Assembly: GCA_002269645.1 (NCBI GenBank)
Contig: NIVC01000137.1
Span: forward strand, 627,688-691,687
Source of the DNA: Macrostomum lignano
Lineage: Eukaryota
DNA length: 64,000 bases
Reading direction: 5' to 3'
The notes under the pieces were generated by a model that was given only the letters and a program-made list of their open reading frames with translations, did no database searches and was not told where the DNA came from. The position numbers and the translations under genes were made by a program. Shown here one piece after another: positions 1-64,000 of the stretch; positions within the stretch are counted from its first letter, which is position 1; each line of letters begins with the position of its first letter.

Positions 1-1105
1 CCACCCGAGTCCCGGCTTCACCCGAAACTGAGGTTACAATTTTGAGTCAGGTGAACCGTAAAGGACTGGCAAGTATACAGAGGAGGGAAATGGTTTTTTC
101 AATACGGCAGCAAAAAATCGCACAATTTTTGAAGGACACACATCAGCCTCCGCTGCGCGCGATGCAGTAAGGGAAGAAAAGAATAATCGAGACTGGGAGA
201 AAAAAACTACCTCCAGAACCAGATTTAGGCGGCAGTAGAGCCCAGCTCAAATGAGACGCCGCGTCCATCAGGACCCCCCACTCCCCCACAGAAAAAGAAG
301 TTGCTCCCCTCAACCGCTCCAAGTCAGCGGGGGGGGGGTCGCTCGCTTCCTGCCTGCACAGCTTGATGGACTGAATTAGCTGTCCTTCAATCACGAAAAA
401 CTTCCAGTTGCATTTCATTGTTCAATAATTCTTTATTCTGAATTTCTTTGGGGGTCTTAATTAATTAATCAGAGGGTACTTTATTAGAGCTTTAAAAATT
501 ATGAGTAGTTAGATGCGGTTGATCTACTTTTTTGGACTGTCCTTTCCATGATCTCACCTGACCTGTTCTCAAACTTTGAGTCGTTTATTTGATTTCACAT
601 TAACTCCCGAAAAACTTTCAAAACTTTGCAGCATCTGTACAGGCCCTACCCAGAGATGTCGCAGCATCACAGGTCGGACTACCTGGCCATGGAGCACGTC
701 ACCCTCACCTGCGGCAGAGGTGGAATCGGCGGTCACAATACTTTCATGCGAGGCCCAGCGGTGCAGACTCCAATGAAGATGACCTGTCAAACGTCTCCGA
801 GGGTGAGACTTTAATAGATATCCTGTGCAGTCCTCTAGAGCTAATGCTTCACCCGTAATAGTACCTCAGATAATAGCTCTTAGCTCCGTGCACGCTCATC
901 CCTTGAGTCGATCCCCCAAACCCCAGGGCAGCGGCCAACTCCTGAAAAAATCAATTTCGATCTTTTTTCCGCGCCGACTCCCAGGGATTCTTCTTTCTTC
1001 TTCGAAAGCAGGGATGGTGAACTTAAAGAAGAATCTTTGGCAGTTAAAGGCCGACTAATGGGACGAATCGGGATGCATGAAAGCAGGCAGGCAATGCGAG
1101 AGAAA

Positions 1106-1108
<3 letters not shown>

Positions 1109-1144
<36 letters not shown>
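1109..1144. repeat. (CT)n microsatellite
   Basis: Pure ct run visible directly. Confidence 0.95.
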
Positions 1145-1147
<3 letters not shown>

Positions 1148-4100
1148 GTTAATGACAGGAAAAAAAGTTTTGAAAATTGCTTCAGGCCATGAGCGAATCG
1201 CAATTTTTACTTTCCTTCATTTAATTTCACCGAGGCGAAAGCAGCCGAGGAAACGACAGAGACTAGCTGCCAGATAAGCCCCATTGATTTATGGGCGAAG
1301 TTGCTTCAGTTCTGTGCTAAGATACCGTTAAAAACTTTCCACTCCTTAAAGAAGAGTTCACCCTACTCGCAGGAATTGAATTTGATAGCATTGAAGTGGT
1401 TTTGAGTCCCGCTTGGGAACTTGCGACTTTCTCTGCTCTCAATTTTCTGTTAGTTAATAGTTAAAAATAAATAAGGGTGGAGCAGATCAAAGTTGGCATT
1501 GGCCTGCCTTCTCAAGGGGGCTAACGATCAATGACTCATTCGGGTCTCAGTCTTGCAGCGAAAGAGAGACCTGCTGGAAGGAATACTTTAATTCCACTCT
1601 AGTGTGTTTTTCTTTACTCTCTTGAGCTTTAGTGGGATGCTGACGCTGCTTCCATGAGCATTAGTAGAGGCCGCCCTCCAGCCAAAACACACAGAGAACA
1701 AGTTCTCATTGTTGAGATTGCCTTAAGCATCCTTGCACAAGATTGTGAGTCTTCCTCAACCCTCCACCTATACCGTGTGGCAACGGAGAGACTGAGAGAC
1801 TTTTTGTTTCTCAACTAACCGGACAGCGATTCAAGTTCTGCCGGAAGACCGAGGCCTTTTACCCCAAATAATGGCATATAACAGGACTCATTTTAAGTAT
1901 GTTTAAACACCCCAGGGGGGTGGGTCGGGTTACCAAGTCTGGGTTTGGCATGTATATCGCTGAGTGTGGGCGGTGCCGACTCAGCACTCACAAGTGGATT
2001 ATTAGTCGCTAAGTCAGTCAGAAACCGCTTTACTTTGCGGGCAGGGGGGCTCTCTACAACAGTTTCTATTCAATTTCACTTACTACTATGAGCGTATGAG
2101 TCGGCGTGACTCGTGCTCCAAGAAGCTCGACACAAAACTCTCTCGCCAGCCCTTATCAGCCGCATTGATCCGTCTCGCATAGGAGATTTTAATTGGACAG
2201 AAGGTCAAAAGACTGAAACTGAAACGGTTCTGAGCCGACAGAACGATGGCTGAATGGGCAGACAGAAATGGATGAAGGGAGCGATTGCAAGAGCTCGAGA
2301 AAGAGAATTTGCTTTTCGCGTTTTTCTGGTGGTTAAGCTGGTCGGATCAGGGCCCGGGTGGGGGTCCCTTGGCTAATTGTGGATGACGCAATCAGTGAGG
2401 GGGAGTTGCAGCTCTCGCTTTGTCTGTGTGCGTGAGCCAAGATTTCGTCGCCTCCAGCATGCAGGCCGGACTGTGATTGCTGTGTGTGCAGCTGCTTCGT
2501 TGAGAAACCGCCTTTTCTAGTTTCTTCCTTTTTCCCTTCTTCTTTCCACTAATTTCCTCTTTCTCAAGACGGTTGGAACGTTCGGTTCAGTTGGTTTTGA
2601 CTCCCTCCCCTCAGTAGCGTGCTGAAAGTTAAATTCGGGTGGGATTTATCTCTGGTTATTGCGAAATCTGCTTTAGTCACACTGCATATGCACGAAGTTG
2701 CAATCAAGCTCGGGATTGAGAAGACATTGGTTATTAGCTGGCAAATTGCATTGGAGGATTATAAAGTGGCTGGTTAGGGTTGATACTATTTTAGATACTC
2801 GCTTACTTACTAAGAACAATTCGTGGTAAGAGTGACGCAGTCCAAAATCCCTATTAATTTATGCTGACTCGCATTGTAAACTATGCGAATCCGCCTTTCA
2901 CTCAGCAATGGCACCCTTCCCCCCCCGCGCTATATCGATCACCACTGCAGTGCTTTGGCCCGCATTTGGTCAATCGGAAATTGATACAGGAGGGTCACCG
3001 TATAGAGGCGTCCTCTGCTGGCATTTCCCGCACCCTGTCTATCAATTCTGCGAGGCACAGGGGATCGGGGGGGGTGGCAATTCCCGACTTTTTGCAATTC
3101 AATCTGGCAACTACGCCCGACTCAGTGTATCCCTAAGCTGCACCCAGCAAGGGAATGTGAAACCCTACAGCTGGATGCAGTGCTCACCCCATGGCATTGA
3201 TGACTTTCGATTGGCTTATTTTTTGTCTATCGCTGCTAAAATGGGAATGGCGCCGCCCAGATTTATCGCACCAACACTGAGGCGCCGGCAGTCTACGCAA
3301 CTGACCAAATTAGAGCCATTGTTCCGCTGAAAGCGGCCAAATTAATTCGATTAGTGATAGAATTTCCCGAACCGCCAACTATTTTGCTCGGCATTTTTCG
3401 AAACGACAGGTGGCGCAAATTTGTCGCGATTGAAGCATTGAAGCACTCGCCTTCAATTTGCCTATTTGGAAGCTGCGCCTGATTAGGGGGATCCCACTGA
3501 GTTTGGCATCGTAGCAAAATGGGAGGCTGTGCTAATAGGTAGGCGTGGCTGCTCGTGTGGTTACGTGCGCGTGTGTACATGTAGTGATTGCAACAACTTT
3601 CTTCAATCTCGATTCGTCCTCATCCCCCGGGGGCAATTTCTAGATGTTTCTATAAGCTTCCTATCGCGAGGAACCCCCTGGGCCAACACATACCCCTCTA
3701 TTCTTACTTACTATTGTATACAGCACAACCCCTGAAGGCTTTTCGGGCTTTCGCATATAAGAGAAGCAGATTTTAAGTGGTTGGTTTTCATAGGTGAAGA
3801 AGAGAGAGGCTCCCCGTATAACAAAATTCTCCACAGCCTAAATGCAGAAGCAAAAGACAAAGGATGAAATTGTTGAGCGACAACATTTACTTAGCGGGGA
3901 TAAAAATCCATCACTTTCTTCTTAGTCTGAGTGGCGAAGGAAGGAAGAGTCTGATCATTGCTGGATCTGTTCCCACAAAAAAAACGCCACCTGGAGGGAA
4001 GGCAAATAATATATGGGAGTGAAATTGGCACACACACTGCAGCAGGTAGGCAGCCTCTAAGCTTTCCATAGCACCTGCGCCGCTCGAGGCAATTAATCCC

Positions 4101-7100
4101 CGCGCAAGGATTGGAAAAACAGACACGGATGGAGGGGAGAGGCTGGGTGATGCTTCTCGCTTAGTCTCGACTTTTTTCCCATCAGTCATGCCGCTTTCAC
4201 CAAGACAAAAATTTATGAATGATTTTTTCTTTCCAATATTTCTAGCGGCAATTGTCAGAGAGGGAGAGGGAGAGGCCTTTAAGCTTTCTGCTTTCATCCT
4301 TTTAAAATTGATGCAGGCATTTCACCTCTGATCCCACATGTGGTAAGTCTGACTCTTTATCAGCTGAAAATTGCAATGAAAAACCTTGAAAAAAATTATT
4401 GATTTCAACAGCTACAGCTGCCCGGGGATTACTGGTTATGCTGGTTGACAAAAAACCTAGCAAAAATAAATTTAAACTCTGTTAAGCCCGGCTACGCAGT
4501 CACGGAATAGTCCAGGGCTAGCGCACCTCCTGTCAACAAAGCATATTTTTATCAAGATTTTTGCCTGTGGCCTGTGGGTGATAAATAAACTGACCAAAAC
4601 TTTTCTCAAATGTTTATCTAGTGAGGAAAGGCGGCAGGAAGTTTCATAGTGTGTGAATGAAAATTAAAAACTATATAGTCAACTTTAACACTCAAATGAG
4701 GCAGAAATAGGCTGGTCGTTTTGTTTAATTACTCCCTGACTCAGAGAGCTTCGAGCCCGGATCCGGTGAGCAGGGGAGGAGACATCATAGCCAGATGACA
4801 GTCCCAGGAAGGAAGTTCCGTGGCCAACTGACGTCAGAGCGCCCCAAAGGGTGGGGGACTTTCCCCTAGGGGTGTTATTCTCGAGTCAACACATAATCCT
4901 GTGTATCATGGCTAGTCATAACTGCGCAAATAGCCGATCTGTCAGGATCGATCTATTGGCTATTTGCTTAACCAACATTGGGGAGAATTTTCTATGATTT
5001 TTCCTTACTTAATCTTCCCTCAATTTTAATCAAATTTTGGTAGAAAGATTTTTTATACCAGGTGAAATGGCGATATGATACATATTTTTAACTGATTTTC
5101 GAGTCCAGCAAGTCTCATGATGGTCAAGAGAAGTATAGCCTAAGACCTAAGATTTCAATCAACCGCTGGGAATCAAGCCAGCACAATCAGTAGCTCAGTT
5201 TCCTCACAATATTAATTGACCTGATAAGGTCAAGATGACACCTAAGAGATAAGAACTAAACGGAGCTTGGCGGAGATGAAAGTCGAGAAGCAATTAGCAG
5301 CTGAGCTAGTAAGCGAAACACTTAATGAGTAAAGAGGCACCATTGAAACGCGAGGGTCCTTGTGCATGTAGTTTCTCTCATTGCCATGCAACACAATTGG
5401 CAACAATTATAAGTAAAAACTGTCAATCACTGCAGCCTTTGTTGCGAAGCGAGCTTTTTTTGCTTAATTTAGTCCGTTGTTGCTTCTTGTCTGCTTTTTT
5501 GAATTTCCTATCCATTTTCTTGTGTTCTTAGTAATTCTAAAGACGGCCGAACAACATCTGCTTAGAGGCCTGTTTGAAATTTAAAGCATCTCTAGGCGCA
5601 GTGCCCAGTGAGCTCAATCTCAGCTGTCTCATAATTTGCACAGGGCATGCTGAGCCCCGCCTTGTATGCAGCAACGAAGGTTTTTTCTTTGCCTTCGCGA
5701 ACAAAATTGCGGGGTATTGAGCCGCGTTAGTCGTTCGTTCGCATGTTGTGGGAAAGTATAATTTCTTCTAGAAGAGCTCGCCGAAAAATTGCGTCCAAGG
5801 GTCTTGTAATGCAATGTAATAGTTAGAGCTTGAGAAAATTACAACTGCATTTGGTCATCAAAGGCTTTGTATCGAGACAACCAGTTCAAAATGCTCCACG
5901 GCTCGTCTCTACTGTGTTTGTTGAATTTTGGGGGGGGGGGCAGAGTCGGTCTTTTATGGCCCGTAATTTCTTGCAGTGCTCTATGCAGAAATTATCCGAT
6001 ATTGAGAGACTCGCTTCCGACCAAGGTTCTAAGATCTGGCGGTATTATGGCTGATAGGAGGAGTAAGAGAGACAGAGACAAAACAAATTCTCAATTGAAT
6101 TTGTCACCAACAGGCTCAATTGCCCACTTGAAAATGTGTTTACCCTGTGGCTGCATGACAAGCTTTTTCTCTGCCCTGCGAGTATATGCAGTTTGTTTAA
6201 TTATTGAGAAAGCTGCACTGGAAGGTTGAAGCTGTAGACGGTTTTATAATTCTTAAAAAATGGAAATAATGTTGTTTATAATTTATTTTGATGCCCGTGT
6301 ACGAGTACCTTTACGCTGGTAACCTAGAAAATTTAATGGGCGAATAGCAAATAACTTTACCAGACTCAAACTATCTCGAACTTTTTTTCATTTCCTCATA
6401 CTTCCCGACTTGGTTATAGTCAGTCCACATTAGCGTAGTGAACTGTTCACTATTTGTGATATCAGCCATCTGCTCCTGGCTTCTGTGTGAATCCGCAGCA
6501 ATAACATAACATACGAGGTTTGAACGCATATTTTCCTAGCATTCTTTTCAATCCTGCACTGCTGCGATTCGGTATTTTGGTGCGCGCAGCATTTTTGCAC
6601 GCCGCTAAGATGGACAATCAAGTGTCGCTGGGAGAACTAGAAAACCTGGGAACGGACAACTAACAGGAGTAGCAATCAGCAAGCCGCTTCAATTCCATTG
6701 CCTCTTTCACCTGAGGCTGCTGATGCCCGTTCCCCAAACCAACTTAGCAATTTACAGTTGTCAAAATGTTTGTCGGCAATTAACTGCTAAGACTGCCACG
6801 CGGCTGTTGTTGCATAATAAGCTCGTTGACTGTGGGGTGCCGCGACGGTCTTCTGTCTTCGCCATCCGACTTTCCACTTCCAGCAGGCAGTCTCTCTCTC
6901 GTTCGCAAAAATAAATCTTTCAAAAGGAGACCAGAGCCGGAGACCAGGGGAGAGTGCCAAGGGTGCAGATAGTGATCTCTGATTTGTCTGGCTGTGCCTG
7001 CTAACGGGTCAGTCCGTCTGCCTGGGGTCCCCAAACCCGAAAGCATCGTAAATTCTTTCCAAGCAAACGTGATACGGGCTGGTAGATCTTCGAGAAAATG

Positions 7101-7888
7101 GAGAAAATTGAACGGCCAGAGACGGAGACAGAAAGAGGGAAAGCGACAGTTGACCTAGCGACCAAACTTTGGGGTTTGTTAAAACAAAGGCTGGGCCCGA
7201 CTTCCCATCACACCTCCTTGCGGATGGGAAGGCCCGAAACCCTTTCACCGCACGGGGGAGTTTTGAAACGCTTTGATGAATCTGGCCAGAATGCATTTGG
7301 GAAGAGTCGCGGGTCAACCATTCGAGACTGCATATTATTTGAAGTGTGAACTGGAATGGGGTTGTAATAGAGCGTCATGCCGTCATCGAAGGTGTGAATT
7401 TTTTCGGGGTCTCAGCTCTTCCCTTGGGAGTTGACTTTTCTGTGCGCAGTAGGCGGGCGGTGGCGGCGGCACCATTAATGTTTTTTCTCATTCACTCCGA
7501 CCGATGGGGGGTCGCGCTCTTCACCTTCCTCTATAGTGTTAGCTAGCGCTGGTCTTTGTTGCAGCCGCATTTGGGCATCTTCCGTAAAAAGTGTCTGAAA
7601 TTCCGAAATGGGTTGCATTGTGCCCGAAATTAGTGACAAGGGCGCGAACAGACAGTGTATAAGGGCTATCCTCTAGTTGCCATGGAGGTTAAATTTGCCC
7701 CCACCTCACTGCAGTTCTATAGGAACCTTGCGTGCGAAGTTAATCGAAATTAAATTTTGGCTGACGGTAGCAATCCAGTTTAGAAAAAACACGTTAACTT
7801 AGTTATTTTAATTAACCGCCATACGAGCTACAATGAAGTTTATAATTATGGACCGAATCAAAGCCGTGAAACTGCCACAAAATTGCAG

Positions 7889-8188
7889 ATTCACATGCAG
7901 ACATCCTCATCATTGGGCGGTGGCGCCTCCAGCGGCGGCGGCGGCGGTGGCTCCGAAGTGACGGCAATCACCACAACCGGTGGCAGTTCCATTGCTGGTG
8001 GCGGCGCCGGCGCCACCCTCTGCCTGCACGAGCGCCGACACTCCGAGGAAGATGCCAGCGTTGACGATTCTGGACGCGGCGGCTCCATGGAGGATCTGCG
8101 ACAGCAAAAACAACAACAGCAGCAGCAGCAGCATGCGGTGTTCAAACCAAAGCCCGCAGAATCCGCCGTTGGTGGGACAATGATCTAA
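7889..8188 (+). CDS. Probable terminal coding exon of a gene whose upstream exons were not found (Gly/Ser-rich, poly-Q, ends ...GGTMI*)
   Basis: GC-rich open frame after ttgcag (AG 7887-7888). Codon usage resembles the other genes here. Contains DDSGRGGS and a C-terminal T-x-I. The acceptor is weak and no upstream exon was identified. Confidence 0.55.
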   Translation: MHMQTSSSLGGGASSGGGGGGSEVTAITTTGGSSIAGGGAGATLCLHERRHSEEDASVDDSGRGGSMEDLRQQKQQQQQQQHAVFKPKPAESAVGGTMI

Positions 8189-10769
8189 GCAAAGAACTGC
8201 ACTTTGAAAACACATTACAGCTTCGACGGTGCATTTGCCGTAGTCTTGTCCGTTGCTTGTCGAAGATAGTACACTAAGATCTTGTGCTCAGAAGTTCATA
8301 TAAACAGGCCAGTTTGTAAGCATTCGAGTTCTACCGAGTAAATGCGAGTCGATGACTCTTTCTGCGCCCTGTACATGTAAAAGTAACGTTTAAAGTCGTA
8401 TTGTTGCATGTCCATATTTATACGCAAATCACTTACTGGATAGTACAGGTTACATTGGTTAGGAAATTACAATTATTATTGCCGTTTCTTTCCAACATTG
8501 TTCGTCCCCTAATTGACCCAATTTTTCAATTATGCGGTTATTGATTATTGTTCATAAAGTTATGTATAAAAAACAACAGACACTCAATCTCTGAACGGTG
8601 TATATAGAATTTGTAGTTGAGCGCGAACTTCGGCTTGATTTTATAGCAATAATTGTTTAGATGCTTTCTTGTTGTCAATGCTGCTGTTAGAGCGAAATTC
8701 AATGCACTGTTACAGGAAAATGAAATATTTTTTAAATTATGTTTTGCTAATAATTAATTGTTATCTCTAGTCAGTGCGCAGACACTGGATCGAATAACGG
8801 AAAGTTTACCTTTATCAACGAATTTTAGTCATAATTGATTGATTAGTGCGTTAAATGCTAGCCTACAGAAACTCTGAGTGCAATATTATTAATATACGGG
8901 TAACTTGCTGACTCACTATTGTTTCTTTTAGAAGAATACGTGACTCTGACAATTGCACTTGACAATTTAAATTTACTGTTAGATATTTTGTATAGCCTGT
9001 GTATAATTGTAACATACAGATGAATACAATTTTTATATTTGCAACATGCCGCATATGGCACAGCCGCTCTTATATATTGGTAGAAATAAAGCAAAGCACA
9101 ACTGAAAGACACTTTCAAGGGAAAGTACATTTGTAGAATCCGCGTCGTTTTAAAAAAAGTAAAACTCTTCTATTCTCTGATTGTTTGATTAAAAGGCGAG
9201 AAGAGCCATTGTGCCACAATATAGAAAGGATCTTATAGAAGACATTACACGGGCAAAGTTGCGCATGACACATACTTCAGTTTAATGCAGTGCAAGCCCC
9301 AATTCTAAATGGACTCAACAGGTTAAATAAAGTGATTGAGTGACGCCTGTCACAACTCAGTCACGCTATCGTGTCGACCACTTGACCGCACTGTGAGCGC
9401 AAAAAAATCAGCAGCCTGCACCAACTGAGTAAACTGCGTGTTTCACGGAGCCAGCTTGAGACCTACAGCCACGAAAATAATCAGAGGAATGCTGATGGCA
9501 CGGGGGACCTTGTTGGGGTTTTTTTGACAAAGCAGAGCTCTCCGCTCAAACAACTGCACTTAAGCGCATTTGTAAAGAGATGTCTCAGCTAGTTAGGCAC
9601 TACGTGATTCACAATGTTCCTTTGTAGAGTTACTGCAATATGTCATTAGTACGTTAAGTTTGTTCAGCAGATTTTTTTACAAATGAAAATATGAGGTCGT
9701 TTTCATGTATGCACCTGGTGGGAAAACATATTTTAGACGAAGCTTTGAGAACACTGATCGAGATTAGAGGACGGAGTATTCTTGACCAGAGCATGGGATA
9801 GATATCCCCATGACAGCGGCCCGCACTAAAAGCATGTACAGCTGGGTCAATGAGACGACGGGAAAGTTTTTTGTTGATTTTCCTAATGCATTTTGCCGGG
9901 TGAGCAACTCGCTTAGGACAGATTTTTTATAGTCAAGTGTTCCTCTCTATGTCCCTAAATTCCATTTTTTATATTTGCATCTGTACGCTTGTTAGCTTAC
10001 TGACAAGTAGCGAGATAGCTCGTACGAATGAAACGATACTTAGCGCCAATATGGGGAAACTTATAAAAGAAGTTTCTCGAAGTAATGACGTCTTTTGCAA
10101 CCTTTAATCAGTCGCCCGCCGACCAACAAATTTTAAGAAGCTCCAAAGGTTCTATGATTATATATATGTCGTGCGTATGACTGTTAGGGTAGCTACACGC
10201 ATCGCGAAATTGGCTACTTGCATCAGGATAAATAGAGTTTAGTCGAATATTTAGCTTACAACGAAAAACTAACAACTTACTAGTATAAGACACTTGGATG
10301 TTATCGCGTGTAAAGCAAGAAGATGCTGAACAGGGCATAAAGTGCTTCCTTCGGGACGTTCTATACAAGCGATTCACATTTTCTGAACTCATATAATAGC
10401 CATAGTGTGTTCACCCTTAAGTAGGAAAAAGCTAGTTCGAAACCACCGTCGACGTGGCCTCCTGACTGGCATGACGCTCTCTCTCTCTTCTGGGATAGGC
10501 TAGCTCGCGAATTACACACAGCTACACAAAATTTTTTTTGCTATTTTTGTAGTTGAAAATTATAGTTAAAAATTATATTTCGATTACCGTCAATAGTAGA
10601 CGGCTGAAAAGCTTATGTAAATCCAAGCCAATAGTAAGCTGACACTGTAAGAGACACGGTTTCAGATTGCAGAGATAAGCGGTATAATATCAACTGAAAT
10701 ATAAGGCTGGTCGCTGGTAGGCCCACGGTAAGCCATTTGTTCAAGGCAGCTATTGAATATAATTCTAAA

Positions 10770-14015
<3,246 letters not shown>

Positions 14016-14848
14016 GCAGAATCGAAGCTCTTTCATGCGACTAAACAATAGCAATGAGTACTGTATGACTTTCCCTTGTTTGAATGCTAAAACGAATTCC
14101 AGCGATACTACTTATAGTAAAGTGTACCATACTTGGAATTTTTCTCACGAATCTGCGTAGTTTAGGTGCAGTGCTGTAAGAAGTAAATATTTTCTAGACA
14201 ACTTTTCCGCAATCCCGGGGGCATACTAATTAACTTTTTAACCTTGAGTGCATGGTAAGGTTAAGTTTTCAGAATAAAAATAAACAATAGAAATGTTTGA
14301 CAACCAGGTACGAATTATTGGTTTGTAAAAGTAGCTCGTGCATAAATTTTCAAATTGTTTCAAGTGAAAAGTTGACTGGTCGATCAAACATGCGCGCTTA
14401 TGCCAGTGTGCGGTTAAAGCACTGATGGTAGATTCAAATGCGCAGTTATTCAGGCAGCCATCCTTCCTCATAAAAAATTCTCAGAATTGGCAGCAATGAT
14501 GAAGGAAATATGGAAGACATCCTCGTCAGTCGAAAACAGTTAGACCAACAGTGTCGGCTGCTGAAAGCAGGAGTAAGACGGAAATAATGAGCAAAAGCTT
14601 TTTTCGCAGCCAACAAGAATAGCTAATTAGAGCTGCAAACAATGGCCACCTGTTGCTGGGCCGCTTGTCTGTCTATTGGGAAGTTTGTAAAATTTTAATT
14701 GGGTAACAGTGACAGAGTCTTAGCTTTCACAATGCGCTAACGGTTTCCCAAGTCTTTTTAAAAAGCAAGTTTTCTGCCTGCAAGAGATTCTGCTAGCTTG
14801 ATAGAACGTCGTGCCCCGAGAAGCGTCAACTAAAGCCAAACCAAGCCG

Positions 14849-15592
14849 ATGGGATCTGAACTGAGGTTAATTTTGTTTATTAGCACCTTGAGCGCCCAGC
14901 TGCTGTCGGTGTGGGCCCAGTGCCCAGCCCCGTTCAACCTCGAGGCCGGCAAGTGCGTGTTCGTTAACACCGCTCAGAGCTTCAGCTGGTGCGAGGCCAA
15001 CCGGCAGTGCGCCATGATCGGAGGCGAGCTGCGCAACTCGTACAGCTCTCTGCACCTGCTTGGAAGCATGCCGAGCATGAACTGCGACTGCCGCCTGTGG
15101 CTTGGAGTGACCGACTTGGCCGATGAGAGAGGCTCGAGCAGATCCGGCTGGCAGAGAATCAACAGCAATGACATTGTTCCGCTGAATGACTCCATCTGGG
15201 AAGCACTCACTGAGCCGAATATGGGAGTTTTTGAGAACTGCATGCTTCAGACTGCTGGGAGTGGCGCAGGCAAGCTGGGAAACAACCCGTGCTCAATTCC
15301 CCGTGGCTTCGTCTGTGAGTTCAGTTCAAGTGCTGTCTCGTCGCCAATTAAGTGGAAGCAGATTCCGTTCAAGCGAACCAGCTACCATGCCAGCACTGAG
15401 TACTGCTACTCTGACCTGACCAATGTTCACTCCGAGCTGGCTTGTGTCATGTCAGCTTTCAATTCTGGCAACTGCAGACACGTGCTGTACAACAGCAAGC
15501 TGAGAGCCTGCCGCCTGCTGCTGTTCACCGACGCTCAGGTGGAGGCCGAGATCGAGACGAGCGCCGACTGGGTCAAGTTCAGCGTGTTTTGA
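14849..15592 (+). CDS. Secreted C-type lectin (EPN) + C-terminal PAN/apple-like domain, copy 1 (247 aa, intronless)
   Basis: Signal peptide, long-form CTLD (CPAPF..EAGKC, WCEANRQC, LWLGVTD, EPN, ENC, C..PRGFVCE), then a 4-Cys PAN-like module (C..SAFNSGNCRHVLYNSKLRACRL). The PAN assignment is from the Cys/aromatic pattern only. Confidence 0.9.
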   Translation: MGSELRLILFISTLSAQLLSVWAQCPAPFNLEAGKCVFVNTAQSFSWCEANRQCAMIGGELRNSYSSLHLLGSMPSMNCDCRLWLGVTDLADERGSSRSGWQRINSNDIVPLNDSIWEALTEPNMGVFENCMLQTAGSGAGKLGNNPCSIPRGFVCEFSSSAVSSPIKWKQIPFKRTSYHASTEYCYSDLTNVHSELACVMSAFNSGNCRHVLYNSKLRACRLLLFTDAQVEAEIETSADWVKFSVF

Positions 15593-16205
15593 GCAATTTT
15601 AGATGGTGAAGTCACTTAACCAATAAGTAGTGTACGGAGGTTTAGCAAACTTTTGAATTTTTTTTGTAAAGAAGCAGCCTATTTTGTTAAATTCATAGTT
15701 AACGTATTAATGACAGAATAGAAACGAAAAAAAGTAAAAGTTGATGAATTCATATTATCGAAATGTACACTTTTTTCCACGAACCGCTTTGACTGAGCAA
15801 TAATTAAAATCCTTAGGGTCCTACTGATTTTCATTAGGTCGATTTTTGGTACAACGCTTGTTTATTCCTCATTTAGAGTTGGAATCAAAATTTCTAAATC
15901 TATTTATAAGTTTTAGAAAGCTGAAAATGAGCTCGTGATTAATAAAACCAACCGAATATGAAATAAAATTGGTCGACATGATATTTCGTGTTTGATGCAA
16001 ATTAATTTTCTGAACTTCAGCTTTGGTTTCTTTTGAGTTTCCCTCCAAATTTGGTGTTCTAAGCTATGACTGGCATTTCACGCTGTGCTTTTGACCAGGG
16101 GCGTTGCCATGTGTTTTATTGTGGGGGACGAAGCCAAGGATTCCACATGTACATTACTGAATTCCTACATGTACATTGGGAATCAGTGTTGTTACCACTC
16201 ATTCT

Positions 16206-17224
16206 AGCGCCGCAGGCACTCATTTTGGCACAACAGGCGCTCATTTTGGCACAACAAGCACTCATTTTGGCACAACAGGCACTCATTTTGGCACAACAGG
16301 CACTTATTTTGGCACAACAGGCACTTATTTTGGCACTACAGGCACTCATTTTGGCACTACAGGCACTCATTTTGGCGCTGCAGGCACTCATGTTAGCGCC
16401 GCATTCACTCATTTTGACGCCGCAGGTACTAATTTTGGCGCCGCAGGCACTCATTTTGGCGCCGCAGACACTCATTTTGGCGCCGCAGGCACTCATTTTG
16501 GCACAACAGGCGCTCATTTTGGCACAACAAGCACTCATTTTGGCACAACAGGCACTCATTTTGGCACAGCAGGCGCTCATTTTGGCACAACAAGCACTCA
16601 TTTTGGCACAACAGGCACTCATTTTGGCACAACAGGCACTTATTTTGGCACAACAGGCACTTATTTTGGCACTACAGGCACTCATTTTGGCGCTGCAGGC
16701 ACTCATGTTAGCGCCGCATTCACTCATTTTGACGCCGCAGGTACTAATTTTGGCGCCGCAGGCACTCATTTTGGCGCCGCAGGCACTCATTTTGGCGCCG
16801 CAGGCACTCATTTTGGCGCCGCAGGCACTCATTTTGACGCCGCAGGTACTAATTTTGGCGCCGCAGGCACTCATTTTGGCGCCGCAGGCACTCATTTTGA
16901 CGCCGCAGGTACTAATTTTGGCGCCGCAGGCACTCATTTTGGCGCCGCAGGCACTCATTTTGGCGCCGCAGGCACTCATTTTGGCGCTGCAGGCACTCAT
17001 TTTGGCGCCGCAGGCACTCATTTTGGCGCCGCAGGCACTCATTTTGGCGCTGCAGGCACTCATTTTGGCGCTGCAGGCACTCATTTTGGCGCCGCAGGCA
17101 CTCATTTTGGCGCTGCAGGCACTCATTTTGGCGCCGCAGGCACTCATTTTGGCGCTGCAGGCACTCATTTTGGCGCCGCAGGCACTCATTTTGGCGCTGC
17201 AGGCACTCATTTTGGCACCGCAGA
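16206..17224. repeat. 21-bp minisatellite (ggcactcattttggcgccgca), about 48 units with higher-order structure
   Basis: Visible directly; the long ORFs over it are repeat artefacts. Confidence 0.97.
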
Positions 17225-18530
17225 CCTCGAACCTAGGGCCAGGAAGAGGAAGACCTCAAAGAACAGGAGCGCATTCTTCTGACCCCGAATCTCTGAATCA
17301 GTGCACTTGCTCACTTATTCACCATGACAGTTTTATGTATAAAATTTGGCTTATAAAATCTGGGGGTTACCTATGTGGGCGGCCATAGGAATCCAATTGG
17401 ATTTTGGCGCCCGGAATTAAAATTTTTGATTTACACTACGGGACACAAGGACGAAACTAAAATAGAAAAAGCAATGTTTGGTTGAACTCTATACTTTCGA
17501 ATTTAAGTTTGGACTATATCGAGACTAGCTAGTGACTTGTTCTTACAAAATCTCCCACTCGAGTATGATGATCGAATTATGACTGTATCGGTCGGTATGA
17601 GAGGATTGGTACCTCTGGTGTTTAAATAACCAGGTAACCCACAAACAATTTATTTAGCTAATCACACGCACATTTAATGTCTATCCGATAGTCAAACAGT
17701 TTTGATAGAAATGCAACCTTTTCGATTCCAGATCTTGAACTGAGACCCCACCGAACTTCATTTCGAACAATCTTAATGGTGTTACAGCAGCTTACCGTAC
17801 ATAAGGATAAACTACAAAGATTCCGTGCTGCAAGTTGACAACAGAACCAAAATAAACTGGATTTTACAACCCAGCTAGCTAGCAACGAAAAAATATCAAA
17901 CTGCTAACGCTGCAAAAGTCAATAAGTTATTACGCTTGCCCTCTGAAATCAGTGAATTGGAAGCGTCGAACCGATTCAGAAACAGATAGCAGACTACCCG
18001 TCTATCTGATGGATTGAAGTTTTCCACAGTTTAAAACAAATTCATATTATTAATCTTCAACATGACACTAATAACTGATTCCTTTAATTTTTTCATTCAA
18101 TGAAAAGAGAGAATGTTTTTCTTCAAGGTCTCATATTACGCCATAGATTGATTACCAGAACTGGTGGGCGGTGAGTCGGTCGTTATTTCGTAGTTGAGAA
18201 GCCTATTAGCTGAAATCCGATTTAGAAAATCTCTATAACTCATTGGGATAGCAACTAAGCGGTAACTCGTAAAAACTTCAGCCCAAAAGGTTACCAAAAG
18301 TCTGAGCCATCCCTTTGTAGATTCAGCTCAATCCTTCATACTTGCCTTTTGACCAATGGGAGCACGACACGGCTCACAGCGAACTACTGGTTGCTGAAAC
18401 ATATATAGGATTTTTTGCGGAGGAAACATGATCAGAAATTTCGGCATTGTTCGAAATTAAATCTAAGATACTATTAACCTTGAGTCTGAGAGTAATACTC
18501 ACAAAAACAAACAATAATTCTGTTAAAATC

Positions 18531-19268
18531 ATGAAATTTAATTTCGTGCTCCTTCTTCAAGGAATTATCAGCCACCAGTTGCTGCCAGCCCTGGCCCAGC
18601 TGTGCCCCGCGCCGTTCAGCCTTGAGGCGGGAAAATGCATATTCGTGAACAAGGTGAACAGAGTCAGCTGGTGCGAGGCCAACCGGCAGTGCGCCATGAT
18701 CGGAGGCGAGCTGCTCAACTCGTACAGCTCTCTGCAGCTGCTCAGCAGCATGCCGAGTTTCGCCTGCAGCAGCTGCCACATCTGGTTTGGAGTGACCGAC
18801 TTGGCTGATGAGAGGTCTTCGAGCCGATCGGGCTGGCTGATGGTCAAAGACAACGGCGTCATGCCGCTAGATAACTCACTGTGGGGTGCTTCAACTGAGC
18901 CAAACGGAGGCACCGGCGAAAACTGCGTAATACATTTGTCGCATGGAAAAATCGGAAACTACTTTTGTCCTCGCTCACTCGGATTTGCTTGCGAGTGGAA
19001 GCCGAGGACTTCTCAGACGCATCTGAATTTTGAACTGACTCCGTTCAAGCGGACCAGCTACCATGCCAGCACTGAGTACTGCTACTCTGACCTGACCAAT
19101 GTTCATTCCGAGCTGGCTTGTGTCATGTCAGCTTTCAATTCTGGCAACTGCAGACACGTGCTGTACAACAGCAAGCTGAGAGCCTGCCGCCTGCTGCTGT
19201 TCACCGACGCTCAGGTGGAGGCGGAGATCGAGACGAGCGCCGACTGGGTCAAGTTCAGCGTGTATTGA
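18531..19268 (+). CDS. C-type lectin + PAN-like, copy 2 (245 aa)
   Basis: ATG at 18531 begins the signal peptide MKFNFVLLLQGIISHQLLPALAQ; EPN motif; paralog of copy 1. Confidence 0.9.
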   Translation: MKFNFVLLLQGIISHQLLPALAQLCPAPFSLEAGKCIFVNKVNRVSWCEANRQCAMIGGELLNSYSSLQLLSSMPSFACSSCHIWFGVTDLADERSSSRSGWLMVKDNGVMPLDNSLWGASTEPNGGTGENCVIHLSHGKIGNYFCPRSLGFACEWKPRTSQTHLNFELTPFKRTSYHASTEYCYSDLTNVHSELACVMSAFNSGNCRHVLYNSKLRACRLLLFTDAQVEAEIETSADWVKFSVY

Positions 19269-20663
19269 GAATTGCGTGATGTCAGTTGATGCCGATATCA
19301 TATCGAAGAAATATTACTTTAATCCTGAGAAACGATAAAAACTAAAAACGCAAACTTGTTATCTGTAATACAACCTTCGAATCCTAAGCTATATACACGG
19401 AAAAACTATTCAAAAGTATACTCGTTTTCTTCTTTTTTTGCTTTTTTCTTCGAGCAATATACAAAGGTGATTTTCTATCATTCATCTATCATTGAGACCC
19501 GAGCGCCGCTTTTTGCTTTTTCTTAAGAATTACTTAAAATGACAGACCGTGATAACCAGGGTCGCATCGATGTGGAGGAAATTATACCTTTAATAGACTG
19601 TCAGTCATTAAAATACTTGCGCTGCATTCAAACGTTTACAAGTGTCTTCCATGCATTCTAAACTATATTCGTTTTATTTTATCTGCAGAATCATTGGTTC
19701 ACTCAGCAAAAGTTTCAGCATACATCAGTAAACGATCCTAAGCTTTAAGAACGTCAGTTCTCAACTTTCCTTTCTCTGTTCTTGCAACGCCCACACGTCC
19801 AGGATGCTTTTCGGCTTTAGTTAACGGCCTTCAATTATTCCTTTACAATGTACTAAAACTCCTTTTAGTAAAAAGTCTATGCAGTTGGCAAGAAGGCAAG
19901 AAAATTCCCGGCGACGGACAACAATGGCGAAGTTTTTAATTGCCTTTAGATCCTTAGACTTTAAACAAGAGTTTTCTCAAACAGGCTGGTTTCCGTGTGA
20001 TCTCAATGATTTATTAATGCTTTAGCCGAAGCTGCCAGTGAAGTGGCTTTAGTAAACAATAGTGCTGTCAGCTTATGCACTGGAGTCTAGTGAGAACAAT
20101 GGCAGTAGGAAGTAGTTCCTTGTAGGCAAGCTTGTTGTCCGTAGAAGTGCAGCAGAGAATAATGAGAAAAAGAGAGCCTCACTGGCCCAAATCTCGCAAG
20201 CGCGCACTGAGATTCAATGCATATGCGCAGGATACTGAAAAGTTGAAGAAGATAAAGAACTCTGCTGCGTTTGAAAATTCGCTCCACGGGACAGAAATCC
20301 CTCACAATTCAAGTGTAAAATTCACAGTAGGGTTGGCATCTGCAGAGAGCATCCCGATCCCATAACCAGTGCTACGTCAATTCTTCCCATTCCGCTGACT
20401 CCTGAGCTCAAACAAGCGCGCGGATGTACAGCCGCCCTGACTGACTATCGGCAGAAAGCTCCATCTGATCTTTGAATGAGGTTTGATCAACCTACTAAAG
20501 ATTACGGTAGAAACTCAGTAGGAAAAAATGAGAAAGATCTTCGAGTAGTTCGGACTGGTCTAGAGGTTTATGACAGTGGCAAAAGGCTTGTGTGAATGAG
20601 ACAAGCACAGGAGTCAATTAAAATGTTTTATCAAATACCTGCGTTCTTGTTAGCAAACACAAG

Positions 20664-20974
20664 TAAGGGGTTGTAGCCTAGTGGTTAGAGCGTCTGACTC
20701 ACGACTTAAAGGTCGGGTTTTCGATTCCTGATCCCACTGGAACAATTTGTTTCCTTGAGCAAGACACTCAACTCTGAATTGCTTCAGTTCACCCAGCTGT
20801 AAAATGGGTGCCAGCATTAGCTGGGGTAATTGAGGCTGCGTGTGGCGACCCCCTCCAGTCCTTGGACTGAACAGCCGTACGCAGCCTTCAGATGCGCCGC
20901 GAAAATAGCTGCGGCTGAGCTGTCGGTTGCACATCTGGCCCAATTAGGTCAGGTGTAATCAATTATGATTATTA
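20664..20974 (+). mobile_element. Same SINE family, copy 3, full length with a 14-bp target-site duplication
   Basis: TSD ttagcaaacacaag at 20650-20663 and 20975-20988. A box tagcctagtgg, B-box-like ggttttcgattcc, tail aattatgattatta. Confidence 0.9.
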
Positions 20975-21031
20975 TTAGCAAACACAAGCAATCTGCGGCC
21001 CCTGTTTGGACGACAACAGAAAAAGACTTTA

Positions 21032-22571
21032 TTAATTAACTACATGTACGTTTTGATCTTGTACAGTCCCTATTGTTTATTTCTCAAGACAAATATGATG
21101 TTTAACGCAAAAAAGCAAAAGCCCAAAAAGCCTAAGATATCAGCATCCCTTTGAGCTTTAGAACTAAAGCCTCCCTTTAAGTTATAGCTTAACCCTAACT
21201 CTCTATTAGATGCTTGGCCAACACCAACAGCTTCCATCTCAGTATCTGGCATCTCAGCAACCCCCCTTATGAGCCACAGCATTTCAGCAATCCCCTCATG
21301 AGTCTTGACGTCTCAGCCACCCCCCCATGAGCCACAGCATTTTGCTAGGTACCAGTGCAGTTCAGGAAACGAATCCATGTAACTATTGAAGACGTCGATT
21401 TAGTTAGAAAACAGGACTATACGAAATATCAGAGAACTTAGCAGAATATCAAGCCCTTAAAGGATGAAGAGTGAATAATCAATTAATAGGCCGATTTAAC
21501 AAACTAATTTGTTGCATAAATTTCAATATAAGACAGATCCTTCTATTTTTAAGCGTCCCACCGGTGCCGGAGGCAAACTCTTGCAAATACTAACTGCTAC
21601 ATATAGATATCTTATTTGAGTTTCACAACCGGATCTGAATATTGCTCAAACACTGAAACGTAACCTAAGTTCAGATGGGAAAAATGAATCTTACAGAAAT
21701 TTGCACACATTTTTCTACATTTCTGTATAAATCTGCGTGGGTGTCAACTGCTGGTATACAGACCAGGCCACGTATGGCTTGTGGAGAATACAAAAATTTA
21801 TATTGGGTATACTTTTTTTCCAGGAAGTCAAGATGCTGGGATGTCAAGGCTTTTGTTGGGGGAAATTGCTGAGATGTCAAGTCTTTGGTTGGGGGAAATT
21901 GCTGAGATGTCAAGTCTTTGGTTGGGGGAAATTGCTGAGATGTCAAGTCTTTGGTTGGGGGAAATTGCTGAGATGTCAAGTCTTTGGTTGGGGGAAATTG
22001 CTGAGATGTCAAGTCTTTGGTTGGGGGAAATTGCTGAGATGTCAAGGCTTTTGTTGGGGGAAATTGCTGAGATGTCAAGGCTTTGGTTGGGGGAAATTGC
22101 TGAGATGTCAAGTCTTTTGTTGGGGGAAATTGCTGAGATGTCAAGGCTTTTGTTGGGGGAAATTGCTGAGATGTCAAGGCTTTTGTTGGGGGAAATTGCT
22201 GAGATGTCAATGCTTTTGTTGGGGGAAATTGCTGAGATGTCAAGTCTTTGGTTGGGGGAAATTGCTGAGATGTCAAGGCTTTTGTTGGGGGAAATTGCTG
22301 AGATGTCAAGTCTTTGGTTGGGGGAAATTGCTGAGATGTCAAGGCTTTTGTTGGGGGAAATTGCTGAGATGTCAAGGCTTTTGGGGGGTATTGCTGTGAT
22401 GTCAAGTCTTACGGGGGAATGCTGAGATGTCAAGGCTCACGGGGGAATGCTGTGATGTCAAGGCTTACGGGGGAATGCTGAAATGACAAGGCTCACGGGG
22501 GAATGCTGAGATGGCAAGGCTAATTGTAGGAGAGGGCCTAATTATAGGAGGAGCTACATGTAGTTTATTAA
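21032..22571. mobile_element. Putative foldback/non-autonomous DNA element with inverted subterminal repeats and an internal minisatellite
   Basis: Left end ttaattaactacatgta versus right end tacatgtagtttattaa (inverted, 1 mismatch). Repeats at about 21225-21345 (catctcagcaacccccc) are the reverse complement of the ggggga..gctgagatg units at 21835-22520. No TSD was established. Confidence 0.5.
21835..22520. repeat. 33-bp minisatellite (ttgggggaaattgctgagatgtcaaggctttt/g), about 17 units plus a degenerate tail
   Basis: Visible directly. Confidence 0.97.
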
Positions 22572-23890
22572 AAAAATTATTGATTCTATGCTGCCTCTTA
22601 CTTGCCTCTTGCCTCTTAGATCATTCGAATCTACATGTATTAATTGAGTTATGAGTAACCTTATTTTACACATGTAAAATCGTATATTTGTGTATAGTAA
22701 AAGCAAGCGCCTAAAGAAGCCTTTGTTTTTTACCTATGGGTGAGCTGAGCCAACGTTTACCTTTTAATATTCGTAAATCTCACAGAAAAGCTCTCTTCAA
22801 TAAAGCAATCTAAGATCGTAGCTGTATCTGCGATGCAAATTCACAAAGAAAAGAAAAGAATAGCCGAAGACTTCCTCAATATACGCTCGTAGAATAATGA
22901 GAAAGCTTTTCATTGTCTTTGCGGATGTTTTTTCATCAAACATTCTCCCAAAAAAGCAGATTCCTTAGTTAGTGCAATGACTGTTTCAGGTAGACCGCCA
23001 CTGCAGTAGCATGCCTGCAGCCACTAGGCAATTCCTCATTAATTAAGAAGTACAATGACAATACGCTCCTAGAGCCATACCATACCCATGAAAACACTTC
23101 TTTATGCGACGTACTACTTTTACTCGTTAGTAGATTAACTCGCATAGCAGCTTATTTTGAGTCACGATAGATAAATTCCCTAGCATAAAGACTGATTCAT
23201 TTTCAAATGCCTGTATCCATGTTTCTAAATTTCCATCCTTAGTTGAAAAGTTAACACTCCCGTGACCATTGAATGCATTCAACTTGGGAAAATGTTCAGA
23301 GAAAACGTCGAGGGCAAGTTCACCACATCGCTATGATTTGTCGTTGCTCAGGCATGCAAAGTTGAAACAATAATTAAAAGTTGCATAGTTGCTTTACGTC
23401 CGAATGCTTAAGTTATAAGTTTCATGAAAACGTACGAGCATAACTAGATTAGCTTTATTTAATCAAAAATAATGTTGTTCAAACCGCAGATAGAACAGCT
23501 AATTAGTTCACATAAAAAAATTGCACCTACCTCATTTGGCAAAAGTTTAAGCCAGCCTTAAAATTGGCATGATGGAATCTTTCAAATTTCTTCTTTTGGA
23601 TGTACAATAATACGAGCAGATGACGAAAGTTGTGAGTTCCCAGAATATTTTAGCTCCATGTTTCATTCTGAAGCTGGCCATTTAAAAATAAGATTTTGCA
23701 TACCTAATAGACTTCTATTACCCAGAAGTAGCGCTTGATGTTGCTTTAGCATTATTGACCAATAGGAAGCAGAAGCAGCAACCCAGAAGTTAATGATTTC
23801 ATGGCGCTGCAAAAAAGGTATAAAATAGTTGAATCCTTTAAACACCTTTAAAATAAAAATCGAATCAGTCACGCTCACAGCATCGACACA

Positions 23891-24637
23891 ATGTTGTTGA
23901 ATTATCTGCTGATTTTTCAGGGCTTTCTTAACAGCCAGCTGCTGCGAGCCCTGGCCCAGCTGTGCCCCTCGCCGTTCAGCCTTGAGGCCGGGAAGTGCAT
24001 ATTCGTGAACAAGGTGAACAGAGTCAGCTGGTGCGAGGCCAACCGGCAGTGCGCCATGATCGGAGGCGAGCTGCTCAACTCGTACAGCTCTCTGCAGCTG
24101 CTCAGCAACATGCCGAGTTTCGCCTGCAGCAGCTGCCGAATTTGGTTTGGAGTGACCGACTTGGCTGACGAGAGATTCTCGAGCAAGTCTGGCTGGCAGA
24201 TGATCAACGGCAACGGCATCATGCCGCTAGATAACTCACTGTGGGCTTTTTCATCTGAGCCAAACAGAGACACCATTGAGAACTGCATAGTGCATTTGTC
24301 CTATGGGAAATTTGGCAATAGTCAATGCGCGGCTAAGTATGGATTCGCTTGCGAGTGGATTGCTACGTCCCCTGAGTCACAATCTGATTTCGCCTCGTGG
24401 AAGCGAACTCCGTTCATGCGTACCAGCTACCATGCCAGCACTGAGTACTGCTACTCTGACCTGCTGCAGGTTGGCAACGCAATGAAGTGCGTAGCGGCTG
24501 GCATGAGATCGGGCAACTGCAGACACGTGCTGTACAACAGCAAGCTGAGAGCCTGCCGCCTGCTGCTGTTCACCGACGCTCAGGTGGAAGAGGAGATCGA
24601 GACGAGCGCCGACTGGGTCAAGTTCAGCTTGTTTTGA
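23891..24637 (+). CDS. C-type lectin + PAN-like, copy 3 (248 aa)
   Basis: Signal peptide MLLNYLLIFQGFLNSQLLRALAQ; EPN; paralog of copies 1 and 2. Confidence 0.9.
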   Translation: MLLNYLLIFQGFLNSQLLRALAQLCPSPFSLEAGKCIFVNKVNRVSWCEANRQCAMIGGELLNSYSSLQLLSNMPSFACSSCRIWFGVTDLADERFSSKSGWQMINGNGIMPLDNSLWAFSSEPNRDTIENCIVHLSYGKFGNSQCAAKYGFACEWIATSPESQSDFASWKRTPFMRTSYHASTEYCYSDLLQVGNAMKCVAAGMRSGNCRHVLYNSKLRACRLLLFTDAQVEEEIETSADWVKFSLF

Positions 24638-26314
24638 GCAAGACGAAATCTTGCAGTACATCTCAATGTAGCAAATAACATTGCTACAATTTTAATAAGT
24701 AAATTTTAAGTGTTCGAAGACAAACAGATCCAAACATACTTTGGTCTCCTGAATTTCAACTATACAAAACTAACATAATATCGAGAATTTCTGTACGATC
24801 TAGTCTATTAAAGTATACTGAATATATGAATTTGTATATGCATATTGTAGTAGGGCATATAGCTTAAGAAGGGGTAACGCAGATTTTATTTGACGCTACT
24901 GACAGCAGGTTTCGTTGCCGAAATGTCAATATAAACGTATAGAAAGCACATCATTTGATATTCGAAGCTTTTTACTTTTGTTGATTTCTGTTATGGTCGT
25001 ACCTGCAGTTAAAAAAGTCATCGTATTCACGTAATTCCAACGCATCAAAACATTGAATCACGCCTCCAATTCTGCTTTATTCAAAAAGTCTTGCTTAGGA
25101 CTTTACAGGGAAAAGGTAGTTATGAAACACAATACTTGAAACGCAAAAGAACACTGATATCTTGGGCCTTATTGCAAATATTATAAGTTATTTGTAGCAG
25201 CTAACAACAAATCATTCGATACCTCTTGAAAGTTCCAGTGTACGTCAGCGGCATTCTCATTTTTTACAGCCTGGACACCCATAGGATTTAAGCCGTACGC
25301 TTTTAGCCATCGTCAGTGAAGTCGTGTTTGAGCTACTTCTCTCAAAACCTTGTAGAAGTCAGTTAGAAGCCAAGAAAACAAGGCAAGGCGCTCAAAGTCT
25401 CCGCGACGGAGAACAATGACGATGGTTTTTCATTGTCTTGCTTGCAGAATTGTTTCACGGTTTAGCGCAGAGAAAAATGGGAAAAAGTTTTTTTGTCACG
25501 AAGGTGGAATTTTGCATGAGCGAAATGATTTATTCATCATAAAAGGTTTTAATTGTGGTAGCTCTCTTCCGTGAATAGCAATACTTAAGATCTAATATGC
25601 TTGTGCATTTTTTACTTCTCAACTTTGGGCAGAAAAAAGTGTACTGTGTACTAATTGGCTATTGGCTAAGCACGGTGATGCTTAGCCGACTGCAGAGACC
25701 GACTGCTAAGTGCGTGGGCTGCAAAAATGTAGCACAGAGTAGAGAGGGAATCGGGCTAAGTCAAGTCACATTACAAAACTCTGTCGTCTCACAGTCCCTT
25801 ACTGTACAGTTGGCCCTGTGTGCTTATATTGAAATCACGTGCCCGGGGATCCCCTTGCCTTCTTAAAGCCAAGCATTGATGTCAGTTGCTAAAAAAAGAT
25901 ACCGTGTCACGCGAGATCTTTCCTGCTCTGGTGCAATGGAGTTCACTAGGCTATAAGTGCCATTCCTCTAAGTTCCTAGCGAGTGCATGAATTTTCAAAT
26001 CTAAAAATGTCTGGATCAAGTGATCATCTTCAACCCAGACTCCCAGAGGATAACACTGCCCTCCCAAACCACCCACTGAGTCCAGCAGGATCTGCTGACT
26101 ATTAGTCTGAAATCGCAAATCCGCCTGAAGTAAGGCTTCCGATCGAAGAGATGAAGCACAAATTAGGTGCAAATACGTTCGTACTTCACGGACGAAGACT
26201 AAACCCCCAAAAACCCTAAATAGTTCAGTATTAAGATTATGAGGATGAAGTACACGGCTAGATTTTGCTCACAAAATAAAGAGCTCATTCACGATTCGAG
26301 TAGTGCTCTTTTTA

Positions 26315-27373
26315 TGAAGGAACCTCCTCATTTTATGGAGGTTCACTGAAGAGTTTAAGAGTGGTGATCAGTCCCTCGAAAACTCCCACTTCTAGACACT
26401 GGAGAACAATTGTGCCTGGGTATATCAAATAACTCTTACTGCAGCGGATCCTTGAGTAGCTTTTAGACCCCTTGGTTTGACTTAGGTGACTCGTTACTTC
26501 CGGGAATCCTTGACTTTTATCTGTGGGTCCGACCAAAACAAGAGCGAATCAGAAGTCTGGACGGTCCTCGAGCTCGGAATTAACGATAGAACGTGCGCCC
26601 TAATAAACAAGTGAATTTTCTGAGTTCTGCTATAGGTCCTCCTGAAGGGCGTCTTCGTTATGTCCGAAACGTAACGGAAAACTCAAATTAATCAGCAAAT
26701 AATCTAGGATATATATCCTAGGAAACAAGGAGGCCTTTCTCAGATTCATCGACCATAAACCGCTCTCGTTAATCAACTTATTAATGCTAGCAACAAAGAA
26801 CTAAATCCTGTAAACGCTAACCAATTGGACAAGTATCGTCTCTCAGAGATTGGTCTCCTTTCTTCTTCCCCAGAGTCTTCTTTGAGACCGCTCTAAGTCA
26901 GAATTTTTTACTCGGATTTTCACTTATATTTATAGCAAAATTTTGGGGATAGCCGGTTTGGATCGGATATTTACTGGTCATACATGTTTGATTAAGCGGT
27001 CATGCATGTTTGAGCATTACCTTATATGGAATTGAGCAAATACAGCTGCTAGAATTCTGTTCCTCGATCAAACAAACATTGGTCCTACGTGGTATTCTGA
27101 GTAACTATTTGCGCGCGACTCTAGGTTGCAGATTAAAATATACTTTCCTAGAGTATTACTTTAAGTAGCTCATTACGGCATGGTTTTAATAATTCTCTAC
27201 ATTAAGTTAAAGATAATTTCTACCTCTCTCTACCCGAAGCCTACAGAAAATACCGCTTAATTTCTACTGGTTAGTAGACACAAACTGGTTATTGTGTCTA
27301 CTTCATGGTTGTAAAGAACTCTATTAGACTCAAAGATCTGTGATAACTGTTGGACGACTAACAGTTCCTAACA
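26315..27373 (-). mobile_element. Solo-LTR-like insertion (about 1.06 kb) interrupting the duplicated intergenic block
   Basis: Bounded by tgaaggaac...gttcctaaca (TG...CA with short inverted ends). Absent from the homologous blocks at 30.4-30.6 kb and 35.1-35.2 kb. TATA-like tataaatataag on the minus strand. No TSD seen. Confidence 0.45.
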
Positions 27374-29637
27374 CAGCTCTGTAACAAAACGCTTCGCAAA
27401 CTGTGCTACGCAGCCAAAAAGACGTTTCTAGTCAATAGTTACTCCATCCAGTACTAAATCCGGCTCTTTAGCAGTCATAATCCAAATCTGCTTATTCTGT
27501 TAACAAAATTCTCTCATTCTTGTGCTGTTTGTCAGGTCAAAATTTGACAGATCGAGTTTGTCACTTTAGTTACTAAGCAGCCAACTAACTAATACTCGAA
27601 AATTTCGTGGGCAACACTCAGCCGGCTGTTCAACTCTTTTCTTCGCTTTTTTTCATTCTCAATGCATTTTTACGATCGGCTTATCCCGGAAAGATTCCAA
27701 GTCTATAGAGAGGTTTTCCAATAAATTAGAAAGTGCATTCTTCCGTGATCCCAGCGACTTACTTGTCGCTGAAGTTGTCTTCAGAAATGCTTGAATAGAC
27801 AGGGGCCCAGCAGATGGAAAATTTTCCCTGGGAGACTTCAAGTCCCTGTTATCTGGTAGCCCAAAGCGAGATACTATATTCACTCTTACTAGAATAACAG
27901 CACAAAACTCATGCAAAAATATAGCTCCTAGAAAAACCTGCTCGGGTCTTGATGCAAGAGTCGCATGACATTCTTGGTGTTTCGACCAATGAGAGAGCAA
28001 GTAGTAAGTCATTTCTAAATTCAGACTTGAAAATTTGCGTCAGAAATGTGAAATGCAGGATGCAAATAAGAAAGAGCGTAGTATCTTCCACCAGGTCTTG
28101 GCCCCCAGTTACACCCAAGTGGCCTAGCTGCATGAGCTGGCGGCCATGCCCATGATGGCCAATAGGATCCGCGCCCTGGGCGTAGGCTGGCTCCCTAGAG
28201 CTGCCCGCAATCGCCCTCCAGTGCTGAACCTCCTGTGGGACAGCCTGAAAAGGCGACAAGTCAATGGACAACCAACAACCCACAACCCGCCCTAGACTAG
28301 CTAAGTTAACGACCCCAAAATTTTGGTGTTAGCACAACCAGCGACTTATTCCCTCCTCTCTCTCTCTCTATCATTATAAAAGTTCTTTCTTCCTCTGCTT
28401 TTTCGACTCCCTCTCCCCTTGTTCTTCCTATCAGCCGTCTGTTATTAGCGCACTATTCAAACAAATTGCTAGACTAAACAAAACTATACGAGCGTACTAA
28501 CGAATACACTAATAGCGGCGAGGGCTGGATACGGCAGGGGTGCCCAGGACCCAGCAGTTTTTCATGCAGTACAGGCAGTATTTAAGAATGCAGTGCAGTG
28601 TGTTTTTCACTTGTGATTGGCTTCTGTCTTGATGATTCGCTGTTTTTATATATCTTCTGTTACAATCCAATTTTTATACACTTGCTTTTTTACATCTGCT
28701 TTTTATCTCTATTTTTGCTTCCGAGATTTCGTTTATGCAACACAAATGCTGCTTTTATTTATGCTTTTACCTCACCAATGTTTTTATTTCTATACCTAAT
28801 TAGGCTGTCTGTGGAATGTAAATGCCCCTATTTCAACTGTCTGTAAGTAGTCTAGTGTAATCGATTCAGGAAATCGTTTCCCAAAACATAAAAAGAGCTT
28901 TCTAAAATTACCACTACAAGACTTCTCTAACTGGCCTAACTACCTGATTAGCAGACACTGATATCCTGGCATTTCTTGGTTTGTCAAAATTACACATTCG
29001 GCGTATTCACAAAGTTTTGCTTCGGACTTCAGAACAAAAAATATTTTACAATGTCGTATAGCGGTTTATTTAAATAGTTCGCGTTCAGACGGCTAATTAT
29101 ACTCGTATATTTATTTTTACTTCACGATTCGAAACCTTGACAATCTATATAATTAAACTTGGCATTAACTAAGGAATAACAAAGACTATTACTAATAGAA
29201 ATACATGCACCAATCAGGAGGCGGTGCAAAACGACGGGAAAAACAGGAGAGAGAAGAGAAGTACACAATTAAATTCTACCCGCGGTTTAAATACCATACA
29301 AATTTTTGGAACCATACAGTAAAACAAAGGTAATCATCAAGGTAATAATCAAAATTTAATACAAATAAAAAATAGATAATAACAAATACACTATATATAA
29401 ATATAATTAAATCTACATCGTTACAGTCGAAAGTAAAAAGCGAAAAATTTACTGCCATATTCTTGGAGCAACCACCCAATCATTCGTTTAGCTCACAAAA
29501 GTTTTAGTATCGTCTGCTGCATTCTCATTCCTTATAATTCGACATTATAAATCGAAACGTTAAATTCTTGCTTCTGCTACTTCTCTCAAAACCTTGTAGA
29601 AGTCAGCTAGAAGCCAAAAAAACAAGGCGCAGAGAAC

Positions 29638-29934
29638 CATAGGCGTAGGAGGGGGGGCAGTGGGGCCATAAAGTGGGGGGGGCAGTAATGGTATCTGGCC
29701 CCTCCACATTTTAAATGCAAAATGTAGTCTTTTCACTTAGTTTTTACTCTTTTTTTGGGTTTTGGCTACTTCGCATGAACTTTAAAAATGTCATTGACAT
29801 CATAAGCGACATGTCTTCCAAAAAACCCTCCCCAGGGATTAGGGAATTTTTTGGGGTAATTGGATTCCCTAGTCCTTTGCTAAAAGATGGCCCCTGCCCC
29901 CCCCCCCACTTTTTGAAACGTTCCTACGCCTATG
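29638..29934. mobile_element. MITE with TIR cataggcgtagga...tcctacgcctatg (297 bp)
   Basis: Perfect 13-bp TIR with G-rich/C-rich subterminal arms; absent from the homologous blocks at 25.4 and 34.6 kb. TSD not evident. hAT-like termini is an inference. Confidence 0.75.
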
Positions 29935-31512
29935 AAACAATGGAGAATAAATGGAGAACAATGACGAAGGATTTTCATTGTCTTGCTTGCAGCATTGTCT
30001 CACCGTCACGGTTTAGCGAGCAGCGCAGAAAAAAAAAATTTTTTTTTCAAAAGTGGATTTTTGCGTGAGTGAAATGACTTTTTCGTCATGAAAAGTTTCT
30101 ATGTGGTAGCGATCTCTCTAGCCCGTACTATGAACAGCAGTACCACAGTCTAATATGATTGTGCATCTTATCCTTCTAAGCTTTGGCCATAAGAAAGTCT
30201 TCTAATTGGCTCAGCACTATGCTGACAAAGGGCCGACTGCTTGCGCACGTGGTCCGCAAAAATTCAGTAAAGAGTAGGGAAGCAAGCGGAAAGCAAAAGA
30301 GGAGGATAAAACCTTGATCGTGCGCCAAACAGTAAGTTGAAAAAGATGAAGTACACAACAACATTTTGCTCAAAAGAAGAGTTTGCACACGATTTTCGAG
30401 TGATGCACTTTTTATGGAGGTGCAGATTAAATGCGGCGACGACGTAAAAAATGCACTGGACAAGCAGCATTGCCAAAAGTCCATTTCAGTCCATCTCAGC
30501 CAGAAGCCAACAGAAAATACTATACTTACCTTCTACTCGTTTGTAGGCAAACTCACATGGCATGGTTGCCATGAACTCTTCTTCTAAACTTTGAGATCCA
30601 TGATAACTCTTGACTAACTGAGTTCCAAACACTTCAGCTCAATAGAAAAACGCTTCCAAAACTTTGTTACACAGTCAAAAAGTCATTTCGAGTCAATACA
30701 GTTACTCCAGCACTAAACACGGCTCTGTAGCGGAGTTACAAGCCAAAGCTGCTAATTCTGTTTAAAAAATTCTCTCATGCTATTTGTCAGATCGAAAAGC
30801 TGGCAGATCAAGTTCGTATCTCAGTTACTAAGCAGCCAACTAACTAATGCTCGAAAACTTATTTGGGACGACTGCGGATTGCTGAGCCAGCAGTTCAACT
30901 TTTTTCCTCGCTTTTTTTCATACGCAATGCATTTTTACGATCGGCTTATCCCGGAAAGATTCCAAGTCTATAGAGAGGTTTTCCAATAAATTAGAAAGCG
31001 CATTCTTCCGTGATCCCAACAACTTACTTGTCGCTAAAATCGTCTTCAGAAATGTTTGAATAGTCAGGAGCCCAACAGACGGAAAATTTCCCCTGGGAGA
31101 GTTCAAGTCCCTGTCAGCTGGTTACTCCCAGCAGCCCAAAGCAGGATGCTATATTTTCTACAAAAGTGACTCAGTTTCAAATTTTGATGGGATTTTTCTC
31201 TAACCTTGGTTGGTGCCCATGCTGAATTTAACTGCATGAATGAAGTCTTCATGCCTATAGCTGGAGTTAAAGCTCATAACTCATGCAAAAATAGCGATAG
31301 ACAAACCATGCAGGAGTGTATACCATTCTCAGTGTTTTCGACCAATGAGGGAGAAAGCCGTAAGTCATTACTAAATTCAGACTTTAAATTTTCGTCAAAA
31401 ATGTGAAATGCAGGATGCAAATAAGAAAGAGCGCATCTGACCAGGTCTTGGCAAAACCTGAAAATTTTACAACCATATTGACTGTATTACACTTTTGAAA
31501 ATTTTAGCAGAT

Positions 31513-32262
31513 ATGAATTACGGCTCGTATAAGTTTGTTTTTCTGAACACATTTACCAACCAGCTGCTGTCAGCCCTGGCCCAGCTGTGCCCCTCGCCGT
31601 TCAGCCTTGAGGCCGGGAAGTGCATATTCGTGAACAAGGTGAACAGCATCAATTGGTGCGAGGCCAACCGGCAGTGCGCCATGATCGGAGGCGAGCTGCT
31701 CAACTCGTACAGCTCTCTGCAGCTGCTCAGCAGCATGCCGAGTTTCGCCAGCTGTAGCTGCCGAATTTGGTTTGGAGTGACCGACTTGGCTGACGAGAGG
31801 TCTTCGAGCAAATCGGGCTGGCAGTTGGTCAACGGCAACGGCGAAATGCCGCTAAACAACTCACTGTGGGGTGTTTCACATGAGCCAAACGGAGGCACGG
31901 AGGAAAACTGCCTAATACATTGGTCGTATGGAAAAATCGGAAATCACTTTTGCTCTCGTTCACTTGGATACGCTTGCGAGTGGACTCCGAGTGCCGCTCA
32001 GCCATTGCCAAAGTCTGCCTCGTGGAAGCGAACTCCGTTCAAGCGGACCAGCTACCATGCCAGCTCTGAGTACTGCTACTCTGACCTGCTGCAGGTTGAT
32101 AACGCAATGAACTGTGCAGCGGCTGCCATGAGATCGGGCAGCTGCAGACACGTGCTGTACAACAGCAAGCTGAGAGCCTGCCGCCTGCTGCTGTTCACCG
32201 ACGCTCAGGTGGAGGAGGAGATCGAGACGAGCGTCGACTGGGTCAAGTTCAGCGTGTACTGA
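31513..32262 (+). CDS. C-type lectin + PAN-like, copy 4 (249 aa from ATG 31513; weak signal peptide)
   Basis: Paralog with EPN. The N-terminus MNYGSYKFVFLNTFTNQLLSALAQ is only weakly hydrophobic; ttttagcAG lies just upstream of the ATG. Confidence 0.85.
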   Translation: MNYGSYKFVFLNTFTNQLLSALAQLCPSPFSLEAGKCIFVNKVNSINWCEANRQCAMIGGELLNSYSSLQLLSSMPSFASCSCRIWFGVTDLADERSSSKSGWQLVNGNGEMPLNNSLWGVSHEPNGGTEENCLIHWSYGKIGNHFCSRSLGYACEWTPSAAQPLPKSASWKRTPFKRTSYHASSEYCYSDLLQVDNAMNCAAAAMRSGSCRHVLYNSKLRACRLLLFTDAQVEEEIETSVDWVKFSVY

Positions 32263-33130
32263 GCTTTTCGAGACGCCACTGTTTTATCGGAAAGGAAATT
32301 TCGGCAAAGATCAATGCGCAGATGAGAAAGGAATTGCTTGCTAGTGAAATGCTACGCCCCCTGAGTTACAATCTGATTTTGCTTCTTCTAAGCGGACTCA
32401 GCGTTTTTGAGACGGAGTTTTTTATGCAAAGTGAATTGTGAACAGATTCTGTGGTAAAATTTTAAACTATCTATTCGAGCAAAAAAACGTTACTTTTTTC
32501 TGTATCTTCTGACGTATTCAGCAGCCTTAAAGGTGTGCGCTTTAAAAGGCTTATATCATTTTTCCTAATTATCGTTATAAAGCGTCTCTCCAATTGGTAT
32601 ATTGTCTCGAAATTTCAATATTTATATATTTTTTCGAACTTATGAACTCTGTATTTTTCTATGTTTATGCACCGATTCGAGATATACGCTCGTACGCAAT
32701 TGACAATTTTAATCAATGCAAGAGCTATTCACAATTAATTTCTATCTGTCGCTTTTCTAGCTTGAAATCTTCTTACTTCGTTGCGTAGTAACGAGCTATA
32801 GTTTCCTGAGCGATTTTTCCTTTATAGGATAGGAGTGCGAGTAAACTTTCGGACGGTCATCCCTTGCTAGCTTATTACGGGTTCTTTTAATATTACTATT
32901 ACTACTACTAATACTTTTATTATTACTATTGCTACTATTACTATTTCTGTTATGACGTGTGCACTTGGAATATCATAGAATAGAATAGAGTAATTTGTTC
33001 GAGAAAGTTGTCCTCTTATTTTGCTTTGTTTACTTTACGAGCTTTACCACTAGCGCTTATGGTTATATCTCCTCTGGAATTGAGTAGGTGATTTAGCGGT
33101 TATGAAGTTTCGCCTTTGTAAAAGCAACCC

Positions 33131-33682
33131 GTGACCGGTAGAGTGACCGGTAGGGTGACCAGTAGGATGACCGGTAGGGTCACCGGTAGGGTGACCAGTA
33201 GGATGACCGGTAGGGTCACCGGTAGGGTTGACCGGTAGGGTCACCGGTAGGGTCACCGGTAGGGTCACCGGTAGGGTCACCGGTAGGGTCACCGGTAGGG
33301 TCACCGGTAGGGTCACCGGTAGGGTCACCGGTAGGGTCACCGGTAGGGTCACCGGTAGGGTCACCGGTAGGGTCACCAGTAGGGTCACCAGTAGGGTCAC
33401 CGGTAGGGTCACCGGTAGGGTCACCGGTAGGGTCACCGGTAGGGTCACCGGTAGGGTCACCGGTAGGGTCACCGGTAGGGTCACCGGTAGGGTCACCGGT
33501 CGGGTCACCGGTAGGGTCACCGGTAGGGTCACCGGTAGGGTCACCGGTCGGGTCACCGGTCGGGTCACCGGTAGGGTCACCGGTAGGGTCACCGGTCGGG
33601 TCACCGGTCGGGTCACCGGTAGGGTCACCGGTAGGGTCACCGGTCGGGTCACCGGTAGGGTCACCGGTAGGGTCACCGGTAG
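33131..33682. repeat. 12-bp minisatellite (ggtagggtcacc), about 45 units
   Basis: Visible directly. Confidence 0.97.
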
Positions 33683-35718
33683 GTGTTCGACATTTTCAAC
33701 TCGAGGTGAGCCGGTATATTAAACCTAAATAGCATAAAGACGCGCAATCATGGCTTTTAAATTTGCATCCGTTTTTTGCAGGACTCCGTCGGCGTCAGAC
33801 TGGAAAGGTCCCATTTGGAAGTCGCAAGCAAACCTTTCGACCAAATTCGCGTTTCTCGATGAGGCGCGCGACTAGATTCGCCTTGAGGAAGATTCCTTGG
33901 GGAGATTCGTCACAGAGGTGGTTTTAATGAAAATCCGAACGTTCAGCAGTTCAGGTACGCTTATCGGTCGATGTTGGCGCACAGGACTGGATCTCACCTC
34001 CGCCTGGACTCTCCACCTCTGCTTCTGGCAGTGTACAAGATGAAATCGAGTATCCACCGCAACTGGCACTCAGCCTTATTAGCCAGAAAGGACATCAGTT
34101 GAAATTCTAAGCTGCATCTGCTTTTTAATTTTATTTTTTGTATACATTCCCCTCTGGTAAACTTAACTTAGGCTTTCTGTGTAATGTAAATTCCCCTCTT
34201 TTAGACTGTCTGTAAGTGATCTAGTGCAAACGCTTTGTTTCCCAAAACATAAAAAGAGCTTTTTAAAATAAACATAGCAAGCCTTCTCTAACAGGCCTAA
34301 CTACCTGATTAGCTGACACTGCTATTAAATTGGTCTGGAATGTTTTGGCATTGTCGCAATTAAAAATTCGGCGAATTCACAAAGTCTTGTCTCGAACTTC
34401 ATTTAGCAAAAATATTTTACAATGACGAACGTAAACAGCGAAAATTTACTGCCTTATTCTTGCAGCAACCACCAAATCATTCGTTTAGCTCCCCTAAGTT
34501 TTAGTATCGTCAGCTGCATTCTCATTCCTTCTACAGACTAAAAGCCAATATGATTTTCGCTTTTAGCCATCGACGTTGAATTCGTGTCTTAGCTGCTTCT
34601 CTCAAAGCCTTGTAGAAGTCGGCTAGAAGCCGAGAAACAATGTTCAAAGTCTCCGCGACGGAGAACAATGACGAGGGAATTTCCTTGTCTTGCTTGCAGC
34701 ATTGTTTCACGGTTTAGCGCAGAAAAAAAGAAAAATTTCTTTGTCACGAATGTGGATTTTTGCGTGGGCGAAATGACTTCTTCGTCATGGAAAGTTTCTA
34801 TTGTGGGAGCTCTCTACTGTGAACAGCAGTTACAGTCTAATATGCTCGTGCATTTTTTCCTTCTCAGCTTTGGGCATAAGAAAGTGTACAAATTGGCTCA
34901 ACATGGTGATGACAGAGGGCTAGGTGCGTGGGCCCTAAAAATTCAGTAAAGAGTAGGGAAGGAAGCGGGCTCGGTTGAGAGGAATCAAGAAGGAAGAGGA
35001 AATCAAAAGAGGGGGATAAATCTTTGGTCATGCGCCAAGCAGCAGTAAGATGACAAAGATGAAGTACAGGACTAGATTTTGCTCACAAAATAAAGAGTTC
35101 GCTCGCGATCCGATCTATTCGATTAATTACAGCGACGCCGTAACAAATACACTGGAGAAGCGGCATTGCCTGCAGGTGAAAATATGACGTCCCTGTGGTT
35201 GTCACGCACTCTACTGGACTCTGAGATCCATGAATGGCTGTTTCTAGTCAATAGTTACTCCATCCAGTACTAAGCTCGTACATACGGCTCTATAGGAGAG
35301 TTATAAGTCTAATCTGCTTATTCTGTTAACAAAATTCTATCATGCTTGTGTTATTTGTCTGGTCGAACAACAGTTCACGGATCAAGTTTCTCTCTGTTAC
35401 TAATTATAAGCAGCCAACTAGCGAATGTTCGAATGTCGCTATTGCTCGGGCAATTGCTGCTTGCTGAGCCAGCATTCAACTCTTTTCTTCGCTTTTTTTA
35501 AATTCGCAATGCATTTTTACGATCGGCTTATGCCGGGAATATTCCAACTCTATAGAGAAGTTTTCCAAAAGGCGCATTCTACCGTGATACCAGCGACTTA
35601 CTTGTCGCTGAAGTCGTCTTCAGCAATGCTTGAATAGTCAGGAGCTCAGCAGATGGAAAATTTTCTCTGGGAGAGTTCAAGTCCCTGACAGCTGGTTGGT
35701 CCTAGCAGCCCAAAGCCC

Positions 35719-36102
35719 GGTGCTTCAACTGAGCTAAATGGAGGCACCGGTGAAAACTGCATAATACATTTGTCGCATGGAAAAATCGGAAACTACTTCT
35801 GTCCTCGCTCACTCGGATTTGCTTGCGAGTCGAAGCCGAGGACTTCTCAGACGCATCTGAATTTTGAACTGACTCCGTTCAAGCGGACCAGCTACCATGC
35901 CAGCACTGAGTACTGCTACTCTGACCTGACCAATGTTCACTCCGAGCTGGCTTGTGTCATGTCAGCTTTCAATTCCGGCAACTGCAGACACGTGCTGTAC
36001 AACAGCAAGCTGAGAGCCTGCCGCCTGCTGCTGTTCACCGACGCTCAGGTGGAGGCGGAGATCGAGACGAGCGCCGACTGGGTCAAGTTCAGCGTGTATT
36101 GA
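35719..36102 (+). pseudogene. 5'-truncated C-type lectin + PAN-like pseudogene (copy 5, copy-2-type sequence)
   Basis: Starts abruptly at GASTELNGGTGENC, fused to the upstream intergenic block (...cagcccaaagc). No signal peptide or N-terminal half. EPN has become ELN and CEW has become CES. Confidence 0.9.
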
Positions 36103-38685
36103 GATTTTTGATATGTTTTTTATTACAAAGTGAATTGTGAACAGATTCTGTGGTAAACATTTTAAACCACGTATTCGAGTAAAATTTAAATTGTCTGGTT
36201 CTTCTTACCTACTCAGTGTCCTCATCATTAAATTTCAAGACACGGTTATTCTCTCTCTAAGCGTCTCTCTAATTGGTGTATTGTCGCGAAAGTTTGATAG
36301 TGAATTTTTTTTTACTTTCTGTATTCTGTTACTTTTCTGTATCTCTTTCTGTACCGATTTGAGCAATGCGCAATCACAAATTTTATTCAATGCCAGATCT
36401 GATCATCACTAATTTGTTCTTCGTAGAAGTACTCGTAAAATTTCGAACGCTCATCGATCGATCGCCAGCTTTTTTCTGTTAATACTTGAGCGCTCGGAAT
36501 TTCGTACAAGGTGTGTTTTGCTCGAGGAATTTTTGTTCCCTTGTTTTGGTTTGCTACCCTCGCGAGCTTTGGCTGTCACAAGCGCATATGATTATCTCCT
36601 CTGGATTTGAGGCATGTATATTGACTTTCAAGTAATGCTCTATAACTGAGCACAGCTATTTATGACTTTTCCTATGCTATTTACTCTGAAAAAATACACT
36701 TCTAATTAGTGGAGTATATTTGCAATTGGTTATCGAATAAAATTCTTGATTACTGATTTGTGCTTGAGGCTGTTGGCGGAATGGAAAACTCTGTGACTAT
36801 CGACGCTCCATAGATTGAAATTGGAGAGACTGGGAAGTAACATTTGCTATATCTTATGTGTATGATTATGCAAATGCAACATTGAATGAACCTTTTCGGT
36901 TATGCTAAGTGACTGGAATGAATTCTGTATATTGAATCTACAAATTACTTTTAGAACTGTGTTCCCGAAGGTCTTGATGACTTGATGACTGATTTTCATT
37001 CATAGCTTACAAATTGTCGTAGCAAGGATGCTGAACTTCATTGTGGAACGGTATAGCGGGCCTTGACTGGTCAACTTCCTCAATGAGCAGCGTACGTTAC
37101 GCCTCAGCGATAAAATATATCCCTTAACTTGATATTTTAAAGAATTTTCGATAACAGAAGACAAAAAATAAAAAAATAGGCTGTCCAATAGGTTCTTTAG
37201 TTTTAATAAATAATTATAGCATTGTCACAGTGCACGTCCTTAAGACGAGTCCATTGTCCTTATAGTTTCTGACAATGAAAAACATCGCTTGGATGAAAAT
37301 AATATTTTCAAAGTAGACCCTTTTTAATAACAGCTTGAGGCTGACCCCCGACATAATTGTCTGACATACTCGATTATAAGTCCCGAAACAGGGAAAAAAC
37401 ACTTGAAAATTACCAACTTTTATCAATTAGAGTACCAAAGCCTCACTGAGAATACTTAAAATTCTTCTTGTAGTATATTTTTCTAGTATTTGACGTCATT
37501 TTCATTACATTTAGTTATTATCCTAGTTCTTTTTGCTTTTGTGCTGACTAGATTCCAACTAGCAGTCATTTATATTGTCATTATTTTAAACGTTTTTTTC
37601 AAGTGACAGACCAATTTAACATGAAAAAATCGATTAATACGTCGTTAGAGCAGCATGTGAGGCACAAAATAGTGTGATTAGAACTTTCTCTGACACTGTT
37701 AAGAGACCCAATCACTGTTTTAGTGTTGAAAATCGTGAAATTTCCTATCTCCGTAGTGTATTTTTTCCGGTGAAACCTGCCCTTAAAACTATTTCTGAAC
37801 GAAAAGCTTTATGAATATCGATAGAGCAATAAGAAAGGCACAACATATCAAAAGATGAACACTGGATCTGCCTCCTATCAAAAGCAATAACAATTTTTGT
37901 GCTGAAAAAATTAAAACCTCCTATCTCTGTAGTGTATTTTTCGGCGAAAAGTTGCCTTCAAAACATTTACCGTAGATTTCGAGTGTTGCGTCCTTCTACT
38001 TAAGTTGTCCTAGCTTTTGCTCTGCTTTTGCGGGCTAGCGAAAATGCGTTCAACTCCTTTTATCCTTTTTAGACATCTATCATCTAACTTATCTGACTTG
38101 GCAAAATTGTCTTTACTAAAGCAGACGAGTCTGGAAACTCCCGAAAGCAAGAGAAAGAAAGCCCCTGGTTCACGATGGAGAAAAACGCTTTGTCTTGCTT
38201 TCAACATTTGACTTTGAAGATTTGTTATGATGCTACTTTCGAAATTTGTGGAAGTAGCATCAGTAGCACATTAAAAACTTTAAACATCATAACTTATACA
38301 ATTTTATTAGGGTTCTTTCAACATTTTAATTGTATATATTTAGTACCGTTGTAATATTGAAGTCGAATCATATTCATCTCCAAGCGGAGAAATTCGTTGA
38401 AAAGTATTTTAAAGCAAATAAAACAAGATTTTACGATCCATTTAAATCGTAAATAGCATTTCTTTGATCTCCGAATTGCGACCGACAAAGCCCAAGATAA
38501 AGCGCACAGAAATGCTAAGCTATTTGCTTTCCTATAGATTATGGGGTAGGACTGAACTAAAAAATTGCATTTAAAACATAAAAAGTTTGTCAACAGACTT
38601 GAAGCAAATCTTTCCAAAAACAGTCCTCATGCAGTCTTCACAGCTAGTTTTCATTTTTTCCTTTTTCAACAATAAAATTCTCAGA

Positions 38686-38936
38686 CTAGCATTCTCTGGC
38701 TATCATTCTCTGGCTAGCATCATTCTCTGCATGGCTAGCATTCTCTGGCTAGCATCATTCTCTGCATGGCTAGCATTCTCTGGCTAGCATCATTCTCTGC
38801 ATGGCTAGCATTCTCTGGCTAGCATCATTCTCTGCATGGCTAGCACTCTCTGGCTAGCACTCTCTGGCTAGCACTCTCTGGCTAGCACTCTCTGACTAGC
38901 ACTCTCTGGCTAGCACTCTCTGGCTAGCACTCTCTG
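38686..38936. repeat. 14/15/21-bp compound minisatellite (ctagcattctctgg / ctagcatcattctctgcatgg / ctagcactctctgg)
   Basis: Visible directly. Confidence 0.95.
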
Positions 38937-39251
38937 TTCGACCAGATCTAAGTTTACAAAAAAGCGATACGAGCTATGCAAGTAGCTACTATATTAGCGA
39001 CACAAATTCAGATGTCAGTCAAACCAAATCAGACCACACCGCTAACTTCGAGTTAAACACATCACAGTCACTACAGGCGAGATAGTTATTCGAGTTTGAC
39101 AGCTCGACATGGGGAGGGGGGTTTCACGAAATCGAAATTTTTCACTACGTCGATGGCACCTTCCTTCACAAGCTCGAAATTTCTTTAGTAGCTTAATTTA
39201 AGTTTTCGACATTTCAAATTTTTACCTAGTGAAATAATTTGCTTTTCGATG

Positions 39252-39561
39252 TTGTGAAAGCTTGTGAAAGCTTGTGAAGGCTTATGAAAGCTTGTGAAAG
39301 CTTGTGAAGGCATATGAAAGCTTGTGAAAGCTTGTGAAGGCTTATGAAAGCTTGTGAAAGCTTGTGAAAGCTCGTGAAAGCTTGTGAAAGCTTGTGAAGG
39401 CTTATGAAAGCTTGTGAAAGCTTGTGAAAGCTCGTGAAAGCTTTTGAAAGCTTGTGAAAGCTTGTGAAAGCTTGTGAAGGCTTATGAAAGCTTGTGAAAG
39501 CTTGTGAAGGCTTGTGAAAGCTTGTGAAAGCTTGTGAAAGCTTGTGAAAGCTTGTGAAAGC
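39252..39561. repeat. 10-bp minisatellite (ttgtgaaagc)
   Basis: Visible directly. Confidence 0.97.
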
Positions 39562-39729
39562 ATCCCCTCGACATTCGATCATCTTGCGCCATTGGCCTCG
39601 CACCAGGCCAGGTAGAACTTCCCTCTTTTTCCTTTGCTTTTTGTTGAAATTATAACATTTTATGCCAAACGTGAAAAGTCTGAAAGTAAGCTTTATAATT
39701 ATACTTGTAACAAATGTTGGTAAGACTAT

Positions 39730-40046
39730 AGGGGCGTCATAATACACAATAGAGGGGCGCCATAATACACAATAGAGGGGCGCCATAATACACAATAGAG
39801 GGGCGCCATAATACACAATAGAGGGGCGTCATAATACACAATAGAGGGGCGCCATAATACACAATAGAGGGGCGCCATACCAGTAATACATAATAGAGGG
39901 GCGCCATAATACACAATTGAGGGGCACCATAATACACAATTGAGGGGCGCCATAATACACAATAGAGGGGCGCCATAATACACAATAGAGGGGCGCCATA
40001 ATACACAATAGAGGGGCGCCATAATACGCAACAGAGGGGCGCCATT
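39730..40046. repeat. 23-bp minisatellite (aggggcgccataatacacaatag), about 13 units
   Basis: Visible directly; followed by an 82-bp caggggcg...cgcccctg mini-element at 40088-40169. Confidence 0.95.
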
Positions 40047-40266
40047 CTGAGCAAATCGAGGGCGTGAGAACCTCTATTGGCTTTATTCAGGGGCGTCATC
40101 ACCGCCAGCCACAATGGGTCGGGGGGTGGGCGGCAGTCCCCCGCCCCCGCCGCCTAAATCCCGCCCCTGTGCAGCGTTGCTAAGATTTCAAATCCTAGCA
40201 GGTCTAATGAGAGTAGAGTTAAGACAATACCATCAAAAACCTTTTATAACAAAGCTCATACACACG

Positions 40267-40275
40267 TATAAAAAG
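40267..40275 (+). promoter_or_regulatory. TATA box candidate for lectin copy 6
   Basis: tataaaaag lies about 50 nt upstream of ATG 40317. Confidence 0.55.
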
Positions 40276-40316
40276 CCGACTGCGAATTAAAGATCTGGCT
40301 ACAGCCTGTGATTATT

Positions 40317-41078
40317 ATGCGTGGGCTTGTCATGGAGTCCAAGCCCCTCATGGTGTTCCTTCTCGCCTTTCTGGACAGCCAGCAGCAGCCAGCCCTGGCC
40401 CAGCTGTGCCCCTCGCCATTCAGCCTTGAAGCCGGAAAATGCATATTCGTGAACAAGGTGAGGAGCTTCAGCTGGTGCGAGGCCAACCGGCAGTGCGCCA
40501 TGATCGGAGGCGAGCTGCTCAACTCGTACAGCTCTCTGCAGCTGCTCAGCAGCATGCCCAGTTTCGCCTGCAGCAGCTGCCACATCTGGTTTGGAGTGAC
40601 CGACTTGGCTGACGAGAGATCTTCGAGCCGATCGGGCTGGCAGTTGGTCAACGGCAACGGCGTCATGCCGCTGAATGACTCACTGTGGGGTGCTTCAACT
40701 GAGCCAAACGGAGGAACCGGAGAAAACTGCGTACTGCATTTATCCTATGGAAAAATGGGAAATTTCTATTGTTCTCGCTCACTCGGATTCACTTGCGAGT
40801 GGACTCCGAGTGCCGCTCAGCCGCTGCCAACTGCTGCCTCGTGGAAGCTGACTCGGTTTAAGCAGACCAGCTACCACGCCAGCACTGAGTACTGCTACTC
40901 TGACCTGCAGCCGGTGGCCAACTCGCTGCAGTGCATGGCGGCTGCCATCAACTCAGGCAACTGCAGACACGTGCTGTACAACAGCAAGCTGAGAGCCTGC
41001 CGCCTGCTGCTGTTCACCGACGCTCAGGTGGAGGCGGAGATCGAGACGAGCGCCGACTGGGTCAAGTTTAGCGTGTAG
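40317..41078 (+). CDS. C-type lectin + PAN-like, copy 6 (253 aa from ATG 40317; a downstream in-frame ATG is possible)
   Basis: Paralog with EPN; N-terminal MRGLVMESKPLMVFLLAFLDSQQQPALAQ. Confidence 0.88.
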   Translation: MRGLVMESKPLMVFLLAFLDSQQQPALAQLCPSPFSLEAGKCIFVNKVRSFSWCEANRQCAMIGGELLNSYSSLQLLSSMPSFACSSCHIWFGVTDLADERSSSRSGWQLVNGNGVMPLNDSLWGASTEPNGGTGENCVLHLSYGKMGNFYCSRSLGFTCEWTPSAAQPLPTAASWKLTRFKQTSYHASTEYCYSDLQPVANSLQCMAAAINSGNCRHVLYNSKLRACRLLLFTDAQVEAEIETSADWVKFSV

Positions 41079-44000
41079 CTATTTGAGCTTTTTGAAACGC
41101 TACATTTTTTATCGCAAAGTGATTTGCGAAAATATCTATTTAGCGTCCTAGTTATGCCCTCTAAAAGCCAGTCATTTTTCTTGATGGTCGTTATAGGCGT
41201 CTCTTTAATTGACATATGGGCGCAGAGCTGTAATCTTACTAATTTCTATCTTAAATGAAATTTATTATACAATTATTGACTTTTCTGTATTCCGTTATAT
41301 ACCAAAATGTTTATTCTAAACTATTTATTGAGGCTAGCTCTGTCTGCGAATGTAGGAATTTCCTTATTAAGTCTTAGCTGTCTTTTCTAATAGATATTCA
41401 CTTCCAATAGTGCTTGACGTTATTGTGGCGCCTGACGATTTTTTTCAAAGTCAGTAATTTCCCATGGCTACCTATTTTATAGTTAAAAAGTTGATCTTGA
41501 AGAGACAGGAAAATCATCTGTGGAAGCTATGACCTTCACATTCTCACCTGTTGCCAGTTTTTAATTCAAATAAATTCAAAAGGGACATACAGTAACTGTT
41601 GAAATCTAATCAAGCATTACTGATACATGTAAATTTGTATTCTGTTTCCATACACTTCAATAACGTGAAATGAAATCGATTTTCCACAGAAACTTTTAGC
41701 AAAGGAAAGAAGTTCACAATTACAACCTGCTCGATCGGATAACAGTACATTTTTAATTTTCTACTGCTCAATCTTCTGCTTTTCGCTTTACGCCCAAGCA
41801 CTCAACTGAAAAAAACAGAACGACAGCAGCTTTCGAAAAGCTTTTTTTACCTTTTACTGGCTATTGACACACTCTTTGGGTTTAGTTCTTGCTAAATTTA
41901 AACCACATACAACGCACGCATCCATTAAAGCAACTGTCACTAAAGAAACATAACTCTCGCTTTGGAGGTTTTTTAAGTTTTAGGCCTGTCTTGTAGGCAA
42001 CACGGTTGGAGTAGAAACGAAAACTATTGTTAGAGCTGTGGTTTCAAACAAAAGCTCACTCTCGCTCTGATATTTAAACAACGGTTTGGCTTTCATGCAG
42101 CTGAGGAAAAATCCTAACAAACTTTCTGTTGATCTGTCAATCATCAGCTACGCTCTCTGGCTCTCGTACTCGACAAGCGGTGGTTGGGTGGTTGTCAATT
42201 TCTTCTTTTTTGAGAAAGCTTCCGTGAATAAAAGGTGAATTTTCCACCAAAGTGTCTTGCAAACACTTTTTCGGTAGCAGAGATATTCACCAGAGTAATC
42301 TATTGATGAGTTTCGGCCTTTTCGGCCCCTTTCGGAAAGCCTTCGGGCCTGAGGTCTCAGAAATAAATTAATTAGAGACCTGGCCCCCCACTCCTGTCAG
42401 ATGGTCAGCCCCATGGTAGCTTGATCGTGTGGCGAGCAGTCTAGGTCCTATAGCTAAGAGAGGGACAGCGAGAGACAAGCAGGGAGAATTTTGAAGGTAG
42501 AGATCAGCTAATCCGCAGATTAACTAACCCGCTGCCACCAGCCCGTGTGTCCTGGCTCACCACACCGGGACTCTCGAAATCGGGCTTCCAACTAGAAGGG
42601 GCTTTGCACTTACCTGCCAACGGCAACTAGTGTCTTTTGCTGTCAATCTCGAAGTCATAGCCGATGTTAAGGGACACTGCTGGGACTTGATCGCATTGGC
42701 CATGCAGGTACAGAGGGGACTTGTGCAGGGGATTCTTGCGGTGGCGAGACTATGGGGTAGCTACATGTACTATTACATTGCTAAATACGAAGAATTGTAC
42801 TTTTGGCCTTCAACGCGCCAACTAGCCTCTCATAGCGCTGATGATAGACTAACTCGAACTTCAGAGACCGCATGATTCATTACCCGAGCCGCTTGGCTAA
42901 CCTAGAGTGCACAGAGTACATCTCTGGCGCCGATTTTGCACTATTGGCAATTTTGCTCACTGATTTGATAGATTGGTCGACTGAGAACCGCCTTGCCATT
43001 GGTCCACTGTAACCGGCGCCTACTAGCTTAGCTACTCATCTGAGCCATCGGCGAACAAAGAAATAAAACCGATAAAAATAACTGTTAGATTTAACCTTCT
43101 CCTCAGATCACTTCACACTTCAGATTGAATTGGAGTCTTAGACTACTAACAGTATTATTGAATGACTTCTGCCTCAATAACAGCACTATTGAACAAAATG
43201 AGCAAAAGTGTGCGCCTAATCCAGCTACCGAAATAGGGGACAGGTAAGGAATCACCCAATCAAGCAAGTCTAGGTAGCCTCTCACCCAACCAATCAGAAA
43301 CTCAACAGCCGGAGACCAGGTAATCCACAGTGACCGAATCGGCTTAGTGCTTTCTCAGCTGTAGGCCTGGGATGATGCTGATGTCACAATCTTTGCAGAT
43401 AGCTAGCAGGTGATGTTCTTAATCTTGATGTTCGCTGCTGACGACCGGGGGGATTCGTCCGTGATGATGATGGGGGAGTCGCGATCCGGGGATCAAGAGA
43501 CGACGGTCGAGCTCCGGGAGGTCTAAGTTAGGCCAAAGTCCCAGGAGGCGGAGCAGGAGGTTGAGTCCAAGCGGGCCAAAAACACCTGTTTAAATAGCCG
43601 CCAACTGGACCGCAATTTGTTATAATGGAACACCTTGACGCTGATTGGCTGAGCCGATTTGTTATAACGCACGTCAAATTTTCTAATTGGCTGAGCTTCT
43701 TGTCACCCAAACTCACGTGACCAGAAGATCCTATCAGTTCCCTCGGGGCCATAAAAATACGACAGGTGCGGTCATAAATCACTCAAAATCGCTACATAAT
43801 GATTTATAACCTTTCGCGTAGGAATGACAAAAATTAATGAAAAAATATACATTAGAAAGCTCTTATTAGGCAGAAAGTGAAGATAATGAAGAGAAATCGC
43901 TAATCGCTAATCCCAGCGTACTTTTAAGGGTAAAACGCATAGCTGTCAAAGCTGTCACACGCTTGAGTAAACACGAACAATAGGCTCTGACCTCATAAAT

Positions 44001-44397
44001 CTTGATGGCCTGTCAAAATGATGAGAAAAAAGCTACCGCCCGCATCCTCTCAGACCATCTGGCGCCAGTCTCAGCATTGAGTGAGGCGCAGGTGGCTGTC
44101 AGACCAGCTCGAAAGCAATGATTTTTGACCCAAAAGCAGCACCTACTGTATGTTATGATAACTACAAGTCATCTAGGGCAAAATCTAGGCAATCCCGCTT
44201 TAATCTTACAACTTAAAATCTTAAGAATCTTACATAATCTAGGCAAAATCATATAACTAGTATGAATTCTAGGAAAATTACATAAAGGGAAGAAAAAATG
44301 CCCATAGCCTGTTGTTAGTAGGCTAGTAAGTTTGGAGCCCATGTGCATGAGCGTGAAGTTTGGAAAAAAGTGCGTCCTCATCATTCACAGACAAGCA

Positions 44398-44722
44398 ATA
44401 GATTCACCAGACAATCACAGACTTGCCTTAGATTCACCAGACAATCACAGACTAGCCTTAGATTCACCAGCCAATCAAAGACTCGCCTTAGATTCACCAG
44501 CCAATCACAGACTCGCCTTAGATTCACCAGCCAATCACAGACTCGCCTTAGATTCACCAGCCAATCACAGACTAGCCTTAGATTCACCATCCAATCACAG
44601 ACTAGCCTTAGATTCACCAGACAATCACAGTCTAGCCCTAGATTCACCAGACAATCACAGACTAGCCTTAGATTCACCAGACAATCACAGACTTGCCCAA
44701 ATAGATTCACCAGCCAATCACA
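44398..44722. repeat. 30-bp minisatellite (gattcaccagccaatcacagactcgcctta), about 11 units
   Basis: Visible directly; abuts the 3' end of the LINE fragment. Confidence 0.95.
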
Positions 44723-44729
44723 CAATATA

Positions 44730-45255
44730 TACGCTCGTTTTAGAACGCAGAGAGCCGGAGACCCCTGCATGCGTGCACGTGCTTGCAGAACAGGTGGGGG
44801 GGACAGACAGCAGCAACCTGAGGGGTTAGTGCAAGCGCCTGAAAGTCAGCGATGAGGCAGTCAGTCAGAGAGTTGCAGTGCGGGCTTGCGGTGGCGCAAT
44901 CGCTCGGTTGGCCGGTGCAGCAGGGCCAGGGCCAGTGGGACGGGCGCACCACGGCCCAGGGTCCCTGGACAGTGGCGGCCAGCAGCACCTGACGGCGCCG
45001 GCGCAGGGTAGCACTCAGAGGCGGAGCTCTAGCGCGGGCCATTGAGCGTTGCTCGGCAGGTGCACCGGGGTGGTGCATACGGCCATTAGCGCAGCAGCGA
45101 TCGCGGCTTATAGAGCGCGTGTAGGGCCTCACTCTCGCGACTCGGTCAGCGGCACAGCCTCCAATCCGTACATGAGAATCGGGTCTACGGCCGCGCGAAA
45201 CAGGCGCACCTTCAGGTTTTCTCTGGCAACTGAATTGAAGATGTTAGGAGTTTTT
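44730..45255 (-). mobile_element. 5'-truncated, degenerate non-LTR retrotransposon (RTE-like RT C-terminus)
   Basis: The minus frame gives KVRLFRAAVDPILMYGLEAVPLT, then after a stop and frameshifts RARAPPLSATLRRRR. This matches the K.RL...V...LLYG.E.W and PLS..IR.RR motifs downstream of the RT domain. The clade is inferred. Confidence 0.7.
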
Positions 45256-46998
45256 AAATACGTAATTCTTACTATTGTTTTGTTATTTAAAAAATCCCTC
45301 AATTGCAAAATCCGCATTGTCTTTCGTACTGCTAAAGCAGGAAACATTGTTGGTTGTTTAAAGTCAAGTTGGTTGGTTGGTTGTCGCTGTGTTTTACGTG
45401 CTGGTGTCATTTACCAATTCAACTGCTCAAATGATCAGAGCATCCATCCTACATGTGGTGAAAGGCACCCTGCACACTATCTAGAACCAGAAAGCACAGG
45501 CTCAAATGGTTAGCAATCCAAACCACCTCTTATAGAATGCAATAATTGCTTCTAATTGTAAACATGGAGAACACTTCAAAAGTCATTGACCATTGCTCAT
45601 TTTGACTCGATCTAAACCTTAGATTCTATAGATCGAAGCGCTGACATTAAATCTGTCCCGGCCAGCCTTAACATTTAACTTCAACAGTGGCGCTGATCAC
45701 GTTCTCCGTGTGTTCTAAGAGGGGGCACAGGCTGCAAATTCTGTGCAGTTGGCTGCAACCCCAACCGCTCGTCCCTGGACGACCTGCCTATCGGTTACGC
45801 GGACTATAAATTTATGTACATTGTAATTACAATATTATTGCATGATTCAATTTTACACTAATATCATTATTTATTCATTCGCAACCTATTCAGTTGTTCA
45901 AATAAACCTAAAGATGCACATTTTTTTGTGAAAAATGCGTCCTTCCATTCAACCTATGTTGATTTCGGTTTCCTTTTAAATATTTATATGGACAGTCAAC
46001 GGTCCGGACTCTCCGCATTGTAAAAGAAAAATTTAAATTAATTGCGAAATACTTTAGTATAAAAAACATTTGCAGCGTTTTGCTTACTGCGTATACGTAG
46101 CAAACAAAATAAAAGACAAAGCTGAGCAGTAAAGAATAGAAAATTAGATAGTTAGTTAGAAAAGTTTTTCTAATATTTGTGTACAATAAAATAATTTAAA
46201 ATCATTCCAAATCTGAAATATGATTCATGTCCTGTTACCTGTATTTAGTGTATTACCTGTATTGCACTGTACTGTACGGCTCTACTGGGGTCACTGTTAC
46301 AAAATTATAGCTGAATTTTATCCTCTGTGTAGCTTCACTTGCATTCTTGTACTTATTTTTAAAACATCATTATGTTTACTGCACCATAAAAGCAGAAACA
46401 TATAGGCATAGCCTAGCTGCGGGCTGCCTAGGTGATATTTTTAGTCTTGATCTGCGATGCTATAATATAACACTAGGCCTAACTAAAAATAAAATGAGCT
46501 GAAATTTTAAAGGAAGTGTAGTGCTTATTCCAAATATTTGGTAAGAAAGCAACTTCACGGTACACAATTTTAAGTGCACTATATTTTTATGTAGCAGTTT
46601 GTCTGTTACACTCATTTATACATTTATAAAATTATAGGCAACTTCGCATTAGGCCCTACTAAAGGCCTACTATTTTACAGTAGGCTAGAATTAAGACACA
46701 AAAGCTTATGAACAGTCATTTATCTATACATTTTGCATTTAAAAAGCAAAGTAGACATAATATAGTATGCAATGCCCAATGCAATAGGCAATACTCTAAA
46801 ATTAAAAAAGCATTAAAAATAATAAATATGATAATTTTAATCATAACCAACCAAACAAATTGTAAAAAAAACAAGCAATAAAAACAAAATAGCAAAAAAC
46901 AAGTAAAAACAAACAGTTTTGAAATATGCCATAAAGTTTTGATAATAATATATTTATAAACCTAGTTAATGTAAAAGCTAAAAAGTATATATAAATTA

Positions 46999-47601
46999 GG
47001 TGTAAGACCAAGATGGCCACACACCAAGATGGCCATAGCCACAACATTAAATCTCTATTATATCTGCTTTCTCTCTAACAATAATTAGCAACTTAATAGC
47101 TATTGTTTTATTATCATAGTTTGATAGTCATGCAATATTTTGTTTTAATCAATCATATTTATAAATATTGATACAATAAATAGATTTGAAACCAATTAAT
47201 CATAATATAAAAATATGAATCTTTTTAGTTTCTGTGCCAATTTATTCCCATAAGGCCATATATATTAAATATATTATTAGTTTATTAAGAAACCATTGCT
47301 AATAATAATGCTATGCAAAAATGAGATAAAAATGCAACTAGGTATTTATTTTATGCTTGGCTACTTGCTTTATTTAGTAAATAAACATATATAGGTCAAG
47401 CCAAAATAAAAGCTAGGCCTAAAAACAAAGGGAATGATTATAATGTAATATAATTCTATTTTAGCATCTATCTTTCTAATTATTACCAATAGGAAAATGG
47501 AAATGAATGAAATATATAGACCTATACTTATTATTATTTTATTTAATTTAGATATTTAGATCTGTGGCCATCTTGGTGTATGGCTATCTTGGTCATGTGC
47601 C
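46999..47601. mobile_element. MITE (603 bp), GG...CC ends, 8-bp TSD ataaatta
   Basis: TIR gg.....gaccaagatggccacacaccaagatggcca matches the reverse complement at 47562-47601. TSD ataaatta at 46991-46998 and 47602-47609. Merlin- or MULE-like is an inference. Confidence 0.8.
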
Positions 47602-49081
47602 ATAAATTATGCTTTTGCATTTGCATTGCAAATGCTTTTGCATTATGCAAGTCACTATTGGATGGAATAGTAGTCATGTGACTACTCTCAGCCAATAGCA
47701 ACTTACATGTGTGTGTTGCCAATAGAAGTGGCCAAGTGATTCCCAAGGTTGTGCATGTATGATTGAAATAATTTTTTTAAATGCATAGATGCTCATTAAG
47801 GGTCTAGCAAAAATTACCAAGGGGTCACCCTCCAAGGTACAGGTCCAAGATATACCTGCTATAATATTAAATGCCATTTTATTATATACCTTTTAACAAT
47901 TTATTGCTTCTCTATAAAACAATTCTTGTGCTTTTGAACAGTGTATATTTGATTTTTGTGTTTTTAGGTAGACAAGCAAAAAGCAATATTTGTTTCTATC
48001 TATTTTTTAGTTTTTTTAAATTGATTTAATAGATACCTTAACAATGCCCTGTGCATTTGGTTTCTAGAGTAGGATATAATTTTTGTATAAAATCCTAGAT
48101 ATATTATATGTATGCTTACAAATACTTGATGTGCACTTAATGTGTGCATTTCTAGTAAAAATTTAAATGTATAGAATCAGTGACCATAACATAAGACAAA
48201 TTTGTGTCAAATATAAAAATGATACATTAAGGCAAAATTTTTAAACCTAATACAAAATGAATTTCAAGACTCCAAAAATGCAAAAACAAGCAAACCATTG
48301 ATTCTTTGAATTCAACTATATTGTTTTGCTTGCAGCATTTTTGCATTTGTTGCTCATGATAAAAGCAGACATTGCTTAATAAAACATTTTTACATGCCCA
48401 AATCTCACTCAATCAGATATAATGTGACAGTTTGTGAGGATTTTAAAGTCCAACTAACATGTATTGTAAATGAAAATTAGACAAGTAAGTAGAAAAGAAG
48501 TGGCCAGTTATAAGTAGACTATGAGTGAACAAAAGTGTATAACATTCTGCCACTAGTAGATACTTTTTTGGCCATTTACCTGTCCACTTACAACCAGCCA
48601 TTTTTGTCTACAGTGGTACAGACCAGACAATTTTCTTTTGCAATGCAATGCCATGGTCATTGACTCATTGTATGTAATGTGTATGCAGGATTTTTGTGCT
48701 ATTTAAACTTGTGCACATAATTTCTAGTACCAAGTATTCAAATATTTTCTGAAAGTTTAATGCTTATAAGTACATTGCACCAGAATGCACAGATTCCTTT
48801 GCCTCTAAAAACTGTATCTAGTAAGTAAATCTATGTGTATCTCATTTAGCATGTTAGTTTGGTATGTCAATTTGACTTAATATCTTTTTTGTTACAGTAG
48901 CCATTAATTAATTTGCTATCCGGAAAATTTGGGCCTATAATGTTTTTTAGGCAATGCAAAACTTAACTAATAATATTTATATTTTCATTTCAGACTCTTG
49001 AAGAGAATCAACAAAACAATACAAATTTCTTAAATCCATATACTTACTGATCTAAATTAGAAGAATCTTCATAAGAAAACA

Positions 49082-52000
49082 ATGGGCTGCTGCATCAGTG
49101 CCATTGCTTGCTGCTTCTGCAGTTCAGCTGCTTCTCTTTGCTGCACTTGTTTGCCTTCGTGCAAAAGCAGCACCTCAAGTAGAATTATGTACTCCTTGAT
49201 TTTTCTATTAGGAGCCGCTCTGTGCTGCATCATGCTTATTCCTGACCTAGACAAAACGCTGCAAAAAATACCAGCTTTATGCGACAACTACAAAATTGAC
49301 ACTCAGATTGGGCAGATTGACACCAAAATCTATTCGGGATTCAAATGCTACCTGGTCATTGGCTATGGAGCCGTGTACAGGGTGGCCTTTGGCATGACCT
49401 GCTTCTTTGTGCTCTTTGCACTCCTGATGATAAAGGTCAGTTGTTGAATTTTGCATCTTTTTATAGTTTACTATTTTAGTTTTAACTTAAGCTTCCTTTG
49501 CCTTAAAGCTGAAGAAATTCCTGTGGGATTTCCCTTTCCTGCGGGATTTTCCTTTCCTGTGAGATTTCCCTTTCCTGCGTGATTTCCCTTTCCTGCGTGA
49601 TTTCCCTTTCCTGTGAGATTTCCCTTTCCTGTGGGATTTCCCTTTTTGTAGGATTCCCCTTTCCTGTGGGATTTCCCTTGTAGGATTTCCCTTTCCTGTG
49701 AGATTTACCTTTCTTGTGGGATTTCCCTTTCCTGTGGGATTTCTCTTATCTCTGGAATTTCCTTTACCTGTGGGATTTACCTTTCCTGTGGGATTTCCCT
49801 TACGTTTGGGATTTCCCTTTCCTGCGGGATTTATTTTTATTATCGTATTTCCTTATCCTACATGGGATTTTTCTTATGGGATTTCCTTTATGGTATTTCT
49901 CTTTCCTGTGGAATTTTTCATTTTATTGATTAACCTGTTGTGGTGGGATTTACCTTTTTTAGGATTACTTTTGGGATATCCTTTAAATATGATTTTCTTA
50001 CTTGTTGTAACATATCATGCTACCTTTTAGGTGGAAAGCTCGAAAGATCCTCGATCTAAAATTCAAAACGGCTTCTGGTTTTTTAAGCTTCTAATTCTAA
50101 TTGGCCTGTGGGTTGGGGCGTTTTTTATCCCAGCGGAATCGGCTTTCATCAGCGTCTGGATGGTGATCGGCATGATTGGCGGCTTTCTGTTCATCCTGAT
50201 CCAGCTAGTGCTGCTTATTGATTTCGCGCACTGCTGGAACGAGGCCTGGACCAAGTCGTACGAGGAGAGCGAGAATCGTTGCTACTATATTGGCTTGCTG
50301 ATCTTCAGCATTCTGTTCTTTGTGCTGGCTCTGGCTCTCACCATTCTGCTGTACGTGTTTTATGCTAGCGATGCCAGCTGCCACATGAGCAAAGCGTTCG
50401 TGTCTGTTAATTTGATTTTGTGCATCTTGGTTACCGGCCTGTCTGTGCTGCCTAAAGTTCAGGTAAGAGTTTTATTATTGTTCATTTTTTAACTCAAAGG
50501 ACTCATAGCAACCGTGATGTACTTCTAGGACTCCTATAGCAACCGTGATGTACTTCTAGGACTCCTATAGCAACCGTGATGTGCTTCTAGGACTACTATA
50601 GCAACCGTAATATACTTCTAGGACTCCCATAGCAACCGTGATGTACGTCTATAACTCCCATAGCAACAGTCATATACCTCTAGGATTTCCATAGCAACAG
50701 TCATGTACTCTAGGACTCCCATAGCAACCGTGATGTACCTCTAGGATTTCCATAGCAACAGTCATGTACCCCTAGGATTTCCATAGCAACAGTCATGTAC
50801 CTCTAGGATTTCCATGGCAACAGTCCCCTATTGGAATAAGTTTTCAGACACTGTGGACAGTGCATCTAGTGCGCCATGGCAATCATAAAGTGGCCTGGAC
50901 GGTGCGTCATGACAATCTTCAAATCCTAAGGTGGTATGGACGCCATAGTCAGGAAGGTGGCAGAGTGTGCGCCGGAACAAATTTTGGCCTCTCCCAAAAT
51001 TGTGCGCCGTGCGCCGACACAAAAACCCTCGTGTGCGCCGTTGTGCGCCTGCCACTACCTGCCTTGCGACAATAAAAGACCTTTTTTTACAACATAGCAA
51101 CAATTTTTGTGCGCCAATATACGGGACGGTTACGGGCTATCTATATTATATTATGAGAAATTGAGATCGTTAAACCGAAAATAGAAATTTAAAAAATTTT
51201 TAATTAAATTTCTTATTTTTAAAACAAAACAAACATAAAAAGTAAGCAAATGGCAAAAACAAAGGTAAAAAGGAAAAGGAAAATATTTTATTTTATTTTT
51301 TATTTTTTGGTAGAATGCAGTGTTACATTAGATAGAACAGTGAATAGTGTACTGTAACAAGTAATGACTTACATCGTTACATGGGATCGCCACAAGGGTA
51401 ACGCTGCATGTGGCGCGGCGCCCGCCGCGCCGCGCCGCCATGCGCCGGTGTCCTCTGGTATGCGCCGTTGTGCGCCACTGTGCGCCAGTGCGCGTTTACA
51501 AGTTTACAAGTTTTACTTACAGTTTGCTGAATTTCCACCGTGCTGCTGACTTTCTCCTGTGCATGCTTCTCATCCTTGTTCAGCAGCGCTGTATGTAGCG
51601 CGTGATGTCCTCCTTGCATCTTACCTGTGAGCTGCTGTGCGTCATGGCGCATGGCGCGCGTAGCGCGCCATGCGCCATGACTATGAGGAAAAAGAAAAAG
51701 TGCGCCGGACGCTGTCCGCGAAAATACCACTTATTCCAATAGGGCAACAGTCATGTACCTCTAGGATTTCCATAGCAACAATCATGTACCTCTAGGATTT
51801 CCATAGCAACAGTCATGTACCTCTAGGATTTCCATAGCAACAATCATGTACATGTACCTCTAGGATTTACATAGCAACAGTCATGTACCTCTAGGATTTC
51901 CTTAGCAACAATCATGTACCTCTAGGGTTTCCATAGCAACAGTCATGTACCTCTAGGATTTCCTTAGCAACAATCATGTACCTCTAGGGTTTCCATAGCA

Positions 52001-53828
52001 ACAGTTATGTACCTCTAGGATTTACATAGCAACCCTCATGATTATATAAAAATAATTTTAAGAAGCTTAACTACAATTTAGCTTTTCTTTCATTGACGTC
52101 ACCGTCCGCAGGACCACCAGCGATCGGGCATCCTGCAGAGCGGCCTAATCAGCCTGTACGTGATGTACCTGACCTGGTCCGCCGTCACCTCTGTGCCTGA
52201 GAAAGCCTGCAATCCCACTCTGGAGATGGTTAACTACACGATGGTTCCTCCAACCTCGTCTAGTGGTTCAACAACTACGGCCGCTCCGCCCGTTACCGGG
52301 GACTCTGTGGTTGCCCAATTTAACTGGGAGACAGGTGTCAGTCTGGCAATCTTCCTTATCTTGGTGATCTATTCTTCGATCCGGACTGCTGCCCATAGCA
52401 ATGTTGGCAAACTCGGTCTCCAGGTGAGTGTTGGTGTCTTTGTGACATGTTTTTCTGTTTTATGATCTAACCATTGATGTTATTTTAAAAATACGCTATT
52501 ATGATCCAGTGTCATATAATAGGCGAAGTGCCATTTTGGTAGTTAAAAGCCATTTGGATAGTCAAAGTGCCGTTTTGAAAGTCAAAGTGCCATTTTGATA
52601 GTCAGAGCGGCATTTTGATAGTCAAAGTGCCATTTTGATAGTCAAAGTGCCATTTTGATTGTCAAAGCGCCATTTTTATCGTTAAAGCGCCATTTTGATA
52701 GTCAAAGTGCCATTTTGATAGTCAGAGCGCCATTTTAATAGTCAGAGCGCCATTTTGATAGTCAAAGTGCCATTTTGATAGTCAAAGCGCCATTTTGATA
52801 GTCAGAGCGCCATTTTGATAGTCAAAGCGCCATTTTGATAGTCAAAGTGCCGTTTTGATAGTCAAAGTGCCCCTTTGAATGTCAAAGTGCCATTTTGATA
52901 GTCAAAGTACCATTTTAATAGTGAAAATGCCATTTTGATAGTCAAAGTGCCATTTTAATGGTGAAACTGCCATTTTGATAGTCAGAGCGCCATTTTGATA
53001 GTCAAAGTGCCATTTTGATAGTAAAAGTGCCATTTTGATAGTCAGAGCGCCATTTTGATAGTCAGAGCGCCATTTTGATAGTCAAAGTTCCATTTTGATA
53101 GTCAAAGTTCCATTTTGATAGTCAAAGTGCCATTTTGATAGTCAAAGCGCCATTTTGATAGTCAGAGCGCCATTTTGATAGTCAAAGCGCCATTTTGATA
53201 GTCAAAGTGCCGTTTTGATAGTCAAAGTGCCCCTTTGAATGTCAAAGTTCCATTTTGATAGTCCGAGCGCCATTTTGATAGTCAAAGTGCCATTTTATTA
53301 GTGAAAATGCCATTTTGATAGTCAAAGTGCCATTTTGATAGTCAAAGTTCCATTTTAATAGTGAAAATGCCATTTTGATAGTCAGAGCGCCATTTTGATA
53401 GTCAGAGCGCCATTTTGATAGTCAAAGTGCCATTTTGACAGTCAAAGCGCCATTTTGATAGTCCAAGTGCCGTTTTGAATGTCAAAGTGCCATTTTGATA
53501 GTCAAAGTGCCATTTTGATAGTCAAAGTGCCATTTTGATAGTCAGCGCCATTTTGATAGTCAAAGTGCCATTTTGATAGTAAAAGTGCCATTTTGATAGT
53601 CAGAGCGCCATTTTGATAGTCAAAGTGCCATTTTAATAGTGAAAATGCCATTTTGATAGGCAAAGTGCCATTTAATTGGTAGAGTTATGTTGGTTTAACA
53701 TTACTTTTAACCTCCATTACCATTATAATTAGAAGAGCCATTTTAGTCAACAGTATCATATTTAATTTAAGAAACGCCATTCCATAACGTATTTAATTAC
53801 TTTTGCCTTGCAGACAAGAAGTGAACAG
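49082..53828 (+). CDS. SERINC: Serine incorporator (SERINC/TMS1 family), 5' exons only; the gene continues beyond the window
   Basis: Exons 49082-49435, 50031-50462 and 52112-52423 (all phase 0, GT-AG), plus a probable microexon 53814-53828. Motifs MGCC..C.CC..S..SSTSSRIMY, GYGAVYRVAFG, VESSKDPRSKIQNGFWFFK, LIQLVLLIDFAH.WNE.W, PKVQ.HQRSGILQS..YVMYLTWSA. The C-terminal YSYSFFH...WVK segment was not found in the window. An upstream acceptor ends at 48993. Confidence 0.93.
49515..49930. repeat. Degenerate ~20-21-bp minisatellite (gggatttccctttcctgt) in SERINC intron 1
   Basis: Visible directly. Confidence 0.9.
50500..52035. repeat. ~27-31-bp minisatellite (ctctaggatttccatagcaacagtcatgtac) in SERINC intron 2, split by a MITE
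   Basis: Arrays at 50500-50825 and 51745-52035. Confidence 0.92.
50826..51744. mobile_element. Non-autonomous DNA transposon (919 bp), TIR ccctattggaataag, 8-bp (or 9-bp) TSD
   Basis: Perfect 15-bp TIR; caacagtc duplicated at 50818-50825 and 51745-51752; internal tgcgcc/ggcgca subterminal repeats. Confidence 0.88.
52520..53672. repeat. 20-bp minisatellite (cattttgatagtcaaagtgc), about 57 units, in SERINC intron 3
   Basis: Visible directly. Confidence 0.97.
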
Positions 53829-54415
53829 GTAAACTTAGCGTCGAAGGATGTTTTTCAAAAAATCAAATTTTGCTTCTTCTGTACTTGCACCTGTCACATT
53901 TCAAAAGCTGCAGCATTTCTATGCCTTTGATATGCTGTTTTCTCTCTGTCACTTAATGAATTTTCTGTCTGAGTAAATTAAATTTTTTAAAAATTATTCT
54001 TCCGTATAACAAACAGAGCACATCGATAATAAAAAATGAAATAATACTTAGAGAAAGTAGTGCTTCGTTTTAATAACAATGTAGAATTAAAAAAATGTTA
54101 ACAAATTTTAACGGAAAACTTTATGAAACTGTGTAAAATAAGTGTTAATGTATGATCTAATTTGTACTGGTAGGAGTATTTTTAACTGTCGCCTTTAAAA
54201 AAACTTTAGAAGATTTCTAAATGCACATTTTATAACCAGTAGAACAAGCTAACAGAGTCTTGAGTGTGTAAAATAAAGTTTCAAGCATTTTTCGATAGAA
54301 GCATAGTGTTTAAAAAGAAAAGCAACCCTAAATGTATTAGGAGTAGTACTTTTTAATAACCTAATAACCAGTGGTAAAAAATCACTGGTAGCCTATCAGT
54401 TACCAGTGCTGATAA

Positions 54416-54932
54416 GTTCGATTTTACGAAGCACTGATAAAAGATTTTGCTTGGTTGATATATAAGTAGCTCGCTTGCTACCAAATTTGGAAGTTGGCCC
54501 ATAGACAAATAAAACGAAAGTCGCGACAAGTAGAAAGGGACAAGGAATTGTCTCTTAAAATTTGCTTCGTATTTCTCCATTTCTGAGTGGAAAGAGCTCA
54601 CTAGCTTTCTTGGTTCGCCACTGTGACTCAATAGTCAATACTCAATAGTTCTTAAACTGTGACTCCACAGTTGAAGAAGGCCCATAATTTTGATATTTAT
54701 CCTGTTTCGAGGGTGGATTAAAATTTGCTTGATTTTATCTACGATTTCTTACCAGTGGTAGACTGATAAGAGCTTCGTAAAATTGGATTCAGCACCTCTG
54801 CCACACAAAATTGTCTATATGGTTATCGATGGTTGATGAGTGGTAAAAAAACAGTGCTTTGTAAAATGGAGATAGAAAAATACCACTGGTTCCCTGGTAA
54901 TTACCAGTGGTAAGTGCTTCGTAAAATTGGCC
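54416..54932. mobile_element. Possible MITE with (g)attttacgaagcact...agtgcttcgtaaaatt inverted ends
   Basis: Inverted 15-16-bp motif and repeated accagtggtaa boxes; boundaries uncertain. Confidence 0.4.
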
Positions 54933-55289
54933 ATTGAGATAACATATTCATCAACTAAAACTCTATAGATCATAGACAAAATCTTTATTTTTAATCTCTC
55001 GAGGGGGGAGGCCCAGGGGTGGATTTCATGATTTCAAACTTCATGAAATTTGTCCCCGCCTGGCTGTCGTAATCCGGTTTTCATCCGGAGCGACATCCGG
55101 AATTTCATCCGGTACGTAATACAAATGTCCCATTTAAAAACCGGATGAGAGCCGGATGAAAAGTTTACAAACAGGATGAAAACATGCATATTTGACCTTT
55201 CATCCGGGTGTTCAACCAACATTAGTCCGGAAATTCATCCGGGAAGCTATCCGGAAAGCCGCGGAGAACAGGGCGGAGCAAATTCCGGA

Positions 55290-55626
55290 GCGAATCCGGA
55301 CGAAATGTATGCACGCCTCCACCGGATGAGAAACCGGACGAAGTTCCGGATGAATGCCGGATCAAATGTATGCACGCCTCCACCGGATGAGAAACCGGAC
55401 GAAATTCCGGATGAATGCCGGATCAAATGTATGCACGCCTCCACCGGATGAGAAACCGGACGAAATTCCGGATGAATGCCGGATCAAATGTATGCACGCC
55501 TCCACCGGATGAGAAACCGGACGAAATTCCGGATGAATGCCGGATCAAATGTATGCACGCCTCCACCGGATGAGAAACCGGACGAAATTCCGGATGAATG
55601 CCAGATCAAATATATGCACATGTCTA
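55290..55626. repeat. 61-bp tandem repeat, five copies (ccggatgagaaaccggacgaaattccggatgaatgccggatcaaatgtatgcacgcctcca); candidate subterminal repeats
   Basis: Unit starts at 55322, 55383, 55444, 55505 and 55566; inverted tccgg motifs at 55070-55110. Confidence 0.93.
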
Positions 55627-56523
55627 CCGGATGGTAAAGCAGATGACATGTTAAAGAACTAAGTAAGGTTGACAACAAGACGAAATCTTTTGAAAACGTA
55701 AGAAAACAAATTGCTGGAAACACCTCAAAGAAAGCAAGGTATATTGCACTTGCACAGAGGGTGGCCAACCTCTAATTCACTGTGCTGGATAGAGTAGTGG
55801 AAGCTGAATATATTGAAACCGAAGATAACTTTTAAAGTTGCGTGTCGCTAAAAATGCAAATACACAAGACATGCTTGAGTCAAAAATAGAATGGCAAAAC
55901 CTCACATTGGGTGGACAAATCAGGAGAAATGGAGAATGAGACGACACACTGTCTTTTGGGCGGCTACAAATTAGTACCAGGCAGAAAAACTAGAAATTTC
56001 ACAGAAGAAAAACTTCAAGCTACACGAAGAAACAGGCGCAGAAAAAAAAACTCACTTATAAAATTGGGGACAACAGAAAAAATAGCGACATATACATTTT
56101 CCATACTGGGAGTGAAACAGAAAGTGTCAACAGAAAACCAGAAACGCAGACCCGAGGGCGATATTACCTATCTGCAGAACAGTGATTACTGTACACGTTA
56201 GTAACGTTAAGTAACGTTACTGTTCTAAAACACCCACCATGATGTACAGATTGCAGGCGATGGGTACATCGTGCACTTTACATACTGCAGAATTTTTGAG
56301 GAATTTTTGTCCTAATGATATGCAACTGTCTAATCGAGCACATGCTCTTAAGACCCCTAGGCGCTACATATTTGATTCGTGACCAATAGCTAAGTTGCAG
56401 TCGCAGAAGCAGTAGTGTCATGAGCATATTCGCGCCACGCCGCGGCCACTGGCAATGGCACACGGCTCCCTCTTATATCCTATAGTCTGCGACAAAACGA
56501 CTGGCCCACGACTATATAGCCTA

Positions 56524-58683
56524 CTATCCCATCAGGGAAAGTAGCATATCTTCCGCATTGTCCACATCGCCGGCCGGACGCTGACTTGTGGGCCCAACCT
56601 CTGCGAAGACAGCTCTGGCCTGGTCAAAGATCGCGCTAGCGGGGGCATTGTCCGAGTCAGCGGCGACTTCTTCCGCCTCACTCGTCGGTCCGATTATGCG
56701 CACAATCGTACCCACGTCTTCGTGTCTGCCTGTCCCCCGTTTAGCCGAGCTGCCTGGCCCTGATTGGGCAGAGCCGCCTCGCCGTGGCTTGGCAGTCTTT
56801 GTACCAGGCCGACCGTTTAGTGTGCCACGGGTGCGCTTTGGCATCCCCAGTCTTTCCCGTGCAGTTTCACCGCAGCGCGTAAACGCGCGCTGCAGCTCTG
56901 CAGAAGTGTACTGCACGGCAGCATTGGCAAGCCACTGCTTGGCGGCGGCTAGCTTTCCGGGATTTGCCGGCACTGAGATGTAGCCGCAAGCCTTGCGACC
57001 TGACAGGCTACTGTTCGCCAGCTCGGTGTCAGTAAAAATGGCCCTGAAAAGGGCCCTGATCGTCGCCAGTCGGGCCGATCGGCGCGCTAAAAGAAGCTCA
57101 GTCTCGTCGCGCTCATCGAGATCGACGCCTTCCATCATCGCCTTTTGCAGGTCGGCTAGGCGGCTGTCCAGTTCGGATCGGAGCTGCACCGACGTTTTTA
57201 GATACGGTTGCTTGTCGGACAGTGACACTGTGCCACCTGACAGCAGACTAGCCGACGATGGACCCGCCTTGTTACAGGTGAGCAGTAACTGGCGAGTCTG
57301 GGACGCCGACAGCTCGCAATTAGCATCAAAGGCGCCACCTCCGGGGTCCGCCAGCGCGTCATCGCCAGCGTCAGAAGCCGTGCTGTCCGACTCCACTGGA
57401 CCTGGCTGGCAGCCAGAAGCTGGGATCGCTGCTGCGTCTGCAGACTGTGGCACCATACACTGTGAGGCCCGAACGATTAGCGCGTTAGCAGTCTTTACAT
57501 TCCGTTCCAGGTTGGTGAACTTCGTACGTTCCTGATCTAATTGTCGCAAGAGCTTTGCTTCCATCTTCTGTGCCACGACTGCCTTCTGCTGCAGAACTTT
57601 TATCTCTTCTCGCAATTGGGCTTCAGTGACGCGGGCTGCCCGAACCTCGGAACCTGAAATATTGGTTTATTCAATACCCTAGACTACCAATGACCGGATG
57701 TACGTATATGTATACAAACAAAACATGTATGTATGTATGTATGTATGCTAACATGTACACATGCACTACGGCAGAACCTCTGTATACTCACCTTGTGCAT
57801 TAGTGAGTGTCTTGGCCCTTTGCAACTCGAGAAGGAGTCCTTTGCAGGACACGCAAGCTCGGGGGAGCTCCGTCGGCTGAGCGTGGACGTTAGTCAAGCT
57901 TGCGGCTCCAGAGGCTTCGGCTTTATTAGAAAATGGTCCCCGTACAAGCCTCCCTGGGTATCGCTTTGCGGTCTTTCGGTTGGTCTTCGCCGTGACAATG
58001 CAGACGCGACAGCCTACTTGTACGGGAATAGCCGATTCCCGCGCAACGGCAACAATAAGCGGTGCTGCCGTGGATCCATCAGTGCCGACAACTTGGGTCT
58101 TGTCAAGATAGTCGTCATATTGAAAAAGGAAGTACCGCTGCGTCCTCTCTGCTTTGTACGGCACCATATCAGGCGACGGATTGCAACCTGCAGCTGTTGC
58201 GCCAGCCTGCAGAGCAGTAGTCGCAGCATCCGGCGGTTGGGAGTCACCTGCAGTCGTCACCTCAGCCTGCAGTGCAGTAGTCGCAGCATCCGGCGGTTGG
58301 GTGTCACCTGCAGTCGTCACCTCAGCCTGCAGTGCAGTAGCTGTAGCACCTGGCGGTTGGGTGTCACCTGCAGTCGTCACCTCAGCCTGCAGTGCAGTAG
58401 CTGTAGCACCTGGCGGTTGGTTGTCACCTGCAGTCGTCACCTCAGCCTGCAGTGCAGTAGCTGTAGCATCTGGCGGTTGGGTGTCACCTGTAGCCGTCAA
58501 GCCAGCCTGCAGAACAGTAGCCGCAGAATCTGGCGGTTGGGTCTCCCTTGCAGCCGTCCCTTTCTTGCAAGCCACCAAAGAGACCTTGGCCGCCACCTTT
58601 TTTACACTTGGGCGGTGTCGTTTGACCGGCATGTCGGCTTTCTGTTTTGCTGCGGTGCGTTTACGTGCGGTGGCTTCATGCAT
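56524..58683 (-). CDS. Two-exon coiled-coil + BEN-domain protein, 673 aa (transposon cargo)
   Basis: Exon 1 58683-57792 (donor AG|gtgagt, phase 1) and exon 2 57653-56524 (acceptor tttcag|) total 2022 nt and are open. BEN-like IRALFRAIFTDTELANSSLSGRK....NPGKLAAAK....RAFTRCGETAR. Coiled coil LREEIKVLQQK...LERNVK. Exon 1 has a 20-aa repeat. The domain call is by motif recognition. Confidence 0.78.
58190..58555 (-). repeat. 60-bp coding tandem repeat (TTAGDTQPPGATATALQAEV), about six copies
   Basis: Visible in the DNA and in the translation. Confidence 0.93.
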
Positions 58684-59150
58684 AGTCGCTCTGGAAAGAC
58701 GTTTAGATAACCAAAGTTGCTTTGGGGCAGAACAGCATCAGAAATTTCTTAATGAGGTGACGTTAATCTTTTCATTAATGAGGTTAATGAGGTGACGTTT
58801 AGTTAGCGTACTAAACTTTTTACACAGACGAGATAGGAGTTAAGAGCATTCTTAAAACTAAAAGGTTTTGTACTACAACCCCATAGACCACAAGCGTTAA
58901 AGATCGTAGGACGCAATGTTATGAAAGAAAGTAATGAAACAAATGTCTGGAAACATCTTAGAGAACAAAATTGACACACGTTGCATTACACATGCACAGA
59001 GGGCCAACCTCTAATGTATTTTGCATAAAAGTTCGATAAAGTTTCGATATAAGTTCTGCAGCAGAAGGCAGTCGTGGCACAAAAGATGGAAGCAGAGCTC
59101 TTGCGACAATTAGATCGGGAACATTCGAAGTTCACTATTACTTCATTACT

Positions 59151-59897
59151 TCATAACTTCACGAAACATACTTCTTTAGTTTTAAAATAGAAAAGCCTGT
59201 CCCCGCTTAGCAGTCCATTGTAACTACAGATCTCACGGCTTCTTCTGGGGGCCTCTTTCGGTAAGACGGATATGTCGCGCAGAGGGCGCCGTCGACGCTT
59301 GCCGACCTTCATGTGCTCCAGGGGAGCAGGCGGCGGGCTGGGTGGCATGTCAATGGCAAAGAAGTTCGGGGCCTGCAGGATTGTACGATGCCGGTGACGA
59401 CCATGACTCTGCAACCGCCTGTCCCGTTCTTCTGGGGGCAGAGCCCCATACCAATCCGCACAGTCTGGACAGCACTGGGCAGGTAGGCGTCTTCTTTCGT
59501 CTCGGCGGCGCGACTCATAAGATGGGGGGGCCTCGTCAGGCAGTCTGTTATAGTCTTCTAGGGTGTACCGACCTGCGCCGGGCTGTTGAAGGCTTGCGCT
59601 AGAGCTAGGCAGACATGGCGACGATGGCAGGACGGAGTAGCCAGGACCTTCTTTGCATGCAGCTTGCGTGCTGCATGCGACAGGGGACGACGGACCCAGC
59701 AATGACGGTGACATAACGTCGCCGTCGGGTGAGACCTCAGGAGTCCACTTTGGCGGCGGCGACCCAGCCACCGTGGTCTCGTCGCCACTGGAGCGGTCAT
59801 CGAGGTCACCAAGCACGGAATCTGGAATGACAGTATCGAGCAGCTTGGACCAGTCGATGACGGCCTGCTCGCTCGCTCGCTTGGATTTGCTCGACAT
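59151..59897 (-). CDS. 248-aa protein with a CtIP/Sae2 C-terminal-like domain (CxxC + RHR motifs)
   Basis: RRRDERRRLPAQCCPDCADWYGALPPEERDRRLQSHGRHRHRTILQAPNFFAIDMP aligns without large gaps to the conserved human CtIP tail as I recall it ([58 protein letters not shown]). The N-terminal half is S/P-rich and lacks the CtIP coiled coil. Confidence 0.8.
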   Translation of the reverse strand: MSSKSKRASEQAVIDWSKLLDTVIPDSVLGDLDDRSSGDETTVAGSPPPKWTPEVSPDGDVMSPSLLGPSSPVACSTQAACKEGPGYSVLPSSPCLPSSSASLQQPGAGRYTLEDYNRLPDEAPPSYESRRRDERRRLPAQCCPDCADWYGALPPEERDRRLQSHGRHRHRTILQAPNFFAIDMPPSPPPAPLEHMKVGKRRRRPLRDISVLPKEAPRRSREICSYNGLLSGDRLFYFKTKEVCFVKL

Positions 59898-59947
59898 TCA
59901 CTGCAGTTGGGTTAAGGAGCAAAATTTTTTTAATTGACATAAATGTA

Positions 59948-61253
59948 CGAGGGGCACTAGATGGGTTTCTAGCTGCGGTCAACATGTAACAGTTATAAAG
60001 ATGAAACTTTCAGAGCTTTTCAAAGTACTCTCCATCAGCTTGGATACACCGCCTCATCCGCTCAAACCAAGTTTCAAAGCAGTGGCGCCACTCTGAGTGG
60101 GATACCCCCTCAACGGCCGATCTATAGGCATCAACAGCCTCTTCGGCGGAGGAAAATCGGCACCCTCGCATGGAATTCTTGATGAATGGAAATAAAAAAA
60201 AGTCACACGGTTCCAGGTCAGGTGAATATGGTGGATGACTGAGCTGCTGGAAGCCCACCGTCTGTAGAAACTCTCGAGTTCGATTCGCCGTGTGCGCACT
60301 GGCGTTGTCCTGGTGCAGCCAGAGACCTCGAACGCCGCACTTTGGCCGCGCCTCTTTAAGGCTGCTGATGACACGCGGCAGGCAGACGGTGCAGTACCAA
60401 TCTGCAGTCACTGTGCGCTGGCTCTCGAGTGCTACAGTCGCAATGTGGCCAGTCTTTCGGAAGAAAGTTGCCACCATTTGCTTGCCAGTGCTCCGACCCC
60501 TGACAACCTTGGTCGGCGGGGCTTCATCTTCAAAAGCCCACACACGCGACTGGCATTTCCGCTCGGGTTCGTAGCAATACACCCACGTTTCGTCACATGT
60601 GACAATGTCTGTGACAGACTTCGACGTCCCTCCGCCAAACCTGTCCAGCATTTCCTGGCACCAGCTCATGCGGGCCTGCTTCTGCTCGGTGGTGAGCAAA
60701 TGCGGCACCCAGCGACTGGTCAGCTTGCGGACAGCGAGGTGATCACGAAGGATAGAAGCGACTGTCGGCGATGAGATTCCAAGACATGCCTCAATCGTTT
60801 GATACGTCACTCGCCGATCAGCCTCAATCATGCGCCGCACGCGGTCGATAGTTTCAGGTGTCGTCACTGAAACAGGTCGGCCGGTTCGACCTTCGTCTTC
60901 CAAGCTGTCTCGGCCACGCTTGAACTCCCGGAACCAGGCGGTGACGGTGGCGATGGATGGCGCAAGGTTAGGAAAGGCAGCAGACAGCCGCTCGTGGCAC
61001 TGGTGAAATGTCAAGCCGCTCTTAAAATCGTAGAAAATCATGGCACGAAAGTGTTCACGATTGAGCTCCATTACAGTGCTGAAAGAGTCACAGACCTTGT
61101 TGAGACAAAATGCGACAGTGAGAGAATGGTGACAATTAGGTGCATGAAACTTTGGGGACCATGATAAAACTTCTTATTCAATATGCTCAGAAAATATGGC
61201 CTAATTTGAATAAACGGTTTGACCGCAGCTAAAAACTTATCTAGTGCCCCTCG
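59948..61253 (-). mobile_element. Full-length mariner element (1306 bp), 35-bp TIRs, TA TSD
   Basis: TIR cgaggggcactagat(gg/aa)gttt(c/t)tagctgcggtcaa with 3 mismatches; TA at 59946-59947 and 61254-61255. Confidence 0.96.
60010..61071 (-). CDS. Mariner DD34D transposase, 353 aa, uninterrupted
   Basis: WVPHLL, CDETWVY, HQDNASAH, YSPDLEPCDFFLF. Confidence 0.96.
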   Translation of the reverse strand: MELNREHFRAMIFYDFKSGLTFHQCHERLSAAFPNLAPSIATVTAWFREFKRGRDSLEDEGRTGRPVSVTTPETIDRVRRMIEADRRVTYQTIEACLGISSPTVASILRDHLAVRKLTSRWVPHLLTTEQKQARMSWCQEMLDRFGGGTSKSVTDIVTCDETWVYCYEPERKCQSRVWAFEDEAPPTKVVRGRSTGKQMVATFFRKTGHIATVALESQRTVTADWYCTVCLPRVISSLKEARPKCGVRGLWLHQDNASAHTANRTREFLQTVGFQQLSHPPYSPDLEPCDFFLFPFIKNSMRGCRFSSAEEAVDAYRSAVEGVSHSEWRHCFETWFERMRRCIQADGEYFEKL

Positions 61254-61983
61254 TACCAGTGCCTATTATACTCGTATGTCTCTATAATACCTTAATAATT
61301 CGTTTTGCTAGTGCCTATGGTAGACTGTTGGTTCTATAATTATTGAGTTAGTTATTTCAAGGAGAGAGAGTAATAGTGCTCAGAAACTTACTAAGAGAAT
61401 GGAGTGGGATAATATACAAAGAGGATTCAGAGAGAGTTGTACCGTGACCCTCTAATCTTGGCGAACGCCCGATTAAGACTGCAAACTAATACATGTACCA
61501 GTACTAAGACCGCTCAGGCCAATACATAAGACGCTACCAGAACGCTACCAGAAACGCTACCAGAAACGCTACCCAGAAAGTATTTGAATGAAATTCTAGG
61601 AAATAGGTAAAATTATCAGACAGAGGCAAAAGATCTGTTACAACTTTGGTGGCAGCTTAAAGGATAGTTAAAAGGACAGGACCATAACGCCTGTTACAGC
61701 TCGTATCAGCGCTGGTATCCTCTTTCTCACCCGTACGGACGTAATTAAATAAAAATAGTTACTCAAAAATATGGACACAAAACAGTTGCAGTTCAGATTC
61801 GCGATTGCCCAGACGGAGCAAGCCAGACAGTATACTTCTATACAAGTGCAGTTTAGCAGATGAACCAGCATACGAGCGTGATATAGCGAGGCCCGCACTA
61901 AAATCAGTGACGCGAAATGTACGCATATAGAGGATGTACGCAAAATTAAATTGCATGGGACGCAGCATGACTAAAAATATTTG

Positions 61984-64000
61984 TTAAGAAAAGCCAAACT
62001 GCGCATAAGGAACCAAAGTAATCTTTGTGTTTGACACAACGCAGGCGCCGACGATGTCCTCCGTTGCAGCCTGCCTGACTTCACCAAGGTACTCTGCGAC
62101 TCCAAAAGGATCGGCGAGGAGCCGCCTGACATGTGCGAATCGGCAACCGCGGTGAGCAGATTCCTTCGGCACGGCACACAGCATCTCCAGAGGATCGATT
62201 TCGACGTCCTGCCCACGCAGCTCACGCAGCGTCAGTACAACACCTGTGGCAGTCGCACTGATGGTCTCCACGCGCTGGAACCACGAGTGGCATCAAGGCA
62301 GGAGACTTTCGGATGCTCATCGCCTATAGGCTGTCGAAATACTTCGATAAACAACCCACTTGGAAGCGACGCCGTGTGCCATCCGTCCGCCGTACCCATG
62401 GTCGTCGCAGCTTAACGCCGAAGTGAATAATGCACTGCATTTGTGAGTCACGTGCTGCTGCGGCTCCAAGTCATCGCTCTTCAGTCGGCTCTCAGCTTCT
62501 ATGAGAGCAAATTCACGCTCAATGGCATGTACAATTTCAACGTCAGTACGCCGCGAACCGTGAAGACGCTGCCGTAAGTGGACGTGCATCGTCTCAAAAA
62601 GCCCTGCCGATTGCGTGTGCAGTGGGCCCGCGAGATACGCGTATGACACCATATGGGCACAAACATGGTGGGCGTTATACGTGAGTGCGCGAAGAGAATA
62701 TAGACGAGCCAAATTGGCGTGGAAGTGCCTCAGCGAAACTTCGACGTGACACAGTTCACTCTTTGGCGCACCTTCAAGCGTCAACCAGAACACTGCGGAC
62801 GAAAGCACGAGCAAATGCCAATAGTGAGCCTCTGGCAGAAAATCTTCTAGTAGCATTGGGAAGTAAGCAATTATCCACAATGCCAGTTCATGTCCCCGTA
62901 CGTGCCTGATGTCCTTCAGCAGTCGGATGGAATGTCGCTGAACGGACCTGGGAACTCAAATGTAGCGCATGCGCTGTGATATGTCACCAATCCGTTTGTG
63001 CAGGTCGGGGCAATTCTCCGCGAACCGGTCAGGTTTCTCGTGGCGCACGAGGAAAAGCTGAAACAGTAGCCAGCGCACTAATCCCAAGCAAAGCTGATGG
63101 AGAAAGCAAGGAGGCGTCGCTCTGACAAAGTCGAAGCCAAACAGATCACCAAGCGGAGATTGTCCACGTACACCCAGAGTGTCATCTCCGTTGCCACGTA
63201 ACGTCCGGTGTTCCGCAAGGATACATGTGTCATTCAGCGATCGAACTACTGTCTGGACACATCCGAGGCGGCGTGCGTTCATTTGCATGGCGTCTGTCAA
63301 CTCCACATCATACACTCTGCCGTGGCCTGACGGATGAACTGACGTCCGTAGGTAGCACTTGTCGCATCCGTATACGGCGGAAAAGCGCTTAAAGCACAAA
63401 GCGTCTGCCCTGGCAGGTGCGTCAAACATGGCGAACAATACATGTACCCGAAGACGCTGCCGAACGCCATGTCGATCCACATACTGTATACCATTCAGAC
63501 GCAGATCGTTAAGTCCGTCAACTATAATAGGTAGACATGCTTGGGATGCACCTTTGTAGTTCCTGCCCAGACTCCGAGCTTCATTACGAATTGCAACTCT
63601 GTACCGGTCGTGAACTTCAACGAAGCACAAATAAAAGCGGGCACACCTCAACAGTACTTGTCCTGCAAAGCGGGAACCCATCCGAGCATAAGATGCCGGA
63701 GACGTCGCTGCGACTCTCCACATCGATGCCATCGACGAATTTTTGTACAGTTCGCTGCTACGCACGTGAGCACCTCGGGATCTATGGCACGGTCGGCAGG
63801 GAACACAACGTGGTCGAGCATTCCACGCCACATCACAAGCGCTTTCAGCTGCATAGGACCATCAAAGTGCCAGAAATTTGCGACGGCTGCGTCCTCCGCA
63901 GTGGACGCACGTTGCGGTGCTTGGATCACACCGTCCGGGAGAGTTCTTGTAACACTCGTTGCAGACTGTGAGAGCACAGCGTCGTTCCAGAGAATGACTG
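61984..64000 (-). pseudogene. CMC/EnSpm-type transposase pseudogene (one frameshift, three in-frame TGA stops); the 5' end runs off the window
   Basis: LYKNSSMASMW, FDAPARA...F..VYGCDKC, FLHQLCLGLVRWLL, HELALWIIAYFP, YSLRALTYNAHH...GPLHTQSAGLFE. ORFs 63831-62956, 62880-62317 and 62271-61984 are one frame separated by TGA codons. The frame of ORF 63977-63648 joins by a frameshift near 63750. Confidence 0.85.

What the first reader, a model, noticed from the sequence alone, without database searches (positions are those of the whole stretch)
59151..59897. CtIP/Sae2 DNA-end-processing module carried as cargo in a CACTA/EnSpm-type transposon region
Seen: an open 248-aa ORF between an EnSpm-type transposase remnant and a BEN gene, all on the same strand. 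Its C-terminal half has the CxxC (CPDC) and RHR motifs and the surrounding CtIP tail pattern. The position of the human CDK site T847 (NTPENFW) reads LQAPNFF, and the N-terminal oligomerisation coil is absent. Established: CtIP/Sae2 activates MRN/MRX and is needed to open hairpin-capped DNA ends; CACTA-type excision footprints are generally explained by hairpin intermediates. Inference: the element captured an unregulated CtIP mini-domain, either to help resolve its own excision hairpins or to act as a decoy that biases repair. I know of no described CtIP-carrying transposon, but I could not search.
Basis: partly seen in the sequence, partly recalled or inferred. Interest (0 to 1): 0.9.

Follow-up and report, generated by a model that had tools for sequence, protein, structure and literature searches.

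The report
Isolated CtIP tail gene among transposons
An intact 248-codon reading frame really does encode the C-terminal, MRE11-activating half of the DNA-repair factor CtIP. It sits in a nest of transposons and is bracketed by a short CACTA-type inverted repeat, but nothing shows that a transposon uses it, and it could still be the last exon of the host's own CtIP gene.

Summary
The ORF exists at 59151-59897 on the minus strand. Its residues 108-215 are a genuine CtIP/Sae2 C-terminal domain. An exhaustive phmmer search gives E 4.5e-23 to the full-length CtIP of the flatworm Macrostomum lignano. A profile built only from Pfam-positive CtIPs gives 67.5 bits. Pfam itself is below threshold.

- The "EnSpm" frame is a 671-codon pseudogene with four stops and no profile hit.
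- "BEN" is unconfirmed.

The missing CDK site (T847 reads Q) is shared with M. lignano's ordinary host CtIP. It is therefore a lineage trait, not a sign of deregulation.

The only two copies of CACTATTACT in the window form an inverted pair that tightly brackets the ORF (p about 7.5e-4). However, the match is only 10 nt, there is no target-site duplication, and the transposase-like frame lies outside the pair. No second copy was found in any collection I could search.

My best reading (0.4) is a passively captured, Pack-CACTA-like fragment of the CtIP terminal exon. The main rival (0.3) is the host CtIP's own terminal exon. Functional transposon cargo gets about 0.1.

The parts
59151..59897 (-). 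248-aa ORF: S/P-rich linker (aa 1-107), CtIP/Sae2 C-terminal domain (aa 108-215), AT-rich 28-codon tail (aa 221-248)
59253..59576 (-). CtIP/Sae2 C-terminal ('C-rich-H') domain: RRRDERRRL, CPDC, RHRHR, QAPNFF, PPSP, KRRRRP
   Evidence: phmmer E 4.5e-23 / 1.4e-13; custom HMM 67.5 bits; alignment A2 keeps all invariant columns; Pfam SAE2 only 14.2 bits
59154..59237 (-). C-terminal extension beyond where relatives' proteins end. It is AT-rich and looks non-coding. A possible GTGAGA splice donor lies at its start.
   Evidence: sequence read directly
59133..59142 (-). Candidate 3' terminal inverted repeat AGTAATAGTG (minus strand), starting 9 nt after the stop codon
61369..61378 (-). Candidate 5' terminal inverted repeat CACTATTACT (minus strand)
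   Evidence: Only two exact copies in the window, forming an inverted pair; 15/20000 shuffles; no extension and no TSD
59948..61253 (-). Intact mariner nested between the 5' TIR candidate and the ORF. It has 38-nt TIRs (92%), a TA duplication at 59946-59947 and 61254-61255, and a 353-aa transposase at 60010-61071.
   Evidence: (HTH_48, Transposase_1, DDE_3)
61984..64000 (-). Transposase-like pseudogene, outside the TIR pair. One frame of about 671 codons with 4 in-frame stops runs off the window. It carries an FDAPAR...CDKC motif.
   Evidence: Pfam none, DUF4218 E 0.05; no homologues; AF2 unusable
59046..59135 (.). Arm B of a 90-nt, 93% inverted duplication. It abuts the 3' TIR candidate. Arm A is at 57515-57604, inside the 5' coding part of the 'BEN' ORF.
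   Evidence: no TSD
56524..57615 (-). It has an N-terminal coiled coil and a helical middle. BEN is not confirmed.
57766..58683 (-). Neighbouring 305-aa ORF built partly on a 60-nt tandem repeat (58203-58558)

Best explanation
The ORF is an intact copy of the 3'-terminal coding part of a flatworm-type CtIP gene. It comprises the S/P-rich linker and the CxxC...RHR...NF(F/W) domain that contacts MRE11-RAD50, detached from the N-terminal tetramerisation coil. It lies in a transposon nest inside a short unit of about 0.94 kb (before the mariner landed in it). That unit is bounded by a CACTA-type 10-bp inverted repeat.

I read it as a passively captured gene fragment, of the transduplicated Pack-CACTA kind, or as a truncated paralogue created by transposon-mediated rearrangement. 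I do not read it as a gene the transposon evolved to use.

Shown: the domain identity, the intactness, the TIR pair, the nested mariner, and the neighbouring decayed transposase-like frame.

Inferred: capture itself. Also inferred: if expressed, the product would be a monomeric CtIP tail that can dock on MRE11-RAD50 but cannot tetramerise or bridge DNA, so it would be a weak activator or competitor at best.
For: - Domain identity.
- No coil in the ORF and none in the 4.1 kb upstream. The in-frame TGA abuts the ATG.
- The unique inverted CACTATTACT pair brackets the ORF, with p about 7.5e-4 for a CACTA start and 0.005 for a CAC start.
- The GC-rich segment of about 665 nt is roughly the size of M. 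lignano's terminal CtIP exon (603 nt).
- The reading frame runs on for 28 AT-rich codons and stops 9 nt before the TIR, as expected when a captured piece reads into element sequence.
- The ORF uniquely lacks the conserved 'VV' of the VVRxxDERR motif, a 4-aa deletion that hints at relaxed constraint.
- A decayed CMC-like frame lies 0.6 kb upstream on the same strand.
- A 90-nt inverted duplication starts at the 3' TIR, pointing to rearrangement at that end.
- Pack-CACTA capture between neighbouring insertions is a documented mechanism in plants (PMC13317346). At the site where such a hybrid element forms, matching TSDs are not expected.
Against: - The TIR is only 10 nt, with no similarity beyond it and no 3-bp duplication (GAG versus AAC).
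- I tried several terminal motifs in several regions before finding the pair, so the real p-value is nearer 0.002-0.01.
- Only one copy is visible, and there are no relatives in any collection.
- The ORF has no stop in 248 codons and keeps every invariant residue, while the neighbouring transposase-like frame has four stops. That fits a selected host gene better than an old neutral fragment.
- Synonymous sites against M. lignano are saturated while the protein is conserved (dN 0.37; 62 identical residues but only 24 identical codons).
- The transposase identity itself is unconfirmed.
Confidence: 0.4

Rival explanations
1. It is simply the terminal coding exon of the host's own single-copy CtIP gene. 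The coiled-coil exons lie beyond the window end. The mariner and the transposase-like pseudogene are insertions in a long last intron. The 10-nt inverted repeat is chance, or consists of the ends of unrelated insertions.
For: - In M. lignano the same domain is carried by a terminal exon of about 200 codons, preceded by about 80 non-conserved residues. That gene sits between housekeeping genes.
- The nearest relative of the ORF is that host gene.
- The Q-for-T847 change and the PP(S/T)P site are shared with it.
- All invariant residues and an uninterrupted frame fit purifying selection.
- A plausible internal acceptor (tgtcattccag|AT at codon 25/26) would bypass the upstream TGA (read directly).
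- No second CtIP-like sequence is in the window.
Against: - It requires an intron longer than 4.1 kb holding a sense-strand transposase-like frame. Introns seen here (Serinc 0.6-1.7 kb) and in M. lignano CtIP (about 1.1 kb or less) are short.
- The CACTA-type pair bracketing the ORF is unlikely by chance.
- The conserved VV motif is lost.
- There is an AT-rich 28-codon read-on past the usual protein end.
- An inverted duplication starts 16 nt after the stop codon, where a 3' UTR should be.
- There is no synteny with the M. lignano locus, although this is weak evidence if the species are distant.
Confidence: 0.3
2. One reading: the ORF is functional cargo of a CACTA/CMC transposon, kept because a free CtIP tail helps open excision hairpins or biases repair of the donor site.
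For: - It is on the same strand as, and close to, a CMC-like transposase frame.
- A CACTA-type TIR pair brackets it.
- The ORF is intact while the transposase-like frame has decayed.
- Short C-terminal CtIP-family peptides can stimulate Mre11 on their own: a 15-aa Ctp1 peptide does so (10.1101/2023.08.05.552090).
- CMC-type elements in fungi are reported to carry TET/JBP dioxygenase genes, a precedent for DNA-enzyme cargo (PMC12730594, abstract seen).
Against: - The TIR pair excludes the transposase-like frame, so the two are not shown to be one element.
- There are no further copies anywhere, although cargo genes of active families are normally multicopy.
- The 'deregulation' feature is a lineage trait of the host gene.
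- The transposase family assignment has no profile support.
- There is no TSD.
- No literature precedent for CtIP in a transposon was found.
Confidence: 0.1
3. It is a stand-alone truncated CtIP paralogue (a mini-CtIP gene) that arose by ordinary segmental duplication and happens to lie among transposons. The inverted repeat is coincidental.
For: - The ATG sits 3 nt after a good acceptor-like site (cttaac...ctgcag), with an in-frame stop before it, so the ORF looks like a complete CDS.
- The intact frame and conserved residues fit a working gene.
- Its divergence from M. lignano CtIP (55-57% in the domain, synonymous sites saturated) would fit an old paralogue if the host is a close relative of M. 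lignano. A shared tRNA-derived SINE family at 85-90% identity hints at that.
Against: - A Serinc exon from the window finds no Macrostomum protein, and nothing above 55% over the full exon. The host therefore does not look close to M. lignano.
- SINE central domains can be conserved across phyla (PMC4758252).
- The mariner sits 47 nt from the ATG, where a promoter would be.
- The TIR pair is left unexplained.
Confidence: 0.12

Closest known systems
CtIP / RBBP8 / Sae2 / Ctp1 / COM1 family (Pfam PF08573 SAE2, C-terminal 'C-rich-H' domain)
   Same: It has the RxxDERRxL, CxxC, RHR and NF(W/F) motifs and the basic RRxRP tail in the right order and spacing. Homology is significant to Pfam-positive members.
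   Different: It has no N-terminal tetramerisation coil in the ORF. The Pfam score is below the gathering threshold. The T847/S267-equivalent is Gln. The conserved VV before RxxDERR is missing. It carries an extra 28-residue tail.
Macrostomum lignano BOX15_Mlig004387 (PAA54340.1 / PAA88737.1), a full-length flatworm CtIP
   Same: It is the best hit: 55-57% identity over 106-108 residues. It shares QAPNFFAI(D/E)MPP(S/T)P, CCPDC and YTL.DYN.LP. Its Pfam score is sub-threshold in the same way (14.3 bits). The domain lies in one terminal exon of similar size.
   Different: The M. lignano protein has the N-terminal coiled coil. Its gene has four exons and lies between acetyl-CoA synthetase and EMP24 genes, with no transposase nearby. 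Synonymous sites between the two are saturated.
S. pombe Ctp1
   Same: It has a non-phosphorylatable residue at the T847/S267 position. Its C-terminal peptide alone can stimulate Mre11 (10.1101/2023.08.05.552090). This shows that a tail without that CDK site can still be active.
   Different: Ctp1 keeps its N-terminal coil and is an ordinary host gene.
Pack-CACTA / Pack-MULE transduplication in plants (gene fragments enclosed by TIRs of non-autonomous elements)
   Same: It is a short TIR-bounded unit that contains a host-gene-derived coding piece and no transposase. The piece reads on into element sequence. A related autonomous-type frame lies nearby (PMC13317346).
   Different: The host here is an animal. 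Only one copy is seen. The TIR is only 10 nt and there is no TSD. The captured piece is a complete, conserved functional domain rather than a scrambled fragment.
Fungal CMC-type DNA transposons reported to encode TET/JBP dioxygenases
   Same: They set a precedent for cut-and-paste elements carrying a host-like DNA-metabolism gene (PMC12730594; abstract only).
   Different: There the cargo recurs in many copies and lineages next to a recognisable transposase. Here neither has been shown.

Membership tests
CtIP/Sae2 (C-terminal domain) | Statistically significant sequence similarity to the C-terminal domain of accepted members | tested here: met
   phmmer E 4.5e-23, 1.4e-13 and 3-7e-4 against a 1.84-billion library. 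An HMM of five Pfam-positive members gives 67.5 bits, E 4.7e-20, and is the only hit in the window.
CtIP/Sae2 (C-terminal domain) | Pfam PF08573 at or above the gathering score (19.8 bits) | tested here: not met
   14.2 bits, E 0.095. The full-length M. lignano CtIP also fails, at 14.3 bits, so the model under-detects this clade.
CtIP/Sae2 (C-terminal domain) | CxxC ... RHR motif pair | tested here: met
   CPDC at aa 143-146 and RHRHR at aa 167-171. These are invariant columns C37, C40, H62, R63 of alignment A2.
CtIP/Sae2 (C-terminal domain) | CDK S/T-P site at the position of human T847 / yeast S267 | tested here: not met
   The position reads Q175-A176. M. lignano CtIP reads the same. S. pombe Ctp1 also lacks this site. 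A conserved PP(S/T)P site lies at aa 187.
CtIP/Sae2 (whole protein) | N-terminal coiled-coil tetramerisation domain | tested here: inconclusive
   It is absent from the ORF, and no match was found in the window with M. lignano or fish N-termini. However, the window ends 4.1 kb upstream, so exons further up cannot be excluded.
CtIP/Sae2 (whole protein) | Stimulates MRE11-RAD50 endonuclease / hairpin opening | not testable with these tools
   This needs biochemistry or complementation.
CACTA / CMC (EnSpm) transposon containing the ORF | Terminal inverted repeats beginning CACTA that enclose the ORF | tested here: inconclusive
   A perfect 10-nt pair lies at 61378-61369 and 59142-59133, the only two copies in the window. 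Only 15 of 20000 shuffles give such a pair. There is no similarity beyond 10 nt.
CACTA / CMC (EnSpm) transposon containing the ORF | 2-3 bp target-site duplication | tested here: not met
   The flanks are GAG and AAC.
CACTA / CMC (EnSpm) transposon containing the ORF | CMC-type DDE transposase recognised by a profile and lying inside the same termini | tested here: not met
   The transposase-like frame (61984 onward) lies outside the TIR pair. The joined translation has no Pfam hit at E<=10. One piece gives DUF4218 at E 0.05. It has no homologues. From my own knowledge, the FDAPAR...CxxC...NxHxxxH..GP motif order looks CMC-like.
CACTA / CMC (EnSpm) transposon containing the ORF | Several copies, or copies at other loci with the same cargo | not testable with these tools
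   The host genome is not in any collection. None was found in the window, in 15 billion proteins, in metagenome contigs or in IMG/VR.
BEN-domain protein (neighbour 56524-57615) | BEN domain by profile or fold | tested here: not met
   No Pfam hit at E<=1. PDB gives only annexin noise. The AF2 model has pLDDT 45 and is unusable.
mariner (neighbour 59948-61253) | HTH_48 plus mariner DDE transposase, short TIRs, TA duplication, about 1.3 kb | tested here: met
   HTH_48 at 1.1e-09, Transposase_1 at 2.3e-05, DDE_3 at 1e-06. 38-nt TIRs at 92%. TA on both sides.

The most novel reading that the evidence does not exclude
A non-autonomous CACTA-type element of an animal has captured, and keeps under selection, an intact CtIP C-terminal MRE11-RAD50-activating module. 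The module acts in trans on the hairpin or blocked ends made during excision of its family, or competes with host CtIP to steer repair of the donor site. That would be a transposon carrying its own DNA-end-processing cofactor.
Probability: 0.08. Interest if true: 0.8.

Novelty: new member of a known kind. Interest (0 to 1): 0.38.

Why it matters
If the ORF is only the host's last CtIP exon, or a dead captured fragment, it is ordinary. In that case it adds just a divergent, Pfam-invisible flatworm-type CtIP tail and an example of how transposon debris can mislead annotation.

If genome-wide data show that the CACTATTACT-bounded unit is mobile and the ORF is conserved among copies, it would be different. 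To my knowledge and from two literature searches, it would be the first animal Pack-CACTA-like capture of a complete DNA-repair activation domain. It would also give a direct handle on how cut-and-paste elements interact with MRN-CtIP end processing.

The shared Q-for-T847 change in two lineages also matters for CtIP biology. CDK control at that site is not universal in animals.

Tried and rejected
1. Direct Pfam gave only a sub-threshold SAE2 hit, so I relied on the exhaustive phmmer search and a custom HMM.
2. The word-indexed homologue search found nothing for the ORF or for the transposase-like ORF.
3. PDB sequence search found nothing for the ORF or the repeat ORF, and only annexin noise for the 'BEN' ORF.
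4. Exact-protein look-ups of the ORF, the mariner transposase and a lectin gene found nothing on record. The source genome is therefore not in the collection.
5. An apparent TVIP...LG.LDD match between the ORF's N-terminal part and the penultimate M. lignano exon would have implied an intron-less retrocopy. It is not significant (115 of 500 shuffles), so I dropped it.
6. The 90-nt inverted repeat is not a clean TIR element: it has no TSD and one arm is coding sequence.
7. Host taxon:
   - The Serinc exon gives at most 55% identity over the full exon, to annelid and mite proteins, and no Macrostomum hit.
   - A shared tRNA-SINE at 85-90% points to M. lignano, but such SINE domains can be conserved across phyla.
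   - An ENA contig carrying a 73%-identical Serinc piece belongs to an unrelated low-GC genome.
   - The taxon remains unresolved, so orthologue versus paralogue cannot be settled.
8. Rfam and tRNA scans found nothing.
9. dN/dS against M. lignano could not be computed because dS is saturated.
10. GC3, CpG and codon-usage comparisons with the host lectin and Serinc genes do not discriminate.
11. There is no synteny with the M. lignano CtIP locus.
12. Metagenome and IMG/VR scans found no relatives. One alignment was too diverse to search with.
13. AlphaFold2 models of the two neighbouring ORFs have pLDDT 45 and 36. I ran no fold search on them.
14. Literature searches for CtIP or Sae2 in transposons found nothing relevant. 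A search for the SINE sequence found no paper.
15. The CATCCGG subterminal-like array at 55082-55633 cannot be tied to the unit.
Full report
**1. The observation**

The coordinates 59151-59897 delimit a real ATG-to-TGA open reading frame of 248 codons. It is on the minus strand; the plus-strand translation is full of stops. An in-frame TGA directly precedes the ATG. Three bases upstream of the ATG lies an acceptor-like site...ctccttaacccaactgcag.

- CPDC at aa 143-146
- RHRHR at aa 167-171
- QAPNFF at aa 175-180
- KRRRRP at aa 200-205

**2. Is it CtIP?**

Pfam alone would not say so. SAE2 (PF08573) scores 14.2 bits at E 0.095, below the 19.8-bit gathering score. The word-indexed homologue search and the PDB search were both empty.

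The exhaustive phmmer search of 1.84 billion cluster representatives gave seven hits at E <= 0.001, all through residues 108-215:
- P0001, Macrostomum lignano PAA54340.1: E 4.5e-23, 57% identity.
- P0002, a 315-aa metagenome protein with an N-terminal coiled coil: E 1.4e-13.
- Three fish CtIPs: E 3-7e-4. The two full-length ones carry the CtIP_N and SAE2 Pfam domains.
- Two fragments.

P0002, two of the fish proteins (P0004, P0006) and P0007 pass Pfam SAE2 at 35-49 bits. The M. lignano protein fails at 14.3 bits, just as the window ORF does. Pfam therefore under-detects this clade.

I built an HMM from the five relatives outside the Macrostomum clade: P0002, the three fish CtIPs and P0007. Four of them are confirmed Pfam-positive. 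It hits this ORF and no other of the 744 six-frame segments of the window (67.5 bits, E 4.7e-20). All seven invariant alignment columns (R, R, L, C, C, H, R) are kept. Family membership of the C-terminal domain is therefore established.

**3. The "unregulated mini-domain" argument**

- In the alignment, human T847 corresponds to Q175 of the ORF. M. lignano's CtIP reads VQAPNFFAIEM, almost the same as the window's LQAPNFFAIDM.
- The longer M. lignano isoform (PAA88737.1) has a normal N-terminal coiled coil. Its gene has four exons and sits between acetyl-CoA synthetase and EMP24 genes in both homeologous contigs.
- Loss of that CDK site is therefore a lineage trait of an ordinary host gene.
- S. 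pombe Ctp1 likewise carries a hydrophobic residue at this position, and a 15-residue Ctp1 C-terminal peptide stimulates Mre11 without CDK phosphorylation (10.1101/2023.08.05.552090).
- The ORF keeps seven S/T-P sites. One is a PP(S/T)P site just after NF(F/W) that is conserved in M. lignano and in P0002.

**4. The neighbourhood**

All of the following lie on the minus strand, listed from upstream to downstream.

(a) A single reading frame runs from the window end to 61984. It is about 671 codons long, with four in-frame stops and no frameshift. It contains FDAPAR...CDKC followed by NAHHVCAH...GPL...FE. From my own knowledge, that is the CMC/EnSpm motif order. No profile confirms it:
- Pfam finds nothing in the joined translation at E <= 10.
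- One piece gives only DUF4218 at E 0.05.
- No homologues were found.
- The AlphaFold model is unusable.

(b) About 0.7 kb of AT-rich non-coding DNA follows.

(c) An intact mariner lies at 59948-61253. It has 38-nt TIRs, a TA duplication and a 353-aa transposase with HTH_48, Transposase_1 and DDE_3 domains. It ends 47 nt upstream of the ATG.

(d) The CtIP ORF.

(e) Sixteen nucleotides after the stop codon begins one arm of a 90-nt, 93% inverted duplication. Its other arm is the 5' coding part of the "BEN" ORF. There is no TSD, so this is a rearrangement rather than a clean element.

(f) A 305-aa ORF is built partly on a 60-nt tandem repeat.

(g) The 363-aa "BEN" ORF has no Pfam, PDB or usable structural support for BEN.

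Host genes lie to the left: Serinc exons at 49.2-52.2 kb and five tandem lectin-like genes.

**5. Is the ORF inside a transposon?**

While looking for CACTA termini, I found that the decamer CACTATTACT occurs exactly twice in the 64-kb window when both strands are counted. The two copies are an inverted pair bracketing the ORF: a 5' CACTATTACT at 61378-61369 and a 3' AGTAATAGTG at 59142-59133, 9 nt after the stop codon.

I ran 20000 dinucleotide-preserving shuffles of the flanks. The number of shuffles giving a perfect inverted repeat of at least 10 nt was:

| Repeat required to start with | Shuffles with a pair (of 20000) |
|---|---|
| CACTA | 15 |
| CAC | 93 |
| any decamer | 5561 |

I had tried several motifs in several regions, so I put the honest p-value at about 0.002-0.01.

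Against a true element:
- There is nothing beyond the 10 nt.
- There is no 3-bp duplication; the flanks are GAG and AAC.

The pair encloses only the ORF and the later mariner insertion, about 0.94 kb without the mariner. The transposase-like frame and the "BEN" ORF lie outside it. If the pair is real, the unit is a non-autonomous, Pack-CACTA-like carrier of a CtIP fragment, not a transposase-plus-cargo element. In the published Pack-CACTA capture model, a genomic segment becomes enclosed between the ends of two neighbouring insertions (PMC13317346). At the site of origin, that model would not give matching duplications.

**6. Host exon or extra copy?**

For the host-exon reading:
- In M. lignano the whole domain lies in one terminal exon of about 200 codons, preceded by about 80 non-conserved residues. 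The window ORF has 107 S/P/D-rich residues before the domain. The GC-rich stretch is about 665 nt, roughly the size of that exon.
- The frame is intact and conserved. Synonymous sites against M. lignano are saturated (dN 0.37; 62 identical residues but only 24 identical codons). This indicates long-term purifying selection on the lineage.

For a detached copy:
- The TGA abuts the ATG.
- No coil exon is found in the 4.1 kb upstream.
- The ORF has a unique 4-residue deletion that removes the conserved VV of VVRxxDERR.
- A 28-codon AT-rich read-on ends 9 nt from the TIR.
- A rearrangement sits where the 3' UTR should be.

I could not settle the host species:
- The window shares a tRNA-derived SINE family with M. 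lignano at 85-90% identity. That is as high as between M. lignano's own copies.
- Yet a Serinc exon finds nothing better than 55% over the full exon, and no Macrostomum protein.
- No window protein is on record.
- SINE central domains are known to persist across phyla (PMC4758252).

Orthologue versus old paralogue therefore stays open.

**7. Copies elsewhere**

I found none. I checked the window, 15 billion proteins, JGI metagenome contigs and IMG/VR. Two literature searches found no CtIP- or Sae2-carrying transposon.

**8. Verdict**

The CtIP identity is confirmed. The context description is only partly right. The functional story is not supported, and one of its pillars, the lost CDK site, is contradicted.

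| Reading | Probability |
|---|---|
| TE-bracketed, passively captured or rearranged CtIP terminal-exon copy | 0.40 |
| In-situ terminal exon of the host CtIP gene | 0.30 |
| Stand-alone truncated paralogue unrelated to the repeat pair | 0.12 |

A genome-wide copy count, the sequence beyond 64000 and transcript data would decide between them.

Noticed in passing
window 59948-61253 (transposase 60010-61071, minus strand): An apparently intact mariner: 353-aa transposase with HTH_48, Transposase_1 and DDE_3 domains, 38-nt TIRs (35 of 38 matching), and a TA duplication. It is inserted 47 nt upstream of the CtIP ORF's ATG.
   Followed up: yes
window 14849-15592, 18447-19268, 23891-24637, 31495-32262, 40308-41078 (all plus strand): A tandem family of five single-exon genes, each about 250 aa, encoding secreted C-type-lectin-like proteins with a shared conserved C-terminal half (...YHASTEYCYSDL...CRHVLYNSKLRACRLLLFTDAQVE...). 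TATA-like boxes lie upstream. Pfam Lectin_C is only borderline (19.9 bits).
   Followed up: partly
window 12550-12837, 13438-13691, 20663-20962; L001 3166-3443 and 18906-19218; L002 4881-5190 and 18655-18965: A tRNA-derived SINE of about 290 nt is shared with Macrostomum lignano at 85-90% identity. That is as similar as M. lignano copies are to each other (84%). Either the host is related to Macrostomum or this is a very conserved SINE family.
   Followed up: partly
window 55072-55700: A subterminal-repeat-like array holds 18 of the window's 21 CATCCGG motifs, in both orientations. It includes 5.8 copies of a 61-nt tandem unit. It looks like transposase-binding-site clusters at a transposon end, but could not be tied to any element.
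   Followed up: partly
window 57515-57604 and 59046-59135: A 90-nt inverted duplication at 93% identity. One arm encodes residues 4-34 (coiled coil) of the 363-aa 'BEN' ORF. The other arm begins 16 nt after the CtIP ORF's stop and overlaps the 3' TIR candidate by 3 nt. It has no TSD.
   Followed up: partly
window 55743-55785, 58985-59024, partly 57756-57781: A motif of about 40 nt containing a small palindrome (CACAGAGGG(T)GGCCAACCTCTAAT) recurs downstream of each of the three minus-strand ORFs. Its meaning is unknown: a terminator or processing signal, or repeat debris.
   Followed up: no
window 54354-54438 and 54766-54927: A MITE-like unit of about 570 nt with imperfect inverted ends (ATTTTACGAAGCACT / AGTGCTTCGTAAAAT; TACCACTGG motifs).
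   Followed up: no
window 49163-49438, 50031-50462, 52115-52219 (plus strand): Exons of a Serinc (serine incorporator) host gene. The best relatives covering the main exon are only 50-56% identical (annelid, mite), so the host lineage has no close relative in the protein collection.
   Followed up: partly
window 11117-11677, 16066-17388, 21671-22433, 33050-33722, 39226-39816, 44332-44855, 58203-58558: Many mini- and microsatellite arrays have periods that are multiples of three, which keeps several frames open. They produce long spurious ORFs on both strands.
   Followed up: no
ORF aa 184-190 (window 59328-59348); P0001, P0002: The invertebrate CtIP relatives share a PP(S/T)P site 3-4 residues after the NF(F/W) motif (MPPSPPP / MPPTPEP / LPPTPSP). 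Vertebrates have the STQ (ATR-type) site there. It may be an alternative CDK site in lineages that lack the T847 equivalent.
   Followed up: no
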